DNA from: a virus
Strand: one strand, 5' to 3'
IMG/VR virus record: IMGVR_UViG_3300050343_000270
Location: 1 to 64,000 of that record
Length of the DNA stretch: 64,000 bases
In this document: in pieces, positions 1 through 64,000 of the stretch
Layout of the letters: each line of letters starts with the position of its first letter
How positions within the stretch are numbered: the first letter of the stretch is position 1
The notes under the pieces: model-generated
Databases searched by the model: none
What the model was told of the DNA's origin: nothing
The model's input: the letters and a program-made list of their open reading frames with translations, nothing else
Made by a program: the position numbers and the translations under genes

Positions 1-1348
1 AATCTGGACGGCTACACGGATGACAGCGGTGTATTGAAACCACGCGACGAGAGCGACCCGACGAAGGACACAGACGGCAATCCTCTGCAATACAGCGGCA
101 GCGTCTACCCACGCCGACCAGAGTATCGAAACAGCTACGCAGCGAGCTTTGACGGTGTTGATGATTATATTTCAGCGGCTCACTTGACAGGCTCGGAGAC
201 GGTTACGAGTAGCGAAGGAACATCTACGCCATCAATCAGCGCGGGAAGGGTAGACTTCACAGCGGGAACATGTGGCAACTTGATCTTATCAGACGGCACG
301 CACTACCCACTCACAGAGGGCGCAGGAGACACCGCCCACGACATCAGCGGTAACGGCAACCACGGCACGATCAACAACGCATCCACAGGCACAGAGGGCG
401 CGGGCTTTTGGGCTGGCAGGATAGACGGTGAGGCGAACGCACTGAATAATAATAACGGATTCAGCAAGCGGATGTTTGTTTGATGGGGTGGACGATGCTG
501 TGGGTTTAAACGTATCGCCAGATGAGCTAATGGAGACGGGCGTTTTCGACTTGTCTCTTGATATTGTTTGGGATTCATCGAGTATTGCATCAGTAGGCAG
601 ACTAATCTGGTTCGCTGAATCCACTGGATTCTTCAGGGTTCAGAGAGACGCAACAACCAGCACCTTTAAACTATGGGCGCGCAAATCTTCAGGCTTGGAC
701 ATTATAGCCAAGACATCTATTGTAATATCAGCAGACATAAAACATACCTTGAGGCTTGTTGGTGATGGTGTTAATTGCTTGGTTTACTTAGATGGTGGAT
801 TGTTAAATACAATAGCCATGACCACTGCGAACTTTTACGCGCCGACATGGTCGGAAGTTTACCTAGGCTACCCTTCTTCCAGTGGGGTAAAAGGCGTGTT
901 TTACAACTGGTCATTAGCCACGGCATCAATCACGCAACAGCTTGATGGCAACGGCAACACCAACGCAGATTGGACAGACCAAAGCGGCAATGGCAACGAC
1001 GGCACGGTCAACGGATCTCCTGCATTGCTCCGCATACCCGCTGATACGTCAGACCCAACGAAAGACGTATTAGGCGACACACTCACCAACCCAGCCATTA
1101 CAGACGGCTACAACGGCGCAGAGACCGAGCTTGACGCTTACAACATTGCAGAGGGCGACAACCCATCACCAGCGACCAACAACAATTCAGACCTCGACGC
1201 AATCGAATTTGGCACAGACTTTGCAGCAAATGACGCGGCATTTATGCGGCTCAAATCATCGACCGAAAATGACCGACTGATTACCTTCGAGGATGACTTG
1301 ACAGGAGGTGATAAGACTCTCGCCGAAAAATTCACAGAAACCCCATAA
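1..1348 (+). CDS. Tail fibre/virion protein with LamG (concanavalin A-like) domains; 5'-partial, split by a probable 1-bp indel near 473-480
   Basis: Repeated FDGVDD and D.SGNGN.GT motifs typical of phage LamG tail proteins. ORFs 34..483 and 476..1348 join as KRMLFDGVDD if one T is removed. Confidence 0.7.
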
Positions 1349-1352
1349 CACC

Positions 1353-1811
1353 ATGATTAAAGCAACCTTACCAATGTCGGTTTTACAAACTGACCAAGAA
1401 GTCCAACCCCTCGCGCTGTATGCGTTAATGGCGGGAGTTCAACCCGACCGTGATGGGACAAATATCACTTACCATATTGAAGAAGAGTTCTTCACACTCG
1501 ACCACGCCAAACTGATTGTTTCTAAAGGTGGTGAGGTTTCGAGCTTCCCTCTGTTTATTGAGATTGATGATGTAACATCCGCAGTGGATGTTTCATTACC
1601 TGATTCGACATTCACAAACGAAGACGGCGAAGAAGTAGTTAATACATGGTCATCGTGGATGCTTTTCAACCATTCGGTTCTTGAACGTGGCGGCAGGTTT
1701 TTTGTGGAAACTGATTCCCACACAGGTAACGATTTACCATTTTCTCAGTTATTGGGTGTGGTTGATAGTCTTATTTTACCCTCGGATCTTCCACAAGAAG
1801 ATTCAACTTAA
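1353..1811 (+). CDS. Hypothetical protein, tail-associated
   Basis: ATG 4 nt after the previous stop; acidic 152-aa ORF. Confidence 0.6.
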   Translation: MIKATLPMSVLQTDQEVQPLALYALMAGVQPDRDGTNITYHIEEEFFTLDHAKLIVSKGGEVSSFPLFIEIDDVTSAVDVSLPDSTFTNEDGEEVVNTWSSWMLFNHSVLERGGRFFVETDSHTGNDLPFSQLLGVVDSLILPSDLPQEDST

Positions 1812-1814
1812 TAA

Positions 1815-2651
1815 TTAAGAATGTAAGGCTATACTAAAGTCAGCATTAACAGATCCATTATTTCCATTAGCATTAACAACATTCACCAAAATATCTGTTT
1901 TTGGAGCTAAAGCAATAGGATTGGTTAACATTTGATCATGGGAATTTTCTGTTGTAATGGAAGTTACTTCTTGCACTCTAAACACCTTCCCGTATTCTCT
2001 TGTTTTCAAATGAAGAGTGTATCCGATACTAGAAGAGCTACTAGTATTTTGCGCCGAAGCTTCGTATTGAAGTAGATAGCCTGTTGTGTTTTCTGGTATT
2101 GTGTAAAGAGCCATCAAGGTTTGGTTATTCGATGCTAGTATTTTTGCATAGGAAAGACTGTCGTCCCCATTCGCATGAATATTAATGTCTCCTGCAAAAT
2201 CAATATTGTCATTATTGAACGACCTGAAGACTCTAGACCAAGTTCCATCTACGTTCACCTCAGTTAGTCCATTTAAGCTACCTGTCCAGCTTGCCTCATT
2301 AAAGTTCTCATCCAAACCTTCAATAATGATTTCTTGAGAATCTCCACTATCGTCTGACTTGACTTGAATGCCCGTTCCAGCATCAGGCGGGAAAACATAT
2401 TCTGTAGAACCATCCCAAATAGTTTCTGGAGAAGCAACGCTAACACCAATGGCTATATCTGGATTTGACCCAAATTTTAAAATTCTATCGCTAGCCTTTG
2501 CAGATACGCTATCAGAGTAAGACCCTATATCGCCAACCTCCATTGGTCGCCAATAACCACTTGCAGAATCCCAAATGTAATTAAATGGTAAATTGTAATT
2601 TCTACTGGGACAAATTTCGAAAACTCCTGTGAAAGTTGGGTCGGCGCTCAT
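1815..2651 (-). CDS. Hypothetical phage protein, probably virion-associated
   Basis: 278-aa beta-rich ORF preceded by the GTGTAA-N8-ATG late motif. Confidence 0.6.
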   Translation of the reverse strand: MSADPTFTGVFEICPSRNYNLPFNYIWDSASGYWRPMEVGDIGSYSDSVSAKASDRILKFGSNPDIAIGVSVASPETIWDGSTEYVFPPDAGTGIQVKSDDSGDSQEIIIEGLDENFNEASWTGSLNGLTEVNVDGTWSRVFRSFNNDNIDFAGDINIHANGDDSLSYAKILASNNQTLMALYTIPENTTGYLLQYEASAQNTSSSSSIGYTLHLKTREYGKVFRVQEVTSITTENSHDQMLTNPIALAPKTDILVNVVNANGNNGSVNADFSIALHS

Positions 2652-2775
2652 TACAATTATTACACATCAAATCGTAAACGGAATAAATGTATTATTAACC
2701 CTTCTTTCTAATAACGATAGTTTTCAGTTCCACCCTGTTGTTGAAGGGTTGCTTATTTAAACGCTGGGCGAACAA

Positions 2776-3375
2776 TTACTTTTTAAGTATTATTTCCTGC
2801 CCCAACACGCCCTTTATCATTTTTATTCTACCCTTCTCTGAGAAGTCGGCGGGAGTGTATTCGCTAGAAACTTGATTGTCTTCAATTAACCCAAGGCGCA
2901 TATATGCCTCCGCAACAAGTTCACTGCAAAAAACGCTACTTAGATCTTGTTTTTTATTCTTGCCGAAAAAAGATAAGTCAATAGCTGATTTAGCTAAACT
3001 CCATAAGTTTTTTTCATATGGCTTGTCGTTAATCTCGCGCCGCAACTCTGAAATAATCTCATTATCTTTTTCTGTAAAATCATATCCCCCCAACAACCTA
3101 ATAGCCACTCTACCTTTGTAGTTTTCTATTCTATTGCTTAGTTGTATAATTTGCACTCCTTTACGTTTCTTTTGGAAGATGTCGGGTGTATTATTCAAGG
3201 TTGTGCTTTCCCAAAGAGCGACAAAATCAAAACCTTCGATCTTCAAAACCATTCCTATATGAGAGTATTTATTTTTGGTTATCTTTTTAATCAACCAACT
3301 CACAAAACTTTTTCCACCAAATAAAACTATGTCACCAGTTTTTAATTCGTTCCTAATTTCCTCATACTCTACCAT
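2776..3375 (-). CDS. Permuted papain-like NlpC/P60 amidase (YiiX/YebB-like)
   Basis: LKTGDIVLF, YSHIG and FCSELVAEAY motifs in the permuted His-before-Cys order. Confidence 0.85.
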   Translation of the reverse strand: MVEYEEIRNELKTGDIVLFGGKSFVSWLIKKITKNKYSHIGMVLKIEGFDFVALWESTTLNNTPDIFQKKRKGVQIIQLSNRIENYKGRVAIRLLGGYDFTEKDNEIISELRREINDKPYEKNLWSLAKSAIDLSFFGKNKKQDLSSVFCSELVAEAYMRLGLIEDNQVSSEYTPADFSEKGRIKMIKGVLGQEIILKK

Positions 3376-3435
3376 GTCTTTTATTACACTTTTTTTATTG
3401 ACAAACCAATGAAAACCGATACGATCAGTCGTATT

Positions 3436-4299
3436 ATGATTAAAGCCTTCTTATTTAAAAACGGTGTTGTCGCGGTTGGAGAAAATAGCCCAGAGTTTTC
3501 TGATTACATACTTGATCTATCTGATCAGCATGAAAGCCTACCGACTCATTGGACTTCTTTTGATAACCAAGAAGAATTTCAACAATTCCAGAGAGAATAT
3601 GAATCTGACGGTATCATTGATATGAAATTGGGTATAAAAGAATGGGCGCATAGTCTAAGCTCATTAAATACATGTAAAATAAGTGTAAAATACTATGTGA
3701 AGCACTTAAATCTAGAAGATTATAGCCAAGAATTTAGGAATTTTTACACTTTTGCAGATGAATACCGCCGCGAACACGGCGGTATTTTTGATTTCAGAAA
3801 ATCCAATACTGTAATAGCTGATGGGTGCAAGTGTCGTGGTTATTACGAAGATGCCACTAAAAAAATGGTTGTCGCTATTAAAAACGACCTTTCCACCGAG
3901 GTTTTTGTGCATGAATTTTGCCATTTTATGCAGGATGTCGAAAAAGACCCAGTATACACAAACTGTGAAGATGATTTCTGGTGGGCTTTGGATTCTGATT
4001 CTTGGGAGATGAAGAATTGGCGTTCTATTTTACAGTATATAGCATTGGAGCGCGATTGTGAATTGAGGGCATTGGACTTCTCTTCTAAATACAACCTTTT
4101 TGACAACAAGGAATATGCACAAAACGCTAACGCCTACTTTTATTTTTATCAATATGTATTTTTAACCAATAACTGGTCTTCCACAAATAACCTAATGAAT
4201 TCAAAATTAGTGTCTAAAATGCCTGAAGAAATCTTACCCTTAAAAACCTTCGAAAAAATTGATATGAACGTTATGCTTGAATATAGCAAATATTTTTAA
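3436..4299 (+). CDS. Putative zinc metallopeptidase (HExxH)
   Basis: VFVHEFCHF plus downstream LERDCE; start taken at the ATG after a TTGACA promoter. Confidence 0.6.
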   Translation: MIKAFLFKNGVVAVGENSPEFSDYILDLSDQHESLPTHWTSFDNQEEFQQFQREYESDGIIDMKLGIKEWAHSLSSLNTCKISVKYYVKHLNLEDYSQEFRNFYTFADEYRREHGGIFDFRKSNTVIADGCKCRGYYEDATKKMVVAIKNDLSTEVFVHEFCHFMQDVEKDPVYTNCEDDFWWALDSDSWEMKNWRSILQYIALERDCELRALDFSSKYNLFDNKEYAQNANAYFYFYQYVFLTNNWSSTNNLMNSKLVSKMPEEILPLKTFEKIDMNVMLEYSKYF

Positions 4300-4414
4300 T
4301 AATGCGGTGTAAATACTAGTGAAGACATTTATACGCATCAGTCGCCCAACCCCAATTACATACAGAGGTGTAATGATTGTTGATGTATAAAAATTAATTT
4401 TTTAAATATACCCA

Positions 4415-5512
4415 ATGTCAATAGAACTTACAACAGCAACAGCGGCGGAAATAAATGCCATCAAAACTTCTTTGGGCTTGGAAAACGCTCAAGATCAACC
4501 CGCAGAAGGAGCGTTCGAAGACGGCGATAAAACAAAGATAGATGGCATTACTTCTCCGATAAGTGTTACAGACAATGCGGCACGGCTGGCTTTATCAGAT
4601 GGTGTGGTTGGCGCGACATACGTCACCCAAACCACTGAAAATACTAGTATATTATTTTTTCTTATAGCAGAAGATGAATCGTTGGAGAGTTCGTGGCTTA
4701 AAATCCCCTATTCGACCGAAGATGATGGCACAATTGTTGTGAATATGGAGTTGTCTGATTTTGATGGTCTTGTTGCCGACGAAGATGCTTTTGGTCAGGT
4801 TCATGGAATCCCTGTTATTGGAGACGGAGTTAAGACTGGAGGCAATAGACTATCTTTAAGATTAGATCACCCTTTTACTATAACCAACACGGGTGGTGGC
4901 GGAAGCTTCACTGACGATGGCATACCTAAACTAATTGATTGGGATGATATTTATACTTCTGCCATGGGTCCTCCTGAGTTTTATTATAGTACTAATTTAA
5001 CTGATCTAGTATTGGGTAGTAAAGTGACTTCAATAGCAGAAGGTGAGTTTGCCCTTGCTTATAACCTTGCAGGAACTATTGTTATTCCAGATGCTTGCGT
5101 AACCATAAGCGTTGACTATGGTTTGACTACTGGTGCTTTTGAAGCTTGTTCAAGTATTGAAAAGTTGGTTTGCGGATCGGGCTTGAATCTTATTTTCGAC
5201 AAGTCATTTAATGGTTGCACTTCGCTTGCAACTGTTCTTTTGAATGAAGGATTAACTGAGTTGGGCGATGATGCCTTTAATAGTTGCGCGATAACCACGA
5301 TAGATTTGCCCTCAACAATCACTGATATGGGTAACCAGTGCTTTAAAAATTGTTCATCATTGGCTACTGTAAATTGTTACGCGACTACAGCCCCAACTTT
5401 GAGTGGTAGTAATCACTTCCAGTCCACATCAGCCACTCAAATACATGTGCCAGTTGGAGCTACAGGGTATGGAACAACATTCGCTGGTCTAACTGTAGTT
5501 GCAGACTTATAA
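4415..5512 (+). CDS. BspA-type leucine-rich repeat (LRR_5) protein, putative receptor-binding or tail protein
   Basis: Repeats AFEACSSIEKL, SFNGCTSLATV, CFKNCSSLATV and a C-terminal IHVP..ATGY cap. Confidence 0.85.
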   Translation: MSIELTTATAAEINAIKTSLGLENAQDQPAEGAFEDGDKTKIDGITSPISVTDNAARLALSDGVVGATYVTQTTENTSILFFLIAEDESLESSWLKIPYSTEDDGTIVVNMELSDFDGLVADEDAFGQVHGIPVIGDGVKTGGNRLSLRLDHPFTITNTGGGGSFTDDGIPKLIDWDDIYTSAMGPPEFYYSTNLTDLVLGSKVTSIAEGEFALAYNLAGTIVIPDACVTISVDYGLTTGAFEACSSIEKLVCGSGLNLIFDKSFNGCTSLATVLLNEGLTELGDDAFNSCAITTIDLPSTITDMGNQCFKNCSSLATVNCYATTAPTLSGSNHFQSTSATQIHVPVGATGYGTTFAGLTVVADL

Positions 5513-5529
5513 CCTTAAATTTAAATAAT

Positions 5530-5991
5530 ATGAAAAAAGCTGTAATTAATACAAACGGAGTTATTTTAGATGTTTATAATGACGACGAAACACCTTATGT
5601 TCCTGAAAACTGTGAGGTTGTGGAAATAAGCAATACAAAAGCTTCAAAAGTTGAATCTAACAAGCCTGAAAAAAGCTGTTTGGTTGATAATGAAATAATT
5701 ACTATGACCGAGTGGTTTGCACTGAGGGTTTCAAAAGTTGTTCCTGAATCAGTTGATACATGGAAGTTAAAAGCTATTTTAAAAATCGCAGGTAAAACTC
5801 CCGTGATTGAATCTGTTATTGCTGGAATGTCTGATGATTTAATGGGTATTTCCATACAAGAGGGTTGGAAAAACGCGGCGATTATACAGCGTCACCACCC
5901 CCTTGTCTTAGCCATGATAAACATTCCCGAACTCGACGTAACCGCCGAGCAAATGGATGAATTCTTTTTAGCTACAAAGCAATTGGACTAA
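5530..5991 (+). CDS. Putative tail-fibre assembly/chaperone protein (paralogue of 57067..57555)
   Basis: C-terminal VVPESVDTWKLKAIL...MDEFFLATKQ closely matches the 57067 ORF; both follow LRR genes. Confidence 0.6.
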   Translation: MKKAVINTNGVILDVYNDDETPYVPENCEVVEISNTKASKVESNKPEKSCLVDNEIITMTEWFALRVSKVVPESVDTWKLKAILKIAGKTPVIESVIAGMSDDLMGISIQEGWKNAAIIQRHHPLVLAMINIPELDVTAEQMDEFFLATKQLD

Positions 5992-5994
5992 GTC

Positions 5995-8482
5995 ATGGCG
6001 ATTATTTTAAAACATTCTCCATCCGCCCCTCTTCTTAGACTTCGCAAACTCAGAGATAGAGGTGCGGGGTTTGATTTTTGAAGGAGGTTTTGAATTGATT
6101 TCTGGTTCAGTTAATCAACAAACCGTCAGCGATGACGCGATTTATGATAGCTACACCAGCCCTGTTTACCATTTTAACGGCGCATTCTCTGTTTTCGGTT
6201 TACATAACCCTAGTTTTGTCAGCCTTAATCCAGAGGTAGCTACTATTGCACCTGATGGTGTTATCACTAGGGTCTCTTCGGGTTTTTGCCGATTCTTAGC
6301 AAAAGACGGGATTACCCTAGGAAAAAAGTTGGATCTTAGAGATGTCTCAGGTCAACCCTCTGTTGATATTTATAATTCGCCCACATTGGATTGTTTAGCT
6401 ACACATGCTTCTGATCAAGTTGATTCTCGAATCAATAACACCATGACAATGAACGCAAATGGCAAGGTGTATACATCCCAAGATCATTCAACTCCATCCT
6501 ACACGCGGAATACTAATTTATGGTGCAGTCAAGGAGATGCTATAGACATGACCTGTATATCTCCTTGGAACTCTCGTGGGGCGCATAAACGAGCGGGAAC
6601 TGCTATTACACCTCGTCATGTTTTAAATGCGGCGCATTACCCTCTTTATGTCGGTGACACTATTAGATTTGTCACTAACGATAACACAGTTATTACTAGA
6701 ACAATAACTGGAGCAAATGGTCAATGGGTCAACAACAGAGATTTTCGCCTATATACTCTTGACAGCGACCTTCCTGCCACCATTAAACCTTGTAAGGTTA
6801 TGCCGTCTAACTGGAGGGATTATGCTGTTAACAACTCTCTAAATCGCCCAGCGGCACTAGGTTTAGACCAAGAAGAAAAAGCTCTTATCATAGATTGGCG
6901 AGGTGAGGGTCGTTTTTTAACACCTGTTGATAGTGATCGTTTGATTTTCCACGAAAACAAGATAAGTGGCGATTCAGGAAACCCAGCTTTTTTAATTGTA
7001 AATGATGAGTTGGTTTTAATTACTTGTTGGACATATGGCGGTGCGGGAAGTGGAACTAGCGTCGGAGATAATGTTGATCATATCAACACTTTGATTTCAA
7101 ATGCTGATACGGAAGCAAATATATCTTCTGGCTATACGGCTACAGAGGCGGATTTTTCGGGTGGTAGACCCAATCGCAGTAGTCAAGTTTGTAATTTTGA
7201 CGGATCAAATGATCGGTTAGACTGCTCAACCAACGCACTAGTGAGGAGAGGGAACGTGGTAGAATTTAAAGTAAAGGTTGATTACCAAGTAAATCAAACA
7301 ACTCATATTATTAATACACGGCATAGTAGTAATTCTAGTACTTGTTTCGCGCCGAGGCTTATGGTAAATCATAATAACAACCAAATAAGATTCTACGGTT
7401 GCCGAGGAACGCCTTTCCCTTATTGGAATATTGATTCGTCCTTTTATGGTGTGTGGCACACAATAAAGCTTCGCATGCACAACACTAATGGAACGTTGAT
7501 TTATCTATCAATTGACGGCGGCGATGAAGTGTCTATAGACTCTAATATAACAACAAGTCCAGGCGATTGGGGTGGAACTAGAAACACATATTGGTCATTT
7601 GGAACTGGTAAAAACATGGAGCTTTCAGATGTTAAGATATTTACAACCGAATCTGATTATAACTCAAACAACCCCATTATACATCATCCCTTGATAGAGG
7701 GATCGGGGACTACCGCGTATGATGCTTCTGGAAACGGTAATCACGGTACACTTGTAGGAGGGTTGCCATTCACATCTTCTTCAGATTTCCCATTAATAAA
7801 TAATACTGCTAACAGAACAGGTTTCACCGCTGGATACAAAACATCTGCTTCTTCTGGCAGGGCGCGTTGGAACGCGGGGACGTTGCCTTCATTTGATGTA
7901 AAAAAATTCAAACTAAAATGGTATCAACCCGTTGAAATAACTTCCGCTGATACGGGGGGATGTTTACTTTGCCTTAACGACGGTAACGGTAAATTCACAT
8001 TGAGAACAGGATCTTCTTCGGGTTTAATATCTAATGAAACCTTAACGCTTAACGGAACCACTAGCTCAAGAACTTACATTCAGGACACTATATCTGTAGG
8101 ATGGCATACCATAGAAATGGAATACGATGGTAACAACAACTGGTCAATAACATTCGACGGTCAACTCAAGTCAGCATTAACTTATTCACAATCTTCATTT
8201 AGAACTTGTAATGTAGCTTGGATCGGTCCTTCTCAAAACGGCAGTAATGCTGACGCCAATACAATTTATTCAGAATTAAAAGTGTGGGATGATTCAGATA
8301 CCCTTAGAATAGATTTATCGTTAGACGAAGAGGTTCTGATAGATAGGGTTTCTGGTGAATCGCCCGATCAGACTTCGTCTATATCTTCAATAGCTATACC
8401 TATAGATTCATCCGATCCCACACAAGATGTTTTAGGCGGCGACGCACAACATTTAGGCATCTCTTTTACGGATTACAGTTAA
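5995..8482 (+). CDS. Tail protein with trypsin-like serine protease domain and LamG domains (probable 1-bp indel near 6075-6079)
   Basis: Triad motifs NAAHY, RDFRL and GDSGNP, followed by NFDGSND and YDASGNGNHGT. ATG 5995 joins the 6062 ORF if one T of GATTTTTGAA is removed. Confidence 0.75.
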
Positions 8483-8611
8483 TACTAAAAAAAGTCCCAA
8501 GTTTAAACGCAAAAGTTGCAAATAATTGGTGTAATTTAATAAAGGCAGTCTTTGATTAGGCACAAACATATTAAAATTACAAACAAAACCCTCAACCCAA
8601 ACAATAAAACA

Positions 8612-8824
8612 ATGTATCTAACAAACAAAATTATTCTTGCAACCATTATTTCCTTTTTTGCATTTTACCTAACATCTTGTGGGTTTAAAGCTACATATAC
8701 CAGCCCTAAAACGGGTATTAAATATGTAGTTACAGAAGGGGAAGACGGCAAACCTAATTTGGAAATCGATTCCTCAAAAGCCGTTCATGAAAAAAATGGA
8801 ATTAAAATTGAGGTGGCAAAATAA
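8612..8824 (+). CDS. Small lipoprotein
   Basis: Signal peptide with lipobox-like LTS-C. Confidence 0.7.
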   Translation: MYLTNKIILATIISFFAFYLTSCGFKATYTSPKTGIKYVVTEGEDGKPNLEIDSSKAVHEKNGIKIEVAK

Positions 8825-9220
8825 ATGTCGCTACCCAGAAACATACTATCCACTGACTTCATTGGTGGTGAACGCATGTTCTGGTCAATGGAAGAAATGG
8901 TGTTTTGCAGTCACAAGGGTTCTCGCTTTGTTGTTAGCGCGGGGTTTCTCTCCGATGGTCTGAGCATACCCAAAATTTTTCAAAGTATTTTTTCAAAGTC
9001 GCCGCATTATATTTATGCTGGTATTCTTCACGATGCCAGTTATCGTTCAGACTTTTCCCATAAATACACGAGGAAAGAAGCTGATAAACTTTTCCTTTTC
9101 TACATGGAGGCTTATGGTGTGGGGTTTTTGGCTAGACATGTGATTTATCTTGCTGTGCGCATGGGTGGATGGTTAAACTACAAAAAATATAAAGCGAAAT
9201 ATTACGAGCGAACTCAATAA
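8825..9220 (+). CDS. DUF1353 family protein
   Basis: GFLSDGLSIP, AGILHDASY and RKEADKLF motifs. Confidence 0.8.
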   Translation: MSLPRNILSTDFIGGERMFWSMEEMVFCSHKGSRFVVSAGFLSDGLSIPKIFQSIFSKSPHYIYAGILHDASYRSDFSHKYTRKEADKLFLFYMEAYGVGFLARHVIYLAVRMGGWLNYKKYKAKYYERTQ

Positions 9221-9451
9221 GATCCATCGTGCTTTCGCTAAAAAGTCCCAAGTTTAAACGTAAAAGTTGCAAATAAGGGGTGTAATTCTAGGCTTTTTTT
9301 GAAAAATGATTAAAAATTGTTTTAATTGTCATTTTATGAGTTCATTTTGTGAAAAATGCTTATAAGCAACAAAAAAACGTTCTGTTCCTTAATATTTTTA
9401 ATTCAATTTTAATTAAATTAATTTGTTGACTTAATCTGAATCGTCACTATA

Positions 9452-10405
9452 ATGGTGGGCGTGAACATTAATTCTACATTTGATCAAGCAATCGGGCAGA
9501 ACAGCGTCAAGCAGACACTTAGCCTTTATATAGACGCATACAAGACAACAGACAGGCTTCCGTTTTTAAACCTTGTTACAGGTCGTGGCGGAGGCAAAAG
9601 TTTTTTTGTTAGAACTTTCCGCAAGGGTCTTCGTCGTAGTGATGGGACTACACCCAAGATATTTGAGGTTAATGCTAGCACTATTAGTAATAGCGCGGCG
9701 TTTTTTGAACAAGTTTATCCAACATGGGTAGAATCGGGTGCTATGCTCTTTCTTGACGAGGTTCACAACTTGCCTAAATCATTGCAACAAATCTTCCTTA
9801 GTATTTTTGATGTTAAAGATGATCCTGTTAGGACTGTTGAGTTTGAAGACGGTGTTTACAACTTTGATTTTCGCAAAATTAGTGCAGTCATGGCTACAAC
9901 CGACCAACAAAAATTAGCAGAACCTTTGCGCGACAGGTTGAGAGATATTTGTTTTGAGGAATATAGTTACGACGAGCTTTATGACATCTTTATAAACAAT
10001 CTTGATAATGTTACGGTTGATTATGCTGTTAGAAATTCCATCAAAGAAACTTTTCGTGGCAACCCTCGTGATGCTGTGGTTAAAGCTCTCGACATCAATA
10101 CTTATGTTGCGGCGAAAAACTGCCAGCATATCACTCAATCTTATTGGGATAACTTTTGTTCTATTATGGGTGTGCATAAATACGGAATCAACCACTCTGA
10201 GAAATTAATCCTCAAGGCTTTGAGTGAGAATAATAAGGGTATGACTTTAGGTAACCTTGCTTGTGTCACAGGTTTTGAGCGTTCTGTTATCCAAAAAGAA
10301 TACGAAACCATTTTGATCAGAAAAGGTCTTATTGAATTAGATGGTAAGCGTAAGATGACAGAAAAGGGTAGAAAGTTTGCTAAAGAACTTTTTGTTTGTG
10401 CTTGA
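9452..10405 (+). CDS. RuvB-like AAA+ ATPase (Holliday junction branch migration helicase-like)
   Basis: FDQAIGQ, Walker A GRGGGKS, Walker B FLDEVH, ATT, PLRDR, GNPR and a C-terminal winged helix (YE..LIRKGLI). Confidence 0.8.
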   Translation: MVGVNINSTFDQAIGQNSVKQTLSLYIDAYKTTDRLPFLNLVTGRGGGKSFFVRTFRKGLRRSDGTTPKIFEVNASTISNSAAFFEQVYPTWVESGAMLFLDEVHNLPKSLQQIFLSIFDVKDDPVRTVEFEDGVYNFDFRKISAVMATTDQQKLAEPLRDRLRDICFEEYSYDELYDIFINNLDNVTVDYAVRNSIKETFRGNPRDAVVKALDINTYVAAKNCQHITQSYWDNFCSIMGVHKYGINHSEKLILKALSENNKGMTLGNLACVTGFERSVIQKEYETILIRKGLIELDGKRKMTEKGRKFAKELFVCA

Positions 10406-10436
10406 TTTTTTATTCATTTTAAATTAAATACTAGAT

Positions 10437-10973
10437 ATGAATATTTTTATTTTAGATGAATCGCCCATGATCGCCGCCTCCTATCATTGTGATAAGCACA
10501 TGAAGCAGATCGTAGAAAGCGCACAAATGCTTGGCTCTGCTGTTATTCGTCACGGCGCGTTGCCCTCTCAGATGCCGCTGACAGCCTCTGGCAAGCCTTA
10601 CCGTGGTGGTTATCATTATCACCCCTGCACCGTCTGGTGTGGCGATACTCGCAAAAACTTCTTATGGCTGTGCGAGTTGGGTATTTCTCTTTGTGCCGAA
10701 TATACAGAGAGGTATGGTAAAGTTCACGCTTGTGAGCCTAAGATCATGCAATTAGCTCGTCTTAGTAATTTGATCCCTATGGGAGAACTAACAGATTTTG
10801 CCATTGCCATTTCCGACGATAGTCTTTGTCGCAGTCTCCCTAATTTTGATTCTTTGTCTGCTGTTGAGAAATACAGGGAATATTACAACCATGACAAATC
10901 TCGATTTGCTAATTGGCGATTAAATACTGCACCTAATTGGTATAAACCTATTGACAAAACCATCAAAGCATGA
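10437..10973 (+). CDS. Pyrimidine-dimer DNA glycosylase/endonuclease V-like protein
   Basis: MNIFILD...HCDKH...ESAQML...HPCTVW...EY..RYGKVH...YREYY, the signature of the phage DenV-like family. Confidence 0.85.
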   Translation: MNIFILDESPMIAASYHCDKHMKQIVESAQMLGSAVIRHGALPSQMPLTASGKPYRGGYHYHPCTVWCGDTRKNFLWLCELGISLCAEYTERYGKVHACEPKIMQLARLSNLIPMGELTDFAIAISDDSLCRSLPNFDSLSAVEKYREYYNHDKSRFANWRLNTAPNWYKPIDKTIKA

Positions 10974-10985
10974 ATAATCAATTCC

Positions 10986-11309
10986 ATGGAACACGAAGAA
11001 CTTAAATTAAATATAATTGAATGGGGCTATGAAAAAGGCATACTTGGAAAAAACGCAAATCCACTAAAACAACTAGACAAGACATTTGAAGAAATTCTTG
11101 AGACAAGAGATAATGTGGTAAGTTATCTACTCAATCCAAAAAGTGAGTTTATGGATGAAATTCAGGACGGGATTGGAGATACAATTGTTACTCTTATTAT
11201 GTTGGCTTCTATTTTCCGAGTAGATATTGACGATTGTCTTTTGCTTGCTTATAACGAAATCAAGGGTAGGACAGGTAATATGGTTGACGGCGTTTTTGTC
11301 AAAGACTAA
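10986..11309 (+). CDS. MazG-like NTP pyrophosphohydrolase
   Basis: Q..KT.EE..E, DGIGD.IVTL and AYNEIKGRTG..VDGVFVK. Confidence 0.85.
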   Translation: MEHEELKLNIIEWGYEKGILGKNANPLKQLDKTFEEILETRDNVVSYLLNPKSEFMDEIQDGIGDTIVTLIMLASIFRVDIDDCLLLAYNEIKGRTGNMVDGVFVKD

Positions 11310-11310
11310 A

Positions 11311-11643
11311 ATGAAAAAAACTATACAGGTTATGGTATCTGATCACGACAAAGACAATGCAACTCTTTGTCGTGATTTAGTTGCCTTTAGAGAAGGTGAA
11401 TGCTTTCCTATTTACGAAACATCCAAAAACTATTTTTACGCTTCTTGTTTTGGCAAAATTCGTTATGTTATAGATCAAGAATCTGGATGTATTTTAGGGA
11501 CGCAATTCCCTCTTATGATGATGGATAACGACTTTGATGTGAAACAAATATCAACCCTTCATGATCATTTTAATAAATGGCATCAATACAACAGACTTTT
11601 CTCCAAAAAAGATTTAACTGCTCCATATGAGCAAACAAAGTAA
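11311..11643 (+). CDS. Hypothetical protein
   Basis: ATG directly after the MazG stop. Confidence 0.55.
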   Translation: MKKTIQVMVSDHDKDNATLCRDLVAFREGECFPIYETSKNYFYASCFGKIRYVIDQESGCILGTQFPLMMMDNDFDVKQISTLHDHFNKWHQYNRLFSKKDLTAPYEQTK

Positions 11644-11646
11644 TTT

Positions 11647-11778
11647 ATGAAAAAACAAACAACATCAAAAGAAAAAACTAAAAAGATAAAAAATAAAGGC
11701 ATTCACGCCAAAACAAAAACTTCTAATCTGAAAAGCTCAAAGCTGTATAAAAAGAAATACAGGGGTCAAGGTAGATAA
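11647..11778 (+). CDS. 43-aa basic phage protein ending YRGQGR (not in the ORF track)
   Basis: MKKQTTSKEKTKKIKNKGIHAKTKTSNLKSSKLYKKKYRGQGR; fills the intergenic gap. Confidence 0.75.
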   Translation: MKKQTTSKEKTKKIKNKGIHAKTKTSNLKSSKLYKKKYRGQGR

Positions 11779-11801
11779 ACTAAAACAAATTCTATAATTC
11801 T

Positions 11802-12485
11802 ATGACAAATAATAACTCAATATATGCATTAGGGGATATACATGGCGAATGGAAACATACCATTCAAAATATAAAAACTTTTGATTTGCGCGATTGCGTT
11901 ATTATATCGGTCGGTGACATCGGTATTGGATTTGGAACGTTTTGTGAACAACAAGAAAAACTTTCTTCTGTTAATGAATTATTGAAGGATCGTAATATAG
12001 AGTTCATGGGCATCAGAGGAAATCACGATGACCCCGAATACTTTCAAGGTGATTATAATTTTTCTAACATGAGCTTCTTAAAGGATTATACCGTAAAAAA
12101 CATTTTTGGTCGTAAGTTTCAATTCGTTGGGGGTGCTGTAAGTATTGATCGCGTCCATCGACTTGAAGATGTAAGTTGGTGGCGTGATGAAATTTTCAAC
12201 CTAGACTTGTTTTTAGCGGAGAAGTGCGATGTTCTTATCACGCATTCTGCACCCTCTTATCTTTTTAACGCTCGGAAATGTTTTATCGAAACTTATTTAA
12301 ATAAAGATGAATCTCTTTGGGACGATTTAGTTAAAGAGCGTAAAGATCATGATCTTTTAATCGACCATTGTCAACCAAATAAACATTACTGTGGGCATTT
12401 TCACATTTCGGCAATCCTCAACAGTCCTAAAGAGCATGGTTGTGAAAGTCGAATTTTAGATATAAATGAATTAATTTTAATATAA
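11802..12485 (+). CDS. Calcineurin-like metallophosphoesterase
   Basis: GDIHG, GD, GNHD, THS and GHFH motifs. Confidence 0.9.
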   Translation: MTNNNSIYALGDIHGEWKHTIQNIKTFDLRDCVIISVGDIGIGFGTFCEQQEKLSSVNELLKDRNIEFMGIRGNHDDPEYFQGDYNFSNMSFLKDYTVKNIFGRKFQFVGGAVSIDRVHRLEDVSWWRDEIFNLDLFLAEKCDVLITHSAPSYLFNARKCFIETYLNKDESLWDDLVKERKDHDLLIDHCQPNKHYCGHFHISAILNSPKEHGCESRILDINELILI

Positions 12486-12536
12486 AATCAATTTTACTAT
12501 TGACTAAAACATCAAAAGCTACTAAAATAATACCCA

Positions 12537-12736
12537 TGAACGACAACAACGAAGACGATACAATGGTTATCGCAATTGAAATAGGAGGCGAGCGTTACGA
12601 AACTGTTACTTGTGATTTGGGTTCAAGACCACACATTTTTGATGACCTGTTTCGTAAAGCTGATATTATAGAGGAAGATGAAAGCCTTGTCGCTGTTAAT
12701 CCTCAACAGAAGTCTTGCTTGTCGCGTCTTGGATAG
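12537..12736 (+). CDS. Hypothetical protein
   Basis: TTGACT-N17-TAAAAT-N7-ATG promoter directly upstream. Confidence 0.5.
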
Positions 12737-12758
12737 TATTCGTATATATTTAATTAAC

Positions 12759-13007
12759 ATGCAACAAATGAAAAACATGATAGAGAAACAACAGAAACGC
12801 GGTCGAGGTCGTCCCAAAGGTGGTAAAAGTTTTACCAATTTAACCATGAGTCAACTCAAGGATTTTATTGGCGAACATCAATGCATCCCCGTTAGTAGGG
12901 TTTGGCTTGAGAGTATGAATATTGAAGTCGTTGACACAAAGCGCGTCATTCAAGCTCAACCTAGTGCTACTACCTCGCCTACGGTTACAATGAAACTTAG
13001 TGATTGA
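12759..13007 (+). CDS. AT-hook DNA-binding protein
   Basis: KRGRGRPKGG motif; exact start uncertain. Confidence 0.65.
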   Translation: MQQMKNMIEKQQKRGRGRPKGGKSFTNLTMSQLKDFIGEHQCIPVSRVWLESMNIEVVDTKRVIQAQPSATTSPTVTMKLSD

Positions 13008-13043
13008 CCTTTTTGTAGTATTTCGCTACTTTCCCCTACCTTT

Positions 13044-13586
13044 ATGAAACAGATTAAATTAGAAAAGCCCGATTCTTATACATTAAAAAGATGTCAGCTT
13101 TTTGCCGATTATTCTGCTGGATCTTCTGCCGATGAATATGCAAGACGAAACCAGATCGACCTTGAAAAAATCAAGTTAGACATATACAGGGGCAAAGTGG
13201 CGGAATACATGGTTTATAATTACTTGGTTAGTAGAGGAAAGAGTGTATCAATGCCCGATCTTGAAATATACAATAAACACCATAAAAGTTTTGATGCTGA
13301 TTTGGTGAGTGATGGTGTTAATCTCCATGTTAAAAGTCATTTTGTAAATCCAAGATTCCCCGTCTCATGGGTATTCCAAAAGCAAGACAAGATAACAACC
13401 GAAAAACATTCTGATGATTATTTATGTTTAGTTGTTATGACAGAAGATTGGAATAATGGGCTGTATATAAAACAATCAAAACTTGTTACTTTTAAAGAGC
13501 CGAAGAAAGAATCCCTAAAGGCATCTAAGGTCTGCGTATATGAATCAGACTTATTGCTTACCCCAATAATAAATAACAGAATATGA
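13044..13586 (+). CDS. PD-(D/E)xK nuclease-like protein
   Basis: GKVAE...PDL...DADL...LHVKS pattern. Confidence 0.55.
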   Translation: MKQIKLEKPDSYTLKRCQLFADYSAGSSADEYARRNQIDLEKIKLDIYRGKVAEYMVYNYLVSRGKSVSMPDLEIYNKHHKSFDADLVSDGVNLHVKSHFVNPRFPVSWVFQKQDKITTEKHSDDYLCLVVMTEDWNNGLYIKQSKLVTFKEPKKESLKASKVCVYESDLLLTPIINNRI

Positions 13587-14647
13587 AATTTAAAAAATTT
13601 AAAAAAATAGGTCAATTCAAAGATTCAATTGTATCAATTAAATCGCAGAGTCAATACGTTGGTAAAGATGAAAACGGCGAATCTATTTACGATGAAACAA
13701 GATGTTTGCCCACCGTTGTTTTCAAAGGAACTGTTAAATTACATGGGACAAATGCTGGAGTTCATTACGACTTTGTCACAAACGAAATAACTCCTCAAAA
13801 AAGAACATCTTATTTAACCGAAGATTTTGGACATTTCGGTTTCACGGAATATATTCGGGCGTTTCAAGACTTTTATCAATATTCATGCAGGAAAGTATGC
13901 GAAAAAGCAGGTATCACTGAAGTTGTTGTATTTGGTGAATGGGTAGGAGAAGGCATACAGAAGAATGTCGCCATTTCAGAACTGTCTAAAAGATTTGTTG
14001 TTTTTGAGGCTTTTAGTCCAGAAAAAGGATGTTACCTAGATCCCTGTGATTTGGATGAATTTAGAGATCATTCTAACAAGTGTTATAACATTAGAGACTA
14101 TAAACAATACGAGGTAACAGTTGATCTTAATCATCCAGAACTAGCAATCAAAGAAATAAACAATATTATAGATGAAGTAGAAAAGTGTTGTCCAGTTGCT
14201 AAAGCCATGCTTGAAGCTGAGTGTCCAGAAAAATGCGTTGATAGGGATGTGTTTCTTGGTGAAGGCGTTGTTTTTTCAAATAGACATCCATTCAATTCTT
14301 CGTTTAAATCGAAGGGAGAAAAACATTCTGCTCACGGCGGTTCTAAAAGACCTTCCGTTGATCCAATTAAAGCCGCCAACATTAAAGATTTTGTTAAACA
14401 AGTTGTCACAGAAGATCGCCTAGAGCAATGCTGGGGAGTAATCGAACAAGAATACGGTGAGGGTAATATGACAACAAAACAAATAGGAGAATTAATGGGT
14501 TGGATTTTTAAGGATATTATTTCCGAAGAGGGTGATGCCTTGGCTCACAACAATTTATGCAAAAAAGATATTGGTTCAGAGGTAGCTAATACAGCAAGAC
14601 CTTGGTTTATCAATAAGATTAATTCATTCCAATTTAAAACAATTTAA
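13583..14647 (+). CDS. RNA ligase (Rnl2 family)
   Basis: Motif I KLHGTN, FGEW, GEGVV and FKSKG, with a C-terminal Rnl2-like domain (VTEDRL...DIISEE). Confidence 0.85.
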   Translation: MKFKKFKKIGQFKDSIVSIKSQSQYVGKDENGESIYDETRCLPTVVFKGTVKLHGTNAGVHYDFVTNEITPQKRTSYLTEDFGHFGFTEYIRAFQDFYQYSCRKVCEKAGITEVVVFGEWVGEGIQKNVAISELSKRFVVFEAFSPEKGCYLDPCDLDEFRDHSNKCYNIRDYKQYEVTVDLNHPELAIKEINNIIDEVEKCCPVAKAMLEAECPEKCVDRDVFLGEGVVFSNRHPFNSSFKSKGEKHSAHGGSKRPSVDPIKAANIKDFVKQVVTEDRLEQCWGVIEQEYGEGNMTTKQIGELMGWIFKDIISEEGDALAHNNLCKKDIGSEVANTARPWFINKINSFQFKTI

Positions 14648-14675
14648 AACAATTTAAAACAAATCATTATAATTT

Positions 14676-14882
14676 ATGAAAACAAAAATAATACGCTATG
14701 ACGTTTATGACAAAAAAGATCGCTGGGTAGGTAGTTACTCTACTGATCTTGACCGCCCGAATGATACCTCATCCTTTGATATGGCAAGGATTAACAACCG
14801 TCAAAGCGGCGGAAAGATAATCGCCCGTCATCAATGCGGCTTAGAAGAAGAAGTAATTAATTTAAAGGTAATTCGTAAGTAA
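14676..14882 (+). CDS. Hypothetical protein
   Basis: 68-aa ORF in the operon direction. Confidence 0.55.
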   Translation: MKTKIIRYDVYDKKDRWVGSYSTDLDRPNDTSSFDMARINNRQSGGKIIARHQCGLEEEVINLKVIRK

Positions 14883-15648
14883 TATATTAAATATACTTTT
14901 CCTTATTACTTGCATGTTTACTTGACTTTTTTAAGTATTTAATGTTAGAGAAATATAGGAAAGACAATATGATCAAATAGAGAGGGTATAGGTAGTAAGA
15001 TTATAGAAATAAATAAAGACTATTTTAATTGTTTTTAAATAACTTTAAATAACCTATACCCCCTTTAAACACAAGAGAAATAAAGAAGAATACAGTAGAG
15101 ATATAATAGAGTAGATAGACAAGAATAGTATAGGCGTTTATCATCAATATTTATTGGTTTATTTAGTTTTATTTGGTTTTTGTTTATTTGTTAGGGTCTG
15201 CGCGGCGCGATAAAAATACAAATAAAAACACATTATACTCTATAATTGAATACAAGTCAACCCTAATAACCCTTATAAAACAATGGAAAGCTCATTTTTT
15301 GTGGCAGTCAACTTTACGATACTTTATATATTTCTATATGTTATTTTGTATTGCATTGAGAGTGTTGATATGTTGCGAGGGTGGCATGATTGGGTTTGTT
15401 TTGTGATATGTTTTGTATTTTTCTTGTGTTTGGTGTTGTGGGTTTGGGATTTTTGGTTATTTTGATGGCGGGTTGTTGATATATTTTGCAAATAAGTGTT
15501 AAGTTTTTAAAAAAGCGTAGTATAAACAACAAAAGTTTTATAGTTTTTATAAGTTTTATAGAATTTTTTTAAATTTTATCTGTTTTTGTCTCTTTTTCGC
15601 CATGTGTTTTAACCGAAACACTTATCTCTTTCAGGTGTAAAAGATAAT

Positions 15649-16161
15649 ATGAACACAAACGAATCACAACTATGGGCTTTGGCATCAACCGAGGCATCAA
15701 TTAATACAACAGCAGATAATCAAAATATAAATCTTCCAGAAGCATTGGAATATTTTTTATCCTTGTCGGGAGATTATCCTAAACATCAAATAGCCAAGTT
15801 ATTAATAAAGGTTTATTCACATTTGTCAACAGAAGAATTAATAAGGCAAACGGGTTGGTCGCAATTGCGTTATTATGCCAAATCACAAGATCAGCGCGAC
15901 CACCAAATAAAAGCACAAAAGAAATGGACAGCCAAGAAGCTTGATTTTATAAACGAATTTAAAAAAGATGGTTGTGTGATTTGTGGTTATAAGAAATGTC
16001 TTGCCGCGCTTGATTTCCATCATATAGACCCCAGCCAGAAGACTTCCTCTGTGCGCAGACTATCTAATTTTAAACATATTGAAAAAGAAATAAAAAAATG
16101 CGTTGTTCTGTGTGCTAATTGTCATAGGGAGGTTCATGCAGGGGAAGCTAAATTGCCTTGA
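15649..16161 (+). CDS. HNH endonuclease
   Basis: CVICG...LDFHHIDP...LCANCHREVH. Confidence 0.85.
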   Translation: MNTNESQLWALASTEASINTTADNQNINLPEALEYFLSLSGDYPKHQIAKLLIKVYSHLSTEELIRQTGWSQLRYYAKSQDQRDHQIKAQKKWTAKKLDFINEFKKDGCVICGYKKCLAALDFHHIDPSQKTSSVRRLSNFKHIEKEIKKCVVLCANCHREVHAGEAKLP

Positions 16162-16215
16162 TTCGGCGCACATTAAACAAAATTTAGCCAAATAACGGCG
16201 TTTTAAGTTGACTTT

Positions 16216-18910
16216 GTGGTAATAATGGATAATAATAAGAGCATGGAAATAAACAAGGAAGATAAAGAGTTTCTTATGGGCTGTGGTTGGTGGGATGATT
16301 TTGAGATGGCGGATTCTGATAGGAGTCGGTTCTTTCTAGTGCGCGATATTAAGAAGAGTAGGCTGGAGTTTACTGAAGAAGAGTTTCCTACTAGTGTTTA
16401 TGATCGCTTGTTGAGTTTGGCGAACAATGTAGACTTTTTAACCAAATAATAAATGCAAAACTTTCAAATAATAACTTTATTAAGTGTCCTAGGTTGGTTA
16501 GTTTTCGGCGTAATAACCTATATTATATTTTGTTTTTGCGCCCGATTATCCATGTTTAGTTTATACAAACTTATTTTATTTTCTGTTAGCGGTCCAATCG
16601 CACTTTATTTTTTATACTGTTGGCGGCGGCGCGTTACTATTCTTCGCAGAGCAATCACATTCACACCATCCAACAATAAGCCAAATATTGACAAATAAAA
16701 CAACAAATAACATGATTGAAGAACAACTCATCAATAAACAAATAATCGATCAAATAAAGATCAACAACTTAATGATACAAAAGTTTGCTTTTTCTATAGA
16801 CGACTTGATGCGGCGCAATGAAATTCTGGGCAGAATCAACCAAATAAACGAAACTTTATCATCCGCCGAGCAATTCACTCATAAAGAATTGGTGGTTGCA
16901 TGGGATGTAAGTATGATGTCGGTGTTGAGCTACATGGAATTTCAGGATGACTTGTTGGGTGAAATTTCAACTTAAGGTTAATCAAATAAACAACAAATAA
17001 GTATATGATAATAGCACAGGTAATTTTGTTTATGGTATGGACGTTTTTAATTTCTTGTATATACTCTTCCATAGAGGGATTAGATGTCAAGTCCACAATA
17101 GTTGTTTTATTTCTCTTTGGTACGTCCTTGGTCGGCGCGGCATATATATTAGGATTATTGAGTTGATTAATTATTCATAATCTAGATACTGGTTAATATG
17201 CACGACCCATTGCTAACAACCTTTATTATTCTCATGGCATTCGTTAAGTTTATTTATGATGAATGTGTCCGCAAAGACCATTAAATGGGGCGTTTGAAAT
17301 TAATATTATTTTTTTTCAATAAAAATGTTGACTGGTTTGAGTTTTTTGGTATTCTCGTTCTCATGCAAATACTAATTGATATAGACGTGCCGACAAAAGA
17401 CGAATCGATCATTTCGAATTCATTGAAAACAATAGCTAATTCCATAGAGGATGGCAGTATAGTAGATAGGGAGTTAATGGATGGCAGTTACTGCGTTGGT
17501 GGTAGTGTTATTGAGTTTGTTGATTAATAATATTCAAACACCATTAATTCAATGAACTATATTATTTCTCATTACGGATCTGGGATCGCTGTCGGACTCA
17601 CTAAGGAACAGGGTGCAGAAGAAGACATTAACTTGGCGCATAATTTATTTAATAGCGCTTGCCATGAGAGCATTTTCCATGGTACTATTCTTTTTAACAG
17701 CATTAAACAATTCCGCCGTTTCTTGGCTTATAAGACTTACTTTGTGTTGAGGATGCACAATGAGACGGACGAGTTGGGCGTATGGAAAGAAAGTTTTCGT
17801 GAGGCTCGGCGCGTAATCAACGAGCAATGTATACATAATAATTTTATGTTCCAAGTGACAAAGTCAAATAGTCTAAGGCATAATATAGGGTCATATCAAG
17901 ACGAGGTAGACTTCGAATGCTAATATAACAAACATCAAACAACAAACAAAATAATATGCAATACGCACAACAAGCACAAAAGCCAATCTGGTATCAGTCA
18001 AATAATAGTAATCATTATTATTCAGCCACATCTGGATCTTCCATTTTTAATGAGTGGTATGAGTTCATAGATGAATACGAAGCTCTGATGTTCATACAGG
18101 AGACTTTTGGTAGTCAGTCCTTTTTGGACCATATGGAGTTTTTTGAACACGAGCTTTACCATAGATCCGATTTAATAATCGACAACGTAACAGGTGAAGT
18201 GGTGGGTGTTAAATCAGACGCTTGTATTAATGATTTCCAATCCGCCGTTAATTTCGAATCAAGATTTTAATCTATTATAAATCAAATAACATTGACAACA
18301 TCAACCCACAATATACAATAAAGACATGAATTTTAAAACAGAAACTCATTTTGGGAAGACTTTTCTCTATGGTGAGCTTCCATACATATCGGTACAGGTC
18401 GAGGCGTGTAAATGGACAGATTGCAGAAACTTTATCAATATAGTTTCGTTAGATGATGCTAGTGTTGATTATTTCAACGCCCAACAAATCATTTAAAACA
18501 TTTGTCGGAAAATACAAAACAAAAGAAGGGGCTAAGTCTGCGATCATAAATAAACTAAAGGAAACTGGTCATATTGTCCTTGAGGATTAAAAAAGATTAA
18601 AAAAGGCAAAAACCTATCGACACACCTAATTTAGTATGTATAATGGTGGTGTCGCAACGACAAACAACAAACTAATAAAATGACAAATAAAAAAACAAGG
18701 AACAAAATAAAGATAGAGGTAAATAACAAATACCTAGCATTTTGTGGGAACGCAAACGAAGCAATTGATTTTGTTCAATCAATGAGAGAGACTAATCATC
18801 ACATTGGTGGTGATTTTGAAAACGTGATGAGTGACTTCTTGTTTAACATAGAGAAGGCTTTACAGGATGCGGGAGTACATGACGAACATTTTAATTTGAT
18901 TGAAATTTAA
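16216..18910 (+). other. Run of small hypothetical genes (e.g. 16453-16698 membrane protein, 16688-16975, 17552-17923, 17956-18270, 18680-18910)
   Basis: Co-oriented short ORFs, several preceded by TTGAC..TA.aaT promoters. Confidence 0.55.
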
Positions 18911-19390
18911 ATTGAGTTTCCTTTTCGAATGTTGTCCTCCGCCCAAAGCGGTTGAAGATTTGAGTAGTGATTAGCCTTCCAAGGATCGTCCTCATTCTTA
19001 ACGAAATAATCTAACGGAATTTTATGGTCTATATGCCAACCATCAATACCATGATTTTCCCATGTCATACCATCTAACCAAAGAGATTCTATGTGTGTTT
19101 TAAATTCTTCTAACGAACAACCAAGATACTCTAAAGAGTGTAATTCTTTTTGTTGTTTAACCGCTTGAGTGACTCTATAACACGCGCACCTAATACAATC
19201 ACTCAACTTATAAAGAGTGTCGTTGGCATATTTTTCTCTCTTCCACTGGCGCTTATACTCTTGCCGTCGTTTCTTATTCTCTGGCTTTGATCTTATGGCT
19301 TTTGTTTTTTCTGGATTATTTTTAGCCCACTCTTTATTCCTTAATAAAATTGTTTCTTTATTGTCGAGGTGTATTTCTTTGCTTTTAGTG
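18907..19390 (-). pseudogene. 5'-truncated, frameshifted HNH homing endonuclease
   Basis: LGCSLEEFK.HIE...GMTWENHG...WHIDHKIP...HYSNLQPLWA.DN..K. The open frame extends to ~19357 (ETILLRNKEWAKNNPEK) with no start codon. Confidence 0.7.
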
Positions 19391-19495
19391 AGAAAAAAAA
19401 GATTAAAAAAGATTAAAAAAGAGTTTGACCAACCTAATTCAGTATGTATAATGATGCCGTCACAACGACAAACAACAAACTAATAAAACCAACTA

Positions 19496-21478
19496 ATGAA
19501 AACTAAAGTTAAAAGCACACCGATTATCGCAAGCAAAGGAATGGATTCTTCTATCATGTCAATGGATAACAAGGGCAAAGAAATGGCTTGTTTCTTTTTG
19601 AGAGATAAGATTTACTCTAACAAAATTCAAGCAGTAGTTAGAGAGTATATTTGTAATGCTGTTGATGAGCATGTCAAGTATAACGTTGATCGTCCTGTCG
19701 AGGTAAACCTAACAGCGCAGGGTCTGAATGGTGCTATATTCTCTGTTCGTGATTTCGCCAATGGCTTATCGGAGGATGCAGTTCGGAAAATCTTTGGATG
19801 CTATTTCAAGTCTACCAAGTCAGAAACGAATGAAAGTATCGGCGGGTTCGGAGTCGGATCAAAAGCTGGTCACGCATATACCGATGCTTTTAATATCATC
19901 TCTTACTTTGATGGTGTCAAGACCAGCTACTCTTGTATGCTTGGTGCTGGTGAGTCGGGAGTTCCTGTCGGTCATATCTACAAGATGGGTGAGTCACCAA
20001 CCGATGAGACAGGTGTTGAGATCAACCTAACAGTCAAAGAAGCAGAAAAAGACAAAGAAAGGGTTTTTCACAACGCTCAGTCTGATGTATCAAAGTTCAA
20101 GTATGAGATAATTCGCTTTATTCAGTTTGCTCATTCACCTATTACCGCAAAAATCTTTGATAATGTTTATGACACGCCCGAACAAAAACATTCTGTCGTT
20201 ATTGATGGTTTCACAGTCGCAATCGTAGATGCTTTCACCACAGGTTCTAATCATTACAAACGGGATGTTGTTAACAATACGAAGATTTGTATTAAGATGG
20301 GCGATGTAGTTTATGGTTCGGCGTTCGTCCCTAGAGGTTTTGGTGTTTCATGTAAGTCGCATCACTTTATCACTATCACCGCCCCTATGGGTCAAATTGA
20401 CATACCTATTAGCCGTGAGAATATGGAAGATACAGTTCGTAATCGGCGTGTGAAGGAAAAGATTGATAAAGTATTGGAGAAAATAATAAACGATGATTCA
20501 CAAAAATTTAAAAAGAAAACACTTATTGATCTTGTTGATGAATACATAACTAGTCCGTCTTTTGGGTCTAGTGAGGACGGAAATTATTTCAATTACAGTA
20601 ATGACGTTATCTATGGCTTAATGGATAAAGTAGCTACATCTATACGTGATACTACCACACCAGAACTTAAAACATCAGTTAAAAACGTTGATAAAGAGAA
20701 TGGTAAGCCTGTTGTAGTTTTCGTGCCAAACAACCGCACAACTGATAAGTGGATTTCTAAAGTAAATGCATGGTGTCTTTCAAACGACAAAAAGTATTTG
20801 ATTCTTACAGGACGCGAAGACATATTGGCTTTAGACACTAAAGATTCATTTCACTTGATAGATGCTCGCAAACTCAAAATATCCAAGAAGCAAGATAGAA
20901 CTCGCGCCGTTATTTATTACAACGGTGAAAACTGGAAAACAATGAGTGCATTAGAGTTTCACAATCACCTTCGTGAATACTATAATTTATCTGAGGCTAA
21001 GGATGAAGCGCAAGCCAAGAGGCAAAATGCCCAACTAGCTAAAACAGGAAAAGATATTGAGGTATTAATAGGTTTCATTCTTAATCCAGAGAAAAGCCGT
21101 TATTCTTGGAACGCATCTCCTTTTTATGTCGGGGCGAAAGGTCTCTTAAAAGACTTGAAGGATATTGGAATCGCCGTCAACAGTCCTATCTCTATCCGCA
21201 AAACTACCATTCAAGACGAAAATCAAGAAAAAAATCAACAAGCAGTTTATTCAAGCAACATTCAGAAGATGAGTTGGGTTTCCGACAGAACAAAGGATAT
21301 TGTAAAGAAGCACCCCGATAAATCCCAGAGAATTGTCGATTTGCTTGAAAGTATTCGATCAGAAGGTTCTCTAAGAGGCAAGATATTGACGCAATTCAAT
21401 GCCGATATGAAATACTGCAACGCACAGCAAACAAACCTATCAAAATCAGACATGAAGAAAATCCTAAACTTAGTTTGA
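19496..21478 (+). CDS. rIIA: rIIA-like lysis inhibition/anti-exclusion protein (GHKL ATPase N-terminus)
   Basis: KIYSNKIQAVVREYICNAVD, VRDF..GLS, STK, GGFGVGSK; adjacent to rIIB. Confidence 0.88.
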   Translation: MKTKVKSTPIIASKGMDSSIMSMDNKGKEMACFFLRDKIYSNKIQAVVREYICNAVDEHVKYNVDRPVEVNLTAQGLNGAIFSVRDFANGLSEDAVRKIFGCYFKSTKSETNESIGGFGVGSKAGHAYTDAFNIISYFDGVKTSYSCMLGAGESGVPVGHIYKMGESPTDETGVEINLTVKEAEKDKERVFHNAQSDVSKFKYEIIRFIQFAHSPITAKIFDNVYDTPEQKHSVVIDGFTVAIVDAFTTGSNHYKRDVVNNTKICIKMGDVVYGSAFVPRGFGVSCKSHHFITITAPMGQIDIPISRENMEDTVRNRRVKEKIDKVLEKIINDDSQKFKKKTLIDLVDEYITSPSFGSSEDGNYFNYSNDVIYGLMDKVATSIRDTTTPELKTSVKNVDKENGKPVVVFVPNNRTTDKWISKVNAWCLSNDKKYLILTGREDILALDTKDSFHLIDARKLKISKKQDRTRAVIYYNGENWKTMSALEFHNHLREYYNLSEAKDEAQAKRQNAQLAKTGKDIEVLIGFILNPEKSRYSWNASPFYVGAKGLLKDLKDIGIAVNSPISIRKTTIQDENQEKNQQAVYSSNIQKMSWVSDRTKDIVKKHPDKSQRIVDLLESIRSEGSLRGKILTQFNADMKYCNAQQTNLSKSDMKKILNLV

Positions 21479-21534
21479 CAAACATCTATTTTTATATTAA
21501 AATCTCAACGAACAACAAACCAACAATAACAACA

Positions 21535-22530
21535 ATGCTAAATTATATTATTAACGACAAAGGTATCGTGATCTTTCACGACAACAAGCCTGTAAAGGTG
21601 GACAAGACAGCACCCGAATATCATCGAGTGATCGCGGCGTTTGATTTGCCCGAATCCGAGCAAGAGAAAGCCATCGTAGAAATTCTTAATAAGAAAACTG
21701 GCGAGTTCTCAGAGCATGGATTCACAATCAATCCAGACAATGTAACGTTTGGAGGGGAACGATTACCCACGGCATTAGCTGATAAGGTTCGTTCAATCGC
21801 GCAACAAGGACTACCAGTAAAACTCTTTGTTAATTTTTGGAAAAAACTACAAGAGAATCCATCTGCCAATTCTGTTAGAGAACTCTATGACTTTTTGAGC
21901 TACAAAGAGCTTCCTATCACAGAGGATGGTTTCTTCATTGCTTACAAGGGTGTTAATCGTAATGGCTACTCATGTCATGGCAATTTAAACACTAAAGTCC
22001 TTCAAGGTGTCGTAGATGATACTGGTAGAATCGAAAACAATGTGGGCGATACTATCGAAGTTCTGAGGCGCGATGTGGATGACGATAGAGATCATAGTTG
22101 CTCCTTTGGTCTGCACGTTGGATCACTTAACTATGCCAAGTCATTCTCCAATGGTCGTGTGCTAATCGTCAAAATCAATCCCGCCGATGTAGTGAGTGTC
22201 CCAAAAGATTGCTCATCCCAGAAGTGCCGTGTTTCAAAGTATAAGATCATCGACTATTTCGATACCGAGATCAAGAGTGCTGTATGCGATGAAGATGGCA
22301 ATGAGATTATCGCAGAAGATAAACAAGAGAATGATGACTTTGTTAATCGTGTAAACAGATACGTTATGAACAAACAACAACAGGGGCTTTGTCCGCTTAA
22401 TGTTACACAGATTCAAAACTCATTCAGCCCAGAATATCCTAGCCGACCACGTGTGCTTGATGCCCTAACTGAGCTTGGTTGGGTGTGGTTTGAGGACAGT
22501 GACGGACATTGGGTAGACCTTGATCAATAA
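21535..22530 (+). CDS. rIIB: rIIB-like protein
   Basis: NPSANSVRELYDFL...LPITEDG.FIAYKGV...CSFGLHVG...VKINPADVVSVP.D...KCRVSKY. Confidence 0.9.
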   Translation: MLNYIINDKGIVIFHDNKPVKVDKTAPEYHRVIAAFDLPESEQEKAIVEILNKKTGEFSEHGFTINPDNVTFGGERLPTALADKVRSIAQQGLPVKLFVNFWKKLQENPSANSVRELYDFLSYKELPITEDGFFIAYKGVNRNGYSCHGNLNTKVLQGVVDDTGRIENNVGDTIEVLRRDVDDDRDHSCSFGLHVGSLNYAKSFSNGRVLIVKINPADVVSVPKDCSSQKCRVSKYKIIDYFDTEIKSAVCDEDGNEIIAEDKQENDDFVNRVNRYVMNKQQQGLCPLNVTQIQNSFSPEYPSRPRVLDALTELGWVWFEDSDGHWVDLDQ

Positions 22531-22607
22531 TTTGTTAGTTGGTTAATTAACCCCCCTCTCTCGTTATTGGTTTTTCGGGAGAGGGGAACACACAAACCAT
22601 CAAATAC

Positions 22608-22640
22608 AACCTGCCCTCTTAACCGAAGGGTGGGTTTTTT
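22608..22640 (+). terminator. Intrinsic terminator after rIIB
   Basis: AACCTGCCCT...AGGGTGGGTT hairpin followed by a T run. Confidence 0.7.
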
Positions 22641-22852
22641 GTGTTTGTAGATTTGCTTTAATATGCGTTGTGACAGGTTGCATGTTAAAAGATCAAATAG
22701 TCTACCCCAAATACATTCAAGCGGCTCAGATGGCAACCTCATGCGAAATACACATATACAGATAGATATTTCGTTCCAACTTCAAACCAAAAAAGGACAA
22801 ATAACCATTGCACCGAATATAAAGAAAAGAAATGTGTTGTTGTGCTGATGTT

Positions 22853-22932
22853 GTAAGTCACTTAGTATCAACGAGTTACGCCCAAGAGGGGGGCGCTTCG
22901 CCGTAACTCATTGAGTATCAACGAGTTATGAC
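22853..22932. repeat. 80-bp double-palindrome element, copy 1 of 9
   Basis: Two TAA(G/C)TC-N13-GA(G/C)TTA sites 50 bp apart with a G-rich linker. Confidence 0.9.
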
Positions 22933-23114
22933 TATTTTTTTGTTAGAGTGTTAAACCAGAAAACCCCGCCCCCTGTGTTCTAACAGGAGACGGGGAAGCG
23001 CCACAGAAAAGATTTTTTAAAAAATGCTATTGTCTAACATGTTCGCTAAGAACAATTAGCATAGATAAAAAGATGCAAGCCATGATTGAATATATATCCA
23101 TTAGACTTGTTAGA

Positions 23115-23825
23115 TTAGGCGCAAGGCTCGATTACAAAGCCGCTCGCATCCTTCTTGGCTAGTCCTTTTTCTATCAGTCCAACCACTACGCCTTTTTTGT
23201 CAAGGAAGCGTAAGTCGCTGTCGTCGCCGTCTATTACCTCGAAACCGTTCCATGTCTTAGGAAGTGAGCCGCGAAACACTGCCGCGATATTTCCGCCGCT
23301 TTTAAGAACTGAAACCATTTCAAGGTCAGAACTTTCTTCGCTCCGTGAGAGTGTTAGAGAATAGTTGTTAGGCAATTCTCCATTAAGAAATTGAGTCATT
23401 CTGTCAACTGATTTGGTATAGTCGTAAAAGATTTGATCTTTAAACTTATCAAACACATTTAAACCGTCAAAATGTTTCATATTTTCCCACGGCAAGTCAC
23501 TTGTTAGATTGAGACGAAAGCAAGCCTTCATTTTTTTTCTTGTCGCAGACTTAACAGCTTTTGTTATTTCATCGGATAATTGAGCCATAAAGTTCTTGCG
23601 ATCTTTAAACACTCGAATTGTTTTCTTTATTCGAGCCTCTTGGACATTTTTCATTGCTCCCCGTCCAGCAGTGTTCAAACATGCCATTGCGCATCCTTTA
23701 CTTGCCCACTTGCACACGTTGAAGCCGCTTACTTTTGACGGCGCAAGGTGAATGCCAAATGTTTTCCATCCCTTTTTTTCTCCCTTTGCTGTCTTGCTAT
23801 TTCCTGAGTTTAGTATTTTCTGCAT
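23115..23825 (-). CDS. Conserved phage protein, Gp88-like
   Basis: NSKTAKG, LAP, VC..AS.GC..ACLNTAGRG, RLN.TSD, FYDYTK and DGD.SDLRFLD. Start follows TACAAT-N6-ATG. Confidence 0.8.
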   Translation of the reverse strand: MQKILNSGNSKTAKGEKKGWKTFGIHLAPSKVSGFNVCKWASKGCAMACLNTAGRGAMKNVQEARIKKTIRVFKDRKNFMAQLSDEITKAVKSATRKKMKACFRLNLTSDLPWENMKHFDGLNVFDKFKDQIFYDYTKSVDRMTQFLNGELPNNYSLTLSRSEESSDLEMVSVLKSGGNIAAVFRGSLPKTWNGFEVIDGDDSDLRFLDKKGVVVGLIEKGLAKKDASGFVIEPCA

Positions 23826-23926
23826 GGCGGTATTGTAACAGAATTGCGAATGCACACAAGCTTTTTTAAATTATTTTTTAATCTTTTTTTTATCACTTTT
23901 TACTTGACAAGCGTGATCTGTTAGAT

Positions 23927-24505
23927 TTAGTTAGATTTGATCTGAGACGAAAGCCAGAGGTGATCAGTCAAAGCCTTTGCCTTCTTAAAAATTGGCGATA
24001 CAGATACAGTTGTGTCGAACCTGCGGTATTCTATGAGAGTAAGCAAAAACTTCTTTTCTTTTATGTAGGTCTTAGCGAACTTAGGGTCATTTTCGGTGAT
24101 GTCTCTTGTGTTAGATATGAGGTCGGCTAATTTAATGATTAGAGGAGTGTTACCTAGCGAAACAAGCCTCCAAGCCTCTGATTCTTTTCTTGCTTTTCTG
24201 TTCCAAGCAGGAAAGTTGGTTTTAGTGAATACATCTGTTAGATCAAGTATAACACTTGCATTAATTCTGCCAAACTTTTCCACCAATTTCTCGAAACTGT
24301 AGTCCGCATTAATCGGCGCAACATCTTCTAACACATCATGCCCCAAAGCTCCAATAGTGAAATCATCGCCATAGTAACCAAAAGACTGAAGAATCTCAAG
24401 AACTTCTTCTGTGTGAGTCCAGTAAGGAAAGCCAGTATACTTTCTTTTGTGGTTTATGGAGTCGTGTGCTTCCCTGAAGAAAGTTATTAATTGGTCGGTT
24501 GTCAT
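23927..24505 (-). CDS. HD-domain phosphohydrolase, RelA/SpoT hydrolase-like
   Basis: AH...RKYTG.PY..H...HDVLED...LTD...IKLADLISN. True start at 24505 after TATAAT-N6. Confidence 0.85.
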   Translation of the reverse strand: MTTDQLITFFREAHDSINHKRKYTGFPYWTHTEEVLEILQSFGYYGDDFTIGALGHDVLEDVAPINADYSFEKLVEKFGRINASVILDLTDVFTKTNFPAWNRKARKESEAWRLVSLGNTPLIIKLADLISNTRDITENDPKFAKTYIKEKKFLLTLIEYRRFDTTVSVSPIFKKAKALTDHLWLSSQIKSN

Positions 24506-24668
24506 GGCTGTATTATAGCGCAACGGAGGAGTGAAGCAACTGTTTTTTAATGTTTTTTTTGTGGAACAAAATGTTCCACGGAATAGTCGTAAGTCCTTCA
24601 TTATCAACGAGTTACGACGGTGCGGGGGGCGCTTCGCCGTAACTCGCTCTGTTTCAACGAGTTACGAC
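24506..24668 (-). promoter_or_regulatory. Cassette copy 2: sigma70 promoter + GTGGAAC-N5-GTTCCAC operator + double palindrome
   Basis: TTGCTT-N16-TATAAT on the minus strand; operator 24561-24579; element 24589-24668. Confidence 0.85.
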
Positions 24669-24683
24669 TATTATTACGATATT

Positions 24684-24959
24684 TTAGTGCTTTACCCTTT
24701 CGCACAGTTTGTGGCAACAGTACCCCTCTGCTTTCGCAACCATGTCTTGCCTCATCACCTCCATGTCTGCTTTGAGTTGTGGATCTTCTTTGCACATAAC
24801 GTCATACGATAGAGACGCGTCAACTAACTTATTGCCTTCTCTAACATATTCTTTTCCTAGATTAACTTCCAAGGTTTCGGGGTTGTAGTAAACGCGCATT
24901 AAGATAGGACTCCCCCCATCTTCGCACGGTATCAATTGATCTACTATATGTTTAGGCAT
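24684..24959 (-). CDS. Hypothetical protein
   Basis: 91-aa ORF in an early operon. Confidence 0.6.
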   Translation of the reverse strand: MPKHIVDQLIPCEDGGSPILMRVYYNPETLEVNLGKEYVREGNKLVDASLSYDVMCKEDPQLKADMEVMRQDMVAKAEGYCCHKLCERVKH

Positions 24960-24961
24960 TG

Positions 24962-25225
24962 TTAATCGTTGTTTAAAATGTTTATGATCTCCTCCGAGAT
25001 ACCCAGAACAGAAGCAATCCTCACATTCATTTCGAACGCTTGCGTTGCAGTGTCTTTTTGATCATCCTCAGATTTTACATATTGATTCCGATCATGAAAA
25101 GATTCATAAGGAAATTTGTCTAATGCATTTTTAAGGCTTGTGTGGAAGTCTACCCATTCTTTAATTAAGGATTCGCGACTATTTCCATTCATGTGTATTG
25201 CGGGGGCGATTTGGCGAGCGTTCAT
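24962..25225 (-). CDS. Hypothetical protein
   Basis: 87-aa ORF with TAAAAT-N6-ATG upstream. Confidence 0.6.
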   Translation of the reverse strand: MNARQIAPAIHMNGNSRESLIKEWVDFHTSLKNALDKFPYESFHDRNQYVKSEDDQKDTATQAFEMNVRIASVLGISEEIINILNND

Positions 25226-25249
25226 GGTGATATTTTAAGTGTTTAGGTG

Positions 25250-25615
25250 TTAACTGTCAAGATTTTTGGCGAAGATTTTATAACCTTTTTTATTCCCTTT
25301 GATGACGACTAAATCGGCGTGATGCACTGGATTAGATTCTGCGTCTACAAACGTTGGAGCTTTGTATGGATTATAGAAGATTTGATTTTTAGCGGTTGAG
25401 TAATCACGCCGCCCGTTGCATTCGCCCACGACAACAGCATGAACGTTTTTTTTCTTTTCTTTAAGGACTCGCTGTCTACCAGCTTCAGAAACTTTGAATT
25501 CCGCATTTGTTAGAACAACCTCTTCGGCGTAGCGCACAACCTTCCATACGCCATTGACTTTTTCTTGCAATGAGAGGCACCGCCGATGGAGGTTAAAGTA
25601 TATTCTCGTTTTCAT
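25250..25615 (-). CDS. Conserved phage hypothetical protein
   Basis: YFNLH...FKVSEAGRQRVLKEKKKNVHA...YNPYK pattern. Confidence 0.75.
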   Translation of the reverse strand: MKTRIYFNLHRRCLSLQEKVNGVWKVVRYAEEVVLTNAEFKVSEAGRQRVLKEKKKNVHAVVVGECNGRRDYSTAKNQIFYNPYKAPTFVDAESNPVHHADLVVIKGNKKGYKIFAKNLDS

Positions 25616-25622
25616 GTTTTAA

Positions 25623-25916
25623 TTAATCTGTTATAAAAACTTGCTTACCATCCACCTTCCAGAAACCCTTATTGCTTTGCTTCTTGGCATGTTTGATAAT
25701 GTTCTTTGCCGTGCCTCTAACATAAGAGTCTTCAGAGTCTGCAAATCGCCCAATTAGGCTGATCACCTTTTTAAGCTGTTGCTTTGAGGTAGATATAGAA
25801 AACCCGTTGCTGATTAGGTCACCATTGGCTATACCAACGGCTTCTAACATATCTTGATAGTCCGATGACTCCATAACCCTTTTGAGATATAGAACCCCCT
25901 GCTTTTGCTTTGTCAT
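25623..25916 (-). CDS. Hypothetical protein
   Basis: True start at 25916 (MTKQKQ) after TATAAT-N6. Confidence 0.65.
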   Translation of the reverse strand: MTKQKQGVLYLKRVMESSDYQDMLEAVGIANGDLISNGFSISTSKQQLKKVISLIGRFADSEDSYVRGTAKNIIKHAKKQSNKGFWKVDGKQVFITD

Positions 25917-26079
25917 GGCTGTATTATAGCGCAACGGAGGAGTGAAGCAACTGTTTTTTAATGTTTTTTTTGTGGAACAAAATGTTCCACGGAACCTCTG
26001 TAAGTCACTAAGTATCAACGAGTTACGACCGTGCGGGGGGCGCTTCGCCGTAACTCGCTCTGTTTCAACGAGTTATGAC
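25917..26079 (-). promoter_or_regulatory. Cassette copy 3: promoter + operator + double palindrome
   Basis: Promoter and operator identical to copy 2; element 26000-26079. Confidence 0.85.
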
Positions 26080-26198
26080 CATCAATGTTACTTCTTGTGT
26101 ATTAGTTCCCCGAAAAAATAGAAAAGAGAAACAATTAATATCATCGCTATTATGAATCCTACAACTTCTGTAATTATTGCCTCCATGATCTTATTATA

Positions 26199-26639
26199 TT
26201 AGAGTTCCTTAATGCGTATGAATTTTAATCTTCCTTCGTGTTTATAGCCACTTGAATCCATCCATGTAATAAAGCTGATACCTATACCACACACTCCGTC
26301 GATGATATCTTGTGTGTATTTAAGTTTGAACTGTTCATATTGTTCTTCTGTCAGGTCGCCATAATCAATATTACGTCTACGGTTTTTTGTTCGTTTCTTC
26401 GAATCTACAGCCTCATTAAATTCTTCCTCGCTAAGTTGTTTACCTTCGATGTACCATTCCTTATAGCCATTAGCATATTCGCAAGCAGGTCCATCTAGAC
26501 GGTGACGCTCACCATTTTGATACCAAGCCTTATATCCATCAACACCTTCAAAAGCAGGTCCATTTAGACGGTGACGCTCATCATTTTGAAACCATTCTCT
26601 AGTACCGTCGTCGTTTACTTTTACTTTATACTCTTGCAT
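26199..26639 (-). CDS. MORN-like repeat protein (HRLDGPA repeats)
   Basis: 22-aa repeats W.QN...HRL.GPA.E. Confidence 0.8.
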   Translation of the reverse strand: MQEYKVKVNDDGTREWFQNDERHRLNGPAFEGVDGYKAWYQNGERHRLDGPACEYANGYKEWYIEGKQLSEEEFNEAVDSKKRTKNRRRNIDYGDLTEEQYEQFKLKYTQDIIDGVCGIGISFITWMDSSGYKHEGRLKFIRIKEL

Positions 26640-26643
26640 AATC

Positions 26644-27162
26644 TTATTCCTTAATACGAAGTTTCTTTACATCGATGTTCATTGCTTTTGCTATATCCTC
26701 AAGAGTTACCTCGACTTTGTTATTTCTATTATTGAATTCTTCTTCAGTAAGTTTTATACCGTCAATATACCAAGCCTTATATCCATCAGCATCTTCAACA
26801 GCAGGTCCATCTAACCGATGAAGCTTATCATTTTGATGCCAATACTTATTTCCATTAGAACGTTCAACAGCAGGACCATCTAGACGGTGAAGCTCATCAT
26901 TTTGATACCATTCCTTATCACCATTAGCCAATTCAACAGCAGGTCCATCTTCACGATGAAGCTTTCCATTTTGATACCATGTCTTATTGCCATTAGAATT
27001 CTCAAAAGCAGGACCATCTAACCGATGAAGCTTATCATTTTGATACCAAGCCTTACTGCCATTAGAACGTTCAATAGCAGGTCCATCTAACCGATGAAGC
27101 TTATCATTTTGCCGCCACCACTTATCGCCGCTGTCTTTTACTTTTACTACGTACTCTTGCAT
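26644..27162 (-). CDS. MORN-like repeat protein (five LHRxDGPA repeats)
   Basis: 66-bp tandem repeats; true start MQEYVVK at 27162. Confidence 0.85.
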   Translation of the reverse strand: MQEYVVKVKDSGDKWWRQNDKLHRLDGPAIERSNGSKAWYQNDKLHRLDGPAFENSNGNKTWYQNGKLHREDGPAVELANGDKEWYQNDELHRLDGPAVERSNGNKYWHQNDKLHRLDGPAVEDADGYKAWYIDGIKLTEEEFNNRNNKVEVTLEDIAKAMNIDVKKLRIKE

Positions 27163-27195
27163 AATTTTTTTTGTTTTATCCCTTTCGGTAAGGAC

Positions 27196-27350
27196 ATTAT
27201 AGCGCAACGGAGGAGTGAAGCAACTGTTTTTTAATGTTTTTTTTGTGGAACAAAATGTTCCACGGAACCTCTGTAAGTCATTGAGCATCAACGAGTTACG
27301 ACGGCGCGGGGGGCGATTCGTCATAAGTCGTTAAGTATCAACGAGTTACG
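27196..27350 (-). promoter_or_regulatory. Cassette copy 4: promoter + operator + double palindrome
   Basis: Promoter identical to copies 2 and 3; element 27273-27350. Confidence 0.85.
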
Positions 27351-27584
27351 GATTAGAAAAGTCTACGTGCAAAACGTTTTTTTTATCCTCTTCGATTTCT
27401 AAACTAACAGATTCTATGAACCCCGCGAGCATTTGGGGATCTTTAAAAATCAAATCATTTAGAACTCCCTCTGGATATTCTTCATCTGTTAGAAACTCTC
27501 CTTCAACTGTAAATTTTACTATTTGTGTCACTAAATTGTTGCGCCCCCGAAGGGGCTTTGTTATTAGGCATTGACCTTGTTAGA

Positions 27585-27929
27585 TTAGAACCAGCACGAA
27601 TAGAAAACCTGCTTGCCCTCTCTCAAGGTATCATACGCATCAGAGATGAAAGAAAGAGTTTGTTCTTTTTTGTATTCATCATATCTCGAATCATTCCCAT
27701 AGAAAAATCCGTGTGTTTCTGGTAGCGCGTCATTAACGACAGCCGCTTCAAGCCTTTCGATGTCGCTCATATTCAGTTCAAGCTCTGAACAATTCCAATC
27801 GACGCTGTTTCCCTTGGTGCGCCATAGAGCCTCCATCCATCCGTCCAACGCATTGTGCTTGCGCCAACTTTGGATTTCGATGGTGTCCCCGTCTTGATTT
27901 CTTGTATATGCCCGTTGATCTAGTCCCAT
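27585..27929 (-). CDS. Conserved phage hypothetical protein
   Basis: MGLDQ...WRKHNAL.GWM...LP.T.GFFYG...FYSCW pattern. Confidence 0.75.
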   Translation of the reverse strand: MGLDQRAYTRNQDGDTIEIQSWRKHNALDGWMEALWRTKGNSVDWNCSELELNMSDIERLEAAVVNDALPETHGFFYGNDSRYDEYKKEQTLSFISDAYDTLREGKQVFYSCWF

Positions 27930-28000
27930 TTTATTGTTCCTTTCTTTTTAGTTGTTTGTTAGTTGTTAGTTTTTTTGGTTTTGTCCCTCTCGGTAAGGAC

Positions 28001-28164
28001 ATTATAGCGGAAATGGCGGAAAAAGCAAGAACCTTTTGCATGTTTATGCACTTTTTTTGTGGAACAAAATGTTCCACAGGATCGTCATAAGTCCCTAAGC
28101 GTCAACGAGTTACAACCGAGCGGCGGGGGCTTCGTCATAACTCGTTCTATTACAATGACTTACG
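28001..28164 (-). promoter_or_regulatory. Cassette copy 5: promoter + operator + double palindrome
   Basis: TTGCTT..TATAAT; operator 28059-28077; element 28087-28164; terminator-like hairpin 28207-28234. Confidence 0.8.
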
Positions 28165-28281
28165 TGGGTTATTTACGCTGTTAGAAACTGTTAGATTGGG
28201 GGTAAGAAAAACCCCCGCTGGTTGGCGGGGGAAAACTGTTAGGTTTATTACTTCCGTCTAGTGACGGGGATCTGTTAGCTG

Positions 28282-29046
28282 TCAAGCTGGGAGAACTAGA
28301 CCAGTCTCATTGTCAACTGTTAGGCTAGGCGAGTGATTCGCCAAGCGGTCAAAGTTGGATTGGATTGTCATTGTTCTCTGTGGCAACTTGGAAACGTCTG
28401 AACCCTTGAGCATCTCGGTGCAAGCGTTGTAGAGATTCCAGAGGTTGTTACCCTTGAACTCCTCATGGCGTGGAGCTTCAAACTCTTTGACAGTCTTGTA
28501 AACGTCGCGAGCAGAGAACCCCTTGGAGTCTACCAGATCAATCATCAAGTCAGCCGCTTGATTGCGCGTGATCTCAGTCTCTTGATACGCCGTGATGCGC
28601 TGTGCCATGTCAGACCAGTGAGAGGTGACGCGAGAAACAGCAGAAGATAACACGCGAGGCAAGTCTGTTAGGATTCGCGGAGTATGACGGCGAGCAAGTT
28701 TGATATCAGAGGAGAAACAAAGGTTATCACACACAAGCATCTGATTCCCGATGCAAATTGCGGAAGCAAAAGCCTTGTCATGGCTGTTACGGATTCCGAC
28801 AACTAGATTTCGGTCATCTGCTTGAATGTCCTTGCCAGTGATAGCGAAGCCGCCGAAGTAGCGAAGATCACCACGGGCTAGACCATGCTCCTCATGTGTG
28901 ATTTCTAAGCCAGCGCGATTAAGAGCCTTGCGTGTATAATCTACGAGCGTAGCGTGAGGAATTGGCGTGTGGGTGTCCGTTCCAGCAGGTGTGTTGAGGT
29001 TAGCAAGCTGGTCGGATTCGATGCGGTTTTTTGATAGTATTAACAT
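28282..29046 (-). CDS. DUF932-like protein
   Basis: THTPIPH...GIRNSHDK...VCDNLCF...RRHT...NLWNLYNA.TE.LK. Confidence 0.75.
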   Translation of the reverse strand: MLILSKNRIESDQLANLNTPAGTDTHTPIPHATLVDYTRKALNRAGLEITHEEHGLARGDLRYFGGFAITGKDIQADDRNLVVGIRNSHDKAFASAICIGNQMLVCDNLCFSSDIKLARRHTPRILTDLPRVLSSAVSRVTSHWSDMAQRITAYQETEITRNQAADLMIDLVDSKGFSARDVYKTVKEFEAPRHEEFKGNNLWNLYNACTEMLKGSDVSKLPQRTMTIQSNFDRLANHSPSLTVDNETGLVLPA

Positions 29047-29313
29047 GTTTTTTTTGTTTAGTTGGTTAAGCGTCTTTCGTGACTGCGGGGACATTATAAC
29101 CTAAAACATTTTCATAAGCAAGCTATTTTCGCATAAAAAACGATTTATTTTCACATGTTCCACGGAAATGTTCCACGCGCAAATCGACCTAACAACACCT
29201 GTTAGAGTGTCAAATACTCCCTAACAATGCCAGATATTTGGGTAAATAACCATTTGGAGTTTCTGTTAGTTTAAGTGGTTCAGTGTCAATGAGTTATGTG
29301 TTTGTAGATATAC

Positions 29314-29393
29314 GTAAGTCCTTCAGTATCAACGAGTTACGACGGTGCGGGGGGCGCTTCGCCGTAACTCGTTCAGTATCAACGAGTTATGAC
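29314..29393. repeat. 80-bp double-palindrome element, copy 6
   Basis: Matches the consensus; extra single site at 29271-29298; TGTTCCAC tandem at 29156-29176. Confidence 0.9.
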
Positions 29394-29476
29394 GATTTTT
29401 CTGTTAGAGTCTTGAGCAAAAAAACCCCGCCCCCCGATCTAACAGGGGACGAGGCTAACACTACTCCAGAAAACTG

Positions 29477-29749
29477 TTAGGCTACGACCTCGATTCCTGT
29501 TAGGTGCAACGTGCGGTATTTCTCCTGCGCGTTGTCGTCAATGTCAGTCGCTAAGACTTTAAGGCAACGTCTGCCATTTTTCTTGGCATGCCATACGTCT
29601 TCCACGGCGTGAATTTTAAAAGTGCGCTCCTTGTCTCTGCGCACAGTTGACTTCCCGTGGTTAATGTATCGCACAGTGCGATCTTTGAGAAGGTTTGCGA
29701 TCTCCAGAGCGGAGGCGGTTATATCTGTGTTTGTGTTTGCGATTTGCAT
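29477..29749 (-). CDS. Hypothetical protein
   Basis: TTGACT-N17-TACAAT-N6-ATG gives start MQIAN. Confidence 0.6.
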   Translation of the reverse strand: MQIANTNTDITASALEIANLLKDRTVRYINHGKSTVRRDKERTFKIHAVEDVWHAKKNGRRCLKVLATDIDDNAQEKYRTLHLTGIEVVA

Positions 29750-29851
29750 GGTTGTATTGTAGTTGGTTTTTTCGGTTGAGTCAATCCCTTTTTTTCGGAT
29801 TGTAAGATTATTTAGTGCTTTTAAAACGTCCATTTGTTTTATGTGTTTGTG

Positions 29852-30019
29852 TTATTCTGGCACGATTGCCATTACATGCTCGATAGAGAAGCCGATTTCT
29901 TCTCCGTCCTCAGTCGTTCCCCAGAATGGGCGGTGAGGGTTATTTTCTACAACTTCGTCAACGATGACACAAGCTCCATTCACGATCACTTCTGTGCCGA
30001 TTTTGATTTGTTCTTTCAT
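29852..30019 (-). CDS. 55-aa hypothetical protein (paralogue of 33650..33844; not in the ORF track)
   Basis: MKEQIKIGTEVIVNGACVIVDEV...FWGTTEDGEEIGFSIEHVMAIVPE. Confidence 0.65.
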   Translation of the reverse strand: MKEQIKIGTEVIVNGACVIVDEVVENNPHRPFWGTTEDGEEIGFSIEHVMAIVPE

Positions 30020-30162
30020 AACTGTTGTAATTTTGATGGGTTAACTTCTTCTTCTCCGACTTGCTCACTCTCGATAACGACATTGCCGTTGTCAAGAATC
30101 TCAACAACTTGAACGTTGTCGCCGTCGAACCTAAACCACTGATTAATCTCTATCTTCATCAT
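30016..30162 (-). CDS. 48-aa hypothetical protein (not in the ORF track)
   Basis: TATAAT-N6-ATG; ATGA overlap with the next gene. Confidence 0.6.
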   Translation of the reverse strand: MMKIEINQWFRFDGDNVQVVEILDNGNVVIESEQVGEEEVNPSKLQQL

Positions 30163-30255
30163 GCATATATTATAGTAGAAAACTGGATTTTTACAAGCTA
30201 TTTCGACATTAAAAACGCTTTTTTTTTACTTTTTAACTCATTCATTATCAACGAC

Positions 30256-30774
30256 TTAGAATTGTTCCACAGAATTGTTCCACAGAGATAGCTCGAATTT
30301 GCGTCTTTTCACTAATCCTTTGCGTATTTTTCCCCCCGCCATGCGATACATAGGCATTACTTCAGAAACGCTCTTATAGTTTCCATCGTTTAAACGTCCC
30401 TCTTGAGAAACAAGCTGATAGAGTGCGCCCCTTCCGCAGTTGTATGTGAAACTTGTTAGAGCGGCGAGTTGGTAATCTGTTAGAGGCACTTTAACAATAG
30501 AAAGAACTGTTTTTTTGTATTCGTGTAATTCATTTTCTAACAACTCGAAAGCCTCCCGCTCGGAGATGAAACCTTTTGAAACTGCTTTTCCTGTGTGACC
30601 ATATCCAATTGTTAGTTTTCCGCCGCAACACACATACGCCTTGGCTCTGAATCCCTCGAAATGTTTAATGCCTTGCGTCATGTGATACCAAGGCACGTTA
30701 GGTTTTACTAACAGAGCATTGTTAGAAGCCAAGGCTGGGGTGATGAAAAGCGCGAACAGTATTATAATTTTCAT
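30256..30774 (-). CDS. GH24 phage lysozyme with N-terminal signal peptide
   Basis: FEG.R..AY..GKLTIGYGHT...ALTSFTYNCG...GLVKRR..E; N-terminus MKIIILFALFITPALA. Confidence 0.88.
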   Translation of the reverse strand: MKIIILFALFITPALASNNALLVKPNVPWYHMTQGIKHFEGFRAKAYVCCGGKLTIGYGHTGKAVSKGFISEREAFELLENELHEYKKTVLSIVKVPLTDYQLAALTSFTYNCGRGALYQLVSQEGRLNDGNYKSVSEVMPMYRMAGGKIRKGLVKRRKFELSLWNNSVEQF

Positions 30775-30780
30775 GGTGTA

Positions 30781-30936
30781 ATTATACTCTAACAGATGGG
30801 CTTTGGCTAGCATTTATTTTTCTTTTTTTGTGGAACAAAATGTTCCACGGAATAGTCATAAGTCCTTCATTATCAACGAGTTACGACGATGCGGCGGGGG
30901 CTTCGCCATAAGTCGTTCATTATCAACGAGTTACGA
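30781..30936 (-). promoter_or_regulatory. Cassette copy 7: promoter + operator + double palindrome
   Basis: TATAAT-N6-ATG; operator 30830-30848; element 30858-30936. Confidence 0.85.
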
Positions 30937-30955
30937 TTGCTTTTTTATTGAATTA

Positions 30956-31036
30956 TGGTGGAGCATAGGGGAATCGAACCCCTGTCCGCGATCACTGGGT
31001 TATACCCTATCACTCACGTCTAAACCTGTATGCCCC
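30956..31036 (-). ncRNA. Minimal tmRNA-like RNA (tRNA-like domain only, 81 nt)
   Basis: GGGGCAT/ATGCTCC-ACCA acceptor stem with G3.U wobble; stemless D-loop ACAGGTTTAGAC; GGAC-AGGGG-TTCGATT-CCCCT T-arm; no tag ORF between them. Confidence 0.8.
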
Positions 31037-31042
31037 GTAATC

Positions 31043-31190
31043 ACCTTCATACTCTCTCGGATACACACGGGAATCTTTATACCCGTCCAATGGAGTCACC
31101 CATAGTTAACACAACCAGTTTCCGTGACTAAATGGAAGTTTACTTGTGCGGCAAGTTTACTGCTTAATGCACCTGAGAAAGTATGTAGGT
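31043..31190 (-). ncRNA. Candidate rod-shaped structured RNA (6S-like?)
   Basis: ~22-bp closing stem ACCTACATACTTTCTCAGGTGCAT/GTGTATCCGAGAGAGTATGAAGGT, a central bubble and an inner AGTCAC/GTGACT stem. Confidence 0.5.
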
Positions 31191-31199
31191 TTTAAATTG

Positions 31200-31421
31200 T
31201 TAGTTGTTAGAAAGGGCGACCTCGGCTTTGTAGTTTTCTTCGTCGATGCGCTCAAGCTCCTCAAGCTCTTCTATCTCTTCGTTCAGATTTTTCAGTTCTT
31301 GCTGTGCTTGGAAAACATCGAAATTTATTTTCCATGAAGCAGAACCGCCATTATTGAATTCATCTATTTGAAAGTCGAGGCGAGCGGCGCGTTGCTTTTT
31401 GCTAAGTAGTGTTTCAGTCAT
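31200..31421 (-). CDS. Hypothetical coiled-coil protein
   Basis: TACAAT-N6-ATG start. Confidence 0.6.
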   Translation of the reverse strand: MTETLLSKKQRAARLDFQIDEFNNGGSASWKINFDVFQAQQELKNLNEEIEELEELERIDEENYKAEVALSNN

Positions 31422-31427
31422 GGGCAT

Positions 31428-31592
31428 ATTGTACCAAAAAAGAGCGAAACCGCAAGAACTTTCTGCATGTTTTTTAACTTTTTTTGTGGAACAAAATGTT
31501 CCACGGAATAGTCATAAGTCCTTCATTATCAACGAGTTACGACGGTGCGGCGGGGGCTTCGCCGTAACTCGTTCAGTATCAATGAGTTATGA
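31428..31592 (-). promoter_or_regulatory. Cassette copy 8: promoter + operator + double palindrome
   Basis: Operator 31486-31504; element 31514-31592. Confidence 0.85.
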
Positions 31593-31802
31593 TTGTTAGA
31601 AGCTGTTAGATACATATCAGAGTTCCTTAGTATTCAGTTTTTCCCATCGTTCGATTTTTATGCCTAACCGTTCGATTTTAGCACCCAGCGTTGAAGCCTT
31701 GATCATCAGCCTCTTCAGTCTCCAACAATTGATATTGTTTATTAGGTTTTTCATTTTGTAGTGTGGTGTTTCGTATCTCATACTATTATTATATTAGAGT
31801 TC

Positions 31803-32668
31803 CTAAAGATATTCTTTCACATATCCGCGAGCATCATCTAAATGCTCTGCATCATCAAGTTCGTTGAGAATTGCAAGCTTGATCTTCTCAACCATTTCAG
31901 GAAGGTCTGATTTGCTGAACTCTAAATGCTCCATACCCTCGCAATAGTCAAGGATAATGTTTTTAATCTTATTCTTTTCGTTCATATCTTATTATATTAG
32001 TGTTTCGCAAGCTGTCTTTTTCTCACTTGCTTGGATTCATTATAGTATAATTCTCAGAAAGCGCAAGGATTATTTCGCCCTTTTATCACTTTGTCAGTTC
32101 TCCCAAGGAAATTTAGTTACGCTCGCCTCACTCCACCCGTCGATAAGACCACGCGCCCACTCAGCTTCTTCTCGCGCTTCGTTCCTTTCGCGTTCAAGTC
32201 TTTCAACATCTTCAAGCTTTAACGACTTATCATTTTCTTTTTTAAGGCGGCGAATCTCTTGAATGAGCATATTCATTTCATCAATGAAGTCGTCAACTCC
32301 TGACATTTTGTCACCGTAAACATCGGTTACAGTTCCATCGTTGCAGTTGTATTCGTAGTTGTGGGCGGTGAATTCGTTTTTCATACCTAATTATATTAGT
32401 GTTTCAATTAGTCTACAACTTCCTCTGTCAATTCGGTGGTAACCACCTTAGTTAATTTGACGACTTCTACTTTTTCGTTAGGGATGATTACCTGAACTCC
32501 ATGACCTAAAACATAGGTATATTTGTCATTCTTGTATGGTGTTTTGGTCTTGTTAGTAATCTCTTCTCCAACATCGATTGTGCGTTCCACGCCATGCCAT
32601 TTGAACGTGTGTTGTTCGCGCATGCGGTGCATGTAGTTTGTGGTAGTTTTTCTGTTAGTGTTTTTCAT
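31803..32668 (-). other. Three small hypothetical genes (31803-31985, 32094-32384, 32408-32668)
   Basis: Co-oriented ORFs; a ~95-bp promoter/leader is duplicated at ~31997-32092 and ~32681-32777. Confidence 0.6.
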
Positions 32669-32722
32669 AGTAGTATTTTTTTAGTGTTTCGCAAGCTGTC
32701 TTTTTCTCACTTGCTTGGCTAT

Positions 32723-32889
32723 ATTATAGTATAATTTTCAGAAACCGCAAGGATTATTTCGCCCTTTTATCACTTTTTTTTGTGGAACAAAATGTTCCAC
32801 GGAGACTCTGTAACTCGTTCATTATCAACGACTTATGACGGTGCGGCGGGGGCATCGTTGTAACTCGTTCAGTATCAACGACTTATGAC
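32723..32889 (-). promoter_or_regulatory. Cassette copy 9: promoter + operator + double palindrome
   Basis: Operator 32782-32800; element 32810-32889; terminator-like hairpin 32915-32952. Confidence 0.85.
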
Positions 32890-32992
32890 GATTTTTCTGT
32901 TAGAGTTTTGAGCCAAAAAAGCCCCGCCTCCCACACTACTAGGAGACGAGGCTAACACTACTGCACTATGAAAGCTGTTAGATTGTTAGATG

Positions 32993-34324
32993 TTAGTTTT
33001 GCGCTATGCGTTTTATTTTAAGATCATGAAACCTTGAACCAAGAGCATTGCCACCTAACATATTTTTGCGGGATGTTAGAGTGAAAGAATACTCGCCTTG
33101 TCTAAGTAATGCTATGTCGATGTTAAGTCCCCAGTTTGTGCTTGGATGAGAATTGATTATGTTAGAATCTTCCTCTGTGAACTCTGCACCATCGGCGCGT
33201 GTTAGTTTTGTATTCGACGCGCTTTTGATTAAGATGTATTCGTTCGTTTGTATTTCTTCCGTGGTGATCATGGACGCGCAGACATAAGCCACGAGCGCCA
33301 AGACTAAAACGGAGAAGGTGATGGGAAGTATGTTAGAGATTATGTTTTTCATTTTAGTTGTTAGTATTTAGTTGTTAGGTGTTAGTAGAGAGATGATTCG
33401 ACTGCTTCATAACGGAATTCACCATCATCATTCATCTGGTCAAGCTCCTCGTCGGTAGCTTGCCGCCCGTCAACTCTCGCATCCATGATGAATGCGTCCA
33501 CAAAGTCGGGATAATCGCGATGATCAATTCCATCTATTTCCATATCATGGATTTGTGCGGTGTAAGCTCCACGCTCGGAGCAATTGAATTTGAACTCTGT
33601 TCCTGTTAGTGTGTTTGTCATAGTGTTAGTGTTGTTAGTGTTGTTAGGTTTAGTCGATGATTGCTGTCACTTGCTCTTCCGTAAACTCGATTTCTTTTCC
33701 ATCGGTATCAGTTCCAGAGAAACCTGTTAGGCGGCTTCCTTCTTCGACGGAAACTTGAATTCCGTTCACGATCACCATCATTCCCCTGAGAACGATACCA
33801 GCATCGATTGCGTCTTGCCATGCTTTCATTGTCATTTTTTTCATAGTGTTATTTTTTTAGTTGTTAGTTGTTAGGTAGTTCTAAATTTCTGTAAGCGTAT
33901 TCTGCTTTGACCGCTTCAAGTTGTTTTTTCAGTCTATCGGTATCATACTTGCGAGTTAAAAGGTCGCTTGTGGTATTTAAAAACCAAGTGCGCAAAACAC
34001 ACTCGGAGCTAAAGTGCAATTCTATTGCGAACGCGCTCGGCTTATTGGATTGAAATCCGTTTGCCTTGCATGGTGCTTCGTATCCTTCAGTCCAGTAATC
34101 TTTTGTAGTAGTGTTGTTCATGGCAGTATTTTAGTGTATTTTTCCGATAAGAGCAAGTTTTAATTTGCTGTTTTATTAACTTTTTTTAACTCGGTTACAG
34201 CGTCTTGTATTTGCTTTGTGCTTTTGTCAGAAGTGACTTTCATTGAAGCTATAACTTGATCAAAAGCGTTTACGTTTTCTTGCATCTTGAGGAGTGTTTC
34301 TTGGATTGTCTCTTGGTTGCTCAT
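32993..34324 (-). other. Five small early genes (32993-33352 membrane-anchored, 33382-33621, 33650-33844, 33864-34121, 34160-34324)
   Basis: Co-oriented ORFs; leaderless-type promoters at 34121 and 34324. Confidence 0.65.
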
Positions 34325-34437
34325 GTGGATATTATACCAGAAAACACGGAATTAAAAAGCTTTTTCTGCATCAAAAGTGCTTTTTTTTTAATGTTCCACG
34401 GAATTGTTCCACGGAGAATGTGAGCCAGATACCAAAA

Positions 34438-34482
34438 GATACCACCTAACAGATACCACCTAACAGATACCACCTAACAGAT
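34438..34482 (+). repeat. 14-bp tandem repeat (AGATACCACCTAAC)x3
   Basis: Seen directly; preceded by tandem TGTTCCACGGA and followed by G-tracts. Confidence 0.9.
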
Positions 34483-34709
34483 CCAGACCCACGGCGGGAA
34501 AGGGGGAGGGGTTTTTTGAAAGTTCCTGTTAGAGTTATTCTGTTAGAAATCGGCGGGGGGTGGTTTATACTAAAAATCCAAATCAGAACCATCCAAACAA
34601 AAAAAGCTAATTCAGCTTTATATAGCCCTCATTTAAAAAACCAGACTTAATGTATCCATTATTTTTCTACAATGGGGCGTGTTATTTTGTTGTGTTGTGT
34701 TGTGTTGTG

Positions 34710-35021
34710 TTATTTCTTAGAGAATGTTTTAAGAAGAGACTCGGTTTGTGTGTTGGAGAGGATTGTGGATTCTATGTTTGACAGTAGGTTTGTTCCATAC
34801 ATATTTGTTCCATAATTTTTCTTATAGCATTTGTATTTTGAGTTGCTATTTCCGTGGATTATGTAGTGGTCGTCCATATCTTCGACATTTTTTATACCTG
34901 AGTTTACTCTCCAGCTATCTCCGTCTAGATAACCGCCGCTCCAAACGGCGAAAACTTTATAAAGGTCGTTGTCGCAATCTATTACGAGCCATTTGTGTGG
35001 GATATATGTGTTGTTTGTCAT
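34710..35021 (-). CDS. Conserved phage hypothetical protein
   Basis: YKVFA.WSGGYLDGDSWR.NSGI motif. Confidence 0.75.
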   Translation of the reverse strand: MTNNTYIPHKWLVIDCDNDLYKVFAVWSGGYLDGDSWRVNSGIKNVEDMDDHYIIHGNSNSKYKCYKKNYGTNMYGTNLLSNIESTILSNTQTESLLKTFSKK

Positions 35022-35366
35022 TTTATTAGATTATTTTTGAGAAGATAAAGAATATGAGTAGCCAGAATACGAGTGGACCTAGTATCCAGATGAAGGTGGC
35101 TATATAAGGCGGCGCTTTATTAAAGAGTCTCGATTTGTTATGTGATTGTTTTAATTTCATAATATGATTATGCTAATATGTGTTGCCATGCCAGATGACC
35201 TTTGGTCGTGCGGGCTTTGATCCTTGTAGTGATATGACTTCTAGTTCTAGTCTATCAATGCGGCGCGACTGTTCATCAATCCATTTAGTCATCCCGCATA
35301 TTAAAATCCCAAATAACCCGATACAGCAAAGCGTGGCAACATAATCCCAATCTGTTTTTTTATTTT

Positions 35367-36215
35367 TCATTTTTGTTTATTGTTTTGTGTAAGTTTGCTG
35401 ATGTGGTGTCCGATGTGGTCACCTTTGTGGTCGCCGACTTGGTCGCCTTCGTGGTAGCCGATGTGGTCGCCGTCGTGGCGTCCGATATGGTCGCCCCAGT
35501 GGTAGCCGATGTGGTTGCCCCAGTGGCTACCTTCGTGGTCGCCGTAGTGGAGTCCTTCGTGGTCGCCGTGGTGGTTGCCGATGTGGTCGCCTTCATGGTC
35601 GCCTTTGTGTCTGCCTTTGTGGTCACCATCGTGGCTTCCAATGTGGTCGCCTTCGTGGTAGCCGATATGGTCGCCCCAGTGGTAGCCTTTGTGGTCTCCG
35701 TTGTTGTAGCCGATATGGTCGCCTACGTGGTCGCCGATGTGGTCGCCGTAGTGGAGTCCTTCGTGGTCGCCGTGGTGGTTGCCGTAGTGGTTACCCTCGT
35801 GTTTACCTTCGTGCTTGCCAATGTGGTTTCCGTAGTGGTCGCCCCAGTGGATGCCTTCGTGGATGCCGTAGTGGCTTCCTTTGTGTTTGCCGTAGTGGTC
35901 GCCGTAGTGGCTTCCTTTGTGGTCGCCGTGGTGGTTGCCGTAGTGGCTTCCTTTGTGGTCACCTTTGTGGTCACCTTTGTGGTTGCCTCCGTGGTCGCCG
36001 TCGTGGTCCCAGTGGTTTCCGTAGTGGTTTCCGACATGGTCGCCGTAGTGGCATCCGTAGTGGTCGCCGTAGTGGAGTCCTTCGCGGTTGCCGTAGTGGT
36101 TGCCTATGTGGTTGCCTATCAGGTCAGTTTTCAACTTTGTTAAGACTAGCTTTCCGTCTTCGTCATATCCAAACGACGCAACCTCTGATATTTCTTTTAG
36201 TGTTGGTTCTTTCAT
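35367..36215 (-). CDS. His/Gly-rich tetrapeptide (G-x-H-x) repeat protein
   Basis: About 60 consecutive 12-bp GxHx units between short unique termini. Confidence 0.8.
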   Translation of the reverse strand: MKEPTLKEISEVASFGYDEDGKLVLTKLKTDLIGNHIGNHYGNREGLHYGDHYGCHYGDHVGNHYGNHWDHDGDHGGNHKGDHKGDHKGSHYGNHHGDHKGSHYGDHYGKHKGSHYGIHEGIHWGDHYGNHIGKHEGKHEGNHYGNHHGDHEGLHYGDHIGDHVGDHIGYNNGDHKGYHWGDHIGYHEGDHIGSHDGDHKGRHKGDHEGDHIGNHHGDHEGLHYGDHEGSHWGNHIGYHWGDHIGRHDGDHIGYHEGDQVGDHKGDHIGHHISKLTQNNKQK

Positions 36216-36730
36216 TTTATTTTTAGTTGTTTTTAGTTTATTTTAGTTTATTTTAATTTTGCCTATTTTGGCTCTAACACTGCGAAGCTCTTTTTTTAGA
36301 ATGCCTATGATAACCCCCACCGAGGCATCCTCCATTTCTTTAACTAAGTCTTCATTATCGACCCAGACCCTTTTTTCCCCAAGGTAGGCAGGTGTAGTGG
36401 TGTAGAGGTGGATTCCGCGATTCTGAGATTTTTATGATTTGTCTAGATATCGAGTCACGGTAATCTCTTAAATCAATAAGAGATTCTATTTTTTAGTTGC
36501 CTTTTGTTTGCGAAGCTCTTTTGCCTATTTTTTTCATGTCTTCATTATCTTTTTTCCTTCCGCGGTGGACTAGATATCGAGCAAATCTCTATCAGAAAAT
36601 AGCAATCTAGTTTTTAGTATTGGTTAAATTATCGAACAAGCCGAAGCATTTCCTTGGTGGACGTGCAAACTATCAGAAAATAGCGTGAATGTCAATAATT
36701 ATTTTAATTCTTCTCATCTTGGCGCGATAG

Positions 36731-36952
36731 CTATGGTTTCTTTTGGTATTTCATTGAAGCCTCCCAGCAATCCTCAAGTTCTTTACTGAAACGTTCCTGC
36801 TCCTCCTCCGTAAATGGTTCTGGTCCGTCGTCCATATAACTGTTAGCCAAATCTGCGGCACAATTATCGCAAAGGCATTCATAGCCTGCGCCGAGGACGA
36901 AAGCACCACATCTGCGGCAGGTGTCTGGTTCTGAGATTGTGTCTTCGTTCAT
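36731..36952 (-). CDS. Small Zn-finger-like protein
   Basis: CRRC...CDNC. Confidence 0.6.
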   Translation of the reverse strand: MNEDTISEPDTCRRCGAFVLGAGYECLCDNCAADLANSYMDDGPEPFTEEEQERFSKELEDCWEASMKYQKKP

Positions 36953-37019
36953 GTTGTTTTTAGTTGGGCGGTTGAGCTATACGTTCTGCTTAAAATGAAT
37001 GCGGTAGTATTGGTAATAA

Positions 37020-37190
37020 TCATTTTATATATTTAAGGGATTTTTTAGCGTGGTGCATCATCGCCCCTATCTCTCCATTCCTGCACGCCCTACGCAACTC
37101 GCTCTCGTGGTATTCAATAAAAAACAACCGAACAAGGCATTGTATCCAACGCCATGCATCGTTGGAGGGTTTAATTAAAAGTTTTTTCAT
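37020..37190 (-). CDS. 56-aa cassette protein starting inside an attC loop (not in the ORF track)
   Basis: MKKLLIKPSNDAWRWIQCLVRLFF...; reads through the left arm. Confidence 0.55.
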   Translation of the reverse strand: MKKLLIKPSNDAWRWIQCLVRLFFIEYHESELRRACRNGEIGAMMHHAKKSLKYIK

Positions 37191-37203
37191 GGCGTGGATA
37201 AAT

Positions 37204-37410
37204 TTAGACGTTCTCCGAAGATGAAATAGCGTGTCGCCATGTCACATCGGTCAGACCATGATGGATTATTTCGAGCGGGTAGTCGCCAAGTGTGCCGAGA
37301 TTGGCGCGGAGCACTCCGCCCTTCCAGTAGACCGCGACCCACTCGGGCTTGTAATCGTTTTCCATGCATCGCAAGTAGTAGCCTCCCGTTTTTATGTCTT
37401 TAAGTTCCAT
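37204..37410 (-). CDS. Hypothetical cassette protein
   Basis: Ends ENV* inside an attC right arm. Confidence 0.6.
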   Translation of the reverse strand: MELKDIKTGGYYLRCMENDYKPEWVAVYWKGGVLRANLGTLGDYPLEIIHHGLTDVTWRHAISSSENV

Positions 37411-37487
37411 GTTGTTGATTATTTTAAGTCATTGATTGTTTTTAGTTGTGCCACCGTTTAGACGGGGCGGCTGTTCTTAGCGTTCGC

Positions 37488-37715
37488 CTAATCATTTCTA
37501 AATGCGCTCCACCGCTCTCCGTCATCTAGGTAGTCGTCCATCTGGCAGGACTTTAAGAACTCTCGGTCAATTACCAAGACATCCTCACGGTCGAGCCATA
37601 GAATGTAGGCGTTGTCTTCCTCTGCGATTCGCTCAAGGCTTTTGCCTTTGTGTTTCCCAAACTCAAGAACAAACTCGGGCGAACAAGGCGTTGAAATCAA
37701 TTTCGTTTCACTCAT
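37488..37715 (-). CDS. Cassette protein with FGKHKG (DUF3820-like) motif
   Basis: LEFGKHKGKSL..I...D..YILWL; starts in an attC loop. Confidence 0.7.
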   Translation of the reverse strand: MSETKLISTPCSPEFVLEFGKHKGKSLERIAEEDNAYILWLDREDVLVIDREFLKSCQMDDYLDDGERWSAFRND

Positions 37716-37930
37716 GATTTAACTTGGTCGTTATCCAAGGAATATTTCACAGGTCCAGTCATGTCCCAAACGCTATCGAAGGGGTTGCCATCTGCCTCTT
37801 TCTCCCACCTCTCAAGCGTCTTCTTGGCTTTCGTCTCGCTACTGAATACGTGCGCCCCGTCGAGAGGGTCAAAGAGCACCCATAAGGCTCTGACCGCTTT
37901 TCGTGTTCTTATTTGTGTTTTTACGCTCAT
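37712..37930 (-). CDS. Hypothetical cassette protein
   Basis: Ends DNDQVKS* through an attC right arm; ATGA overlap with the next gene. Confidence 0.65.
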   Translation of the reverse strand: MSVKTQIRTRKAVRALWVLFDPLDGAHVFSSETKAKKTLERWEKEADGNPFDSVWDMTGPVKYSLDNDQVKS

Positions 37931-37968
37931 AATAAAAAATGGATAACAAGGCGATGCACGGGCAACGG

Positions 37969-38409
37969 CTACGCCGTGCCGTGATCTTGGTCGTTATCTC
38001 TATATGCATTTAAGGCTTCAATCACCCACGCCTCGAACTTGTCTTGAGCTTCACACGCTGAATCGTTGCTCATCGCTAGCCCTCCACCTCGCCCCGTCAG
38101 ATATCCCCACGCTCTCACGTCGAGCACGTTGGTATCTCCGCATTTGGTTCTGATGAATATCTTCCCCATGCTCCCGACACCGTAGAATTTACCATCAAAT
38201 TCACTAGGGAGAGAACAAGGCGAAACATCCGACAGCTTGCCGCTTGGTTTGGTTTCTGTGTTATCTTTTCCTGTGCCGTTGCATTTATGGCAGTCGGTTC
38301 TCCCTCCTCCACCAAAACCTTCAAGCTCGCCCAATCCATCGCAAAGGGAACAAGGCGAAGCATCCGACGGCTTGCCGCTTGGTTTGGTTTCTGTTTTATC
38401 TTTTTTCAT
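37969..38409 (-). CDS. Fused cassette protein with DnaJ-type CxxCxGxG zinc finger
   Basis: CSLCDGLG...CHKCNGTG; duplicated TETKPSGK.SD.SPCSL; ends DNDQDHGTA* at the attC apex. Confidence 0.65.
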   Translation of the reverse strand: MKKDKTETKPSGKPSDASPCSLCDGLGELEGFGGGGRTDCHKCNGTGKDNTETKPSGKLSDVSPCSLPSEFDGKFYGVGSMGKIFIRTKCGDTNVLDVRAWGYLTGRGGGLAMSNDSACEAQDKFEAWVIEALNAYRDNDQDHGTA

Positions 38410-38424
38410 GTCAATAATTTGTGT

Positions 38425-39132
38425 TTAACTTTCGCGGTTATCAACGGCTTCGCCGTGACATCGCTGATTGTTCGCTTCAAAACAATGGTTGAGATAGCCG
38501 ATTGCGAGACAAGCGGCATGTTCAGCCTGTTCCAGTGTGGTCTTGCTGGGGGCTTTCGTCCATATCGCCTCGTTAAGAGCCAATTTTAACTCAACCCAAT
38601 CGGGATCTTCGGAAAGCGAACAAGCCGAAGCATCCGACCCTTCACCGTTAATAGTTGTTTTTTCTTTTTCTTTGTGCATGTCAATAATTTGTTTTAACAT
38701 AGAATCCCTTGGATACCATCGGACTACATAATGCGCATGCACCATTGACCCGTCAGCGTTTCCTACCACCTTCTCGCAAATGCCGCGAAAAACTACGCGA
38801 CCATTAGAAAGCCGCCTCATCCTTCTCTTTCTAATCTTTCCGTCATAGTCCTCTGTCCATATTGGTTCTCCAAAAATAAGGCTAACAAGGCGCTTCATCC
38901 GACCGTTAACCGTTCCTGAGTTGGTTTCGTTTTCTTTTGTGTTCATAAGTTTTCTGGCATCTAAGCAAATATTGCAAATTGACCCGCAACATTCTTGTTT
39001 AACAATCACTTTAACGTGCCGTCCTGTCCCTGCCTCGGTCAACATTTCGTCGTTGATTGACTTGCATACATCACAGCTAACAAGCCGCTGGACATCAATG
39101 CCCACTTCAGCGGGCGTTTCTTGTGTTTTCAT
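38425..39132 (-). CDS. In-frame fusion of three cassette genes
   Basis: Three attC left-arm peptides (DVQRLVS, RMKRLVS, SDASACS), each preceded by its own ATG. Confidence 0.55.
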   Translation of the reverse strand: MKTQETPAEVGIDVQRLVSCDVCKSINDEMLTEAGTGRHVKVIVKQECCGSICNICLDARKLMNTKENETNSGTVNGRMKRLVSLIFGEPIWTEDYDGKIRKRRMRRLSNGRVVFRGICEKVVGNADGSMVHAHYVVRWYPRDSMLKQIIDMHKEKEKTTINGEGSDASACSLSEDPDWVELKLALNEAIWTKAPSKTTLEQAEHAACLAIGYLNHCFEANNQRCHGEAVDNRES

Positions 39133-39490
39133 GTTGTTTCTGTGTTGTTTCTGTGATTCCAAACGGTTCCATTGAAGTCATAAACCTTTCTAGCAGTTCG
39201 TCGGATCTCCATGCCACTGCGCACAAGTGGTAAACCGCCTCTTCCTTATCGCCTCTCATGTAAGCCTCCTCAAAATCGATGAGGTGTCGGCATATTTGGT
39301 TGCCATCGCCAATGCTGGCATCGACATCCCAAACCATACCCTCGTCCCCAGAATGTTTTAGGTTTGAGTTGTAAGAGTGGATGGATTTGGCGACATGTGC
39401 ATTGGGAAAGTATCTTGTGATATAGTGTAGTACGCGAGCTTTGTTTCTTTCGCTGTCTTCGCGTGGAAGAATTGTATTTTTTGACTGCAT
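39107..39490 (-). CDS. dATP/dGTP diphosphohydrolase-like protein (DUF5664)
   Basis: YFPNA...KH...W...ICRHL...HL.AVAWR pattern. Confidence 0.65.
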   Translation of the reverse strand: MQSKNTILPREDSERNKARVLHYITRYFPNAHVAKSIHSYNSNLKHSGDEGMVWDVDASIGDGNQICRHLIDFEEAYMRGDKEEAVYHLCAVAWRSDELLERFMTSMEPFGITETTQKQHENTRNAR

Positions 39491-39616
39491 GTGATATAAG
39501 ATAGCGCAAATTGATTCAAATGTCAACATGATTTATAAAAAAAAACAACAATAAATTAAAATACAAAAATTTGAATAAAAAATAGATTTTTAGGTGTAAT
39601 TATTTTAACATTTTTT

Positions 39617-39970
39617 ATGAATAAAATTTTCTGTGTATCATGTGGAACTAAAAACGTCTACGAAACAACTAAGCCTAAATTTTGTGCTAATTGTGGGGAG
39701 GCGATTTCTGGAGTATCTCAAGCAACTCAAAAGACTTCAGATGAGGTCGAAGAGGTGTCTGTGAGTAGTATTGATTTAGATGGTCTAAAGAGGGGCATTG
39801 GAGTTCAGTATAACAAATCTGTAACTAAAATTGAAGATGTTTTCGGAAAAGGGGCGGATGGATCTGCTAGCAGACGCGCTCCTAGTAATTTACCAAGTGG
39901 TAAAGACATCATCAAGCACAACATGCAAGATTGTGCGCAAGCCTCAAGATCAAAAGATATTAATGAATAA
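39617..39970 (+). CDS. Zinc-ribbon protein
   Basis: FCVSCG...PKFCANCG. Confidence 0.7.
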   Translation: MNKIFCVSCGTKNVYETTKPKFCANCGEAISGVSQATQKTSDEVEEVSVSSIDLDGLKRGIGVQYNKSVTKIEDVFGKGADGSASRRAPSNLPSGKDIIKHNMQDCAQASRSKDINE

Positions 39971-40643
39971 TCAATACGAGGATATGCAAGACGAGATTGA
40001 ACGTCTTCTAGCTCGTTATAGATCAAAGTGGCAATTGACCGCTTTGGCATGGCTAGATTATGATGATATCTCACAACTGATTCGCACCCATATTTACAAG
40101 AAATGGCATTTGTGGGACCAAAAGCGACCCTTCGCGCCTTGGTGTGCGCGGCTGATCTATAATCAGATTAGGAATCAAATCAGGAATCATTATGGTAATT
40201 TTGCGAAGCCGTGTCTCAAATGCTCTCACTATATGGGAGGCGAGGAATGTTCGCTTAACAAAAGCGGCAACATTAGCGCGGAATGCAGTTTATACGCCAA
40301 GTGGAAAAAGAAAAAAGAAAAGGCTTACAATCTTAAACTACCTTTATCTTTAGACCCCGCCGTTTCTATTGGAGAGACCTGTATTAAAGAAGGTATAGAC
40401 TATGAGGAGAAAACTGGGACGCTTCATAAACTTATTATTAATAAAATAACCAACGATAAACAAAAAGAGATTTACAAAATGATCTATGTTGATCACTGTT
40501 CTGATCAAGAGGTGGCGGAAAAGTTTGGTTTTAAACAAGATAAGAAAAACAGGAAAACGCCACGATATAAGCAACTAAATAACCTGAAGAAGAAATTCTA
40601 CGAAATCGGGAAGAAAATAATAGAAGAGGAGGATTTGATTTGA
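39963..40643 (+). CDS. Phage RNA polymerase sigma factor (sigma70/ECF-like) with Cys insertion
   Basis: Region 2-like DYDDISQ...WD.KRPF..W...I.NQIRN; CLKC..C..C insert; region 4-like SDQEVAEKFG. Confidence 0.7.
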   Translation: MNNQYEDMQDEIERLLARYRSKWQLTALAWLDYDDISQLIRTHIYKKWHLWDQKRPFAPWCARLIYNQIRNQIRNHYGNFAKPCLKCSHYMGGEECSLNKSGNISAECSLYAKWKKKKEKAYNLKLPLSLDPAVSIGETCIKEGIDYEEKTGTLHKLIINKITNDKQKEIYKMIYVDHCSDQEVAEKFGFKQDKKNRKTPRYKQLNNLKKKFYEIGKKIIEEEDLI

Positions 40644-41704
40644 ACAAATACAAACTTTCAGACGAAGAAAAGCAACAAGTGATCAGAGAATTTAAAAAAG
40701 ACCCTGATCTTAAGCGCATTACACAAGTTGTTTCTGGTGATCCAGAGGCAGACGGTCGTCATAAGATAGGCAGGGCTATAAGAGCCTTTTTAAGCGAGCA
40801 AAACAAGGAATACAAGACTACAAAGCACGAAGAATGTAATGCAGTCAACCTAACGGAACAACAAAGGGATTTCCTTATGGGCGACCATATCGATTCTGAC
40901 ATGACTCCACTTGATATCGCTCGTATTGTTTTTGAGAATGGAGAAATTAAGAGTTTAAGCCTACATCACCGTGCTGTTATCAACTTTCTTACTCAATATC
41001 GACCAGATATCATCAACGAGAATGAAGTGGTGACTTCTGAAAGGTGGAATCCGCCGACAGCAGTTTCAAGGTCTGTTAAAAAAGTAAACGATTGGGCGGG
41101 TCAGGAAATATCTATAGAAAGCATTAGCAACAAGCATGAAAAGATGATGCGTATGCTTATCAAGTATCTCCACAGCCCCAGATTGAAGCAAACCATAAAT
41201 GAGTATTGCCGCGTTACTGACAGGGAGTTATTTGAGAGTGAATTTGTGCGAGCGACATGGGATAAGCCCGATTTGACCTCCGATGAGCAAAATCAATACA
41301 TAACCCTATGTACCAACTACGTCAGAATTAAGCACATACAGGCGCGACTAGATAAATTGAACAAGATGCTCGATGACATGGGTGACGACGCACAGGGGGC
41401 AACTATACGCTTTACAGAGCTTATTAAGACCACTAGTGAGGAACTCAATCAATGCGAGAAGCGAGTAGAGGCTCTTACGAAGAGTCTGAATGGTAGTCGT
41501 CAAGACAGATTGAAGGCGAAAGGTGAAAGAAGTGGATCTATCGAAGCTTTGGTTGAAGCGTTTCAAGACAAGCAAGATCGTGATCTTATGATCAAGATGG
41601 CTGAAATGAAAAAACGCCTTGTGGCAGATACTGCGGATAAGTTGGAGACAATGAGTGAGTTTAAGGCTCGCGTCCTTGGGATTTCAAAAGAAGAATTGTT
41701 ATGA
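40640..41704 (+). CDS. Hypothetical coiled-coil protein (possible small terminase)
   Basis: 354 aa, upstream of the terminase; function inferred from position only. Confidence 0.5.
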   Translation: MNKYKLSDEEKQQVIREFKKDPDLKRITQVVSGDPEADGRHKIGRAIRAFLSEQNKEYKTTKHEECNAVNLTEQQRDFLMGDHIDSDMTPLDIARIVFENGEIKSLSLHHRAVINFLTQYRPDIINENEVVTSERWNPPTAVSRSVKKVNDWAGQEISIESISNKHEKMMRMLIKYLHSPRLKQTINEYCRVTDRELFESEFVRATWDKPDLTSDEQNQYITLCTNYVRIKHIQARLDKLNKMLDDMGDDAQGATIRFTELIKTTSEELNQCEKRVEALTKSLNGSRQDRLKAKGERSGSIEALVEAFQDKQDRDLMIKMAEMKKRLVADTADKLETMSEFKARVLGISKEELL

Positions 41705-42648
41705 GTGAATTTGAATGTAAAGAATGCGGTAAAACCTTCACATCCAGAAGGGGTTTACACCAGCATACAAAATGTCATTTTGACAGCCTTGCGGAGTATT
41801 ATGTTAAACACCATCCACGCTACGATCTATTTTCAAAAGAACCTATACCTTTTAAAAAATACAGTCAATATGTGGATACTGATTTTGTTTCTTACGACAA
41901 TTATTTAAAGTGGATCAAGGTAAGCCCATCGTCCGAAGTAAAAGAATACATTATTAAGAAATTTAAACAAAAAGCAGAACACAAAGAACTTGGGTTTATG
42001 CCGCCCAATGCTTTTTATGATTTGTATGAGATGCCGAACATCATGACCATGCGGAATGTGTGGGGAAGTTACAACGCATTTTGCAAAGAGATTGGTCTTC
42101 CAGTTAAGCTAAACAAAAAACTTCCAGAATCATTTTGGAGTAATGATGCCTCAGATATTACTGTGATGGTTGACACAAGGGAGCAGTTACCGTTTTCATA
42201 TAAAAATAGTATTAGTCAGAAACTGGACTTTGGTGATTACACGGCGGCGGGGGAAGATTTCTCCAAGACATTCGTGGACAGAAAGTCTGTTGGCGATTTT
42301 AGATCGACTTTTGGTAAGGATATAGATAGGTTTAGAAGAGAAATGGATCGTTGTGTTCAGTTTGATTCTTACATGTTTGTTGTAGTCGAGGATTCCATCC
42401 AAGGAGTGAAAGAGGCTAATAAAAAAACAAAATTCAAAAGCAATCTTAATTATGTATGGCACAATGTCCGAGATCTTATGATAGAGTATCCTGACAACCT
42501 TCAATTTATATTCGCTTATTCGCGCAACGGAGCTAAAAAGATTACTCCAAAAATCTTAAAACATGGACAGGATTTATGGAAGGTAGACTTGCAATACTAT
42601 ATCGAAAATAGGGTTTGCGGTAAACAAAGGGTCAGCATGAAAAGGTGA
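41701..42648 (+). CDS. C2H2 zinc finger + ERCC4/XPF-type nuclease
   Basis: CKEC...H..C/H; VDTREQ...LDFGDY...DRKS..DF...RF.RE. Confidence 0.8.
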   Translation: MSEFECKECGKTFTSRRGLHQHTKCHFDSLAEYYVKHHPRYDLFSKEPIPFKKYSQYVDTDFVSYDNYLKWIKVSPSSEVKEYIIKKFKQKAEHKELGFMPPNAFYDLYEMPNIMTMRNVWGSYNAFCKEIGLPVKLNKKLPESFWSNDASDITVMVDTREQLPFSYKNSISQKLDFGDYTAAGEDFSKTFVDRKSVGDFRSTFGKDIDRFRREMDRCVQFDSYMFVVVEDSIQGVKEANKKTKFKSNLNYVWHNVRDLMIEYPDNLQFIFAYSRNGAKKITPKILKHGQDLWKVDLQYYIENRVCGKQRVSMKR

Positions 42649-42703
42649 TCGTATTAAAAAGATTTTATAATTATAAAAAACAAATTTAGAAGGAATTTAG
42701 ATT

Positions 42704-44602
42704 GTGGCTTGGGATAAAGGAAAACAGCGTTATAGATATGAGTATTCAGCGACGAAAATCAACGAGAAATTGTTGGCTATTGAAGGGGATATGAAAGAAG
42801 AGGAGGCGAAATATCAACTGTATCGTTTTTTACGAAACAATGTTGGTTATACTTGCGAACTCTTTCTTGGGGTTAGATTATTTCCGTTTCAGGAAATGGC
42901 GATAAAATCTATGATGATCGGAGATTACTCGATGTTCGTCTTTTCTCGTGGTTTATCAAAGACTTTCTCAACAGCCATCTATGTTATTTTAGAATGCTTA
43001 TTGAATCCTAGCGCAAATATTGGTGTTATTGCTGGGACATTCCGTCAGTCCAAACAAATATTTTCAAAGATTGAAGATATCATGGCAAAGCCCGAAGCGG
43101 CTATGGCGCGAGAGTCTGGATACAAGCTTTCCAAAGGAACAGATGCATGGACAATGAAGATTGGTAAAAACAAAGCAATTGCTTTACCCTTGGCTAACGG
43201 GGAGAGACTTCGTGGTTTTCGTTTTAATCGTATTGTGCTTGACGAGTTCCTAACCATACCAGAAAAGATTTTCACCGAAGTTATTTTGCCGTTTCTCGGT
43301 GTTGTTGAAAACCCTACGGAAAGGGAAGAGATTTACGATATAGAGAGTATGTTGATTGACTCTGGAGAAATGAAAGAGTCTGACAGGCATGTTTGGTCCA
43401 ATAACAAACTAATCATTCTATCATCGCCAAGTTTCAAGTTCGAATACATGTATAAATTATACTGTAAATACCGAGACCTTATCAGCGGCGTATACGAGAG
43501 TGCCGACGAAGAAGATGACGAGGACGCGGCGGATGATGCTTATCGTATTATTATGCAGTTAAGTTATGACTGTGCGCCGAATACACTTTATGATAAAAAC
43601 CTTTTGAAGCAAGCTAAATCAACAATGAGCGAAATGCAGTTCGAGCGAGAGTTTGGTGGTCAGTTCGTGGATGAGAGTGATGGTTATTTTCGTTTATCTA
43701 AGATGATGAAATGCACTATTCCTGATGGCGAATACCCTGCGGCAGAAGTGGTGGGTAATCCTAAAGATCAATACATACTATCATTTGACCCTAACTGGGC
43801 TGGAAATACAAGCGCCGACCACTTTGCTATGCACGTGTTTAAGCTATTGCCTGACTCCAAGAAGTCTTGCTTAGTCCACAGTTATGCAATCGCGGGAGTT
43901 TCTCTAAAAGACCACATGAGGTATTTTCATTATATATTAACTCATTTTAATATCGTGGGTATCTGCGGTGACTATAACGGAGGGGTTCAGTTTATCGACA
44001 GTTGTAACGAAAGTGAATTATTCAAATCGTCAAATATCAATATTGGAGTAATAGGAATGGATATTGACAAATCAGAAGAATATAATGACAACATGGTCAA
44101 GCTTAAAAATGAATATAATATTAGTGGTAGAAAATATTGTATTCTAAGGAAGCCCACATCTCAGTGGATTCGTTCAGGAAACGAACTACTTCAAGCAAAT
44201 ATTGACCACCAGAAAATTCTATTTGGGGCTAGATCGGTAGATGACCACTTTGACGCTCAAAGAAAAAAGAAACTTCCCATTACTCAGATAAAATGGGACA
44301 TGAATATGTTGGGTAGCAACAATTCTGCTAAGATGATCGACTTCATAGACCACCAAAAAACCATAATCGAACTTACAAAGTCAGAATGTGCAAATATTGA
44401 AGTTAAGAGCAACCCCCAAGGTAGCCAATCTTTCGATTTACCCCAAAATCTTAAGAGAGCAACTGGTCCCAACAGAGCGCGAAAAGACTCCTATTCCGCA
44501 CTAGTTCTAGGAAATTGGTTTATCAAACTATACTACGACATGAATGAAGCAAAAGATAAACCCAAACCTGTTAACGACTTCATTCCAAGAATCATAAAGT
44601 AA
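42704..44602 (+). CDS. terL: Terminase large subunit
   Basis: LFPFQ Q-motif, SRGLSKT Walker A, LRG.R...VLDE Walker B, SFDP nuclease Asp, KDSYSA. Confidence 0.92.
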   Translation: MAWDKGKQRYRYEYSATKINEKLLAIEGDMKEEEAKYQLYRFLRNNVGYTCELFLGVRLFPFQEMAIKSMMIGDYSMFVFSRGLSKTFSTAIYVILECLLNPSANIGVIAGTFRQSKQIFSKIEDIMAKPEAAMARESGYKLSKGTDAWTMKIGKNKAIALPLANGERLRGFRFNRIVLDEFLTIPEKIFTEVILPFLGVVENPTEREEIYDIESMLIDSGEMKESDRHVWSNNKLIILSSPSFKFEYMYKLYCKYRDLISGVYESADEEDDEDAADDAYRIIMQLSYDCAPNTLYDKNLLKQAKSTMSEMQFEREFGGQFVDESDGYFRLSKMMKCTIPDGEYPAAEVVGNPKDQYILSFDPNWAGNTSADHFAMHVFKLLPDSKKSCLVHSYAIAGVSLKDHMRYFHYILTHFNIVGICGDYNGGVQFIDSCNESELFKSSNINIGVIGMDIDKSEEYNDNMVKLKNEYNISGRKYCILRKPTSQWIRSGNELLQANIDHQKILFGARSVDDHFDAQRKKKLPITQIKWDMNMLGSNNSAKMIDFIDHQKTIIELTKSECANIEVKSNPQGSQSFDLPQNLKRATGPNRARKDSYSALVLGNWFIKLYYDMNEAKDKPKPVNDFIPRIIK

Positions 44603-44640
44603 AAAATTCGACTTTGAAAAGTTAAAGTGTAACAATTGAC

Positions 44641-46677
44641 ATGGCGAAAAAGAGAAAATATACAAAACGTTCCGATTACTGGGAAAAAAGAAAAAATCAA
44701 GGTCAAGATAAGAGCTTGGAGGCACTTGCGTCAGCAAATCAGCCAGAAGTCTTTGAGCCAAAAATGCTTGGAGATAACCTATACGAAACTACAGCCTCAA
44801 GAAGCCTTCGCCCAAATAACGCACAACGTTCTAAATCTAGAAAAAACTCAACAGCCACAACCTTGGCGACAGATCGTTTTAAGAATATCGATGACGGTTT
44901 ATTGCCGTTCGCCTACTCGGAAGACTCTGTTAGTGCTGGCGACGCAATTAGGTTGACTCAAAAAGCTTATTTTAATATTGCGGCGTTTCGTAGCACAATC
45001 GATCTTCTTTCTGAGTTTGCAGATGCAGACATCTACCTTGATGGTGGAAGCGCAAAATCGCGTAAACTAATCAAAGCTTGGTTGCAAAGAATCAATATCG
45101 ACGATTTAAAAAGCCAATATTTTAGAGAATATTATAGATCAAGTAACTTCTTCGCGCACCGTATTGATGGAAAACTCAAAGCTACAAATGCAGGGAAACT
45201 GTATGAGGCTTATGGGGCGCAAACTAACAAAAACTTCAAAATACCTATCCGATATCTTGTTCTTAATCCCACTGATATTGTAGCTAAAAATTCTCTATCT
45301 TTCTCACATCAAGAATACGCCAAAGTATTAACTCCGTTTGAAGTGGCTCGTTTGAAAAATCCCCAAACAGAACACGAAAAGGAAACCTACGAATCTCTCC
45401 CTGAAGAAACACAAAAGATGATTCAGTCTGGGGCTGGCGGGTTATCTAATGAAAGGGCTGAAATCAAACTTGATTCAAAGTTCCTTCATGCGATCTTTGC
45501 TAAGAAGCAAGACTATGAACCTTTAGCTGTCCCATACGCGTTCTCTGTTCTTGATGATATGAACAAGAAGATGGAGCTAAAGAAAATAGATCAGGCGATT
45601 GCTCGTTCTATTGAGAATGTTGTGTTGCTGGTTACAATGGGCGCAGAGCCAGACAAGGGCGGAATTAACCATAAGGCTATCGATGCCATGCAACAAATCT
45701 TCCAAAACGAAAGTGTTGGTCGTGTTCTTGTTTCCGATTATACAACGAAAGCGGATTTTGTCATACCTGACCTAAAGAAAGTAATGGGTGCTGAGAAATA
45801 CGAAATTCTAAACAAAGATATTCAAGAAGGTCTACAGAACGTTCTAATCGGAGATACAAAATATTCTGATGGTTCTATGAAAATGAAAATATTCATGAGC
45901 CGCCTACAAGAATCAAGAAATCAATTTCTTAAAGAGTTTTTACAACCAGAAATCAAGAGGATCTGCAAAGGTCTTGGTTTAAAAAGTTATCCAGAAGTAA
46001 AATTCGTAAACACGGATACTTTAGACAATTCAGATTTGACCAAACTAGCCACAAGAATGATGGAGCTTGGCATACTAACTCCAGAGCAAGGCATGGATGT
46101 CGTTCATAGGGGTGAGTTCCCTCAAGCTGTTGATCTAAAGCCCTCGCAAGAAGAATTTAAAGAATCTCGCGAGAAGGGTTACTACACACCGATGGTGAAC
46201 AGTATTAATTTCTACGAAAACGAAGAGGATAGTCCCAACAGCGTAAGCAAACCTTCTGGAAACGGCAATCCAGCCGCGCCATCTGGAGAGGGTAGACCTG
46301 CCAGCGTAACTAATCCATCGCCTTCGGGTGGAAGACCAATGGGTCAATCTAACGCCTCTATTTCCAAGAGTAATCTTATTGAAGTTACAAACAAAGCAAG
46401 TGAATTTGAAACAAAAGCTTATAGAGATTTTGCTTTTAAATATGGAATGGATGAATTAGACGAAAACCGCAAGGATCTTGTGGGTAGGGTTTGCGAATCA
46501 ATCTTTGCTTCTAAGGAAATGGACGAATGGGAAGCCACGCTTGCTAAGGTGGTTGACAATTTAGAAGAGATTCAGTCACTCGATGCAAAACCTGAAGTCT
46601 TGGATTTTGGAGCAGAACATAACTTAAATGATTTATGCTCTGCAATTTTATATCATTCTACTAAAATTTCTGTGTAA
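44641..46677 (+). CDS. Portal protein
   Basis: 678 aa, located between terminase and prohead protease. Confidence 0.8.
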   Translation: MAKKRKYTKRSDYWEKRKNQGQDKSLEALASANQPEVFEPKMLGDNLYETTASRSLRPNNAQRSKSRKNSTATTLATDRFKNIDDGLLPFAYSEDSVSAGDAIRLTQKAYFNIAAFRSTIDLLSEFADADIYLDGGSAKSRKLIKAWLQRINIDDLKSQYFREYYRSSNFFAHRIDGKLKATNAGKLYEAYGAQTNKNFKIPIRYLVLNPTDIVAKNSLSFSHQEYAKVLTPFEVARLKNPQTEHEKETYESLPEETQKMIQSGAGGLSNERAEIKLDSKFLHAIFAKKQDYEPLAVPYAFSVLDDMNKKMELKKIDQAIARSIENVVLLVTMGAEPDKGGINHKAIDAMQQIFQNESVGRVLVSDYTTKADFVIPDLKKVMGAEKYEILNKDIQEGLQNVLIGDTKYSDGSMKMKIFMSRLQESRNQFLKEFLQPEIKRICKGLGLKSYPEVKFVNTDTLDNSDLTKLATRMMELGILTPEQGMDVVHRGEFPQAVDLKPSQEEFKESREKGYYTPMVNSINFYENEEDSPNSVSKPSGNGNPAAPSGEGRPASVTNPSPSGGRPMGQSNASISKSNLIEVTNKASEFETKAYRDFAFKYGMDELDENRKDLVGRVCESIFASKEMDEWEATLAKVVDNLEEIQSLDAKPEVLDFGAEHNLNDLCSAILYHSTKISV

Positions 46678-46685
46678 GGAATGTT

Positions 46686-48206
46686 ATGGCAGAAAAGAAG
46701 AAAGAGTTTAGTTTTCAAATAGCTCCAAAGTTTAAAGTATTAGATGTTCAGAGTTTTGATGATGTAGAAGTTTCAGAAGCTTCCGTCAAGTCAATGTTGC
46801 CAGAGGGCTTTAACGCCAAGATGAACATTGATTTGATGCCAGTCGTTTTTAACTTGGCTGTAGTTAACGAGGTTAATCAGAATGATGATGCCATGAATAC
46901 AATGGCGGCAATCAAATGTGTAAAGAATTTCGCTAACAAACCAATCAACATAGAACACAAAAAGCACAAAATTGTTGGTCACATGATCAATGCGTCGCTT
47001 TCTGAAAAAGAGTTTGATTTTGGCGATAACGACATTGAATCATACGCCGACAAAACCGAACCGTTTTACCTGAATGCTTTTGGCTTTATTTACAGAAAGA
47101 TTTTCCCTGATCTAGCAGAATCCATCATAGAGTCTGCCAGCGAAGACAGTGAAGATTACCAAAACATTTCAACAAGTTGGGAGTTAGCTTCTCGTCAATT
47201 TAAGATTATCAAGGGCAATAGTAAAAAGGTTTGCGAATGCGAATTTGTTGAACAGGATGACTACGAAGAGTATCGAGCATACCTAAAAAGATTTGGGGGA
47301 TCTGGAAAAGATAAAAATGGAGATAGTGTAGCACGAGTTTTTTGTGGTGATGTTATCCCATTGGGCGCAGGTCTAACCATGAAGCCAGCCGCAAGAGTGA
47401 AAGGAATCTATCCAGTTGACCCAAACAAAGAAGAATCAAAGGATGAAAAAGCGGTCGCCAATAAACAAAAAAATTCCCAATTAGAGAAAAAAGATGTAAC
47501 AACAAACAAATCAAATATTTTAAATATGGACGAAAAACAATTCCAAGAATTCGTAAAACAGACTACCGAAGCAATCGCTTCCGTTGTTAAGGGCGACGAT
47601 CAAGCTAAATCAATTGGCATTTTGATGCAGGAAACCCTTGAAAAACACGGCGAAAGCTGGAAGTCTAAAGTTGACCTAGAGTCAGAAGCTCGTGAAAACA
47701 CCGAAAAGGAACTTAAGTCCCTACAGGACCAGCACCTTGAGGTTTCCAACGAACTTGATAAGTTGAAAACTGAAATTGAAGCGAAAGCTTCTGCCGAGCT
47801 ATTTAACGACCGCATGAATCATTTCGATGACAAATACGACCTTTCTGAAGAAGAGAGTAAGATCATCGCTTCTAAACTCAAGGCGGTCAAAGAAGACGAA
47901 GCATTTGAAGTTTTGAAAAACGAGATCGAAGTCATCTTCGCCCACAAGGATAAAGAGACTATGGCTCAAGCCAAAAAAGATCAAGACGCACTTATCGAGC
48001 AAGCTATTGCTGAGAAACTCGAAAAGAGCGACGCAAAAACTGACGAGACAGAAGTTAAAGCTTCAACTGAAGAAGAAACTGAAACTGAAATCGAAACCGA
48101 AGAGATCGAAGCTGAATCTTCGCTCCCTAACGGAAACGGTGAAGGAACTCAGGAAGAAACTCTTTATGAAAAAGCCAAGGCTGGTTTCGCATACAAAATC
48201 TCCTAA
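46686..48206 (+). CDS. Prohead protease fused to a scaffold domain
   Basis: N.NDD, KPINIEH..IVGH, STSWE; acidic coiled-coil C-terminus (internal start possible at 47526). Confidence 0.8.
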   Translation: MAEKKKEFSFQIAPKFKVLDVQSFDDVEVSEASVKSMLPEGFNAKMNIDLMPVVFNLAVVNEVNQNDDAMNTMAAIKCVKNFANKPINIEHKKHKIVGHMINASLSEKEFDFGDNDIESYADKTEPFYLNAFGFIYRKIFPDLAESIIESASEDSEDYQNISTSWELASRQFKIIKGNSKKVCECEFVEQDDYEEYRAYLKRFGGSGKDKNGDSVARVFCGDVIPLGAGLTMKPAARVKGIYPVDPNKEESKDEKAVANKQKNSQLEKKDVTTNKSNILNMDEKQFQEFVKQTTEAIASVVKGDDQAKSIGILMQETLEKHGESWKSKVDLESEARENTEKELKSLQDQHLEVSNELDKLKTEIEAKASAELFNDRMNHFDDKYDLSEEESKIIASKLKAVKEDEAFEVLKNEIEVIFAHKDKETMAQAKKDQDALIEQAIAEKLEKSDAKTDETEVKASTEEETETEIETEEIEAESSLPNGNGEGTQEETLYEKAKAGFAYKIS

Positions 48207-48233
48207 TTAAACAATCTACTAACTATAACTATT

Positions 48234-48857
48234 ATGGCAAACGAAATTACACGACTATTACCATACCGTAGCTACGATGAGAATGATGTTATCAACTTCT
48301 ATTCTCTTGACGCAGTAACGGGTGAAGCTGGTTCTGTTGTTCAGGTTAGCTCTGCTAATCTCACCGACGAACCTGTATCTATGACCACAAGGGGCGACTC
48401 TGATTCTTATAACAATGTTATGGGAAATGGATACTCTCCTTATCCAGAAGTTAATTACAAAGTAAGCAAAGTTGCTGGAACTGGAGCCGCTGTGCGTCCT
48501 CTAGGAATCATGCTACGCGATGTAAGAGCTAATGACGAAAACGGACAAAACTTGATCTACGATTCAGTGAAGCGCGAAGAGCTTCAGTGCGTTATTTCTG
48601 GTCAAGCTGTTCCAATCGCTACCAAAGGCATTTTCACTGTTAATGTGAACGCGCTTGCTGGTGGAGTTGCTCCTGCTGTTAACTCTCTTGCTGTCCCAGC
48701 CGCAAACGGAACTCTTACTGGAGTTGCTTTCGCTTCCGCTGAACAAGCTGAGAAGGACGCCGCTGTTGGAAAATTCATCGCAACTGGCGACCGTGTCGGA
48801 CAATCTTCGACTGACGCTTTTGAAGGTGCATACGCAATACTTAAACTTGAACTCTAA
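48234..48857 (+). CDS. Head decoration/capsid-associated protein
   Basis: Immediately upstream of the MCP; PLGIML.DV...V.SGQAVPIAT.G. Confidence 0.7.
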   Translation: MANEITRLLPYRSYDENDVINFYSLDAVTGEAGSVVQVSSANLTDEPVSMTTRGDSDSYNNVMGNGYSPYPEVNYKVSKVAGTGAAVRPLGIMLRDVRANDENGQNLIYDSVKREELQCVISGQAVPIATKGIFTVNVNALAGGVAPAVNSLAVPAANGTLTGVAFASAEQAEKDAAVGKFIATGDRVGQSSTDAFEGAYAILKLEL

Positions 48858-48875
48858 TCCACATCCTCTACAAAA

Positions 48876-50021
48876 ATGAAAATTAATATTCAAAGAACTG
48901 AAGATCAATTGGCTCTTGTTCGCGCAATGGGTTCCAATAATCGTGAGGAAGCTTATGAGGCACAAGCCGCCGTTGCTCAACTCCTTTCCCCTGTGGTTAG
49001 CGAAGTTATCAACAACGCTGTGACAGTTGGAAGCCTTTTCTCTACACTTACGTTTGGAGAAGATGACAATCCATCTATCCCTCTTGATCTTTATTACGAC
49101 ATCACCGACGAAGATTACATCCAAGTCTACTCTCAACAGGTAGCTGGTGGTCTTCCATATAACCAAGTGTTCCCTGCTCATAACGAGCTTAAGTTCCAGA
49201 CCTACACTCTTGATAGCGCCCTTGCGTTTGACAGGAAGTATGCTCGGAAAGCTCGCTTGGACGTTGTTTCTAAAACCTTCACCCGCATGGCTCAAGAAGT
49301 TATGCTCAAGCAGGAGCGCACCGCATTTAACGTGCTTGCCGCCGCGCTTGTAAAGGGTGATACCACAAGTGGTTCTGCTGGTGATCATATCATCGGTTCT
49401 ACCCAAGAAAGCCGTTTCGTGCTTCATGACCTTAACCGTCTTATGACGAAGGCAAAGCGCATCAACAGTTCTTTCTCTGGTGGCACTCCTACTGGTGGTA
49501 GCAAGGTTGGCATTACTGACCTTTTGGTTTCTCCTGAAATCATCCAAGAGGTTCGCGCAATGTCTTACAACCCAATCAACACCGTCGCCGCTGACGGGGG
49601 CGCTCCTGCCAATACCGAAGATGGTCTTCCTGCTCCAGAGAGTCTGCGTGATTCTCTATACGGTGCTGGTGGTCTTCCAAGCTTCTACGGCATGAACCTT
49701 ATCGAAGTTCTGGAAATGGGCATCGATCAACGTTTCAACAAGATCTTTGACGCAGTTGTTACTGCTGAAGGAGCTACTGTTGTAGGCGGAGGTGACACTG
49801 GAACATTCTCGCAGTCTGCTGACGAAATCGTTATCGGTATCGACCGAAGCCGCGACGTTCTACTTCGCCCTGCTGTTTCTGAAGAAGGAACAGGATCAGA
49901 AGTTAGCGTTGTTGTTGACGATCAGTTCAGCGTTCGCCAGAACAAGATCGGATACTACGGTAAAGTCGAAGAGGGTCGCGTCTGTATTGACGACCGCGCC
50001 CTTGTCGGTATCTCTGTCTAA
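48876..50021 (+). CDS. Major capsid protein
   Basis: 381 aa, syntenic position, highly biased codons, followed by a strong terminator. Confidence 0.85.
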   Translation: MKINIQRTEDQLALVRAMGSNNREEAYEAQAAVAQLLSPVVSEVINNAVTVGSLFSTLTFGEDDNPSIPLDLYYDITDEDYIQVYSQQVAGGLPYNQVFPAHNELKFQTYTLDSALAFDRKYARKARLDVVSKTFTRMAQEVMLKQERTAFNVLAAALVKGDTTSGSAGDHIIGSTQESRFVLHDLNRLMTKAKRINSSFSGGTPTGGSKVGITDLLVSPEIIQEVRAMSYNPINTVAADGGAPANTEDGLPAPESLRDSLYGAGGLPSFYGMNLIEVLEMGIDQRFNKIFDAVVTAEGATVVGGGDTGTFSQSADEIVIGIDRSRDVLLRPAVSEEGTGSEVSVVVDDQFSVRQNKIGYYGKVEEGRVCIDDRALVGISV

Positions 50022-50040
50022 TCCACACTGAACCCCTCAG

Positions 50041-50075
50041 AAGAGTCGCTCCCAGCGGAGCGGCTCTTTTTTTTT
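50041..50075 (+). terminator. Intrinsic terminator after the MCP
   Basis: AAGAGTCGCTCC-CAGC-GGAGCGGCTCTT plus T run. Confidence 0.9.
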
Positions 50076-50107
50076 GATTTTTTTTATTTAAATCTATATC
50101 ATATGTT

Positions 50108-50653
50108 ATGGACAAAAAAGATTTAGACTTCATTCACGGTAAAATAGAACACGAAGAAAAACCGAAAGGTAACAACACAGAACTTCAAATCAACGGATTG
50201 CCTGAAGGAAAGGATCTTCTTTCTGCTTCCGCCGAAGATCTAGAAGGACTTGATGTTAAAAAAGAGATTACTGACGGCAATCAGATTGACATGAGTAAAT
50301 TTGACGAGGTTGATGGTAAAGATAGAAATTCTAAACAGGCTCAAATCGAAAAAGCAAAAGAGCTTGAAGACTTGCTTGGTATTAAAGACGCTAATCCATA
50401 CAGGACTCTAAACAGAGACATCTTCAAAGAGAACCTTTCTGGTATGTCTGTTGCTGAAATGACAACTCTAGCTTCTCGCGTTGGCATCCAACCATCTGGT
50501 GGAAGAAACCAACTAAAAGGCGCGTTAATTAAGTCTTTTGATTTTTACGCACAAAAACATGATGTTACAGTAGGCACTCCCGCTAGACCAATCGAGCTAG
50601 ATAAAAACGATCCAAATTACAAAGAAAGTGTAAGATTATTCAAAGACATTTGA
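50108..50653 (+). CDS. Hypothetical protein
   Basis: 181-aa ORF in the head-neck cluster. Confidence 0.7.
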   Translation: MDKKDLDFIHGKIEHEEKPKGNNTELQINGLPEGKDLLSASAEDLEGLDVKKEITDGNQIDMSKFDEVDGKDRNSKQAQIEKAKELEDLLGIKDANPYRTLNRDIFKENLSGMSVAEMTTLASRVGIQPSGGRNQLKGALIKSFDFYAQKHDVTVGTPARPIELDKNDPNYKESVRLFKDI

Positions 50654-50660
50654 ATAACAC

Positions 50661-51188
50661 ATGAACGACTTCGGAAATCTAGCCACACAAATCGTCACAT
50701 ACGACTTCCCTGACGATACTGGGACTTATCCCACCTCATACGTTTCAGGCTGGTTAGACGCCAATTTGGGCGAATTAAACCTACTTACAAACGAAGAGTT
50801 CTCCGCAAATGATACAGGTGCTATTGTTTTAGGATCTGGCGACTCTGCCAGTCACGGGTTAACGTCTCAAGAATTAGAGATATTCAAAACTCTTTATGAG
50901 GTTCACTATTATGAGAAAGCCGCAAGAGATTCTTTGAGGTCTGCGACTTATGGAACATCAGCAGATTGGATCACACTGAAAGAAGGTGATACCACTATTC
51001 AAAGGCAGAATAAAAATTCTGTAGCTAAAACCTTTAGGGATTTTTCGAGCGACTCAAGAGAAAAGCTTGGTCAGATTGTTTTCCAATACAACCGATACAG
51101 GTCTGGACCAAGACAAGTTCATGGGGCTGATTCAATAAGTAGTCACGACGCTTTTGATTCTACGAGCGTGGCTAATATCCGAGATTAA
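50661..51188 (+). CDS. Putative head-tail adaptor
   Basis: Size and synteny. Confidence 0.55.
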   Translation: MNDFGNLATQIVTYDFPDDTGTYPTSYVSGWLDANLGELNLLTNEEFSANDTGAIVLGSGDSASHGLTSQELEIFKTLYEVHYYEKAARDSLRSATYGTSADWITLKEGDTTIQRQNKNSVAKTFRDFSSDSREKLGQIVFQYNRYRSGPRQVHGADSISSHDAFDSTSVANIRD

Positions 51189-51190
51189 TT

Positions 51191-51631
51191 ATGGCTTCTA
51201 TACTAAATGACACTGAAAAGGCTGAGATCCAGTCTTCCTTACAGGACGTTCGGGATACGTTCGCAAGAGATATTTATGTATATACAAAAACCCAACAACC
51301 TGCATCTTGGTCGAATAATCCATTTTATGGAAATTCTGGCACGACATCATCTCTGTCAACCCAAGAGGAATTAACTAAATTCACTTACTCTGCAAATATT
51401 CTATACGAAAACGACCAAGACGAAAAATTGTTTGATGGTGGGGGTCAAGCGGGTCTGTCTTCTTCAGAAGGTAGAATAAGAATAAAAGTCAATGCAGAGG
51501 CAAACGAAAAGATTAAAATATGTGAGCGCATAGAGGTTGACGGCAATTTATTTGTTGTAGATAGCGACCCAAAAGCAATTGGACCGTTTAGCCCACAGGC
51601 TTATATGTGGTATCTAAAACGCGAAAACTAA
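51191..51631 (+). CDS. Putative head closure protein
   Basis: Size and synteny; RIEVDG..F.V C-terminal pattern. Confidence 0.55.
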   Translation: MASILNDTEKAEIQSSLQDVRDTFARDIYVYTKTQQPASWSNNPFYGNSGTTSSLSTQEELTKFTYSANILYENDQDEKLFDGGGQAGLSSSEGRIRIKVNAEANEKIKICERIEVDGNLFVVDSDPKAIGPFSPQAYMWYLKREN

Positions 51632-52239
51632 TGCCTCGACAAAGTGTCAAAGTTTATATTGATCCCAAATTACTGAAAGATAGTTTATCTTCTGGTGGTA
51701 ACGGAGCGAGTGTTGCTAGGCTTATGTCAGCGTCCGCGCAAGATCACATAAAAACAAAACAAGATGACCTAGTTAAGAATTTGATGGAACATCCTGTTTC
51801 GAAGGAGATTTCTGATGGTTCGACAGCATCAAATATAAGCGGAACACTTGGTGGTTATGGAAACTTGTTTTCTTTTTTGGGGTTCGATAACGGAAGTGAT
51901 CCTGTAGCAGTGATTGAGGGAATTTTATCCAAGAAATTAAGACATAAAGTCAAACCTCGTGGTAGAGGTAGTTTTTTAATTACGGTTTTCATACCAGAAG
52001 CTAAAGAGATTTTTGCAGATACGCCCATGCCTTGGGCTTCTGGATTAAGTTGGGCGGAGGGAGTAGAAAAGGGGGTAAGTAATGCGGCGGCATATTTATT
52101 CAACCCCAAAGGTTTCCCTGATTCTAAATCTGGAACTGGTTTACAGTCTCAAAATAAGGTTTCAGGTGTAAGTTTCAAGAGAACTCCGTATATCACTAAT
52201 TTGATACAGCAGTTTAAAAAAGACCTACTAAAATCTTGA
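51631..52239 (+). CDS. Putative neck/tail completion protein
   Basis: Synteny; TAATG overlap start. Confidence 0.5.
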   Translation: MPRQSVKVYIDPKLLKDSLSSGGNGASVARLMSASAQDHIKTKQDDLVKNLMEHPVSKEISDGSTASNISGTLGGYGNLFSFLGFDNGSDPVAVIEGILSKKLRHKVKPRGRGSFLITVFIPEAKEIFADTPMPWASGLSWAEGVEKGVSNAAAYLFNPKGFPDSKSGTGLQSQNKVSGVSFKRTPYITNLIQQFKKDLLKS

Positions 52240-53114
52240 AAGCGCAATTCGATCATCAACTATTAATGAGTTTTTATCTTTGGTTTGAGAAACAACTTCT
52301 CAGCCAAAATATAGAAGCTTACCAAACTGGTATATCCAATACTTTCAAATATGTTGATTTTAAGGATATTCCAGATAGCTTTGTGGGTTATCAGGGGCAA
52401 TTCAGACAGCTTGTGGCAGAACAAGAAATAACCAATCCCAACTCTGGTTTTTTTGTTGGCGGGTCATTTGTAACAGGTGACTCTAGTGAAAATGGAGGTG
52501 TGCATACAGACTACAATAATGGTAGGATTCTTTTCCCATCTGCATCTGGACAAAATTTAACGGTGACAGCCGATTCTGCGGTCAAAGAGATAAATACTTA
52601 TACGAGCAACGACGATGATTTATCTATTCTTATCCATTCCGACTTTGTGGAAGAGGGACAAGGCTCTCAATACATGTATAACCAAAGCTCCAAGCTTGAT
52701 GAGAAGTCTTACTTTTTGCCCGCTTGTATTATTACATTGGTGGACTCCAGTAATGAGGAGTTCGCTTTCGGCGGAGAAGAAGACACGAAAAGTAGGATTC
52801 GAGTTATCTTGTTGTCCAAGAATGAATTTATCATGGACGGCGTAGCTTCCAGATGTAGGGATATGGTTAGAAATAACATAACTCACATCCCTTACAGTGA
52901 ATTACCATATGGTCAGTCATTTAGTTTAAAGAACTACCCTTATCAGTATGATGAACTAAAATCTTCTCAGGGCGATAATGCCCTTGTCTCCCATGTAAAC
53001 AAAGTGTCTGTCACTACTGCGGTGTCAGAAACGGTCAGAGAAAGGCTCAATAAGAATGTTGGTGTTTCCTTTATAGACTTTGATTTGTCTACATATAGAT
53101 TCCCAAGAGTATAA
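52236..53114 (+). CDS. Putative tail terminator
   Basis: Directly upstream of the tail tube gene. Confidence 0.5.
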   Translation: MKAQFDHQLLMSFYLWFEKQLLSQNIEAYQTGISNTFKYVDFKDIPDSFVGYQGQFRQLVAEQEITNPNSGFFVGGSFVTGDSSENGGVHTDYNNGRILFPSASGQNLTVTADSAVKEINTYTSNDDDLSILIHSDFVEEGQGSQYMYNQSSKLDEKSYFLPACIITLVDSSNEEFAFGGEEDTKSRIRVILLSKNEFIMDGVASRCRDMVRNNITHIPYSELPYGQSFSLKNYPYQYDELKSSQGDNALVSHVNKVSVTTAVSETVRERLNKNVGVSFIDFDLSTYRFPRV

Positions 53115-53147
53115 TTGGGTGTAAGTTTTAAAAACATTTATCTACTT

Positions 53148-54320
53148 ATGTCATCAAGAACTCGCGTAATTTCACAAAACAAGTCCGTCTATGTATCTGA
53201 TACTGGATGGTATATAGATGCCGACGAAAACATGATCGAGCCGCATCAGCTACATCGTGTTGATACCTTCTCCTTTGAAGTTGATTTAGCTGGCGCCCGC
53301 GAAGATATTCGCGAATTTGGTCAACTTGCTAGAATCGGCACTTTAACAATGAGGGAAATCAACCCAACAGTGTCATTTGGCTATTACCTCGGTAACGGCG
53401 AAAATGAACTTGCAATAGGACTAACTTCTTCAGAAGATTTCAATGCACAAATGATCAGTGGTATTTTAACTGAAGATGTTGCTAGTCGCGAGAAGAACAT
53501 TTACACCGTTATTGTTAAAGAAGGCGAAGACGCTTTCAACTCATCTGCTTATCAATCGCAAAGCGAAAACCATGATGTTATTGGTTTCGGAAACTCTGTC
53601 TTAACAAGTTACAGCAGTAACTTCGCTGTTGGAGAAATCCCTAGGGTAGATGTTGAGTGGGAAGCCTCAAATGTGATTTTCTACACAGGTGGTCACTCTG
53701 GCTTCAAGAACCCATCAATTGATAAAGAGGGCGCTCGTGCTGATGAAGGTGTTTTCAATCTTCCTGCACCAAGCACTGGAAACATGAACGTTTTAGTTCT
53801 TCGTCCCGACGACATCACTGTTAGCTTTGCTAATGACGACATTACCGCTGGAAATCTCGGTGGAACAAACTTTAGTGACATGTGTATCCAAAGCTGTTCT
53901 GTTGAAGTTCCATTAAGTCGTGGTAATATTGAATGTCTTGGCGAAGAAAGAGCGGTTGCAAAACCACTTGAGTTCCCAATCGATGTTACTGTCAGCATTA
54001 ACGCTATTGTCAAAAACTTCAAAGAAGGCGCTCTTGAGTATGTTCTCACAGGAACTGCTGGAGACAATAACACCGACATCAGTGTTGATATTAAGAATGA
54101 CGCTCTCGATGGAGTTCACAAGTTCACCCTTAAGAATGCTGTTCTCGACAACCAAAGCTTTAGCCAAGGTCTAGACGACAACGAAACTGTTGACTTGACT
54201 TTCTCTGCTCAAATTGGTGGAGCTAGCACAACCACAGATGGATTATTCTGGAGTGGTGCGGGAACTTACACTTCAGCAGTCCCAACCAGCGGTGACGCGG
54301 TAGCGGCTCAACCAATCTAA
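53148..54320 (+). CDS. Major tail tube protein
   Basis: Acidic, beta-rich, internally duplicated; followed by a terminator. Confidence 0.7.
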   Translation: MSSRTRVISQNKSVYVSDTGWYIDADENMIEPHQLHRVDTFSFEVDLAGAREDIREFGQLARIGTLTMREINPTVSFGYYLGNGENELAIGLTSSEDFNAQMISGILTEDVASREKNIYTVIVKEGEDAFNSSAYQSQSENHDVIGFGNSVLTSYSSNFAVGEIPRVDVEWEASNVIFYTGGHSGFKNPSIDKEGARADEGVFNLPAPSTGNMNVLVLRPDDITVSFANDDITAGNLGGTNFSDMCIQSCSVEVPLSRGNIECLGEERAVAKPLEFPIDVTVSINAIVKNFKEGALEYVLTGTAGDNNTDISVDIKNDALDGVHKFTLKNAVLDNQSFSQGLDDNETVDLTFSAQIGGASTTTDGLFWSGAGTYTSAVPTSGDAVAAQPI

Positions 54321-54345
54321 GCTAATTTATTATTAGTTGCTCAAT

Positions 54346-54378
54346 AGCGGCTCTGCCTTGTGGCAGGGTCGCTTTTTT
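54346..54378 (+). terminator. Intrinsic terminator
   Basis: AGCGGCTCTGCC..GGCAGGGTCGCT plus T run. Confidence 0.85.
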
Positions 54379-54392
54379 GTGTAATATAAGAC

Positions 54393-55331
54393 ATGCCAGT
54401 GTTTCGTATAGATTCAAGTGACAAACAGGTTTTCATCAACAATACTAGGTTGATGGGCGTTCAGGCTTGTAATATAGAGACGGATAAGGATTTCGAAACT
54501 ATACGATCAATTGGAGATATCAATGTCACTGATAGGATTTTAAAATCAAATCAAACGACAAATCTATCGATTGACTTCATGCTTTGCGATACTAATCAAA
54601 ACGACCCATTTTTTGATTTTCAAACAAGCGGGATTCTTTCTGTTGAAGATTTCAATTACAACATTAAAGACTCTGTTCAGGAAACTGTCATTACTGGCGC
54701 ATACATGACCTCCTACAGCATTGAGGGTGCTGTTGGTGAGTTGGTCAAGGGAAGCGTGGCTTACGAGTGTGATGGCTTTGATTTCAATAATACAGGCATA
54801 TTAAGCGGAAACTATCAAAGTAGCGATTCTTACAGTGTGTATCAACCGCAGGATATTTCTATTTCCACGGATTTTAATGAAGGTGTGTCTACTTCTGGTT
54901 TGTGCATACAGAACTTTAGCTTAAATTTTGATATTAGTAGGAACGCTATAAACCAAATGGGCAGTCTTACGCCAAAAATGCGATACCCAGAGTTGCCAGC
55001 GGAAGGTGATTTGAGTTTCTCTGTTATTAAGAATAAAGTAACTGGAATTGATTTGTCTTCACTGGTTCTTGATAAAGGCTTGTTGAGTATAACGCTTAAT
55101 GAATCCCAATCCAACCAAAGACAATACAATATAAACGACTGCTCTTTAATTTCTATATCAGAAGGGCATTCTTTAGACGACAATGCGACCTTAGATTTTA
55201 AATATGTATTTAGTGTAAATAAGAGCGATGTATATGACACTGACCATTTTTATAGATCACCTGTTTACAGATCGACTTCTGGATTTACTTATCTACAACC
55301 TGACGGGTCCAGTTTTTATATACAACCTTAA
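54393..55331 (+). CDS. Tail tube-like protein (paralogue of 53148..54320)
   Basis: Shared TSYS...AVGE, CIQ and LDDN motifs. Confidence 0.65.
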   Translation: MPVFRIDSSDKQVFINNTRLMGVQACNIETDKDFETIRSIGDINVTDRILKSNQTTNLSIDFMLCDTNQNDPFFDFQTSGILSVEDFNYNIKDSVQETVITGAYMTSYSIEGAVGELVKGSVAYECDGFDFNNTGILSGNYQSSDSYSVYQPQDISISTDFNEGVSTSGLCIQNFSLNFDISRNAINQMGSLTPKMRYPELPAEGDLSFSVIKNKVTGIDLSSLVLDKGLLSITLNESQSNQRQYNINDCSLISISEGHSLDDNATLDFKYVFSVNKSDVYDTDHFYRSPVYRSTSGFTYLQPDGSSFYIQP

Positions 55332-55351
55332 TTCTAACACCACTAAAAATT

Positions 55352-56581
55352 ATGCCTGACGTAACTGTAACATCCGATATAGATACTTTTTTAAAGAGTT
55401 CAAATAATTCAACTGCCAGAACAAACCTTGGAGCAGAATCTGCACCCACCTCTATCGCCAACAAAGAAGCCGCCTATGCCCTGACAGGTGTGGCAGTCGG
55501 CACCGTTTATAAGACCGAGGACACGGGGCAGGTGATGGAGTATCGAGGGGGAGGGGAATCTTTGCCTACCAGTTGGCAATTTAACGTCACTGTAGACGGG
55601 GGCAGTAAAAACGCGAAACTCTCCGACATACCAGCAGGGAACCCAGCAGGTATCGTCAGAATGGTCAGCACAAAGACCAGCAACTTATCCGTCACGGTAA
55701 AACATGATGGCACGGAGTCGGCTACGGGCATCTGTTACTCAGTGGACGGAGGCGCACCTGTCTATGGAGCCATTGCGGCAGATACCAGCCTTAATCTATC
55801 CATCCCACACAATGGCGGCGCCCCCACGGAAATTTACATTTGGAGTGCTACCAGTGCCTCTAGCGGCAAGAAAGGGGAGTTGACCTATCTGTCTTGCTCC
55901 AACATCTCCTTGACCTCACTTGATGTTTCGGGCTTGACGGCATTGACCCTTCTGTATTGCCACAACAACTCCTTGACCTCACTTGATGTTTCGGGTTTGA
56001 CGGCATTGACCACTCTGTATTGCCACGAAAACTCCTTGACCTCACTCGATGTTTCGGGCTTGACGGCATTGACCACTCTGTATTGCTACAACAACTCCTT
56101 GACCTCACTCGATGTTTCGGGCTTGACGGCATTGACCCTTCTGTATTGCCACAACAACTCCTTGACCTCACTCGATGTTTCGGGCTTGACGGCATTGACC
56201 ACTCTGTATTGCTACAACAACTCCTTGACCTCACTCGATGTTTCGGGTTTGACGGCATTGACCTCTCTGTATTGCAACAACAACTCCTTGACCTCACTCG
56301 ATGTTTCGGGTTTGACGGCATTAACCTATCTGTTTTGCACCAACAACTCCTTGACCTCACTCCTAGCAACGGGCGTTGACCTTAGCTTTGAGTATTATGG
56401 AGTAGTAGGCTCCGACATCGGTGACAACGACCTGACCGAAGCGGCATTGATCGCGTTTGTAGATTCCCTCGCCACAACCGCAACGGGGCTTATCGCATAC
56501 GGCGGCAACATAGGTTCCGCAGAGTTTGAAACATGGCTCGCAACGGGCGATGACAAGGGATACATCTGGTTAAATAGTTAA
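55352..56581 (+). CDS. Internalin-like LRR protein, putative receptor-binding protein
   Basis: About 7.5 near-identical 21-aa repeats LTxLYCxNNSLTSLDVSGLTA. Confidence 0.85.
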   Translation: MPDVTVTSDIDTFLKSSNNSTARTNLGAESAPTSIANKEAAYALTGVAVGTVYKTEDTGQVMEYRGGGESLPTSWQFNVTVDGGSKNAKLSDIPAGNPAGIVRMVSTKTSNLSVTVKHDGTESATGICYSVDGGAPVYGAIAADTSLNLSIPHNGGAPTEIYIWSATSASSGKKGELTYLSCSNISLTSLDVSGLTALTLLYCHNNSLTSLDVSGLTALTTLYCHENSLTSLDVSGLTALTTLYCYNNSLTSLDVSGLTALTLLYCHNNSLTSLDVSGLTALTTLYCYNNSLTSLDVSGLTALTSLYCNNNSLTSLDVSGLTALTYLFCTNNSLTSLLATGVDLSFEYYGVVGSDIGDNDLTEAALIAFVDSLATTATGLIAYGGNIGSAEFETWLATGDDKGYIWLNS

Positions 56582-56582
56582 T

Positions 56583-57089
56583 ATGAAATGCGCTAATTAC
56601 AATAACACAGGTAAGCAGGTCGAACGTGACTTTGCAGCGTCACAGGCTGTAGAGTTTCGGGAGACGGGCAACGTCTTTGAGTTTGGAACCTACCATGGTT
56701 TCACCACTGCTTGCCTTGCCGAAGTTGCCGACCACGTATGGACTCTCGATCTACCTAACGGTGGTGAAGGTCTGCACCTTGAAATCCAACCGAACAAAGA
56801 CCTTGGGCATTTTTACAAGTTCCACAAGTTTGATAACATCACTCAACTCACGGAAGACTCCATGACGTTTGATCCGTCAGTCATTCCTCCATGTGATCTT
56901 GTGGTAGTCGATGCAAACCATGACTACGAACACACCAAGAACGACTGCGACAAAGCACTCTCCATGCTCCGCGCTGGTGGCTGTCTCCTTGTTCATGACG
57001 CACATTATCCCTCAGTGGCTAAATACCTAGCCCAACACGATCACGAACTCATACCTAACACACGCTATGCAAAAATATTACACAACTAA
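56583..57089 (+). CDS. Class I SAM-dependent methyltransferase (Methyltransf_24-like)
   Basis: VFEFGTYHG, DLVVVDANHDY, GGCLLVHD. Confidence 0.85.
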   Translation: MKCANYNNTGKQVERDFAASQAVEFRETGNVFEFGTYHGFTTACLAEVADHVWTLDLPNGGEGLHLEIQPNKDLGHFYKFHKFDNITQLTEDSMTFDPSVIPPCDLVVVDANHDYEHTKNDCDKALSMLRAGGCLLVHDAHYPSVAKYLAQHDHELIPNTRYAKILHN

Positions 57090-57555
57090 AGAAGACAAGG
57101 ACGGAGATTACGTCACCGTCAATCACACCCGCTACACAGTCACCGAGATTGATCCAGCACGGGTTCACATCCCAGCAGGACGTGAGGCTGACATTGATCT
57201 CTATGACTCTCAAGCGGAGTTTCTAGCCGCCATGGGACTATCGCCAGTTGAGGGTCATGTATTCCCCGAACCAGAACCATTTCCTGCGGTTGCACCAGTT
57301 GTGCCTGACGTAGTGGACATGTGGAAGCTAAAGGCTGTTTTAGACATTGTAGGTAAAACCGCCATGATCGAAACTGTCATCGCTGGCATTCCCGACGAAG
57401 ATACGCGAGTTGCAACACAGGCTGGATGGAAACATGCTTCTACTATTGAGCGTGGGCATTCATTAGTTCAGGCGATGATTGCAATCCCCTCTCTCGATAT
57501 TGACGAAGAGGACATGGACGAATACTTTTTGGCAACTAAACAATACGATAAGTAA
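57067..57555 (+). CDS. Putative tail-fibre assembly/chaperone protein (paralogue of 5530..5991)
   Basis: VVPDVVDMWKLKAVL...MDEYFLATKQ. Confidence 0.6.
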   Translation: MQKYYTTKEDKDGDYVTVNHTRYTVTEIDPARVHIPAGREADIDLYDSQAEFLAAMGLSPVEGHVFPEPEPFPAVAPVVPDVVDMWKLKAVLDIVGKTAMIETVIAGIPDEDTRVATQAGWKHASTIERGHSLVQAMIAIPSLDIDEEDMDEYFLATKQYDK

Positions 57556-57611
57556 TTATTGAGACAAAGAACCGTAAAAAAATAAAAACCATAAGAGCCG
57601 CTTATTTTACA

Positions 57612-58070
57612 ATGATTGTTTACAAAAAAATATCATCCTATACTCAATCTGAGATTGATCTAACATTTTCCTCAAGTAATACAGAGGAGGTTTTTACTGT
57701 TTGCGGCGGATTAGCGGAAACGGGCGTGGGTTCAACGGGTCTTGTGACCACTGGGTTTTGTTTTTCTGGATACGATGGATATCTGTTTGATCAAAGTGGT
57801 AATTTTTTTGGTGGGTATCAGCCGAATAAACCATTTAGCTTGCAGGTTCACTTAAAGACAGGCAATACACTATCTTATTTTCAAAACGGTCAATTGATTG
57901 CAAACAACCTACATGTAGACGAAAACGTTGAATATATAAAACTAGAAAAAGAAAACATGTCGTCCACCGCGACTGTTTACGGTCAACCTCACGAAAGATT
58001 CACTCTTCCGTTTTTAATGCTTTCTGGAGGGGCGATTTCATTAAGTGGGGAATTGGTGGCTCAATCTTAA
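57612..58070 (+). CDS. Hypothetical tail protein
   Basis: 152-aa beta-rich ORF. Confidence 0.55.
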   Translation: MIVYKKISSYTQSEIDLTFSSSNTEEVFTVCGGLAETGVGSTGLVTTGFCFSGYDGYLFDQSGNFFGGYQPNKPFSLQVHLKTGNTLSYFQNGQLIANNLHVDENVEYIKLEKENMSSTATVYGQPHERFTLPFLMLSGGAISLSGELVAQS

Positions 58071-58113
58071 TTTTTTTTGTTTTTTTCCTTTTTTAAATAT
58101 ATAATATGTAGAT

Positions 58114-58935
58114 ATGAAAGAACTTTATTCGTTTGAAATTAAAAGAGAAGTTGAGGTCGAAATACCTCATGTAAAAAAAGTAAAAGGTAAAACTGTAGAT
58201 ACAACAAAAAAGGTTAAAAAAGACTTACCTTATCGTATCGTTTTCCAAAAACCAAGCAAGGCGGACATAGAAGACGCCGAGTTCTTTTACAGTCAAAAAT
58301 TTAACGAGTTCATTAACCTTGGGTTTCTGACTCGCGCAATGCTAAACAAGAAGATGGGTGATAACGGAGGTGTGGCTTCCAAGGAATTTTCTGAAGACTT
58401 GCAACGTTTGCTCAAAGAAAATATGGACGCGAGCAGGATTGTTGAGTTTTATAATTCAGCCAAAGATCTAGACAAAGAACAACAGAAAAAATTAGAGGAA
58501 GCAAAGTCTGTAATCGCAATTACTCAAAAGGAGATTATGGACTATGAAACAGCCATAAGCGAACAATTTAACCATACGGCGGATGTTAAAGCGGAACATA
58601 AGCTTTATGAATTTTTTATCTTTAATTTTTCATTTTTTGAGGAAACCATCAAAGGTGAGAAAAAGTTTTTCCCCATTTTTGAGGGTGAAGGTTATGATGA
58701 GAAGCGTGAATTTTACTTGTATATTTCAGAAGATGCTGAAGACATCGATGAGGACACACTTAAGAACAAGGATATTTTTGAAGAATCTTTTGATAAGCTA
58801 GTTAAAGTAATTAACGTGTGGTATAGGGGTCTTGGCAAAAACCAGAAAGAAATTGACGAGATATTAAAAACTATTGACGACGCTATTGATATTGAAAAAG
58901 AAGACGATAGCGAAGAAACCGAAAAGGATGAATGA
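58114..58935 (+). CDS. Putative tail assembly chaperone
   Basis: Synteny upstream of the tape measure gene. Confidence 0.5.
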   Translation: MKELYSFEIKREVEVEIPHVKKVKGKTVDTTKKVKKDLPYRIVFQKPSKADIEDAEFFYSQKFNEFINLGFLTRAMLNKKMGDNGGVASKEFSEDLQRLLKENMDASRIVEFYNSAKDLDKEQQKKLEEAKSVIAITQKEIMDYETAISEQFNHTADVKAEHKLYEFFIFNFSFFEETIKGEKKFFPIFEGEGYDEKREFYLYISEDAEDIDEDTLKNKDIFEESFDKLVKVINVWYRGLGKNQKEIDEILKTIDDAIDIEKEDDSEETEKDE

Positions 58936-59801
58936 GCAAAAGCAAAATAAATGCGGCTCAAGTCTTACTTGAAGTTTCTAGAGGGTATAGCATCATTGAT
59001 GTTAACGGCGAAGTTTTCTATTTCAAACATCCCAATAATATGGAGTCCTTGCAGAGCGAGGAACAGTATGAAATAATATATAACCGCGCCATTAAGAGGG
59101 GTATTTCTTCTGAGGAGAAACTTCTCAACAATTATATCAAAAGAGGCAAGTGGTCGTTAGAGAAGGAGGAGAAAATAAAGAGTTTGAAATGGATGATTGA
59201 TAAATCCACGACAGCCTCCTTAAAAATAACAGACGACCACCAGAGAAATGTGTTTTCTTCTGGCATCAAAAAACAAGAAGAGGAACTTAGCGAGTTGCAA
59301 GATAAACGTCATGCGTTGATTGGTCAAAGCGCGGAATCGTGGGCTAGCCAACAGCGAATGTTTAAAATGGTAGAAGACCATGTCTTTTCTGATGCTAAAT
59401 TCAAAAAGAATATAACCATTGGTGAAGATGTTTCATTTGTCGTAAATATACAAAAAAAGATATTAGAACTGTCTGAAAAGAGGTCTTTGCTCGCCGCAGT
59501 ATTCCAATCAGAGTTCTTTGATGTTTATTCGATTCAGTATAGAAACCCGATGACTATTTTTGGTGTTGATTTTTTCAATATCACAATATTCCAGAGGTAT
59601 CTGTTCTCTTATGCATCTGTTTTGTTAAACAAGCTTAAAAACGTGGAGATGCCAGATGAAATAAGGAATGATCCTGTTAAAATATTTGATTATAACCCAG
59701 ATAATAAAAACAAGGAAACTAAGACTAGTCATGGTATAGATGACATAAAGCAAACTTTAAAAAACAAAGGAAAGCTCACTGCGGAAGACCTCATAAACTG
59801 A
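58932..59801 (+). CDS. Putative tail assembly chaperone 2
   Basis: Synteny; C-terminal P.EIRNDP motif. Confidence 0.5.
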   Translation: MSKSKINAAQVLLEVSRGYSIIDVNGEVFYFKHPNNMESLQSEEQYEIIYNRAIKRGISSEEKLLNNYIKRGKWSLEKEEKIKSLKWMIDKSTTASLKITDDHQRNVFSSGIKKQEEELSELQDKRHALIGQSAESWASQQRMFKMVEDHVFSDAKFKKNITIGEDVSFVVNIQKKILELSEKRSLLAAVFQSEFFDVYSIQYRNPMTIFGVDFFNITIFQRYLFSYASVLLNKLKNVEMPDEIRNDPVKIFDYNPDNKNKETKTSHGIDDIKQTLKNKGKLTAEDLIN

Positions 59802-59820
59802 TTTGGTGTAATATTTTGTA

Positions 59821-62800
59821 ATGGCGGCACCAATCAATATACCTGCGAACATTTCGATAAGCACCACTAGCCTGAATAGATCTACTCGTCAGGTTCAGCA
59901 AGCGTTGGGGCGTATTACAGGTCAAGCATCAGAATTTCAAAAATCTCTTGATGCTTCAACTGCGCGTGTGTTTGCTTTCGGAGCTACCACGGCGGTTCTG
60001 CAAGCTGTTAACCAATCATTCAAAAAGCTTATCAGCACCACGGTTGAGGTTGAGAAAAAGCTAATCGAGATAAACTCTATCTTTCAAGCTACAAACGCTC
60101 AGTTTAGCAAGTTTAGAGATTCTATCTTCCAAGTCGCCAAAGATACTGGGCAGTCTTTTAATACCGTTGCAGAAGGTGCGGCGGAATTAGCTCGTCAGGG
60201 TTTAAGTGCAGAAGAGACCGCGAAACGGTTAAAAGCCGCATTAATACTCACTCGTATTTCAGGTATGGACGCAGAGAAGTCTGTAAAGTCTCTGACCGCC
60301 GCAATGAACGGTTTCACCTCTGCTGGATTAAGTGCCGAGCAGATTGTTAATAAAATTGTAGCGGTTGATACGGCATTCGCTGTATCTGCACAAGACTTGG
60401 CTGACGGTTTTTCTCGCGCTGGATCTACGGCAGAGGATGCTGGTGTATCATTTGATCAGCTACTAGGTCTTATAACCGCTGTAGAGCAGAGAACTGCGCG
60501 AGGTGGTGCTGTGATCGGTAACGCATTTAAATCTATATTTACACGACTAGCCCGTGGAACAACCATTGAAAAACTAAAAGAACTTGGTGTTGAGATTGAC
60601 TCTAGCCAAACAGGTATTCAAAAACTACAATCTTTATCAGCGGCTCTTGAAAAGATATCAGACCCAACTATAGCAAGTCAGATAAAAGAGCTTGCGGGTG
60701 GCGTGTTCCAGATTAACGTTGTTAGTTCTACATTGAAGGATTTATCAAGCGAGACTTCTATTTTTGCCAGTGCCGCGAAAGAAGCCTCTAATGCAACTAA
60801 CGAGGCTTTTCAAAAGAACGAGCTATTAAATACTAGTTTGGCGGCGCAAATAAATAGTCTGGTGGCTGGGATAACAAATTTAGCAGAAAAAATTGGAGGC
60901 ATAACAATCGCGCCACTGCTTGGTAATTTAGTAAAGATAGCAACAGTGCTTTCAGACTCTTTAGATGGCGCTCTTGACCCAGAAAAAGGTAATGCTTTCA
61001 TCAAGGGTCTTTTAGCCACTATTAGTTCTTTTATATCTGGTCCAGGGTTGATTATGGTGACTGTGGCGTTTTTAAAGATCACCAAGCTGGTGGCTAAATT
61101 TGCCATGGATGGTTTTAAGTCTGTTATGGCAATTGGTTCAGCCCAAGAAAAGAATAAGCAAATTGAGGCTGGTATAGTTAGATTGTTACAACACGACGTT
61201 CAGTTAAGAAAACAGTTAGCTAACCAAAGTTTATCACAGGCTCAAAAAGAACAAGCTGTTCTGGATGCTATAAAAAGAGAAAATGCCTTACTAAGAGATC
61301 AAGAGAGGCTAATGCGAAATCTTACATCTCTTGCGAGGCAGAGGGGTGTTACTGGACATAGTTCATCTAGAGGATTTAAGGGAAGGGGTTTTTCGGCAGG
61401 TCACATGCAAGAGGAGGCGAACGCCAGAATGTTGGGCGCTACATCTTCTGTTAGGGCGCACAGGGGGCAGGGAACCATTGGTGGTAAATCATTCATAATG
61501 AATAACCAAGAAACCGAAATACCAAATTTTGGTCGAAATGGTGATTCTGCGGTCATACCTCATTACGCAAAAGGTTTTGTTCCAAATTTTGCAATGATTA
61601 GCACTAGCGCGTATTTCAACAAAAAAGGCGCAAGTTTACGGGGGTATACAGATGGAATAAAAAATGGGACTATAAGAAGGACCGAGGTTGGAAAAGATCG
61701 GGTGGTGGGTGACGTGAAGTTCAGTAAAGACGAGATTAACGCCGCTGGAAAATTAGGGATAGATGAAAAGGGAAAACAAGCAGATAGCAAAAAGAAACAA
61801 ACTATTGATGCATCAAGAGTCATTGGGAAAAACACAATGCCTACGGTTTTGACCCCTTCAAATTCAGGCGGGACGCGATCAATAACAACGAGAAAAGACT
61901 TTAACCACCCTGTAAAATTTCAATTTAAAAGTTTTAAAGTTGATAAAAATGGAAAGCTTGGTTTGCGAAAGGATTTTGACAGAAAATTTTCTGACACAAA
62001 AATAAAAGAAATGGCGGAAAATACTGCTTTAAAATTTGCCAAAAAAGCGGCAGAGGCAGTTTCAGAAAAGCCAGTTGATCCAAAAACTATTGAAGAGGTT
62101 GACAATGTGAACGGATTCATCAGCGGAATAAAAGGAGGTTTTGGTGGAATATTTGATGCGGCTTTAACCACTGCGCTGAGAACAAATGTCGGTGACGGTG
62201 TTGGTGGAGATTTTGACGTTAATACTGCGGACAACGCCAAGGCAAAATCAAACGTAAGAAAAATATTTGGAAGTAGATCACTGCCTCTTAGTGGGCTTGC
62301 TGACTACAAGATAAATGATGGTAATTACACGTTAGAAAGTATGATTACAAAATTCATGGGAACTAAAATTTTAACAGACCCAATCAAAGCAACAATTAAC
62401 AAACAGAAGGTAGATAGAAAAGGTTTAAATAGAGTTAGTAAAGGCAGGGGAAGGGCTGGAGGATTTATACCCAACTATAGCCAAACAGACCGAGGAGTTC
62501 CTATGTCTAAAATTCGCGCCCACTTTGATGGCGCAGGAAACCCTGTTGCTGTTACAAATACAATGGACGAACCTAACGGCTTAAGTGACGTAAGGAAGAA
62601 TGGATTGGCTGATGCAATAGGCAGAGAGAGGCAAGGAATTGGAATGCATAGTGAGGGTTTTGTTCCTAATTTTAGGCTTGGGGGTCTTGTTAAGCTTGGG
62701 GGAGCGGCTGGAAGGAAGATCGGGGCGGGGGCTTCAAGGTTATTCGGGGGGGCTAAAAATAAAGGTAAAAATGTATTGGACTCCCACAAAGCCTCTAAAG

Positions 62801-64000
62801 CTAACATAAAAAGTCTCAAAGAGAACACCAAAAAGTTAAAGAAAGAAAATCAAGAAATTCAGAAAAGGATAAGCGCTGGCAAATTAAGCAAAGAGCAACT
62901 CAAAATACATGAAAAAAAGCTGAAAAAAAACAATTCTAAAATATCTGACAACGCTAGTCAGATGCAAAATGATAGTGGTGCTGGTATGCTGGCGATGTTT
63001 GCTTTATCTGGGGTAGACACAGGCTTTCAGGCTCTGGCGGACAGCAGGAGAGAGAAGGGGGACGAAAAAGGAGGCATGCTCGCGGATCAGGGATCGGCTG
63101 CCGCACAGTTTGCGTCTATGGGTGCAATGTTTGGACCCATGGGGATGGCGATTGGGGCTGTAACTGGTCAAGTTTATAGTCTTGGATCTGCGCTTCTTGA
63201 CGCTAACAAAAGAATAAATGAAGGCGAAAAAAAGGGGGAAAAGACCTAGATAGGGGTAAAGAGGCTCAAGCTAAAGGCATTCAGAGACAAAGAAGTGCCA
63301 TGAGGAATCTTGGCTTCAGTAAAGGCAACGAAGTAATGGAAGTCGCTCAAAAAGTTGCAAGTGTGGGTCTGCGCGACTACACAGATGAAATAAAAAAAGT
63401 AAAGGATCGTTTGCGTTCAGCCTCTGAGAGTCCTGCGGAATACAAAAAAGCAACCGATGACTATATTAAAGTTATGGAAAAGGTAGCTATAGCCGAGACA
63501 AAGGTTGCCGAAATAAAAAGAATACAAGCAAGTCTGACAAAAAAACAAAATGATTTAATTAAACTAAATGCAGAACAAGCTCAAGCAAGCCAAGCAAGAG
63601 TAAAATCCGCACAAAAGGCTGTTGATACATTAGGGTTTATGAGTGAAATCAGAACACCTGAATTAACTGGCGAGAGAAGAAATGCGGTTGATAGATCTTT
63701 GAAGGGTCAGTCGGCTGTTGCTGGAGCGCAATTAAATAAACAAACATTAAATGACTTAAAAGTAGAGTTAAGTCAAACAACAGATAAAGATAAAAGAGAA
63801 GAAATAGTAGAGAAAATCGAACAAGCCACGACAGTCTTCAACAAATCGGTTGTTTCTGCGGCAATAAGTCTAAGGAACAATTTAAACCAAGCTGAATTTG
63901 ATCTTGGAAAGCTGAAAGAGACTCTAACTACACAAAAAGAGCAAACATTCGACAGTAGGCTTGGCTTTGTAATTCTTTAAAAGACAAAACAATAGACGCC
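59821..64000 (+). CDS. Tail tape measure protein (TP901-type core); 3'-partial, frame breaks near 63230 and 63970
   Basis: AAELARQG, VD..FAVSAQDLA, GAVIGNAFKSIFTR. ORF 63300..63980 is open upstream in the -1 frame to at least 63228. Confidence 0.88.

Follow-up and report, generated by a model that had tools for sequence, protein, structure and literature searches.

The RIP/RIB elements of E. coli (BIME-1) and the Correia elements of Neisseria are about 100 bp long and scattered between genes, and in them palindromes occur together with an IHF site. IHF-dependent control regions include the lambda attP H sites, the lambda pL and Mu Pe promoters and the pSC101 origin. In phage SPO1, the TF1 sites place early promoters under the control of a DNA-bending protein, and in Cluster A mycobacteriophages the stoperators, which are asymmetric repressor sites of 13-14 bp found genome-wide, block elongation. 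The geometry of the IHF site is reportedly also described in the work of Rice et al. from 1996. It is defined by the start of WATCAA, the offset of TTR and two ApA steps 9 bp apart (PMC1874591). DNA-bending proteins also control the early promoters of phi29, in p4/p6 complexes (PMC3100819). In T4-type phages, the PeSL is a cassette that consists of a promoter and a terminator stem-loop (PMC2839356, PMC4122927).

Here we describe a repeated element in a sequence of 64,000 nt from an uncultured phage, the whole of which is referred to as the window. An exact search of the window for TAASTC-N13-GASTTA gives 19 matches where shuffled sequence predicts 0.01, and these form nine pairs, each with a spacing of 50 bp, and a single site at 30234. 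Each palindromic site is 25 bp long and mirror-symmetric, giving a repeat unit of 75 bp. On the minus strand, which is the strand of the genes here, a unit runs from the end of the upstream gene, through a terminator in some units, to site A, a 25-bp linker, site B and a promoter. The features are as follows, with the starts of the paired sites in brackets.

32920..32953, minus strand, terminator-like GC hairpin and T run, directly upstream of element 1
32811..32885, minus strand, double element 1 (32811/32861): site A, 25-bp GC-rich linker, site B
32723..32800, minus strand, promoter cassette: palindrome GTGGAACA-N3-TGTTCCAC 32782-32800, -35 TTGCGG 32745-32750, -10 TATAAT 32723-32728
31515..31589, minus strand, double element 2 (31515/31565)
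31419..31504, minus strand, promoter cassette: palindrome 31486-31504, -35 31450-31455, -10 TACAAT 31428-31433, leaderless ATG 31421
30859..30933, minus strand, double element 3 (30859/30909), directly downstream of an 81-nt tmRNA-like gene
30772..30848, minus strand, promoter cassette of the lysozyme gene: palindrome 30830-30848, -35 30804-30809, -10 30781-30786, leaderless ATG 30774
30234..30258, unstranded, single exact site TAACTCATTCATTATCAACGACTTA, 3' end of the lysozyme gene
29423..29456, minus strand, terminator-like hairpin, directly upstream of element 4
29315..29389, minus strand, double element 4 (29315/29365), followed by a third, degenerate site
29272..29296, unstranded, single degenerate site (TAAGTG...), 43 bp from site B of element 4
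29093..29121, minus strand, promoter of the DUF932 gene: -35 TTGCTT, -10 TATAAT, about 195 bp downstream of element 4
28212..28231, minus strand, terminator-like hairpin, upstream of element 5
28088..28162, minus strand, double element 5 (28088/28138)
28001..28077, minus strand, promoter cassette: palindrome 28059-28077, -35 28023-28028, -10 28001-28006, transcript with leader
27274..27348, minus strand, double element 6 (27274/27324)
27196..27263, minus strand, promoter cassette: palindrome 27245-27263, -35 27218-27223, -10 27196-27201, transcript with leader
26001..26075, minus strand, double element 7 (26001/26051)
25914..25990, minus strand, promoter cassette: palindrome 25972-25990, -35 25945-25950, -10 25923-25928, leaderless ATG 25916
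24590..24664, minus strand, double element 8 (24590/24640)
24503..24579, minus strand, promoter cassette of the HD-domain gene: palindrome 24561-24579, -35 24534-24539, -10 24512-24517, leaderless ATG 24505
22964..22995, minus strand, terminator-like hairpin, directly upstream of element 9
22854..22928, minus strand, double element 9 (22854/22904), the last of the array and the sole copy without a sigma70-type promoter found downstream

All nine double elements have the same orientation. The linker is G-rich on the plus strand and has a G+C content of 72-84%, whereas the 2-kb bins of the window are at about 32-48%. Homology among the copies covers 110-170 bp and includes the promoter. The motif TTGnnn-N16/17-TATAAT is found 60-200 bp downstream, on the minus strand, of 8 of the 9 elements; these are predicted to be host-type promoters, four of them with predicted leaderless mRNA starts at the ATGs listed above. 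The exact pattern search bears out what the first-pass annotation had described, i.e., nine double palindromes 50 bp apart in one orientation, a G-rich linker, and a position after one module ends and ahead of the promoter that follows. Its start coordinates led to the right loci, each one base ahead of TAA. The two single sites that it placed at 29271 and 30233 are both present, but only the one at 30234 is exact.

The PeSL is similar in being a repeated cassette with a strong sigma70-type early promoter, located between small genes without known function, and in bounding the indels and moves that are found between close relatives. In contrast, the conserved core here is a pair of putative protein-site palindromes without RNA-type covariation, and the terminators are separate and optional. 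The hosts of PeSLs are T4-type phages, whereas the window phage is not T4-like, its large terminase being about 25% identical to those of Bacillus siphoviruses. The RIP/RIB and Correia elements are also dispersed and intergenic, at the ends of transcription units, and have palindromes with an IHF site. However, they carry one central IHF site with REP or terminal repeats around it, while here two IHF-like sites surround a GC-rich spacer, in a phage and tied to promoters. Cluster A stoperators resemble our element in that a short protein site recurs many times, always in the same orientation, along a set of phage genes; the sites described here are putative, symmetric, paired, restricted to part of the genome and upstream of promoters.

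For 173 partner sites taken without filtering, the consensus is TAACTCGTTGATAATCAACGAGTTA, and 53% of them have the exact sequence WATCAANNNNTTR. The consensus reads YAA-N4-TTGAT-W-ATCAA-N4-TTR, which is two inverted IHF consensus sequences (WATCAA-N4-TTR) with the central base in common. As in IHF sites, every specified consensus position is matched, WATCAA begins at the dyad with TTR 4 bp farther out, and 9 bp separate the two ApA steps. Exact matches to the IHF consensus number 21 in the window where 6.7 are expected, and 14 of them are element sites. The likeness extends to the IHF-dependent control regions, since the element sites lie upstream of phage early promoters and bacterial single copies adjoin integrase genes and sit in iteron origins. 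There are also differences. An IHF site is the consensus plus an A-tract, whereas the element site is fully symmetric, which suggests a homodimer, and the canonical A-tract is absent. Extra positions (CGAG) are conserved, with G20/A21 and T5/C6 kept among the 173 sites even though they fall inside the N4 stretch, and the element site has a higher sequence specificity than the IHF sites of E. coli. Within WATCAA the A shows weak conservation, and the central 5 bp are free to vary in the Fibrobacterota sites and in some of those from Verrucomicrobiota, which leaves only CAA-N4-TTA in common. Furthermore, the element sites come in pairs with a constant 50-bp spacing and a GC-rich linker between them, ahead of about nine promoters, and the carriers are Verrucomicrobiota, Fibrobacterota and Bacteroidota, not Proteobacteria.

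We lean towards the view that each 25-bp palindrome is a putative double-stranded site for a dimeric IHF/HU (DNABII) bender, and that the pair forms a module upstream of early promoters. The stiff GC-rich linker would hold the two sites exactly 50 bp (about five helical turns) apart. Paired bending would then give the DNA upstream of every early promoter the fixed shape of a double U-turn, and this nucleoprotein module, in helical register with the promoter, may shape, stimulate or insulate transcription of each early gene module. In our best reading, the element would be an architectural promoter module doubling as a recombination boundary, as the PeSLs do in T4-type phages. The identity of the binder, the bending and the effect on transcription are all inferred from sequence.

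The distance from the element to the predicted -10 is periodic at 10.5 bp (Rayleigh R 0.47, p ~2e-4, 38 distinct pairs), and the same pairs give no signal at 9.5, 11.5 or 12 bp. The promoters of the relatives are predicted, and the p-values are optimistic because the element copies are not independent. The element is in helical register with the predicted promoters. A phased protein-binding array, which the first-pass annotation had offered as an alternative, is supported by this register, the rigid spacing and the double-stranded behaviour of the arms. The geometry is widespread: about 40 IMG/VR phage loci hold 84 double elements (74 distinct) with the 50-bp spacing, compared with 6 whose spacing is 51 bp and 2 where it is 52 bp. 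Across this phage family the linker diverges in sequence but is always GC-rich and fixed in length. In two complete relatives, the elements are restricted to one 10-kb region or to two clusters of about 3 kb.

The exact palindrome is also found as single copies in 11 bacterial loci, all in Bacteroidota, Fibrobacterota or Verrucomicrobiota, where about 0.03 would be expected by chance on a uniform-composition estimate. These copies adjoin tyrosine-integrase genes (directly after a tRNA-like 3' end in loci L131 and L132), lie between iterons and repA on plasmid-like contigs, or, in one case, occupy the chromosomal argS intergenic/promoter region. Against a reversed-pattern control, sampled Verrucomicrobiota have 47 sites versus about 15 and sampled Fibrobacterota 16 versus 0; Bacteroidota genomes have 1-2 copies each, not above controls. 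These single copies at integrases, plasmid origins and promoters in three phyla point to a host factor, and the binding protein is most likely supplied by the host. IHF-like DNABII paralogues, which are candidates for the binder, are encoded in these bacterial genomes. The proposed control of transcription by DNA shape, through a bender at or near early promoters, is shared with SPO1 TF1 and phi29 p4/p6. However, those proteins are phage-encoded, whereas an HU/IHF (DNABII) gene was not found in the window or the two complete relatives.

Alternatively, the palindromes could be operators of another sequence-specific dimeric regulator outside the DNABII family, bound by two cooperative dimers 50 bp apart, which we consider possible but rather unlikely. 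It could be host-encoded, or a phage-encoded early-gene shut-off repressor or activator among the unannotated ORFs; the latter is possible because about 20 early ORFs have no Pfam match or recognisable domain and could hide a DNA-binding protein. Conservation is higher in the outer arms, with the GA/TC of the N4 stretch included, than it is in the WATCAA core, and this fits such an operator, as does the variable centre of the Fibrobacterota and some Verrucomicrobiota sites. However, the palindrome lies in bacterial chromosomes, plasmid origins and integrase islands, and no protein common to the window and the bacterial loci was found, which argues against a phage-specific protein. In addition, conservation at positions 2.5, 8, 18 and 23.5 with free C/G interchange at 4 and 22 would be more in keeping with a protein that wraps the DNA and reads the minor groove than with a helix-turn-helix dimer, and the agreement with WATCAA-N4-TTR, including the 9 bp between ApA steps, would have to be a coincidence.

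It is very unlikely that the element acts as folded nucleic acid, either a pair of RNA hairpins (a terminator, RNase III site or antiterminator) or an extruded DNA cruciform. Palindromy does exist at three levels, namely the site, the inner halves and, weakly, the linker, where positions 28/48, 33/43 and 34/42 pair more often than expected. In some relatives the element is bordered by an A run and a T run, and one copy has a terminator-like score, on the antisense strand. However, the covariation check proposed at first pass, made on the aligned copies, found no base-pair covariation in the arms: the variable S positions pair just as expected (0.58 observed versus 0.58, and 0.50 versus 0.50), and arm pairing in the long-hairpin form is below expectation. 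The arms therefore appear to behave as double-stranded protein sites and not as hairpins. The long hairpin of the inner halves, noted earlier, is real as sequence but is a trivial consequence of two adjacent palindromes. Moreover, the window hairpins are not followed by a U run in the direction of transcription, Rfam families gave no match, and a separate canonical terminator precedes 4 of the 9 copies, so that the element would rarely be transcribed.

We find it highly improbable that the sites are crossover sites of a tyrosine-recombinase-type cassette system that moves gene modules. Its appeal lies in the 9-7-9 format, which is like that of recombinase core sites, in the integrase genes beside the bacterial palindromes, and in the comparison of relatives, which was proposed at first pass and revealed close relatives that differ by whole modules exactly at the elements. 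Between the window and one relative (L085), with about 64-92% identity in the aligned stretches held in common, whole modules differ with the elements as bounds, and the GP88 module has moved. However, PF00589 and PF00239 recombinases are absent from the two complete relatives, and the window gave no tblastn match to two bacterial integrases, in agreement with the first-pass view that no recombinase is visible there. In the Bacteroidota genomes where the palindrome lies beside an integrase gene, it is present in one copy without an attL/attR pair, and the same site occurs in plasmid origins and the argS promoter region. The integron-like reading is thus unsupported, and the 9-7-9 format is better explained as a putative symmetrised IHF-type site.

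The cassette idea holds in an evolutionary sense, through the module differences, the one move and the homogenised linkers, but not as a dedicated site-specific system. The 110-170 bp of homology between copies suffices for homologous recombination, and the copies would serve as its ordinary substrates because the module and promoter unit is repeated about nine times in one orientation. Such recombination would delete, duplicate and move modules between copies. Linkers are 82% identical to one another in the window and 67% in L085, but between the two genomes the figure is 29%. They thus evolve in concert within each genome, which homologous recombination over these copies would explain.

A selfish miniature mobile element of the MITE, BIME or Correia kind, spread between genes and with incidental protein sites, is equally hard to credit. 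In its favour, the repeat is dispersed and intergenic, its inverted symmetry is nested (about 165 bp in one subgroup), and RIP/BIME-1 and Correia repeats carry IHF sites. However, the element occupies only part of the genome in complete relatives, lies in helical register with promoters and keeps its geometry across very divergent phages despite differing linkers, and a non-systematic look saw no transposase or target-site duplication. The extended symmetry of that subgroup runs TTGACA ... GGGAAAAAC ... element ... GTTTTTCCC ... TGTCAA.

The source of the window is a phage, and its genes include the following.

19496-22530: rIIA and rIIB
42704-44602: large terminase
59821-63249: tape-measure protein

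By megablast, no close relative of the 12-kb element region was found among 50,697 phage records, and the nearest relatives of the large terminase are only ~25% identical. Thus, there is no cultured relative that can be used as a guide. The minus strand is the coding strand for the window genes from ~22.5 to 39 kb. Judged from its features, the element-bearing stretch is probably the early region. The ORFs between the elements are mostly small and have no Pfam match. The only Pfam domains in the early ORFs are GP88, HD, DUF932, lysozyme and L5 gp82-like; no DNA-binding domain was found there by Pfam, and about 20 other ORFs have no match at all.

The element is a real, strongly non-random and family-wide regulatory module. 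Each copy is a 75-bp repeat, in which two 25-bp palindromes (site A and site B) enclose a 25-bp GC-rich linker. The strict pattern of the site, TAASTC-N13-GASTTA, has 19 matches in the window, whereas shuffles predict 0.01. There are nine site pairs, each with a spacing of exactly 50 bp, together with two single sites.

30234: single exact site (strict pattern)
29272: degenerate single site

The first-pass annotation had described these repeats accurately. Read on the minus strand, a unit consists of the end of the previous gene, site A, the linker, site B and a predicted promoter. The linker contains 72-84% G+C, compared with ~32-48% in the 2-kb bins of the window, and the similarity between copies reaches past the 75-bp core, with 122-173 bp in common. 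A sigma70-like promoter, TTGnnn-N16/17-TATAAT, is predicted downstream of eight of the nine copies. A GC hairpin with a T run, separate from the palindromes, is found ahead of the element in four of the nine, and in seven a second palindrome and an A-rich tract lie between site B and the promoter. This second palindrome, GTGGAACA-N3-TGTTCCAC, is perfect at the following positions.

24561-24579: second palindrome
25972-25990: second palindrome
27245-27263: second palindrome
28059-28077: second palindrome
30830-30848: second palindrome
31486-31504: second palindrome
32782-32800: second palindrome

These seven compare with 0.01 expected and are centred near -65 of seven promoters. The second palindrome is common only to the window and its closest relatives, the phage contigs L085 and L003. 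There is also what looks like a second conserved cassette motif, CTAACAG, which occurs 43 times between 21.8 and 36.8 kb, mostly on the minus strand, against 6.1 expected. Tandem pairs of it abut the promoter-distal side of site A (e.g., 31603-31609 and 29401-29407), and in three relatives (L036, L106 and L078) pairs of CTGTTAG are found in the mirror position.

IMG/VR was scanned with a 15-nt piece of the site, and several sites were present in each of ~40 fetched loci. Across the fetched IMG/VR loci, 84 double elements have a spacing of exactly 50 bp, six of 51 bp and two of 52 bp. The sites are conserved among the relatives and the linker sequence is not; the linker is nevertheless fixed in length and always GC-rich with a C run. 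In two CheckV-complete relatives (147.7 and 140 kb), the sites are restricted to one 10-kb stretch or to two ~3-kb clusters. The element lacks strict polarity: of 23 cases, 16 have the C-rich linker strand oriented toward the promoter. It can also serve both directions, since some copies are placed between divergent promoter cassettes (e.g., in contig L023 at ~1776). In the subgroup to which these copies belong (L038, L039, L053, L023, L068 and L074), the dyad symmetry reaches ~165 bp, in the order TTGACA, ~20 bp, GGGAAAAAC, element, GTTTTTCCC, ~20 bp, TGTCAA. A full-text literature search with two 9-mers from the element returned no description of it, only primers and unrelated sequences.

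The first-pass annotation had proposed a non-integron cassette system or a phased protein-binding array; a cassette system of the site-specific kind is unsupported. That annotation had seen no recombinase in the window, and tblastn with two bacterial integrases likewise gave no integrase-like match there. In addition, the tyrosine and serine recombinase families (PF00589 and PF00239) have no match in the complete phage relatives G001 and G002. Thus, an integron attC or tyrosine-recombinase core site would be without its cognate recombinase in G001, G002 and the window.

The site is predicted to act as double-stranded DNA bound by a protein, and not as a hairpin. Pairing of the arms would make their variable positions covary, which is not seen. 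At the S positions, 58% and 50% of sites have complementary bases, exactly the expected values, and the pairing between arms of different sites, which would form the long hairpin raised in the first-pass annotation, is below expectation. A weak dyad is seen only in the linker. In a folded attC-type site structure is kept over sequence; here it is the sequence that is conserved, without covariation in the arms. On the same result, a hairpin or cruciform is rejected. An intrinsic terminator or structured RNA is rejected because compensatory stem changes are missing, the palindromes of the window lack a U run on their transcriptionally downstream side, and no Rfam family matches the element. To our knowledge, none of the Fur/Zur, Fis, LexA, CIRCE, parS, DnaA and CtrA motifs or sigma54 promoters fits the site.

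To avoid ascertainment bias, a consensus was built from partner sites, i.e., the 173 distinct 25-mers that lie across the GC-rich linker from any strict match, with their own sequence unfiltered. This consensus, TAACTCGTTGATAATCAACGAGTTA, contains the IHF consensus WATCAA-N4-TTR twice, in inverted orientation and with the central W in common. An exact WATCAA-N4-TTR is present in 91 of the 173 partner sites (53%), and the partner-site consensus fits it in both halves. The whole window has 21 exact matches against 6.7 expected, 14 of them in element sites. In an IHF site, WATCAA begins near the centre and TTR lies 4 bp further out, and an interval of 9 bp separates the two ApA steps on which the U-turn is centred and where prolines intercalate (PMC1874591). 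In TAACTCGTTGATWATCAACGAGTTA, the W is the dyad at position 13, and the AA steps are at 17/18 of the top strand and 9/8 of the bottom strand, also 9 bp apart. The phage site differs from E. coli IHF sites in three respects. First, some canonical E. coli sites have an optional A-tract in the 5' half (PMC1874591), whereas the 5' half of the phage site is not an A-tract and holds the second, inverted consensus copy. Second, G20/A21 are conserved. Third, the A of WATCAA is only weakly conserved. C and G are freely interchanged at positions 4 and 22, a tolerance that would fit a minor-groove reader. The consensus and geometry were drawn from PMC1874591 because Table 2 of PMC6907758 sets WATCAANNNNTTR against H-NS and another motif against IHF, and the two are apparently swapped.

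Bacteria also carry the site. Across genomes from 185,579 species, 11 loci contain the palindrome exactly, where ~0.03 would be expected by chance on a uniform-composition estimate. All 11 are in MAGs of Bacteroidota, Fibrobacterota or Verrucomicrobiota, and ten are single-copy. A tyrosine-integrase gene adjoins the site in four bacterial loci (L124, L125, L131 and L132). In four, the site comes after the 3' end of a gene for a tRNA or a tRNA-like RNA, as identified by ARAGORN in L126 and L129 and read from the sequence in L131 and L132. The Bacteroidota genomes G004 and G005, which have integrase-adjacent copies, contain one copy each and no attL/attR pair. On plasmid-like contigs, the site lies between iterons and repA in L130 and apparently in L145. 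L130 is a 7.3-kb contig of a Verrucomicrobiales MAG with the order parA, iterons (TTTGACGGTTGAC), palindrome and repA; the origin in L145 is similar but has other iterons. In L162, a Verrucomicrobiota chromosomal locus, the site is in the divergent intergenic region of argS, beside a TTGCTT-N17-TATACC motif. A TGTTCCA-TG-TGGAACA sequence, similar to the second palindrome of the window, also lies beside this single site.

In a sample of Verrucomicrobiota, sites are present in 14 of 121 genomes, with 47 sites against ~15 for a reversed-pattern control; three of these genomes have 7-12 sites each and zero in the control. In Fibrobacterota, 12 of 61 genomes carry sites with at most one mismatch (16 sites against 0 in the control). 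The site-carrying bacterial genomes encode paralogues of the DNABII (IHF/HU) family, for which IHF models outscore HU models. No relatives of the window proteins were found in the bacterial loci. By tblastn, the window has no DNABII gene; the two complete relatives likewise yielded none, with one sub-threshold match only. The bacterial distribution, the DNABII paralogues and the lack of common proteins point to the host, more than to the phage, as the likely source of the binder. They also suggest Verrucomicrobiota, Fibrobacterota and Bacteroidota as candidate host phyla of these phages.

The position of the element relative to the promoter can be described from four window cassettes, in which the ATG is 6 nt past the -10 sequence (TATAAT or TATACT).

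24505, minus strand: leaderless ATG
25916, minus strand: leaderless ATG
30774, minus strand: leaderless ATG
31421, minus strand: leaderless ATG

The same 6-nt gap is found in many relatives, e.g., the contigs L106, L074, L038 and L085, and leaderless early mRNAs are therefore predicted as a family trait. With the leaderless ATG taken as +1, the centres of sites B and A fall near -97 and -147, respectively. Among the relatives, the distance from element to predicted promoter is ~55 to 170 bp, in helical-turn steps. At a period of 10.5 bp, 38 distinct element-promoter pairs give a Rayleigh value of 0.47 (p about 2e-4), and at 10.0 bp one of 0.43. This is suggestive rather than proof, as the element copies are related to each other and the promoters are predictions. 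For these pairs there is no signal at periods of 9.5, 11.5 and 12 bp, and a stricter set of 18 leaderless cases agrees with the phasing. Such phasing would be expected of an architectural element that acts on the promoter.

We hypothesize, tentatively and with the balance leaning against the scheme in full, that a homodimeric IHF-like protein of the host, in Verrucomicrobiota or related phyla, reads the symmetric 25-bp site, and that a large clade of uncultured 100-150-kb phages uses it as a fixed-geometry "double U-turn". This structure would be coupled in a stereospecific manner to every early promoter, so as to activate it and/or insulate it topologically, and would also drive the exchange of early modules. 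The core of this scheme is a little more probable than not: a pair of IHF-type dimers, about five helical turns from each other, would bind on one face of the DNA, and each would fold the DNA back on itself, with the stiff GC-rich linker holding the two U-turns apart. Being in register with the promoter, the fixed shape could bring upstream DNA to the polymerase, trap supercoils and/or isolate strong neighbouring promoters. We observe the anatomy of the element and its conservation, arms free of pairing constraint, the fit to the consensus, the occurrence in bacteria, the phasing and the recombination footprints; which protein binds, that the DNA is bent and that transcription is affected are what we infer. 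If correct, this would be the first IHF recognition sequence in Verrucomicrobiota or related phyla, and one that can be tested on a so far uncharacterised IHF-type protein of Verrucomicrobiota, Fibrobacterota and Bacteroidota; it would also be a sequence marker for the probable host phyla of these phages. The scheme would mean that, throughout a clade of uncultured large phages, early promoters are linked in an unusually strict geometry to an architectural protein of the host.

The recombination footprints come mainly from L085, the closest relative fetched, whose aligned common stretches are ~64-92% identical to the window (most 77-92%). L085 is colinear with the window but is without the modules at 31.5-32.8, 30.9-31.5 and 26.0-27.3 kb, which are bounded by elements in the window. 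Its GP88 module has the DUF932 gene on one side and the 27585-27929 homologue on the other, whereas GP88 of the window is four elements further on; several other relatives have DUF932 and GP88 as neighbours, with one element between. The first-pass annotation had suggested comparing relatives for module swaps at the element, and whole element-bounded modules do differ between the window and L085. Linker identity is 82% within the window, 67% within L085 and 29% between them, even at orthologous positions. Since the linkers are similar within each phage and dissimilar between phages, the element copies recombine with each other.

In T4-type phages, promoter-early stem-loop (PeSL) cassettes bound module exchange (PMC2839356). 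By analogy, the element appears to behave as PeSL cassettes do, and a dedicated recombinase would not be needed. As in PeSL, there is a sigma70-like early promoter within the repeat, here predicted in eight of nine copies, and the cassette marks the limits of indels and replacements among close relatives, as seen for the window and L085 and for other relatives. PeSL has a stem-loop terminator within the repeat, and neighbouring PeSL cassettes recombine into mini-circles. The palindromes here have neither a U run nor covariation, and a separate hairpin and T run precede four of nine copies. The element is probably a variant both of the PeSL-type cassette and of the IHF-dependent control region. 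If the scheme is true, the PeSL idea that repeated cassettes lead to modular exchange would extend to unrelated phages with a different kind of cassette.

Two other features lie in the same stretch. A tmRNA-like gene of 81 nt at 30956-31036 on the minus strand scores 55.3 bits against a gathering threshold of 47. The match covers only the tRNA-like ends and is the sole Rfam match in the window, where ARAGORN predicts no tRNA, this locus included. A similar tRNA-like 3' end is found ahead of elements in L085 and L023. Tandem direct repeats of 69 bp (repeat family D3) lie at 26415-27129, inside the genes at 26199-27324, and a homologous repeat-bearing gene is present in L003.

Follow-up and report, generated by a model that had tools for sequence, protein, structure and literature searches.

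Bacteria rescue stalled ribosomes and control the quality of translation mainly by trans-translation, a pathway that is also a drug target. Concerning phages, tmRNA genes were found in 2.3% of the genomes examined in an ARAGORN survey (PMC9004378), and full-length tmRNAs are known from the mycobacteriophage Bxz1 group, Bacillus phage G and the OM43 phage Melnitz, which has a two-piece ssrA (PMC4131195, PMC9004378). Mycobacteriophage DS6A is listed as "TLD only" (Hudson, Lau and Williams 2014, PMC4131195). As cited in two later papers, Mao et al. (2009) found that a DS6A-like RNA, chargeable or not, strongly inhibits tmRNA in E. coli (PMC4131195, PMC11915505), and titration of SmpB is given in the former paper as a possible cause. 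Two ideas for the DS6A RNA are given in these papers, which cite Mao et al., a decoy for SmpB and a ribosome rescue without tag (PMC4131195, PMC11915505). The original prediction put forward the same two for the RNA studied here, but did not mention DS6A. A tmRNA database paper from 2025 repeats the DS6A case and adds plastid and jakobid mitochondrial forms without the tag coding sequence (PMC11915505). These forms are devoid of the mRNA-like domain; in jakobid mitochondria and in some plastids they are found alongside SmpB and are regarded as functional. According to the same paper they include the jakobid RNAs of Jacob et al. (2004) and plastid forms of ~65 bp in Mallomonadaceae (PMC11915505). 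In a full-text literature search we found no description of a tag-less phage tmRNA beyond DS6A.

Sequence and fold of the 81-nt RNA

The window, by which we mean the whole 64-kb stretch of viral DNA that was analysed, carries on its minus strand at 30956..31036 a gene that we assigned, based on the Rfam model RF00023, a covariance model of our own (R1) and the fold, to a mini-tmRNA consisting of the tRNA-like domain only. The 81-nt sequence quoted in the original prediction is identical to this strand letter for letter. All of the following elements lie on the minus strand. The 7-bp acceptor stem, supported by sequence and family covariation, starts with RNA 1-7 (31030..31036), in which G3 pairs with U70, and its 3' strand is followed by the discriminator A73 and an encoded CCA (RNA 71-81, 30956..30966); judged from the sequence and the Rfam consensus, this is an alanine identity. 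The D-loop analogue (RNA 8-19, 31018..31029) consists of 12 nt without a stem, carries GG and ends with GAC. When aligned to the Rfam consensus, its GG, U and G are the equivalents of G13/G14, U17 and G19 in E. coli tmRNA. The P2 region (RNA 20-49, 30988..31017) is formed by GUGA/UCGC, lengthened by a C.G pair from GAC/GGAC, and in the minimum free energy (MFE) fold it encloses an internal loop in which G.A and G.U pairing is possible, besides a bulged A and the hairpin GGGU-AUA-ACCC. The GGAC linker (RNA 50-53, 30984..30987), whose A corresponds to E. coli A334 in the Rfam alignment, leads into a T arm with a 5-bp stem and a 7-nt T loop (RNA 54-70, 30967..30983). These features, of which the acceptor stem, the stemless D-loop, the short P2 with its hairpin and the GGAC linker into the T arm had been pointed out in the original prediction, were read directly from the sequence, and the MFE structure from RNAfold (-27.2 kcal/mol) is the same fold.

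The 81-nt RNA matched RF00023 (tmRNA) with 55.3 bits against a gathering score of 47 and an E value of 5.7e-19 for the 64-kb window, which is far from chance, and this was the sole Rfam match in the window to reach threshold. The alignment extends over model positions 1-374 but involves both ends only, jumping 303 central positions. The jumped positions are those of the tag template, helix 5 and the pseudoknots (PK1-PK4), which are absent from the 81 nt. The two strands of P2 are separated by 27 nt, and therefore a tag reading frame cannot fit; accordingly, the RNA has none of the components of an mRNA-like domain, neither a resume codon nor a tag frame with its in-frame stop. The missing tag ORF had been stated in the original prediction. 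The alternative of a canonical tRNA was not supported. ARAGORN reported 0 tRNA and 0 tmRNA genes in the 64-kb window, the fold has neither D stem nor anticodon arm, and in the Rfam search the tmRNA model was the best member of its clan, ahead of tRNA. Rfam, the family covariance model and the covariation in relatives all agree on tmRNA rather than tRNA features.

Model R1 was built from 11 IMG/VR members of the family described below, with the window left out. It recognized the window RNA over its full length (1-82) with 60.2 bits and an E value of 1e-11. The RNA is the second-lowest scorer of the family under this model, and its P2 is short and irregular relative to the family consensus.

In E. 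coli tmRNA, residues U17, G19 and A334 contact SmpB, providing a pocket for Trp122 of the protein together with a contact at G19 whose mutation abolishes SmpB binding (PMC8363625). The equivalents of all three residues, identified by sequence and Rfam alignment, are present in the window RNA. Taking these results together, we regard it as nearly certain that the 81-nt RNA is a tmRNA cut down to its tRNA-like domain. At the level of sequence, it holds every element for recognition by RNase P, alanyl-tRNA synthetase (AlaRS) and EF-Tu.

The RNA family and its described counterparts

The RNA of DS6A corresponds to tmID 11587 of the tmRNA Website, and model R1 placed it at JN698994 28478-28560. Like the window RNA, it is phage-encoded, ~80 nt long and composed of an alanine-type acceptor stem, a stemless D-loop analogue, a T arm and a P2 shut by a short hairpin, with no tag frame and no pseudoknots. 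Its score under model R1 (56.3 bits) is in the same range as that of the window RNA. The DS6A RNA displays the usual layout of the family, a 7-bp P2 with an A-rich bulge and a small hairpin; most members, like DS6A, have a P2 of 6-7 bp of this kind, whereas the window RNA has 4-5 bp, an internal loop and the GGGU/ACCC hairpin. The two RNAs also differ at the 3' end, where the window RNA encodes CCA and that of DS6A ends with CUA, and in the conserved, folded 164-nt leader described below, which is a feature of the window RNA. As for the phages, that of the window is uncultured, probably marine and about 100 kb or more in size, while DS6A is an actinophage, and the hosts differ. The class of tag-less phage tmRNAs is thus already known from DS6A, and the window RNA adds a member. 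The breadth of the class and its behaviour as a cassette are absent from the published descriptions that could be searched.

With canonical tmRNA (SsrA, RF00023) the window RNA shares G3.U70, A73-CCA, the GG/U/G residues, GAC/GGAC and the T arm. The mRNA-like domain, helix 5 and PK1-PK4, accounting for 303 of the 374 model positions, are missing, and with no mRNA-like domain the RNA can neither tag a protein for degradation nor provide a stop codon. Full-length phage tmRNAs are likewise phage-borne members of the tmRNA clan, often situated close to phage tRNA genes, but they retain the tag template and are found by ARAGORN, neither of which applies here. The organellar tmRNAs are similar by description, consisting of the tRNA-like domain alone with no tag reading frame. 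They are accompanied by an SmpB that is encoded in the nucleus and targeted to the organelle, and they result from reductive evolution of the resident ssrA, whereas the window RNA is viral and would act beside an intact tmRNA of the host. Finally, tRNA-Ala and the alanine minihelix have in common with the window RNA the acceptor stem with G3.U70, A73, CCA and the T arm, and RNase P, AlaRS and EF-Tu should accept the window RNA as a substrate. The latter differs from tRNA-Ala in having no D stem, no anticodon arm and a D-loop analogue of the tmRNA type.

RNAs comprising only the tRNA-like domain form a family of 64-90 nt. We searched with a motif made of the hallmarks of this domain, allowing at most 45 nt between GAC and GGAC. 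Among IMG/VR sequences, 35 viral contigs matched (41 with a slightly looser form), giving 29 distinct sequences of 78-89 nt. The looser motif was found in only two short contigs of metagenome-assembled genomes (MAGs) when one genome per species was scanned for 185,579 prokaryotic species; with 41 viral contigs against these two, the family is phage-specific. A metagenome scan with a sub-pattern fixed to the T-stem sequence of the window brought 70 contigs with 35 distinct RNAs of 64-85 nt. Under model R1 the family scored 57-95 bits, compared to 37.3 bits or less for true tRNAs in the same loci. Some members are located inside ordinary tRNA arrays, and some of 64-65 nt lie a few nt past a stop codon and ~25 nt ahead of the next start. 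In one contig (L011 5905-6228, minus strand), an 83-nt mini-tmRNA is overlapped by an ARAGORN call of a 324-nt tmRNA that includes a tag peptide; the call is probably an artefactual extension from the 3' half of the mini-tmRNA.

The search patterns impose G3.U70, the D-loop motif, GGAC, the T-arm core and ACCA, and their invariance in the pattern-found sets is therefore uninformative. We checked these features free of pattern bias in DS6A and in three relatives found through a neighbouring protein (see below), and G3.U70, the D-loop motif, GGAC and the T-arm core were retained in all of them. Acceptor pairs 5-7 and T-stem pairs 1-2, which are not fixed by the patterns, are standard in 30 of 30 sequences, with 4-5 pair types at each. 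For pairs 1-7 of P2, standard pairing was seen in 23-30 of the 30, with many compensatory types. Covariation was calculated for the 30 distinct members on a model-guided alignment, as plain MAFFT misplaces the 5' ends. In the stems, 97.3% of the cells were paired and 171 double-sided changes were counted, compared to 50 in shuffled alignments; such changes occurred in 12 of the 20 stem pairs. The covariation score was reached in 0 of 500 shuffles, and pairing fell to ~50% in controls with slid partners. All three stems of these RNAs covary.

The family-wide covariation is one of several results that bear on the weakest explanation of the locus, a remnant without function. Such a remnant, be it from a tmRNA or tRNA-Ala gene in decay or from a host ssrA att fragment left by a once-temperate ancestor, would be in line with the low score of the window copy and with the fact that phages integrating into ssrA carry its 3' end, but we consider it very improbable and rejected it: both halves are present in an intact, compensated fold with no D stem or anticodon arm, the 81-nt allele is kept in seven other contigs from two phage backgrounds with changes only in loops and the bulge, and no integrase or recombinase domain was found among the 86 ORFs of the window.

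Leader, relatives and gene neighbourhood

Judged from its genes, the window derives from a new phage of lytic type. It encodes an rIIA homologue (19496-21478), a large terminase (42704-44602), a tape measure protein (59821-63249) and a phage lysozyme with an N-terminal signal-like segment (30256..30813, minus strand; PF00959, 3e-33; PHROG 7, endolysin). The terminase is ~25% identical to its best deposited matches. Megablast revealed no near DNA relatives among 50,697 deposited phages or among plasmids, and distant blastn searches with the mini-tmRNA returned generic T arms only. The phage is uncultured and probably marine. CheckV estimated a related IMG/VR contig of 43 kb to be 36% complete, suggesting a genome of ~120 kb.

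The mini-tmRNA belongs to a 16-kb stretch (23.1-39.2 kb) of small genes on the minus strand, where it lies 163 nt past an ORF of 75 aa (31200..31427, minus strand) and 142 nt ahead of the lysozyme gene. The 75-aa ORF had no Pfam match and only a marginal match in PHROGs (phrog_10, a major head protein family; E 0.0044). No sigma-70-like promoter was found directly upstream of the mini-tmRNA, and the minus strand shows no terminator-like site in the interval that separates it from the 75-aa ORF; on these grounds the ORF is probably its co-transcription partner. Domains of SmpB, release factors or ArfB, Pth and aminoacyl-tRNA synthetases including AlaRS were not found among the 86 ORFs of the window, nor was SmpB found in five other viral contigs carrying a mini-tmRNA. 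The RNA must therefore work with host factors.

Directly 3' of the mini-tmRNA, at 30857..30936 (minus strand), is a pair of ~27-nt palindromic units spaced by 50 bp. Nine such intergenic modules are distributed over 22853-32890 (the 22.8-33 kb block), each with two ~27-nt units exactly 50 bp apart (6 near-exact matches against 0 expected), and the mini-tmRNA sits in one of them. Often a GC-rich terminator hairpin lies ahead of a module and GTGGAACA repeats lie behind it; in appearance the modules resemble operator pairs or RNA hairpins punctuating the early gene block. A GTGGAACA palindrome also occurs as the P2 of one family member, which does not belong to this phage group, and we judged this to be a coincidence.

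Several other features of the window were noted. The start region of the lysozyme ORF (30772-30813, minus strand) contains two in-frame ATGs, the second of which (30774) opens the signal-peptide-like segment just past a promoter-like site whose TATAAT is perfect; the true start may thus lie 13 codons beyond the annotated one. An ORF of 282 aa at 35367-36215 (minus strand) consists almost entirely of a 12-nt (4-codon) periodic repeat in at least 38 copies. On the plus strand, genes for a calcineurin-like phosphoesterase (11802-12482), a 180-aa protein and an RNA ligase (13583-14644; PF09414, 3e-13) may constitute an RNA/tRNA-repair cassette (11802-14644), which would suggest a conflict with host anticodon nucleases.

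The region between the stop codon of the 75-aa ORF and the mini-tmRNA (31037..31200, minus strand) is a strongly folded leader of 164 nt, conserved together with the mini-tmRNA. A closing helix of 22-24 bp, ending 6 nt before G1, surrounds three hairpins. The folding energy is -51 kcal/mol (z -4.38), and 0 of 200 shuffled sequences folded as well; the antisense strand is weaker (z -3.53) because several of the pairs are G.U. The leader had earlier been proposed as a candidate for a 6S-like RNA, but the fold is multi-branched and not a rod of the 6S type. Rfam gave no match in the leader at E<=1. An Rfam match to tmRNA_permuted (17.3 bits, E 0.56) was insignificant. Neither a conserved ORF nor a tag frame was found in the leader; stops occur in all frames, and the longest frame is broken by a 1-nt indel among relatives. 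The leader sequences of the relatives are too similar to reveal compensatory changes. It is probably part of the precursor transcript, and we infer that its long helix is a plausible site for RNase III.

Besides the window, the 81-nt allele is present in six contigs from metagenomes and in one from IMG/VR. Five of the former (L132, L135, L160, L168 and L170) are from the same phage group as the window, with 93-97% identity across the region. In the six metagenome contigs the allele differs from that of the window only at one D-loop base, at the T-loop purine (position 57, G or A) and at the bulged A, which is C in two of the six; the P2 region is otherwise identical. The sixth metagenome contig, L151, and the IMG/VR contig, L198, have the same sequence and represent a different phage. 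Their similarity to the region is confined to 255 nt at 94.5% identity, namely the mini-tmRNA and the 164 nt upstream, with unrelated flanks. It begins right past the stop codon of an unrelated upstream ORF and ends exactly at the CCA. In an MFE screen of 84 mini-tmRNA loci, only the window-type allele had a leader with such a long helix, and the other upstream-helix signals turned out to be coding sequence or unrelated folds. From these sequence comparisons, the mini-tmRNA appears to travel with its leader as a cassette of ~250 nt. The original prediction had considered the RNA by itself; its assignment to the tRNA-like domain stood, but membership in a larger conserved cassette had not been noticed.

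In L151 an array of 24 tRNA genes (6726-10896, minus strand) follows ~0.9 kb downstream of the cassette, whereas the window has no tRNA gene. The ~0.9 kb ahead of the array (10900-11800) is non-coding and opens with a tandem repeat of ~90 nt that terminates in an extended -10-like motif.

Three closer relatives were retrieved, without use of the RNA motif, through the 118-aa protein encoded at 29477-29833, to which their proteins are 87-94% identical. They carry a different mini-tmRNA of 69-70 nt (L125 5421-5489, L126 5421-5489 and L127 5437-5506), in which G3.U70 and ACCA are present and P2 is a plain 7-bp hairpin. The stem of this P2 corresponds to the CTAACAG motif over-represented in the phage and its complement, and the seventh acceptor pair is an A.A mismatch. 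This allele sits directly past the gene of the 118-aa protein, following a terminator-like hairpin with no T-run, while the window has at the matching slot a terminator hairpin with a T-run and no mini-tmRNA. The pair of palindromic units is found 3' of the mini-tmRNA in both slots, in the window and in relatives L037 and L038 (69-nt allele). A different allele in a different slot with the same palindromic pair indicates that the lineage keeps a mini-tmRNA while allele and slot are exchanged.

Proposed action on host trans-translation

The reading we prefer for the locus as a whole, with a probability of about 60%, is that the window RNA is a functional phage gene for a tag-less mini-tmRNA that lowers host trans-translation. 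The RNA would be transcribed together with the upstream 75-aa gene and the folded leader, as presumed from the lack of a promoter directly upstream and of an intervening terminator. RNase P would free its 5' end, possibly after RNase III cuts the long helix of the leader, host AlaRS would charge it, and it would bind host SmpB and EF-Tu. With no template or resume codon, trans-translation could not be finished, and the mini-tmRNA would thus compete with host tmRNA for SmpB and stalled ribosomes. As a consequence, ssrA tagging and degradation would fall during infection. For competition as the actual mechanism, which is drawn by analogy, we see roughly even odds.

Competition is the most economical reading and the only one with experimental backing, that of Mao et al. 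(2009) as reported in the papers citing it. Titration of SmpB, or inhibition of tagging, is favoured over a tag-less rescue and an RNA-processing signal. Several points count against it. The P2 of the window RNA is irregular and its family score low, and much of the invariance in the family stems from the search patterns. Transcription rests on read-through from the 75-aa gene, as no sigma-70-like promoter lies directly upstream. In addition, if charging is irrelevant to inhibition, as the work of Mao et al. is cited, simple titration of SmpB leaves the kept alanine identity, A73 and CCA unexplained. Their retention in independently found members hints at an action on the ribosome. To our knowledge, no benefit of blocking trans-translation has been shown for a phage to date.

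It is this strict alanine identity, implying that charging and entry into the ribosome matter, that keeps the next explanation alive, a productive rescue without a tag, which we consider unlikely. Here the alanylated mini-tmRNA would enter stalled ribosomes with SmpB and take over the nascent chain, and the peptidyl-RNA would then be freed by host ArfA/RF2, by ArfB, or by drop-off and Pth. Ribosomes would be freed and their products left unmarked, which would be useful if phage or defence nucleases yield many truncated mRNAs. G3.U70, A73 and a CCA or CCA-ready end are kept in the members found independently of the motif and in DS6A, fitting a need for charging; the RNAs in jakobid mitochondria and some plastids that lack the mRNA-like domain, and occur with SmpB, are thought to function (PMC11915505); and the RNA ligase and phosphoesterase of the phage suggest RNA repair, and so a conflict at the level of translation. 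However, once the chain has been transferred and translocated, the ribosome would be left with a vacant A site as before and be no better off, and ArfA or ArfB could act without the mini-tmRNA. In the window no gene was detected for a release factor, for ArfB or for Pth, and the sole experiment on such an RNA, as described in the papers that cite it, reports inhibition (Mao et al. 2009).

The position of the RNA between genes brings up another possibility, which in our estimate is distinctly improbable, namely that the tRNA-like shape mainly recruits RNase P, and the leader helix RNase III, in order to cut a polycistronic early transcript. The upstream mRNA would obtain a stable 3' end and the downstream mRNA a 5' end, and any effect on SmpB would be incidental. 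In this phage group the mini-tmRNA is always found in 3'-UTR or intergenic slots. The RNA is missing from most other intergenic modules of the window, two of which, at 29417-29468 and 32914-32965, hold a terminator hairpin with a T-run, and the mini-tmRNA of the relatives follows a terminator-like hairpin with no T-run. The tight placement of some 64-65-nt members between stop and start codons also fits, and cleavage by RNase P would leave the upstream mRNA ending in the very stable leader fold. On the other hand, RNase P requires only the minihelix of acceptor stem and T arm, which leaves the conserved D-loop analogue of the tmRNA type, GAC/GGAC and the SmpB-contact nucleotides unexplained, as well as the preference of Rfam for tmRNA over tRNA. 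Moreover, some members lie inside ordinary tRNA arrays, where extra punctuation is not needed.

Returning to the inhibition of trans-translation, a phage RNA imitating just the head of tmRNA, the part to which SmpB and EF-Tu bind, would by its nature inhibit the pathway or re-route it. The published phage case is one, DS6A; the same design is now found in the phage of the window, which is unrelated to DS6A and probably marine, as well as in dozens of other phages that are uncultivated, is nearly absent from cellular genomes and belongs to a class that ARAGORN misses. This raises the question of what lytic phages gain from tmRNA heads without a tag. The organization as a cassette and the replacement of alleles within a lineage point to a gene that is actively exchanged and retained. 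A broader proposal, which we put forward tentatively and hold to be rather doubtful in full, is that the mini-tmRNA is one half of a mobile RNA cassette of ~250 nt, transferred from one large marine phage to another unrelated one and from slot to slot between the genes of one lineage, that tag-less mimics are a widespread, unannotated strategy against trans-translation, and that the leader is a new structured RNA or a device for maturation by RNase III. If so, template-less, alanine-charged mimics would switch off or reroute host trans-translation across phages. Among the other loci, we also noticed a Pistol self-cleaving ribozyme (L013 5916-6012, minus strand; 50.7 bits against a gathering score of 34.5) located 2.2 kb from the mini-tmRNA of another phage.

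Follow-up and report, generated by a model that had tools for sequence, protein, structure and literature searches.

An array of small gene cassettes occupies a 2.5-kb stretch of early genes (36631-39132) in an uncultured marine phage, and three of its sites are genuine integron-type attC recombination sites. The array was found in a 64-kb window, that is, the whole stretch of DNA analysed here, taken from a phage genome of ~114 kb. We consider it likely that this is a true cassette array of the integron type that lacks an integrase (CALIN), shuffled by attC recombination at G|TT through a recombinase acting in trans, most probably the integron integrase (IntI) of the host. In the mechanism that we propose, the array would form part of a leftward early operon in which each unit is a very small gene body placed between GTTnnnn and its complement nnnnAAC and followed by an attC site. 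Site-specific recombination of folded, single-stranded attC at G|TT would add, remove, and exchange such units, presumably by way of circular cassette intermediates.

attC sites of the array

Canonical attC geometry is present on the + strand at 37127-37216 (site 1), 37678-37736 (site 2), and 37941-37999 (site 3), with lengths of 90, 59, and 59 nt. In all three sites, inverted AAC (R'') and GTT (R') core triplets close an imperfect palindrome within the ~55–140 nt typical of attC, the central spacers of 5 and 6 nt are unpaired, and the 8-nt L'' pairs with the 7-nt L' in a helix that carries an extra base at position 4. The complete site 1, for example, reads ACCGAAC-AAGGC-ATT[G]TATC...GATAAAT-TTAGAC-GTTCTCC. 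A sequence-only reading of the region had proposed these three sites; its sequences and coordinates were all correct, and a strict scanner (NNNNAAC, 5 nt, an 8-nt L'' with an extra base at position 4, a perfectly pairing 7-nt L', 6 nt, and GTTNNNN) agrees with them. Across the window, the scanner returned exactly the three + strand sites plus one minus-strand stray at 54938, with 0.4 matches expected per shuffled window. In 22 IntI-adjacent bacterial arrays, the matches of this scanner numbered 42 on the top strand, where they are expected, and 1 on the other.

A covariance model built from bacterial sites, which had been set as a test beforehand, also picks out the three sites. This model (R1) was trained on only 17 bacterial attC sites adjoining IntI genes, and its best matches in the window are site 1 (33.1 bits, E = 1.9e-5), site 3 (30.8 bits, E = 2.3e-5), and site 2 (24.5 bits, E = 8.7e-4). 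Eight matches of 22–35 bits were obtained on the related contigs, while bacterial sites beyond the 17 training sites scored 18–71 bits. The two attC sites of phage PH101 validated with IntI1 scored 19.3 and 18.5 bits, so the window sites outscore them although the PH101 sites are known IntI1 substrates. Pairing is likewise conserved: among 12 phage sites, 95.4% of cells pair, compared with 70.5% in shuffles, both partners vary in 10 of 13 stem pairs, and control alignments slid by 1–3 columns reach 26–43% pairing. Chance resemblance in phage DNA of mixed AT/GC composition is therefore an explanation to which we give practically no weight. The core boxes are indeed short and the scanner did produce its stray match, but shuffled windows yield few matches, 1.10 Mb of other viral DNA gives no model match at E ≤ 10, and the sites are conserved and covarying across 26 contigs, which together refute it.

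Complete canonical sites account for only 3 of the ~9 sites in the window; the remainder are truncated or are ~130-nt composites with a second hairpin in addition to a leader peptide and a start codon. The window contains 16 copies of the motif AACAAGSC, of which 9, each on the + strand, are grouped at 36635-39086; shuffled sequence averaged 4.4 copies, and no shuffle exceeded 10. An Rfam search of 33–42 kb returned no relevant family and no attC match. Folding of the sites as single strands, the check proposed by the sequence-only reading, was significant at 37936-38004, around site 3 (z = −3.3), but most sites fold no better than shuffles. Because single-strand folding energies are unremarkable for most sites, we relied on comparative structure instead.

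Cassette organization and gene orientation

The left end of the array (36631-36707, + strand) consists of an R''-type box, ATCGAAC, followed by AAGCC and the start of a leader, and is fused to a conserved module common to contigs L082, L114, L137, and L275. Next to it lies a cassette-like gene, a Cys-rich ORF of 73 aa (36731-36952, minus strand) that is 92.7% identical in metagenome contig L231. The cassette after site 1 contains a 68-aa ORF (37204-37410, minus strand), and its site at 37453-37488 is reduced to a hairpin and an R' box. Cassette C (37482-37736, + strand) comprises the R' box GTTCGCC, a body, and its own attC, site 2, with the R'' box GGCGAAC; its ORF (37488-37715, minus strand) encodes 75 aa, takes its ATG from the attC loop, and matches the Pfam domain ExoX-like_C (E = 1.4e-8). 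Cassette D (37730-37999, + strand) has the same plan, with R' GTTATCC, a body, and site 3 with R'' GGATAAC, and its ORF (37712-37930, minus strand) terminates in the adjoining attC. The homologue of cassette D in L275 carries a different attC in which L'' and L' covary.

Cassette E (37993-38216, + strand) begins with R' GTTATCT; its R'' is degenerate here (AGAGAAC), whereas in L081 and L275 it is the exact complement, AGATAAC. A 146-aa ORF (37969-38409, minus strand) fuses cassette E in frame with a leader lacking its Met, a CxxCxGxG zinc-finger cassette, and another leader. The long composite site at 38345-38476 (+ strand) contains an R''-type box, AAGGC, a leader peptide with its ATG (38407-38409), the hairpin ACGGC-TTC-GCCGT, and R' GTTCGCT, and it is the commonest module in the metagenomes. 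In cassette F (38470-38621, + strand), a 138-bp body separates this R' GTTCGCT from the cassette's own R'' AGCGAAC. Three partial sites without R' halves follow (38615-39132, + strand), with R''-type boxes at 38615, 38880, and 39075; they are spanned by a 235-aa open frame (38425-39132, minus strand) made of three leader-plus-body modules, and the region 38615-39132 is 99.9% identical in L275. Gene bodies measure 92–275 bp in the cassettes measured in the window and related contigs.

In three cassettes of the window, R' is the exact reverse complement of R'' (37482/37678, 37730/37941, and 38470/38615), and each of these pairs, first recorded from the sequence alone, is present. A cassette start TTnnnn that complements the cassette's own R'' is the footprint of a circular form. 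When NNNNAACAAGNC sites in the window and 26 related marine contigs were surveyed, an exact GTT plus complement was found 40–900 nt upstream of 39 of 78 sites, compared with 4 of 78 in the downstream control.

The ORFs of the array are all on the minus strand and thus antisense to the attC top strand, which bears out the orientation first described. Among phage cassettes, the minus-strand frame is open over at least 95% of the body in 30 of 31, whereas the ORF is sense to the attC top strand in 16 of 16 bacterial control cassettes; the phage cassettes thus depart from the bacterial arrangement of a sense ORF with attC at its 3' end. Some start codons fall within attC sites. An antisense gene has attC at its 5' end, opposite to bacterial cassettes. 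There the site could act as the gene's own 5' UTR or hold its start codon together with a short leader peptide, and it often provides the stop codon for the upstream gene. From this layout we infer a role for attC in expression: with a start or leader in its 5' attC, a cassette would bring its own translation start and be expressed wherever it is inserted in the operon.

The same overlap with stop and start codons, together with the encoded leader peptides, agrees with a different explanation, namely that the hairpins are mainly regulatory (intercistronic terminator, processing, or translation-start modules) and resemble the PeSLs of T4-type phages, that shuffling proceeds by homologous or illegitimate recombination, and that the likeness to attC is a relic or convergence. 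Long composite sites do contain a TTGACA box and a conserved hairpin, recombinase searches found no enzyme, and PeSL-mediated shuffling is documented (PMC2839356, PMC4122927). A consensus scan, however, showed no excess of promoters (6 sites versus 5.9 expected) or of terminators, and short sites have neither; early promoters in the composite sites are unsupported. Homologous recombination also fails to account for the 4-base complement, specific to each body, that adjoins GTT and AAC at its ends (the 39 versus 4 above), or for the match of spacers, extra bases, and their N6 spacing to those of IntI substrates. We regard this regulatory explanation as quite improbable.

Cassette exchange and the candidate recombinase

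Cassettes are gained, lost, and replaced between relatives with the crossover at G|TT, and the breakpoints of related contigs thereby agree with the shuffling first suggested from the window. Left ends of inter-contig homology blocks fall at position 0 or +1 of the R' GTT in 10 of 45 cases, and right ends at +2 to +8 in 30 of 53; the pile-up of block ends on the G of GTT is a further feature that homologous recombination does not explain. Contig L084 at 5009-5260 equals window 37482-37733 at 99.6% identity and differs from it in its neighbours on both sides, and cassette C is 99.6–100% identical in L084, L326, and L305, which carry other flanks. L275 has a right flank 99.9% identical to that of the window, yet it holds ~13 cassettes, mostly unlike those of the window. 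Some breakpoints lie instead in the conserved 25-nt R''/leader segment or at TTTAAC, as the regulatory explanation would have it, and homologous or illegitimate recombination is needed there.

The carriers of these cassettes include lambda-like phages with a GpA terminase, while the window encodes a Terminase_6N enzyme. The stretch is present in 20 marine runs from 16 studies of metagenomes, and in contigs assembled from seawater metagenomes, cassette and site modules reach 10–30x the depth of the backbone. Cassette C (37482-37733) is covered ~30 times as deeply as its flanks, and its start at 37482 is a point where contigs break. These comparisons provide direct population evidence, drawn from assembled sequence, that whole cassettes move from one phage backbone to another, unrelated one at the crossover point of integrons.

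The absence of a nearby integrase, noted at the outset, was upheld. PF00589 matched none of the 47 ORFs of the window, no ORF of at least 130 aa in 7 array-bearing contigs, and nothing in three whole related viral records, one of which is 90% complete. A tblastn search with three IntI proteins (IntI1 and two Marinobacter IntIs) found none in the window or in 26 related contigs, the best window match having only E = 0.37. With three model-supported sites within 873 bp and a 64-kb window lacking a PF00589 or IntI match, the array corresponds to a CALIN as defined by IntegronFinder (at least two close attC and no intI nearby), and it differs from a complete integron (intI with adjacent attI and Pc) in that no intI was found in the window or related contigs. 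Because no recombinase is encoded nearby, an enzyme provided in trans, most probably the host's integron integrase, would be the source of the activity. The cassette-shuffling system with a borrowed IntI suggested by the sequence-only reading is thus partly supported, for the shuffling at G|TT, while the identity of the enzyme as host IntI is presumed from the absence of any other.

Details of the sites bear on which enzyme this could be. The first extra base on the top strand is G in 12 of 12 phage sites, compared with C30/G6/A4/T2 in bacterial controls (n = 42). In all 10 aligned phage sites, the second extra base, on the same arm, is A, within CA[A]C/T, and its bacterial counterpart is an invariant A in 17 sites. 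Spacing between the two extra bases is N6 in most sites, so that the bottom strand reads T-N6-C, a form that IntI1 uses efficiently according to the accessible text of PMC3053210, and changing the first extra base from G to C costs 2.7-fold or less (PMC2727003). The window boxes fit the extended consensus RYYYAAC/GTTRRRY only in their triplets: the R'' boxes of the three sites are ACCGAAC, GGCGAAC, and GGATAAC, and the R' boxes (GTTCTCC, GTTATCC, GTTATCT, GTTCGCC, and GTTCGCT) mostly begin with GTTC or GTTAT instead of following the usual GTTRRRY. Bacterial control R' boxes are mostly GTTAGGC-like, and GTTCGGC and GTTATAC also occur among them. Strict conservation within the extended attC consensus is limited to the triplets.

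The homogeneity of the phage sites, with a top-strand G and then CA[A]C, suggests a sub-family with one dedicated partner enzyme, and this, like the departure of R' from GTTRRRY, would suit a mechanism that uses the same sites with a non-IntI tyrosine recombinase (e.g., a short Xer-like enzyme) of the phage or of a co-infecting element, encoded in the other ~50 kb of the genome or lost from these lineages. We consider such an enzyme rather unlikely, given the PF00589 searches of the related records and array-bearing contigs and a fit to the IntI-substrate model that is better than that of phage sites used by IntI1.

Homology searches point to no cultured relative. The array had no megablast or blastn match among 50,697 isolated phages, and the TerL encoded in the window is only ~25% identical to those of Bacillus phages; no host was therefore assigned. 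Eighty relatives identified through a neighbouring sigma-like gene (57–61% identity) lack the motif cluster and served as negative controls only. Matches to the pattern CATGTCAATAATTNNTTT in viral contigs were almost all due to chance. The hairpin pattern gave at least 120 matches in 185,579 bacterial genomes; among the matches listed, none extends past 19 nt, and none indicates a bacterial carrier or host.

Relation to known systems and significance

Phage-borne attC without an integrase is less new than had been assumed. The accessible text of Qi et al. 2023 (PMC9892861) describes virulent phages whose attC clusters lack an integrase and were recombined by IntI1 in vitro, and counts 17 phage-borne clusters in 10,705 phage genomes. 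As described there, Pseudoalteromonas phage PH101/H101 and Polaribacter phage P12002L parallel the phage analysed here: all are marine and of lytic type, have canonical attC but no intI, contain small genes whose function is unknown, and are presumed to rely on a host IntI. PH101 also resembles the window in that its two attC sites lie on the strand opposite all neighbouring genes. By comparison with what that text gives for PH101 and P12002L, the array reported here is denser (~9 sites in 2.5 kb, and ~13 cassettes in L275), its cassettes are far smaller, and its sites overlap coding sequence and give start codons and leaders; natural populations here also offer evidence of exchange at G|TT between unrelated phage backbones. 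Array density, cassette size, coding overlap, population exchange at G|TT, and antisense orientation do not figure in the accessible text of that study (PMC9892861).

Two other systems show partial likeness. Sedentary chromosomal integrons, such as the Vibrio VCR arrays, similarly contain many small cassettes of unknown function with closely related attC, R'/R'' complementarity for each cassette, and exchange at G|TT. Bacterial cassettes, however, have sense genes, measure 350–1400 bp, and stand beside intI, attI, and Pc, whereas the phage array has antisense genes, bodies of 92–275 bp, and no intI or attI. The PeSLs are also repeated intergenic stem-loops around variable early ORFan genes that are gained, lost, and replaced at the repeats, in their case by homologous recombination of a promoter-terminator repeat (PMC2839356, PMC4122927). 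Unlike the sites described here, PeSLs have no AAC/GTT core, extra-base geometry, or cassette-specific complementarity of ends.

Integrons have been viewed as bacterial devices, and the few reports of phage attC clusters have treated them as rare curiosities; in the abundant uncultured marine phages considered here, the early accessory genes are arranged by the same recombination grammar. If a host integrase is responsible, the array connects phages with integrons, both of them major engines of gene flux, and provides a route by which phage ORFans and likely counter-defence genes could arise and turn over. The inverted layout suggests that attC can be co-opted as a 5' expression module, which bears on the unsolved question of cassette creation. 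More broadly, it is possible rather than probable that unrelated marine phages draw on a common pool of inverted mini-cassettes of 30–90 codons, each with a 5' attC as a portable translation-start/leader module, that are trafficked by host integron integrases during infection. Were this true, much of the ORFan early-gene content of these phages would amount to a library of the integron type whose members are expressed at whatever position they occupy; lytic phage DNA would be a regular target of integron integrases, and cassettes would be stored and carried to a large extent by phages.

Anatomy of the attC sites

By its gene content the window is phage DNA, encoding a large terminase of T4-like type (42791-44602), a tape-measure protein (59821-63249), and lysozyme, RuvB-like and RNA-ligase proteins. 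Early genes run on the minus strand from ~39.5 kb down to 22.5 kb and diverge from the plus-strand late genes at 39530-39617, with the attC array lying within the first 3 kb of this leftward early operon. An RNA-ligase domain protein (13583-14647, plus strand) shows a weak C-terminal BEN-domain match, an unusual pairing. A second repeat family of ~85 nt, unrelated to the attC-type sites, lies between the early genes (22853-32897; copies near 22853, 24587, 25995, 27268, 29313, 30874, 31512 and 32860) and is 74-82% identical to upstream regions of the related phages L010, L012, L015, L022, L045 and L049. At 35367-36215 (minus strand), 12-nt DNA repeats encode a 282-aa protein consisting almost entirely of ~55 tandem tetrapeptides G-(D/N/S/K)-H-x (HYGD, HKGD, HIGN and others); it belongs to no family in Pfam or PHROG and could serve as a histidine-rich metal binder or as a decoy.

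The sequences and coordinates quoted in the sequence-only reading, which described canonical attC geometry, were all correct on re-checking. Of the window's 16 copies of the motif AACAAGSC, 9 cluster at 36635-39086, all nine on the plus strand (mean 4.4, maximum 10 in shuffles). A strict scanner (NNNNAAC, 5 nt, L'' of 8 nt whose position 4 is an extra base, a fully complementary 7-nt L', 6 nt, GTTNNNN; total length 50-150) matched the plus strand at exactly the three reported sites, 37127-37216, 37678-37736 and 37941-37999, with one stray match on the other strand at 54938; its background was 0.4 matches per shuffled window and ~10 unrelated matches in 2.16 Mb of other viral loci.

For bacterial controls, we identified TIGR02249 integron integrases in 147 of 401 gammaproteobacterial genomes (a tally including the unpublished genomes G047, G149, G304 and G316, whose sequence was unused) and took the DNA adjoining 22 intI genes, together with two class 1 integrons. 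Judged by the orientation of intI, 42 scanner matches lay on the expected strand and 1 on the opposite one, indicating that this geometry is true, strand-specific attC geometry. Phage-type spacers (AAGGC or AAAGC ... TTGGTC) also occur in several bacterial sites. The phage sites form a homogeneous sub-family: their first extra base on the top strand is always G, whereas among the 42 control sites 30 have C and 6 have G; the second, an A in CA[A]C/T, is shared with the bacterial sites. Read on the bottom strand, the extra bases take the form T-N6-C, a substrate used efficiently by IntI1 (PMC3053210), and a G-to-C change of the first lowers activity by no more than 2.7-fold (PMC2727003). The R' boxes depart from the extended GTTRRRY consensus, with GTTC or GTTAT at the start of most of them.

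A covariance model, R1, trained exclusively on bacterial sites (17 short ones), supported the same assignments. With filters off, its best matches on both strands of the window were 37941-37999 (30.8 bits, E=2.3e-5) and 37678-37736 (24.5 bits, E=8.7e-4); with default filters it matched 37127-37216 at full length (33.1 bits). Searching IMG/VR and JGI metagenomes for DNA patterns yielded 26 marine contigs that carry these elements, in which R1 found 8 matches (22-35 bits), while 1.10 Mb of unrelated viral contigs gave no match at E<=10. Bacterial sites outside the training set scored 18-71 bits, and two attC sites of Pseudoalteromonas phage H101/PH101 (NC_029094, our L496/L499; 76529-76585 and 77931-77987, plus strand), which Qi et al. 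recombined with IntI1, scored 19.3 and 18.5 bits. Across 12 phage sites, 95.4% of cells were paired, compared with 70.5% when shuffled and 26-43% with slid partners, and 10 of 13 stem pairs showed changes on both sides, in an alignment that was fitted to R1 and so somewhat favours the structure.

Cassette ends and exchange between genomes

As a hallmark, integron cassettes begin with bases complementary to their own R''. Across the window's array and the 26 contigs, an exact GTT plus complement lies 40-900 nt upstream of 39 of 78 NNNNAACAAGNC sites but in the equal downstream control region of only 4 of 78, approximately the chance rate. More than a dozen complementary four-base words are represented, including CGCC, ATCC, CGCT, CTGC, CGAT, AGCT, ATGC, CGGC and CTCT.

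Exchange at G|TT, the proposed recombination point, was seen among relatives. Positions 5009-5260 of contig L084 match window 37482-37733 at 99.6% with different flanks on both sides, the block extending from the G of GTTCGCC to GTTA, and the ends of the next L084 cassette match again (GTTAGCT and AGCTAAC). When all sequences were compared with one another, homology blocks had 45 internal left ends, 10 of which fell at 0 or +1 of an R' GTT, and 53 right ends, 30 of which fell at +2 to +8. Contig L275 shares the phage backbone (982 bp of right flank at 99.9% to 38619-39600), yet only three or four of its about 13 cassettes are common to the window; its copy of the 37730-37999 cassette (78.6% identity) carries a different attC in which the L''/L' pair has covaried.

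Some junctions lie off GTT: within the conserved R''/leader segment (L081 and L275 versus the window, 38210-38233 and 38615-38640), at an AAGGCG / TTGAAAT boundary (contig L095), and after TTTAAC (38700). These point to the repeats also recombining by homologous or illegitimate routes, like the PeSLs of T4 (PMC2839356, PMC4122927). Such recombination alone, however, does not explain either the complementarity of cassette ends or the pile-up of breakpoints at GTT.

Metagenomes place these cassettes well beyond one genome. Sixteen studies contributed the 20 marine or seawater runs in which a 3.2-kb stretch of this region was present. When contigs from four runs were placed on it, backbone depth was about 43, 8, 5 and 3, whereas the cassette at 37488-37735 reached 1200-1290, 163-263 and 17-24 in three of the four, and site modules 400-1080. 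Contig breaks and loose ends occurred at 37482, 37945, 38476 and 38617, and the joints 38469 to 37482 (GTTCGC in common) and 37733 to 38614 correspond to arrangements present in contigs L084 and L326. The depth excess and alternative joints indicate that the cassettes reside in many more genomes than that of the window's phage; carriers include unrelated lambda-like phages (GpA terminase, lambda-type portal, ClpP). A further polymorphism at the array's left edge replaces the 154 bases of 36494-36649 with a different 36-nt stretch in contigs of runs X14, X16 and X20. Run X16, containing 64% of the stretch's words, is catalogued with an organism name, not as a metagenome, and could be a host culture or host-associated sample.

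Inverted genes and coding attC modules

All 16 cassettes of the bacterial controls had their longer open frame in the sense of the attC top strand. Phage cassettes showed the antisense arrangement reported for the window: of 31 distinct ones, 30 had an antisense frame open over at least 95% of the body. The cassette at 37482-37736 encodes on its minus strand a 75-aa product with an ExoX-like_C domain (E=1.4e-8), whose initiating ATG (37713-37715) lies in the attC loop; the next Met occurs only at residue 59, so a start within attC is needed. The gene of the 37730-37999 cassette begins ~10 nt past R'', and other cassette genes cross R' to stop in the neighboring attC (..DN|DQVKS*, ..DN|DQDHGTA*). 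Cassette bodies span no more than 92-275 bp. The long composite sites of ~130 nt (e.g., 38345-38476) contain R'', a ~20-aa leader peptide (MKKDKTETKPSGKPSDASPCS), an ATG, a conserved hairpin and R', and modules are fused in frame where R' halves are missing (146-aa ORF, 37969-38409; 235-aa frame, 38425-39132). On the minus strand of L095, 5341-5383 retains the right half of the 37678-37736 site (L''-loop-L'-R', 100% over 43 nt) without R''; there the leader MSETKLIST meets a stop and the next gene has its own ATG 5 nt later, marking the leader as a separable module.

In the PH101 CALIN, R1 likewise places both attC sites opposite to the neighboring genes, all 12 annotated genes around them being on the minus strand, although those sites, unlike the window's, lie in intergenic DNA. 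Lytic phages in general may therefore share the antisense layout. In Qi et al. (PMC9892861), who published both sites and validated them with IntI1, the portions consulted and a word search gave no mention of this layout.

Proposed source of the recombinase and implications

Consistent with the reported lack of a nearby integrase, PF00589 matched none of the 47 ORFs in the 64-kb window, nor any of 44 ORFs from seven array-bearing contigs, nor any in three whole viral records, one 90% complete. Searching the window and 26 contigs by tblastn with IntI1 and two Marinobacter IntIs returned only noise (best E=0.37). A host IntI would be the simplest source of the enzyme: comparable phage sites are recombined by IntI1 (PMC9892861), and intI is present in 37% of the sampled Gammaproteobacteria. 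Within this genome, the integrase searches covered the 64-kb window.

The observation of a phage-borne attC array is confirmed, and its interpretation as a cassette-shuffling system, the integrase excepted, is largely supported. Phage CALINs, attC clusters without an integrase, were already known (Qi et al. 2023, PMC9892861). New here are the finding that abundant uncultured marine phages carry canonical attC sites, the natural G|TT exchange across unrelated backbones, the very small cassettes, and a systematic inverted layout in which attC appears to act as a 5' module supplying starts and leaders.

Follow-up and report, generated by a model that had tools for sequence, protein, structure and literature searches.

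In this study, we describe an integron-type array of gene cassettes at 36.6-39.2 kb of a viral sequence (IMG/VR record IMGVR_UViG_3300050343_000270; the window is the whole 64,000-nt stretch analysed) in which the recombination sites are themselves read as coding sequence. We put the probability at roughly 0.7 that this is an integrase-less cassette array (CALIN, so classed because no intI or attI was found beside it) of an uncultured marine phage, whose genes run backwards relative to its attC sites and follow a phase rule: payload genes read the crossover triplet as an in-frame AAC (Asn) codon and end at a phase-0 stop in the hairpin of the next cassette, so that their C-terminal tails are swapped along with their neighbours. 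The original prediction had proposed this reading for four genes of the window and had placed three start codons inside the sites (ATGs at 37190, 37715 and 38409, the second forming an ATGA overlap with the stop at 37712). All of these tails, stops and starts were recovered at the same coordinates when the ORFs and the sequence were checked, and all four crossing genes read the crossover as Asn (Table 1). Read-out through the right arms gives ..PCS (37689, 38356, 38221), ..ACS (38626) or ..LV[RS] (37138, 38891, 39086).

Table 1. Genes, attC sites and related elements of the cassette array (window positions; an asterisk marks a stop codon)
Feature	Position	Strand	Details
56-aa ORF	37020..37190	-	starts in site-1 loop; no family match
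attC site 1	37127..37216	-	R' GGAGAAC; crossover between 37211 and 37210; R'' GTT 37133-37131; borrowed stop TAA 37206-37204 of 68-aa gene; ATG 37190 in loop
68-aa payload gene	37204..37410	-	ends ..SSEN-V*; crosses AA|C of site 1; AAC 37212-37210
R' box GGCGAAC	37482..37488	-	3' end of 75-aa cassette
75-aa payload gene	37488..37715	-	residues 1-16 coded by attC site 2
attC site 2	37678..37736	-	R' GGATAAC, AAC 37732-37730; R'' GTT 37684-37682; tail DQVKS; stop TGA 37714-37712 overlaps ATG 37715 of 75-aa gene
72-aa payload gene	37712..37930	-	ends ..SLDN-DQVKS*; crosses AA|C of site 2
attC site 3	37941..37999	-	R' AGATAAC, AAC 37995-37993; R'' GTTATCC; next ATG 37930; tail DQDHGTA; stop TAG 37971-37969 on apex of ACGGC/GCCGT stem
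146-aa ORF	37969..38409	-	ends ..YRDN-DQDHGTA*; crosses AA|C of site 3
Decayed attC	38210..38266	-	inside 146-aa ORF, which runs through; R' AGATAAC read in frame as KDN
Leader module	38345..38419	-	TTGACA-like box; ATG 38409; leader peptide MKKDKTETKPSGKPSDASPCS
attC site 4	38420..38476	-	inner hairpin type; R' AGCGAAC, AAC 38472-38470; fold z -1.2; tail NQRCHGEAVDNRES; stop TAA 38427-38425, within GTTAAAC
245-aa ORF	38425..39162	-	ends ..FEAN-NQRCHGEAVDNRES*; crosses AA|C of site 4
Decayed full-length attC	38880..38997	-	inside 245-aa ORF; R' triplet mutated to AAT

The crossover point can be located from related seawater contigs, which carry the same cassettes beside other neighbours and in which homology breaks exactly at AA|C; these comparisons place it after the second A of the bottom-strand AAC, which corresponds to G|TT on the top strand. 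The 75-aa cassette (37482-37733) is 99.6% identical in L020, an otherwise unrelated contig, and in L072. Its homology to L020 begins at the ..TAA|C of site 2 and stops exactly at GCGAA|C on the other side, and at this 3' end both contigs match as far as GCGAA|C and then continue differently. For many further payloads the break falls at ..GAA|C, beyond which 2-5 differing continuations are seen, and metagenome and metatranscriptome contigs show 37482 joined to 38469 and ends at 37729-37733 and 37996. Since the same cassettes stand beside different neighbours with breaks at AA|C, 13 payloads have 2-5 different C-terminal tails each among the related contigs, which is what was expected if each cassette hands its upstream neighbour a tail and a stop, and if one payload is to carry different tails in different phages. 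The payload end of the 146-aa ORF is NDQDHGTA* in the window and NNQRCHGEAVDTRES* in L040, L059 and L060; that of the 245-aa ORF is NSKRCHGEAD* in L056; a diverged member of the 68-aa family ends ..LDN-NNQIHGESK* in L012; and the tail DQVKS* is common to two unrelated payloads. Neither megablast of the 30-50 kb region nor tblastn of a 678-aa ORF against GenBank phages found a cultured relative. A first scan of viral sequences with a 17-nt motif gave mostly chance matches (4 of 31 loci were real), and the arrays compared here were gathered through one 20-nt motif. Microbial-mat arrays (L064, L066, L071) have long ORFs on both strands.

The frame in which the crossover is read is strongly biased. 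Among the arrays collected, which through that single 20-nt motif make up one related attC family and not an unbiased census, AAC is in frame in 25 of the 27 distinct payload ends that have an ORF crossing the crossover; the raw automated count was 23/27, before two calls that had been assigned to the frame of the downstream gene were corrected. Measured against a base rate of 0.446 for AAC in frame in the long ORFs of this phage, the phase-0 excess has P = 2e-7, and frame 1 is never used. Random frame usage across homologous arrays, the outcome that would have counted against the predicted junction, is not what these arrays show. As a control, AAC phases are 2:2:2 among the six payloads that terminate upstream of it on a stop of their own. 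The rule has its counterpart on the far side of the junction, where each of the 23 distinct cassette 5' ends from junctions after phase-0 payloads has a frame-0 stop no more than 60 nt in, these stops being not fully independent because many of the hairpin left arms are mutually related. No other frame offers this in all of them; frames 1 and 2 stay open beyond 90 nt in 10/23 and 6/23, respectively (Fisher p = 6e-4). Since payloads always arrive in phase 0 and meet a phase-0 stop at each cassette 5' end, any reshuffle of the cassettes ends promptly.

We infer that selection maintains this rule. It is unlikely, in our judgement, that the array and its phase bias are real and the bias a by-product of how the R' half-site (..SMGAA) arose and spread, whether by gene conversion between cassette ends, by the purine-N-pyrimidine structure of codons or through stops passed on from the ancestral attC. 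Such an origin would accord with the fact that 45% of AAC triplets in the long ORFs of the phage are in frame anyway, with the kinship of the hairpin left arms (C-GAC-CAA-G..), and with the attC sites of the marine bacterium Oceaniferula spumae, where stops come early in bottom-strand frames 0 and 1 even though its cassette genes appear to lie on the other strand; since those stops already exist there, the phase-0 stop signal is in part inherited. However, 25 of 27 far exceeds the 45% base rate, the payload ends that share the phase are unrelated sequences from unrelated proteins, and the self-terminating payloads have no phase preference. Moreover, in the ancestral site the shortest tail would come from frame 1, which is nevertheless never used, an absence that termination alone does not explain.

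If the rule is selected, its purpose would be safe termination together with translational coupling. It had been predicted that a fixed frame would keep both intact after any shuffle: a phase-0 stop is present at every cassette 5' end examined, but coupling cannot be universal, because just 11 of 23 cassettes place the borrowed stop 15 nt or less from the ATG that follows. A start codon occurs inside the attC in 21 of 28 cassettes; stop and start overlap as ATGA in three of 23, and a fourth cassette has an 8-nt stop/start overlap.

The sites themselves point to an integron origin. The motif G[GC]CTTGTT occurs 16 times against 4.9 expected, with nine copies bunched on the minus strand at 36.6-39.1 kb. 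A covariance model (R1) built only from 53 attC sites of the O. spumae chromosomal integron, in which intI is present, gave six matches in the window, confined to the array and to the minus strand, with scores from 33.8 down to 10.4 bits (E 5e-7 to 0.6), the short sites scoring weakly; on the relatives it gave 78 matches over 32 loci, reaching 64 bits. All four sites of the original prediction have the form xxxAAC ... GTTxxxx on the minus strand with complementary inner arms, as expected of paired R' and R'' boxes. Their boxes (R' GGAGAAC, GGATAAC and AGCGAAC; R'' GTTCGGT, GTTCGCC and GTTATCC) fit the strict RYYYAAC / GTTRRRY consensus only at the AAC/GTT triplets; the O. spumae sites of the same type (GCCTAAC / GTTAGGC) satisfy it in full. 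From reading the sequence, extrahelical bases are present in site 1 (T), site 2 (C) and L008 (C), every one on the 3' arm of the gene strand, as required of the recombinogenic bottom strand (L''). On these sequence grounds we identify the array sites as attC sites. The orientation is the reverse of that of ordinary cassettes, in which a top-strand gene has its attC downstream: here the genes lie on the attC bottom strand, so that each has its attC at its 5' end. In gene-strand order a cassette consists of C, hairpin, GTT box and payload and closes with ..AA. Most payloads, having no stop of their own, run across AA|C with AAC as Asn and terminate in the hairpin of the next cassette 2-20 codons on, and in most cassettes the gene proper begins at an ATG within the attC and leaves the site by way of the R'' box.

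The hairpins are of uneven quality. Two of the four beat their shuffles, site 3 most clearly (-13 kcal/mol, z -3.4, 0 of 200 shuffles as good; 10.4 bits with R1) and then site 1 (z -1.8; 33.8 bits, E 5e-7), whereas site 4 (z -1.2) and site 2 (z 0.07; 14.0 bits, E 0.07) fold no better than shuffles; several further sites of the array have decayed. The hairpin type of site 4 also stands 3' of other payloads in L012, L020, L040 and L041. The decayed site inside the 146-aa ORF has no stable fold (10.7 bits); the one inside the 245-aa ORF scores 24.9 bits (E 1e-4), and the 33 nt at its 3' end match Oceaniferula attC sites perfectly. The leader module, matched by R1 at 38345-38454 (17.3 bits) and belonging to the direct-repeat families D8 and D12, codes its peptide MKKDKTETKPSGKPSDASPCS from an attC-derived L''-spacer-R'' piece (GTCGGATGCTTCGCCTTGTT), and its 20-nt motif is also found in the O. 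spumae attC sites; the motif sits on the bottom strand of that integron. Rfam holds no attC family and matched the window only with tmRNA and a weak sRNA. An unconstrained scan for AAC...GTT hairpins was too noisy to define sites, for which homology breakpoints and the covariance model were used. The conserved ..SDASACS peptide had been considered as a lipobox or signal; this reading was dropped, as conservation of the DNA motif extends to three reading frames and the motif belongs to the O. spumae attC sites.

We find it quite improbable that the repeats are instead regulatory hairpins or promoter-leader modules of the phage, with the mosaicism produced by ordinary homologous recombination between them. 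A TTGACA-type box with a conserved leader does occur at several sites, some homology breaks fall at the R'' end or within sites, and no integrase was found: there is no tyrosine recombinase among 20 window ORFs of 226-409 aa, and no integrase in the record behind L032, a 70%-complete relative. Nevertheless, a model made from the attC sites of a complete bacterial integron alone detects the sites in a single orientation, 33 nt are identical to attC sites of that integron, payload homology stops precisely at AA|C and is followed by as many as five continuations, and breaks at the R'' end are to be expected from conserved attC sequence.

The attC type of the array is that of the sedentary integron of O. 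spumae NT6N (Verrucomicrobiota), in which intI scores 394 bits against a cut-off of 265 and the array begins 2.3 kb away. The phage and O. spumae sites have in common the R' spacer, the GCCTT spacer and the GTT[AC]G box, with identity of up to 33 nt. The two systems differ in that O. spumae possesses intI, an array of at least 77 kb and attC sites of about 117 nt, and stop-codon remnants by its R'' boxes, read by eye, suggest genes on the top strand. Because of the shared attC type, the recombinase acting on the phage array is likely to be an IntI supplied by the host, as judged from sequence. Tblastn and blastn of the phage cassettes against 48 kb of the O. spumae array and the 3.9-kb intI locus found no shared payload, the similarity being at the level of attC.

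The payloads are mostly without family match. Residues 17-41 of the 75-aa protein match the ExoX-like C-terminal domain (Pfam PF20600, E 1.4e-8), and its gene ends upstream of AAC on a TAG of its own, from which a single GCG codon (3 nt) separates it. Because it has no family match, the coding status of the 56-aa ORF is uncertain. In the 146-aa ORF the leader, a CxxCxGxG zinc-finger cassette and a second payload are joined via the decayed site at 38210-38266; the relatives L040, L059 and L060 are without 38234-38618. In the 245-aa ORF three or more cassettes have been fused in frame, the joints being decayed sites (39079-39086, 38880-38997 and 38612-38660), and the hairpin preceding GTTAAAAC is deleted in the window copy. 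It is scarcely credible that the junction-crossing ORFs are not translated as read, the real genes being shorter or the array a decaying silent relic, given that, against the scarcity of family matches and the two fused ORFs, the payload frames stay open for 60-270 codons without an earlier stop, one payload has an in-frame Pfam domain, the same cassettes turn up unchanged in different phages and across many seawater data sets, and cassettes are present in assembled contigs from three metatranscriptome libraries, a weak hint of expression as DNA carry-over is possible.

It is possible, with chances that we hold to be a little short of even, that selection has made the AAC phase lock a plug-and-play translation grammar for a pool of phage cassettes that host integron integrases recombine. 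A payload would enter the next hairpin in phase 0, and its ribosome would melt the stem, reach the guaranteed stop and free the start codon in the loop; the phase rule would secure termination, and the arriving ribosome, by opening the hairpin, may help the next gene to start. It has been reported that attC hairpins in mRNA stall ribosomes and that upstream translation lifts the block (PMC8876359 section 3.2; PMC11511950). If this grammar is real, any cassette order would be a translatable operon.

Parts of this picture have precedents. Clusters of attC sites in phages have been published (Qi 2023), with marine virulent phages among the cases and with sites that recombine with IntI1 in an assay. 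The present array resembles these clusters in combining attC sites with small cassettes in a phage, no intI having been found with them; bottom-strand genes, ORFs across the crossover, a fixed codon phase and neighbour-dependent tails are not described in the accessible part of that paper, and the direct comparative evidence of cassette exchange between phages likewise sets the present array apart from what that part contains. In class 1 integrons, ORF-11/ORF-18 of attI1 overlaps the crossover and takes an in-phase stop from the inserted cassette (Hanau-Bercot 2002; PMC8876359 section 3.1), being 11 or 18 aa long depending on the neighbour and aiding translation of the next gene by coupling (PMC8876359). 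The phage genes share with ORF-11 an ORF over the crossover that is closed in phase by the neighbouring cassette; however, ORF-11 is one short top-strand leader ORF at attI, whereas in the phage array real bottom-strand protein genes cross in this way at almost all attC x attC junctions and read AAC as Asn. Cassettes fused by partial or total loss of attC are also known from class 1 integrons (PMC4670013), and the 146-aa and 245-aa ORFs are of this kind; those fusions are rare accidents, whereas the phase rule concerns intact junctions. Phage attC clusters and an ORF across attI1 are thus already known, and the phage frame rule was not found in this literature.

Integron cassettes are usually viewed as a gene followed by a site that lies outside it. 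Here the site belongs to the coding sequence: one protein finishes in it and the following one begins there, and the use of one codon phase keeps any reordering safe. The array would offer a clear example of a recombination site whose evolution has served coding and translation control at the same time. The tie between this phage cassette pool and a marine verrucomicrobial attC type points to the likely host and to a recombinase acting in trans. Moreover, the proteins of the array have C-termini that depend on the neighbouring cassette, for which the annotation of phage cassettes and functional screens must allow.

We show that the cassettes of this array are oriented backwards, and that the recombination crossover lies inside coding sequence, where it is read as an Asn codon. 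The array genes, at 36.6-39.2 kb, are on the minus strand, as are nine clustered copies of G[GC]CTTGTT within the array stretch (16 copies in the window versus 4.9 expected). Well-preserved sites have, in order along that strand, xxxAAC, a spacer of 5-6 nt, a left arm, a loop, a right arm in which a single base stays unpaired, GCCTT and GTTxxxx, sharing the layout of integron attC sites read on their bottom strand. The four protein tails that the original prediction had placed in such sites, together with their four stops and the three start codons, were all found at the positions claimed. Folding gives mixed support at these four sites (z-scores of -3.4, -1.8, -1.2 and 0.07), the leader-type sites have no stable fold, and several array sites are decayed. 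A search for tyrosine recombinases was negative for 20 window ORFs of 226-409 aa and for one relative that is 70% complete, and the array is therefore classed as a CALIN, an attC array without an integrase. Qi et al. (2023, PMC9892861) already report CALINs in phages, including marine virulent ones.

Several other features lie in or near the array. A promoter-like box, TTGACAT-N16/17-TAGTTT, precedes several cassette leaders (36680-36715 in the window and 7400-7440 in the related locus L012, both minus strand), and at 36642 deletion of the ATG together with most of the leader has left a remnant. Directly downstream of the array lies a 282-aa ORF (35367-36215, minus strand) made nearly entirely of 12-nt (4-residue) HYGD/HxGD repeats. 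The neighboring block (22847-32901) is divided by nine copies of a double-palindrome element of about 98 nt, whose TAAGTC..GAGTTA pairs stand 50 nt from each other; this family is separate from the attC sites.

A 20-nt segment of the motif, used to scan species genomes, matched six stretches in the marine verrucomicrobium Oceaniferula spumae NT6N. This organism encodes an integron integrase (394 bits for TIGR02249, where the cut-off is 265), and its motif array begins 2.3 kb from intI, extends for at least 77 kb and has the motif on the strand expected for attC bottom strands, the sites being about 117 nt and matching RYYYAAC/GTTRRRY. Another array, which lacks an integrase, occupies 459-472 kb of the same genome. 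A covariance model, R1, was built from an alignment (A1) of 53 O. spumae sites, and its six matches in the window all fall in the array. Moreover, about 33 nt of window 38880-38912 are identical to O. spumae attC sites. The phage and this integron have the same attC type, which suggests a verrucomicrobial host.

Coordinates of the O. spumae NT6N integron and of the R1 matches in the window
Feature	Location	Strand	Score or remark
O. spumae NT6N intI	NZ_AP026866 2796309-2797250		large chromosomal integron
O. spumae NT6N attC array	NZ_AP026866 2799527 to 2876326		
R1 match	37127-37216	-	33.8 bits, E 5e-7
R1 match	38880-38997	-	24.9 bits
R1 match	38345-38454	-	17.3 bits
R1 match	37678-37736	-	14.0 bits
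R1 match	38210-38266	-	10.7 bits
R1 match	37941-37999	-	10.4 bits

Viral and metagenome scans gathered about 30 related phage arrays, which were collected via one motif and all belong to one attC family. Four of these phages (L077, L040, L059, and L060) are near-identical (99.6-99.9%) and differ in cassette content. The cassette encoding a 75-aa protein (37482-37733) is 99.6% identical in two phages, L020 and L072, whose remaining DNA is unrelated, and the homology starts at TAA/C and ends at GCGAA/C (slash, crossover). In an all-against-all comparison, AAC stood at the break in 71 of 187 homology ends, versus a 13% background, and as many as five different cassettes were seen after a single payload (the gene part of a cassette). 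These joints, such as the one that links 37482 to 38469, recur in contigs from both DNA and RNA libraries of seawater, and three metatranscriptome libraries hold contigs with single cassettes in other contexts. The stretch at 36600-39200 is widespread: each of fourteen DNA data sets from seawater or other marine sources, produced in some 12 studies, contains at least half of its sampled words. A 385-bp piece (38234-38618) is absent from L040, L059, and L060, which are 99.9% identical upstream; the break lies at or beside the GSCTTGTT box rather than at AA/C, indicating that recombination inside conserved attC sequence also happens. Three microbial-mat metagenome arrays (L064, L066, and L071) each comprise 6-9 attC sites, about 85 nt in length and 450-650 bp apart, with the same 20-nt L''-spacer-R'' motif.

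The frame bias expected at AA/C was borne out in these arrays. Junctions defined by breakpoints and those placed by R1 were pooled, and redundancy was removed on the 24 nt before AAC, leaving 35 distinct payload ends. The raw automated count of ORFs crossing AAC gave 23 in phase 0 (AAC read in frame as Asn), three in phase 2 and one in phase 1. Among these four exceptions, two are artefacts of taking the longest ORF, here that of the downstream cassette; counting only upstream codons, phase 0 gives 106 open codons in each. The corrected count is thus 25 of 27. In long ORFs of the same phage, 44.6% of AAC occurrences are in frame; at that rate the probability of 25 or more of 27 is 2e-7 (1.6e-5 for the raw count of 23). 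Of the two exceptions that remain, one is a phase-0 payload variant carrying a single additional A, and in the other a zinc-finger gene (L073 2696-2796) is truncated at a pseudo-site, where an out-of-frame GGAGAAC inside the gene appears to have served in what would be a secondary-site recombination event. Six payloads with their own upstream stop, which serve as a control, have AAC phases of 2:2:2, and in two further payloads TAA/C is itself the stop.

It was also proposed that each cassette supplies its own start plus the tail and stop of its upstream neighbor; tail comparison shows the latter, and the former usually holds: in 21 of 28 cassettes the next gene has its ATG within the attC. Two or more distinct tails were seen for thirteen payloads. 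An ASCH-like payload ends in SS-NTHQSHGEAVDSRES, SS-NDQSEPLHG, SS-NGKDQS or SS-KRLS, each followed by a stop, or in a 46-aa read-through. The 146-aa payload ends in NDQDHGTA in the window and in NNQRCHGEAVDTRES in L040, L059, and L060, the 245-aa payload of the window ends in NSKRCHGEAD in L056, and DQVKS terminates both the 72-aa gene of the window and, in L020, a 78-aa zinc-ribbon gene unrelated to it. The 146-aa (37969-38409) and 245-aa (38425-39162) ORFs, both on the minus strand, are cassette chains joined in frame via decayed attC sites, and each former cassette retains its internal ATG and leader. At 38700, deletion of the hairpin that usually precedes GTTAAAAC has removed the borrowed stop.

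A phase-0 stop occurs within 60 nt in all 23 distinct cassette 5' ends (median 24 nt), whereas the other phases stay open beyond 90 nt in 10 (phase 1) and 6 (phase 2) of them (Fisher p = 6e-4). Early bottom-strand stops are already present in frames 0 and 1 of the O. spumae sites, so part of the phase-0 stop signal is inherited. Of 23 cassettes, 4 have a borrowed stop that overlaps the next start (three as ATGA), and in 11 the two are no more than 15 nt apart. Where the ATG is within the attC, the R'' box is read as ..CS in 13 cassettes, as ..LV in 6 and in the third frame in 2. In the 75-aa protein an ExoX-like domain occupies residues 17-41, and the first 16 residues are accordingly attC-encoded.

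The nearest precedent, in the portion of the literature consulted, is ORF-11 of attI1, an ORF across the crossover whose stop comes in phase from the core site that the inserted cassette carries; no description of phase-locked backwards cassettes was found in the literature searched. Hairpins of attC are reported to obstruct ribosomes on the mRNAs of integrons (Jacquier 2009, cited in the review PMC8876359, section 3.2; Carvalho 2024, PMC11511950). Here the incoming ribosome would probably open the attC hairpin. Frame 1, in which a stop would follow one codon, is never used, an absence that agrees better with a requirement for translation into the stem than with one for termination by itself. 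Selection probably maintains a single phase, so that any order of cassettes would terminate promptly.
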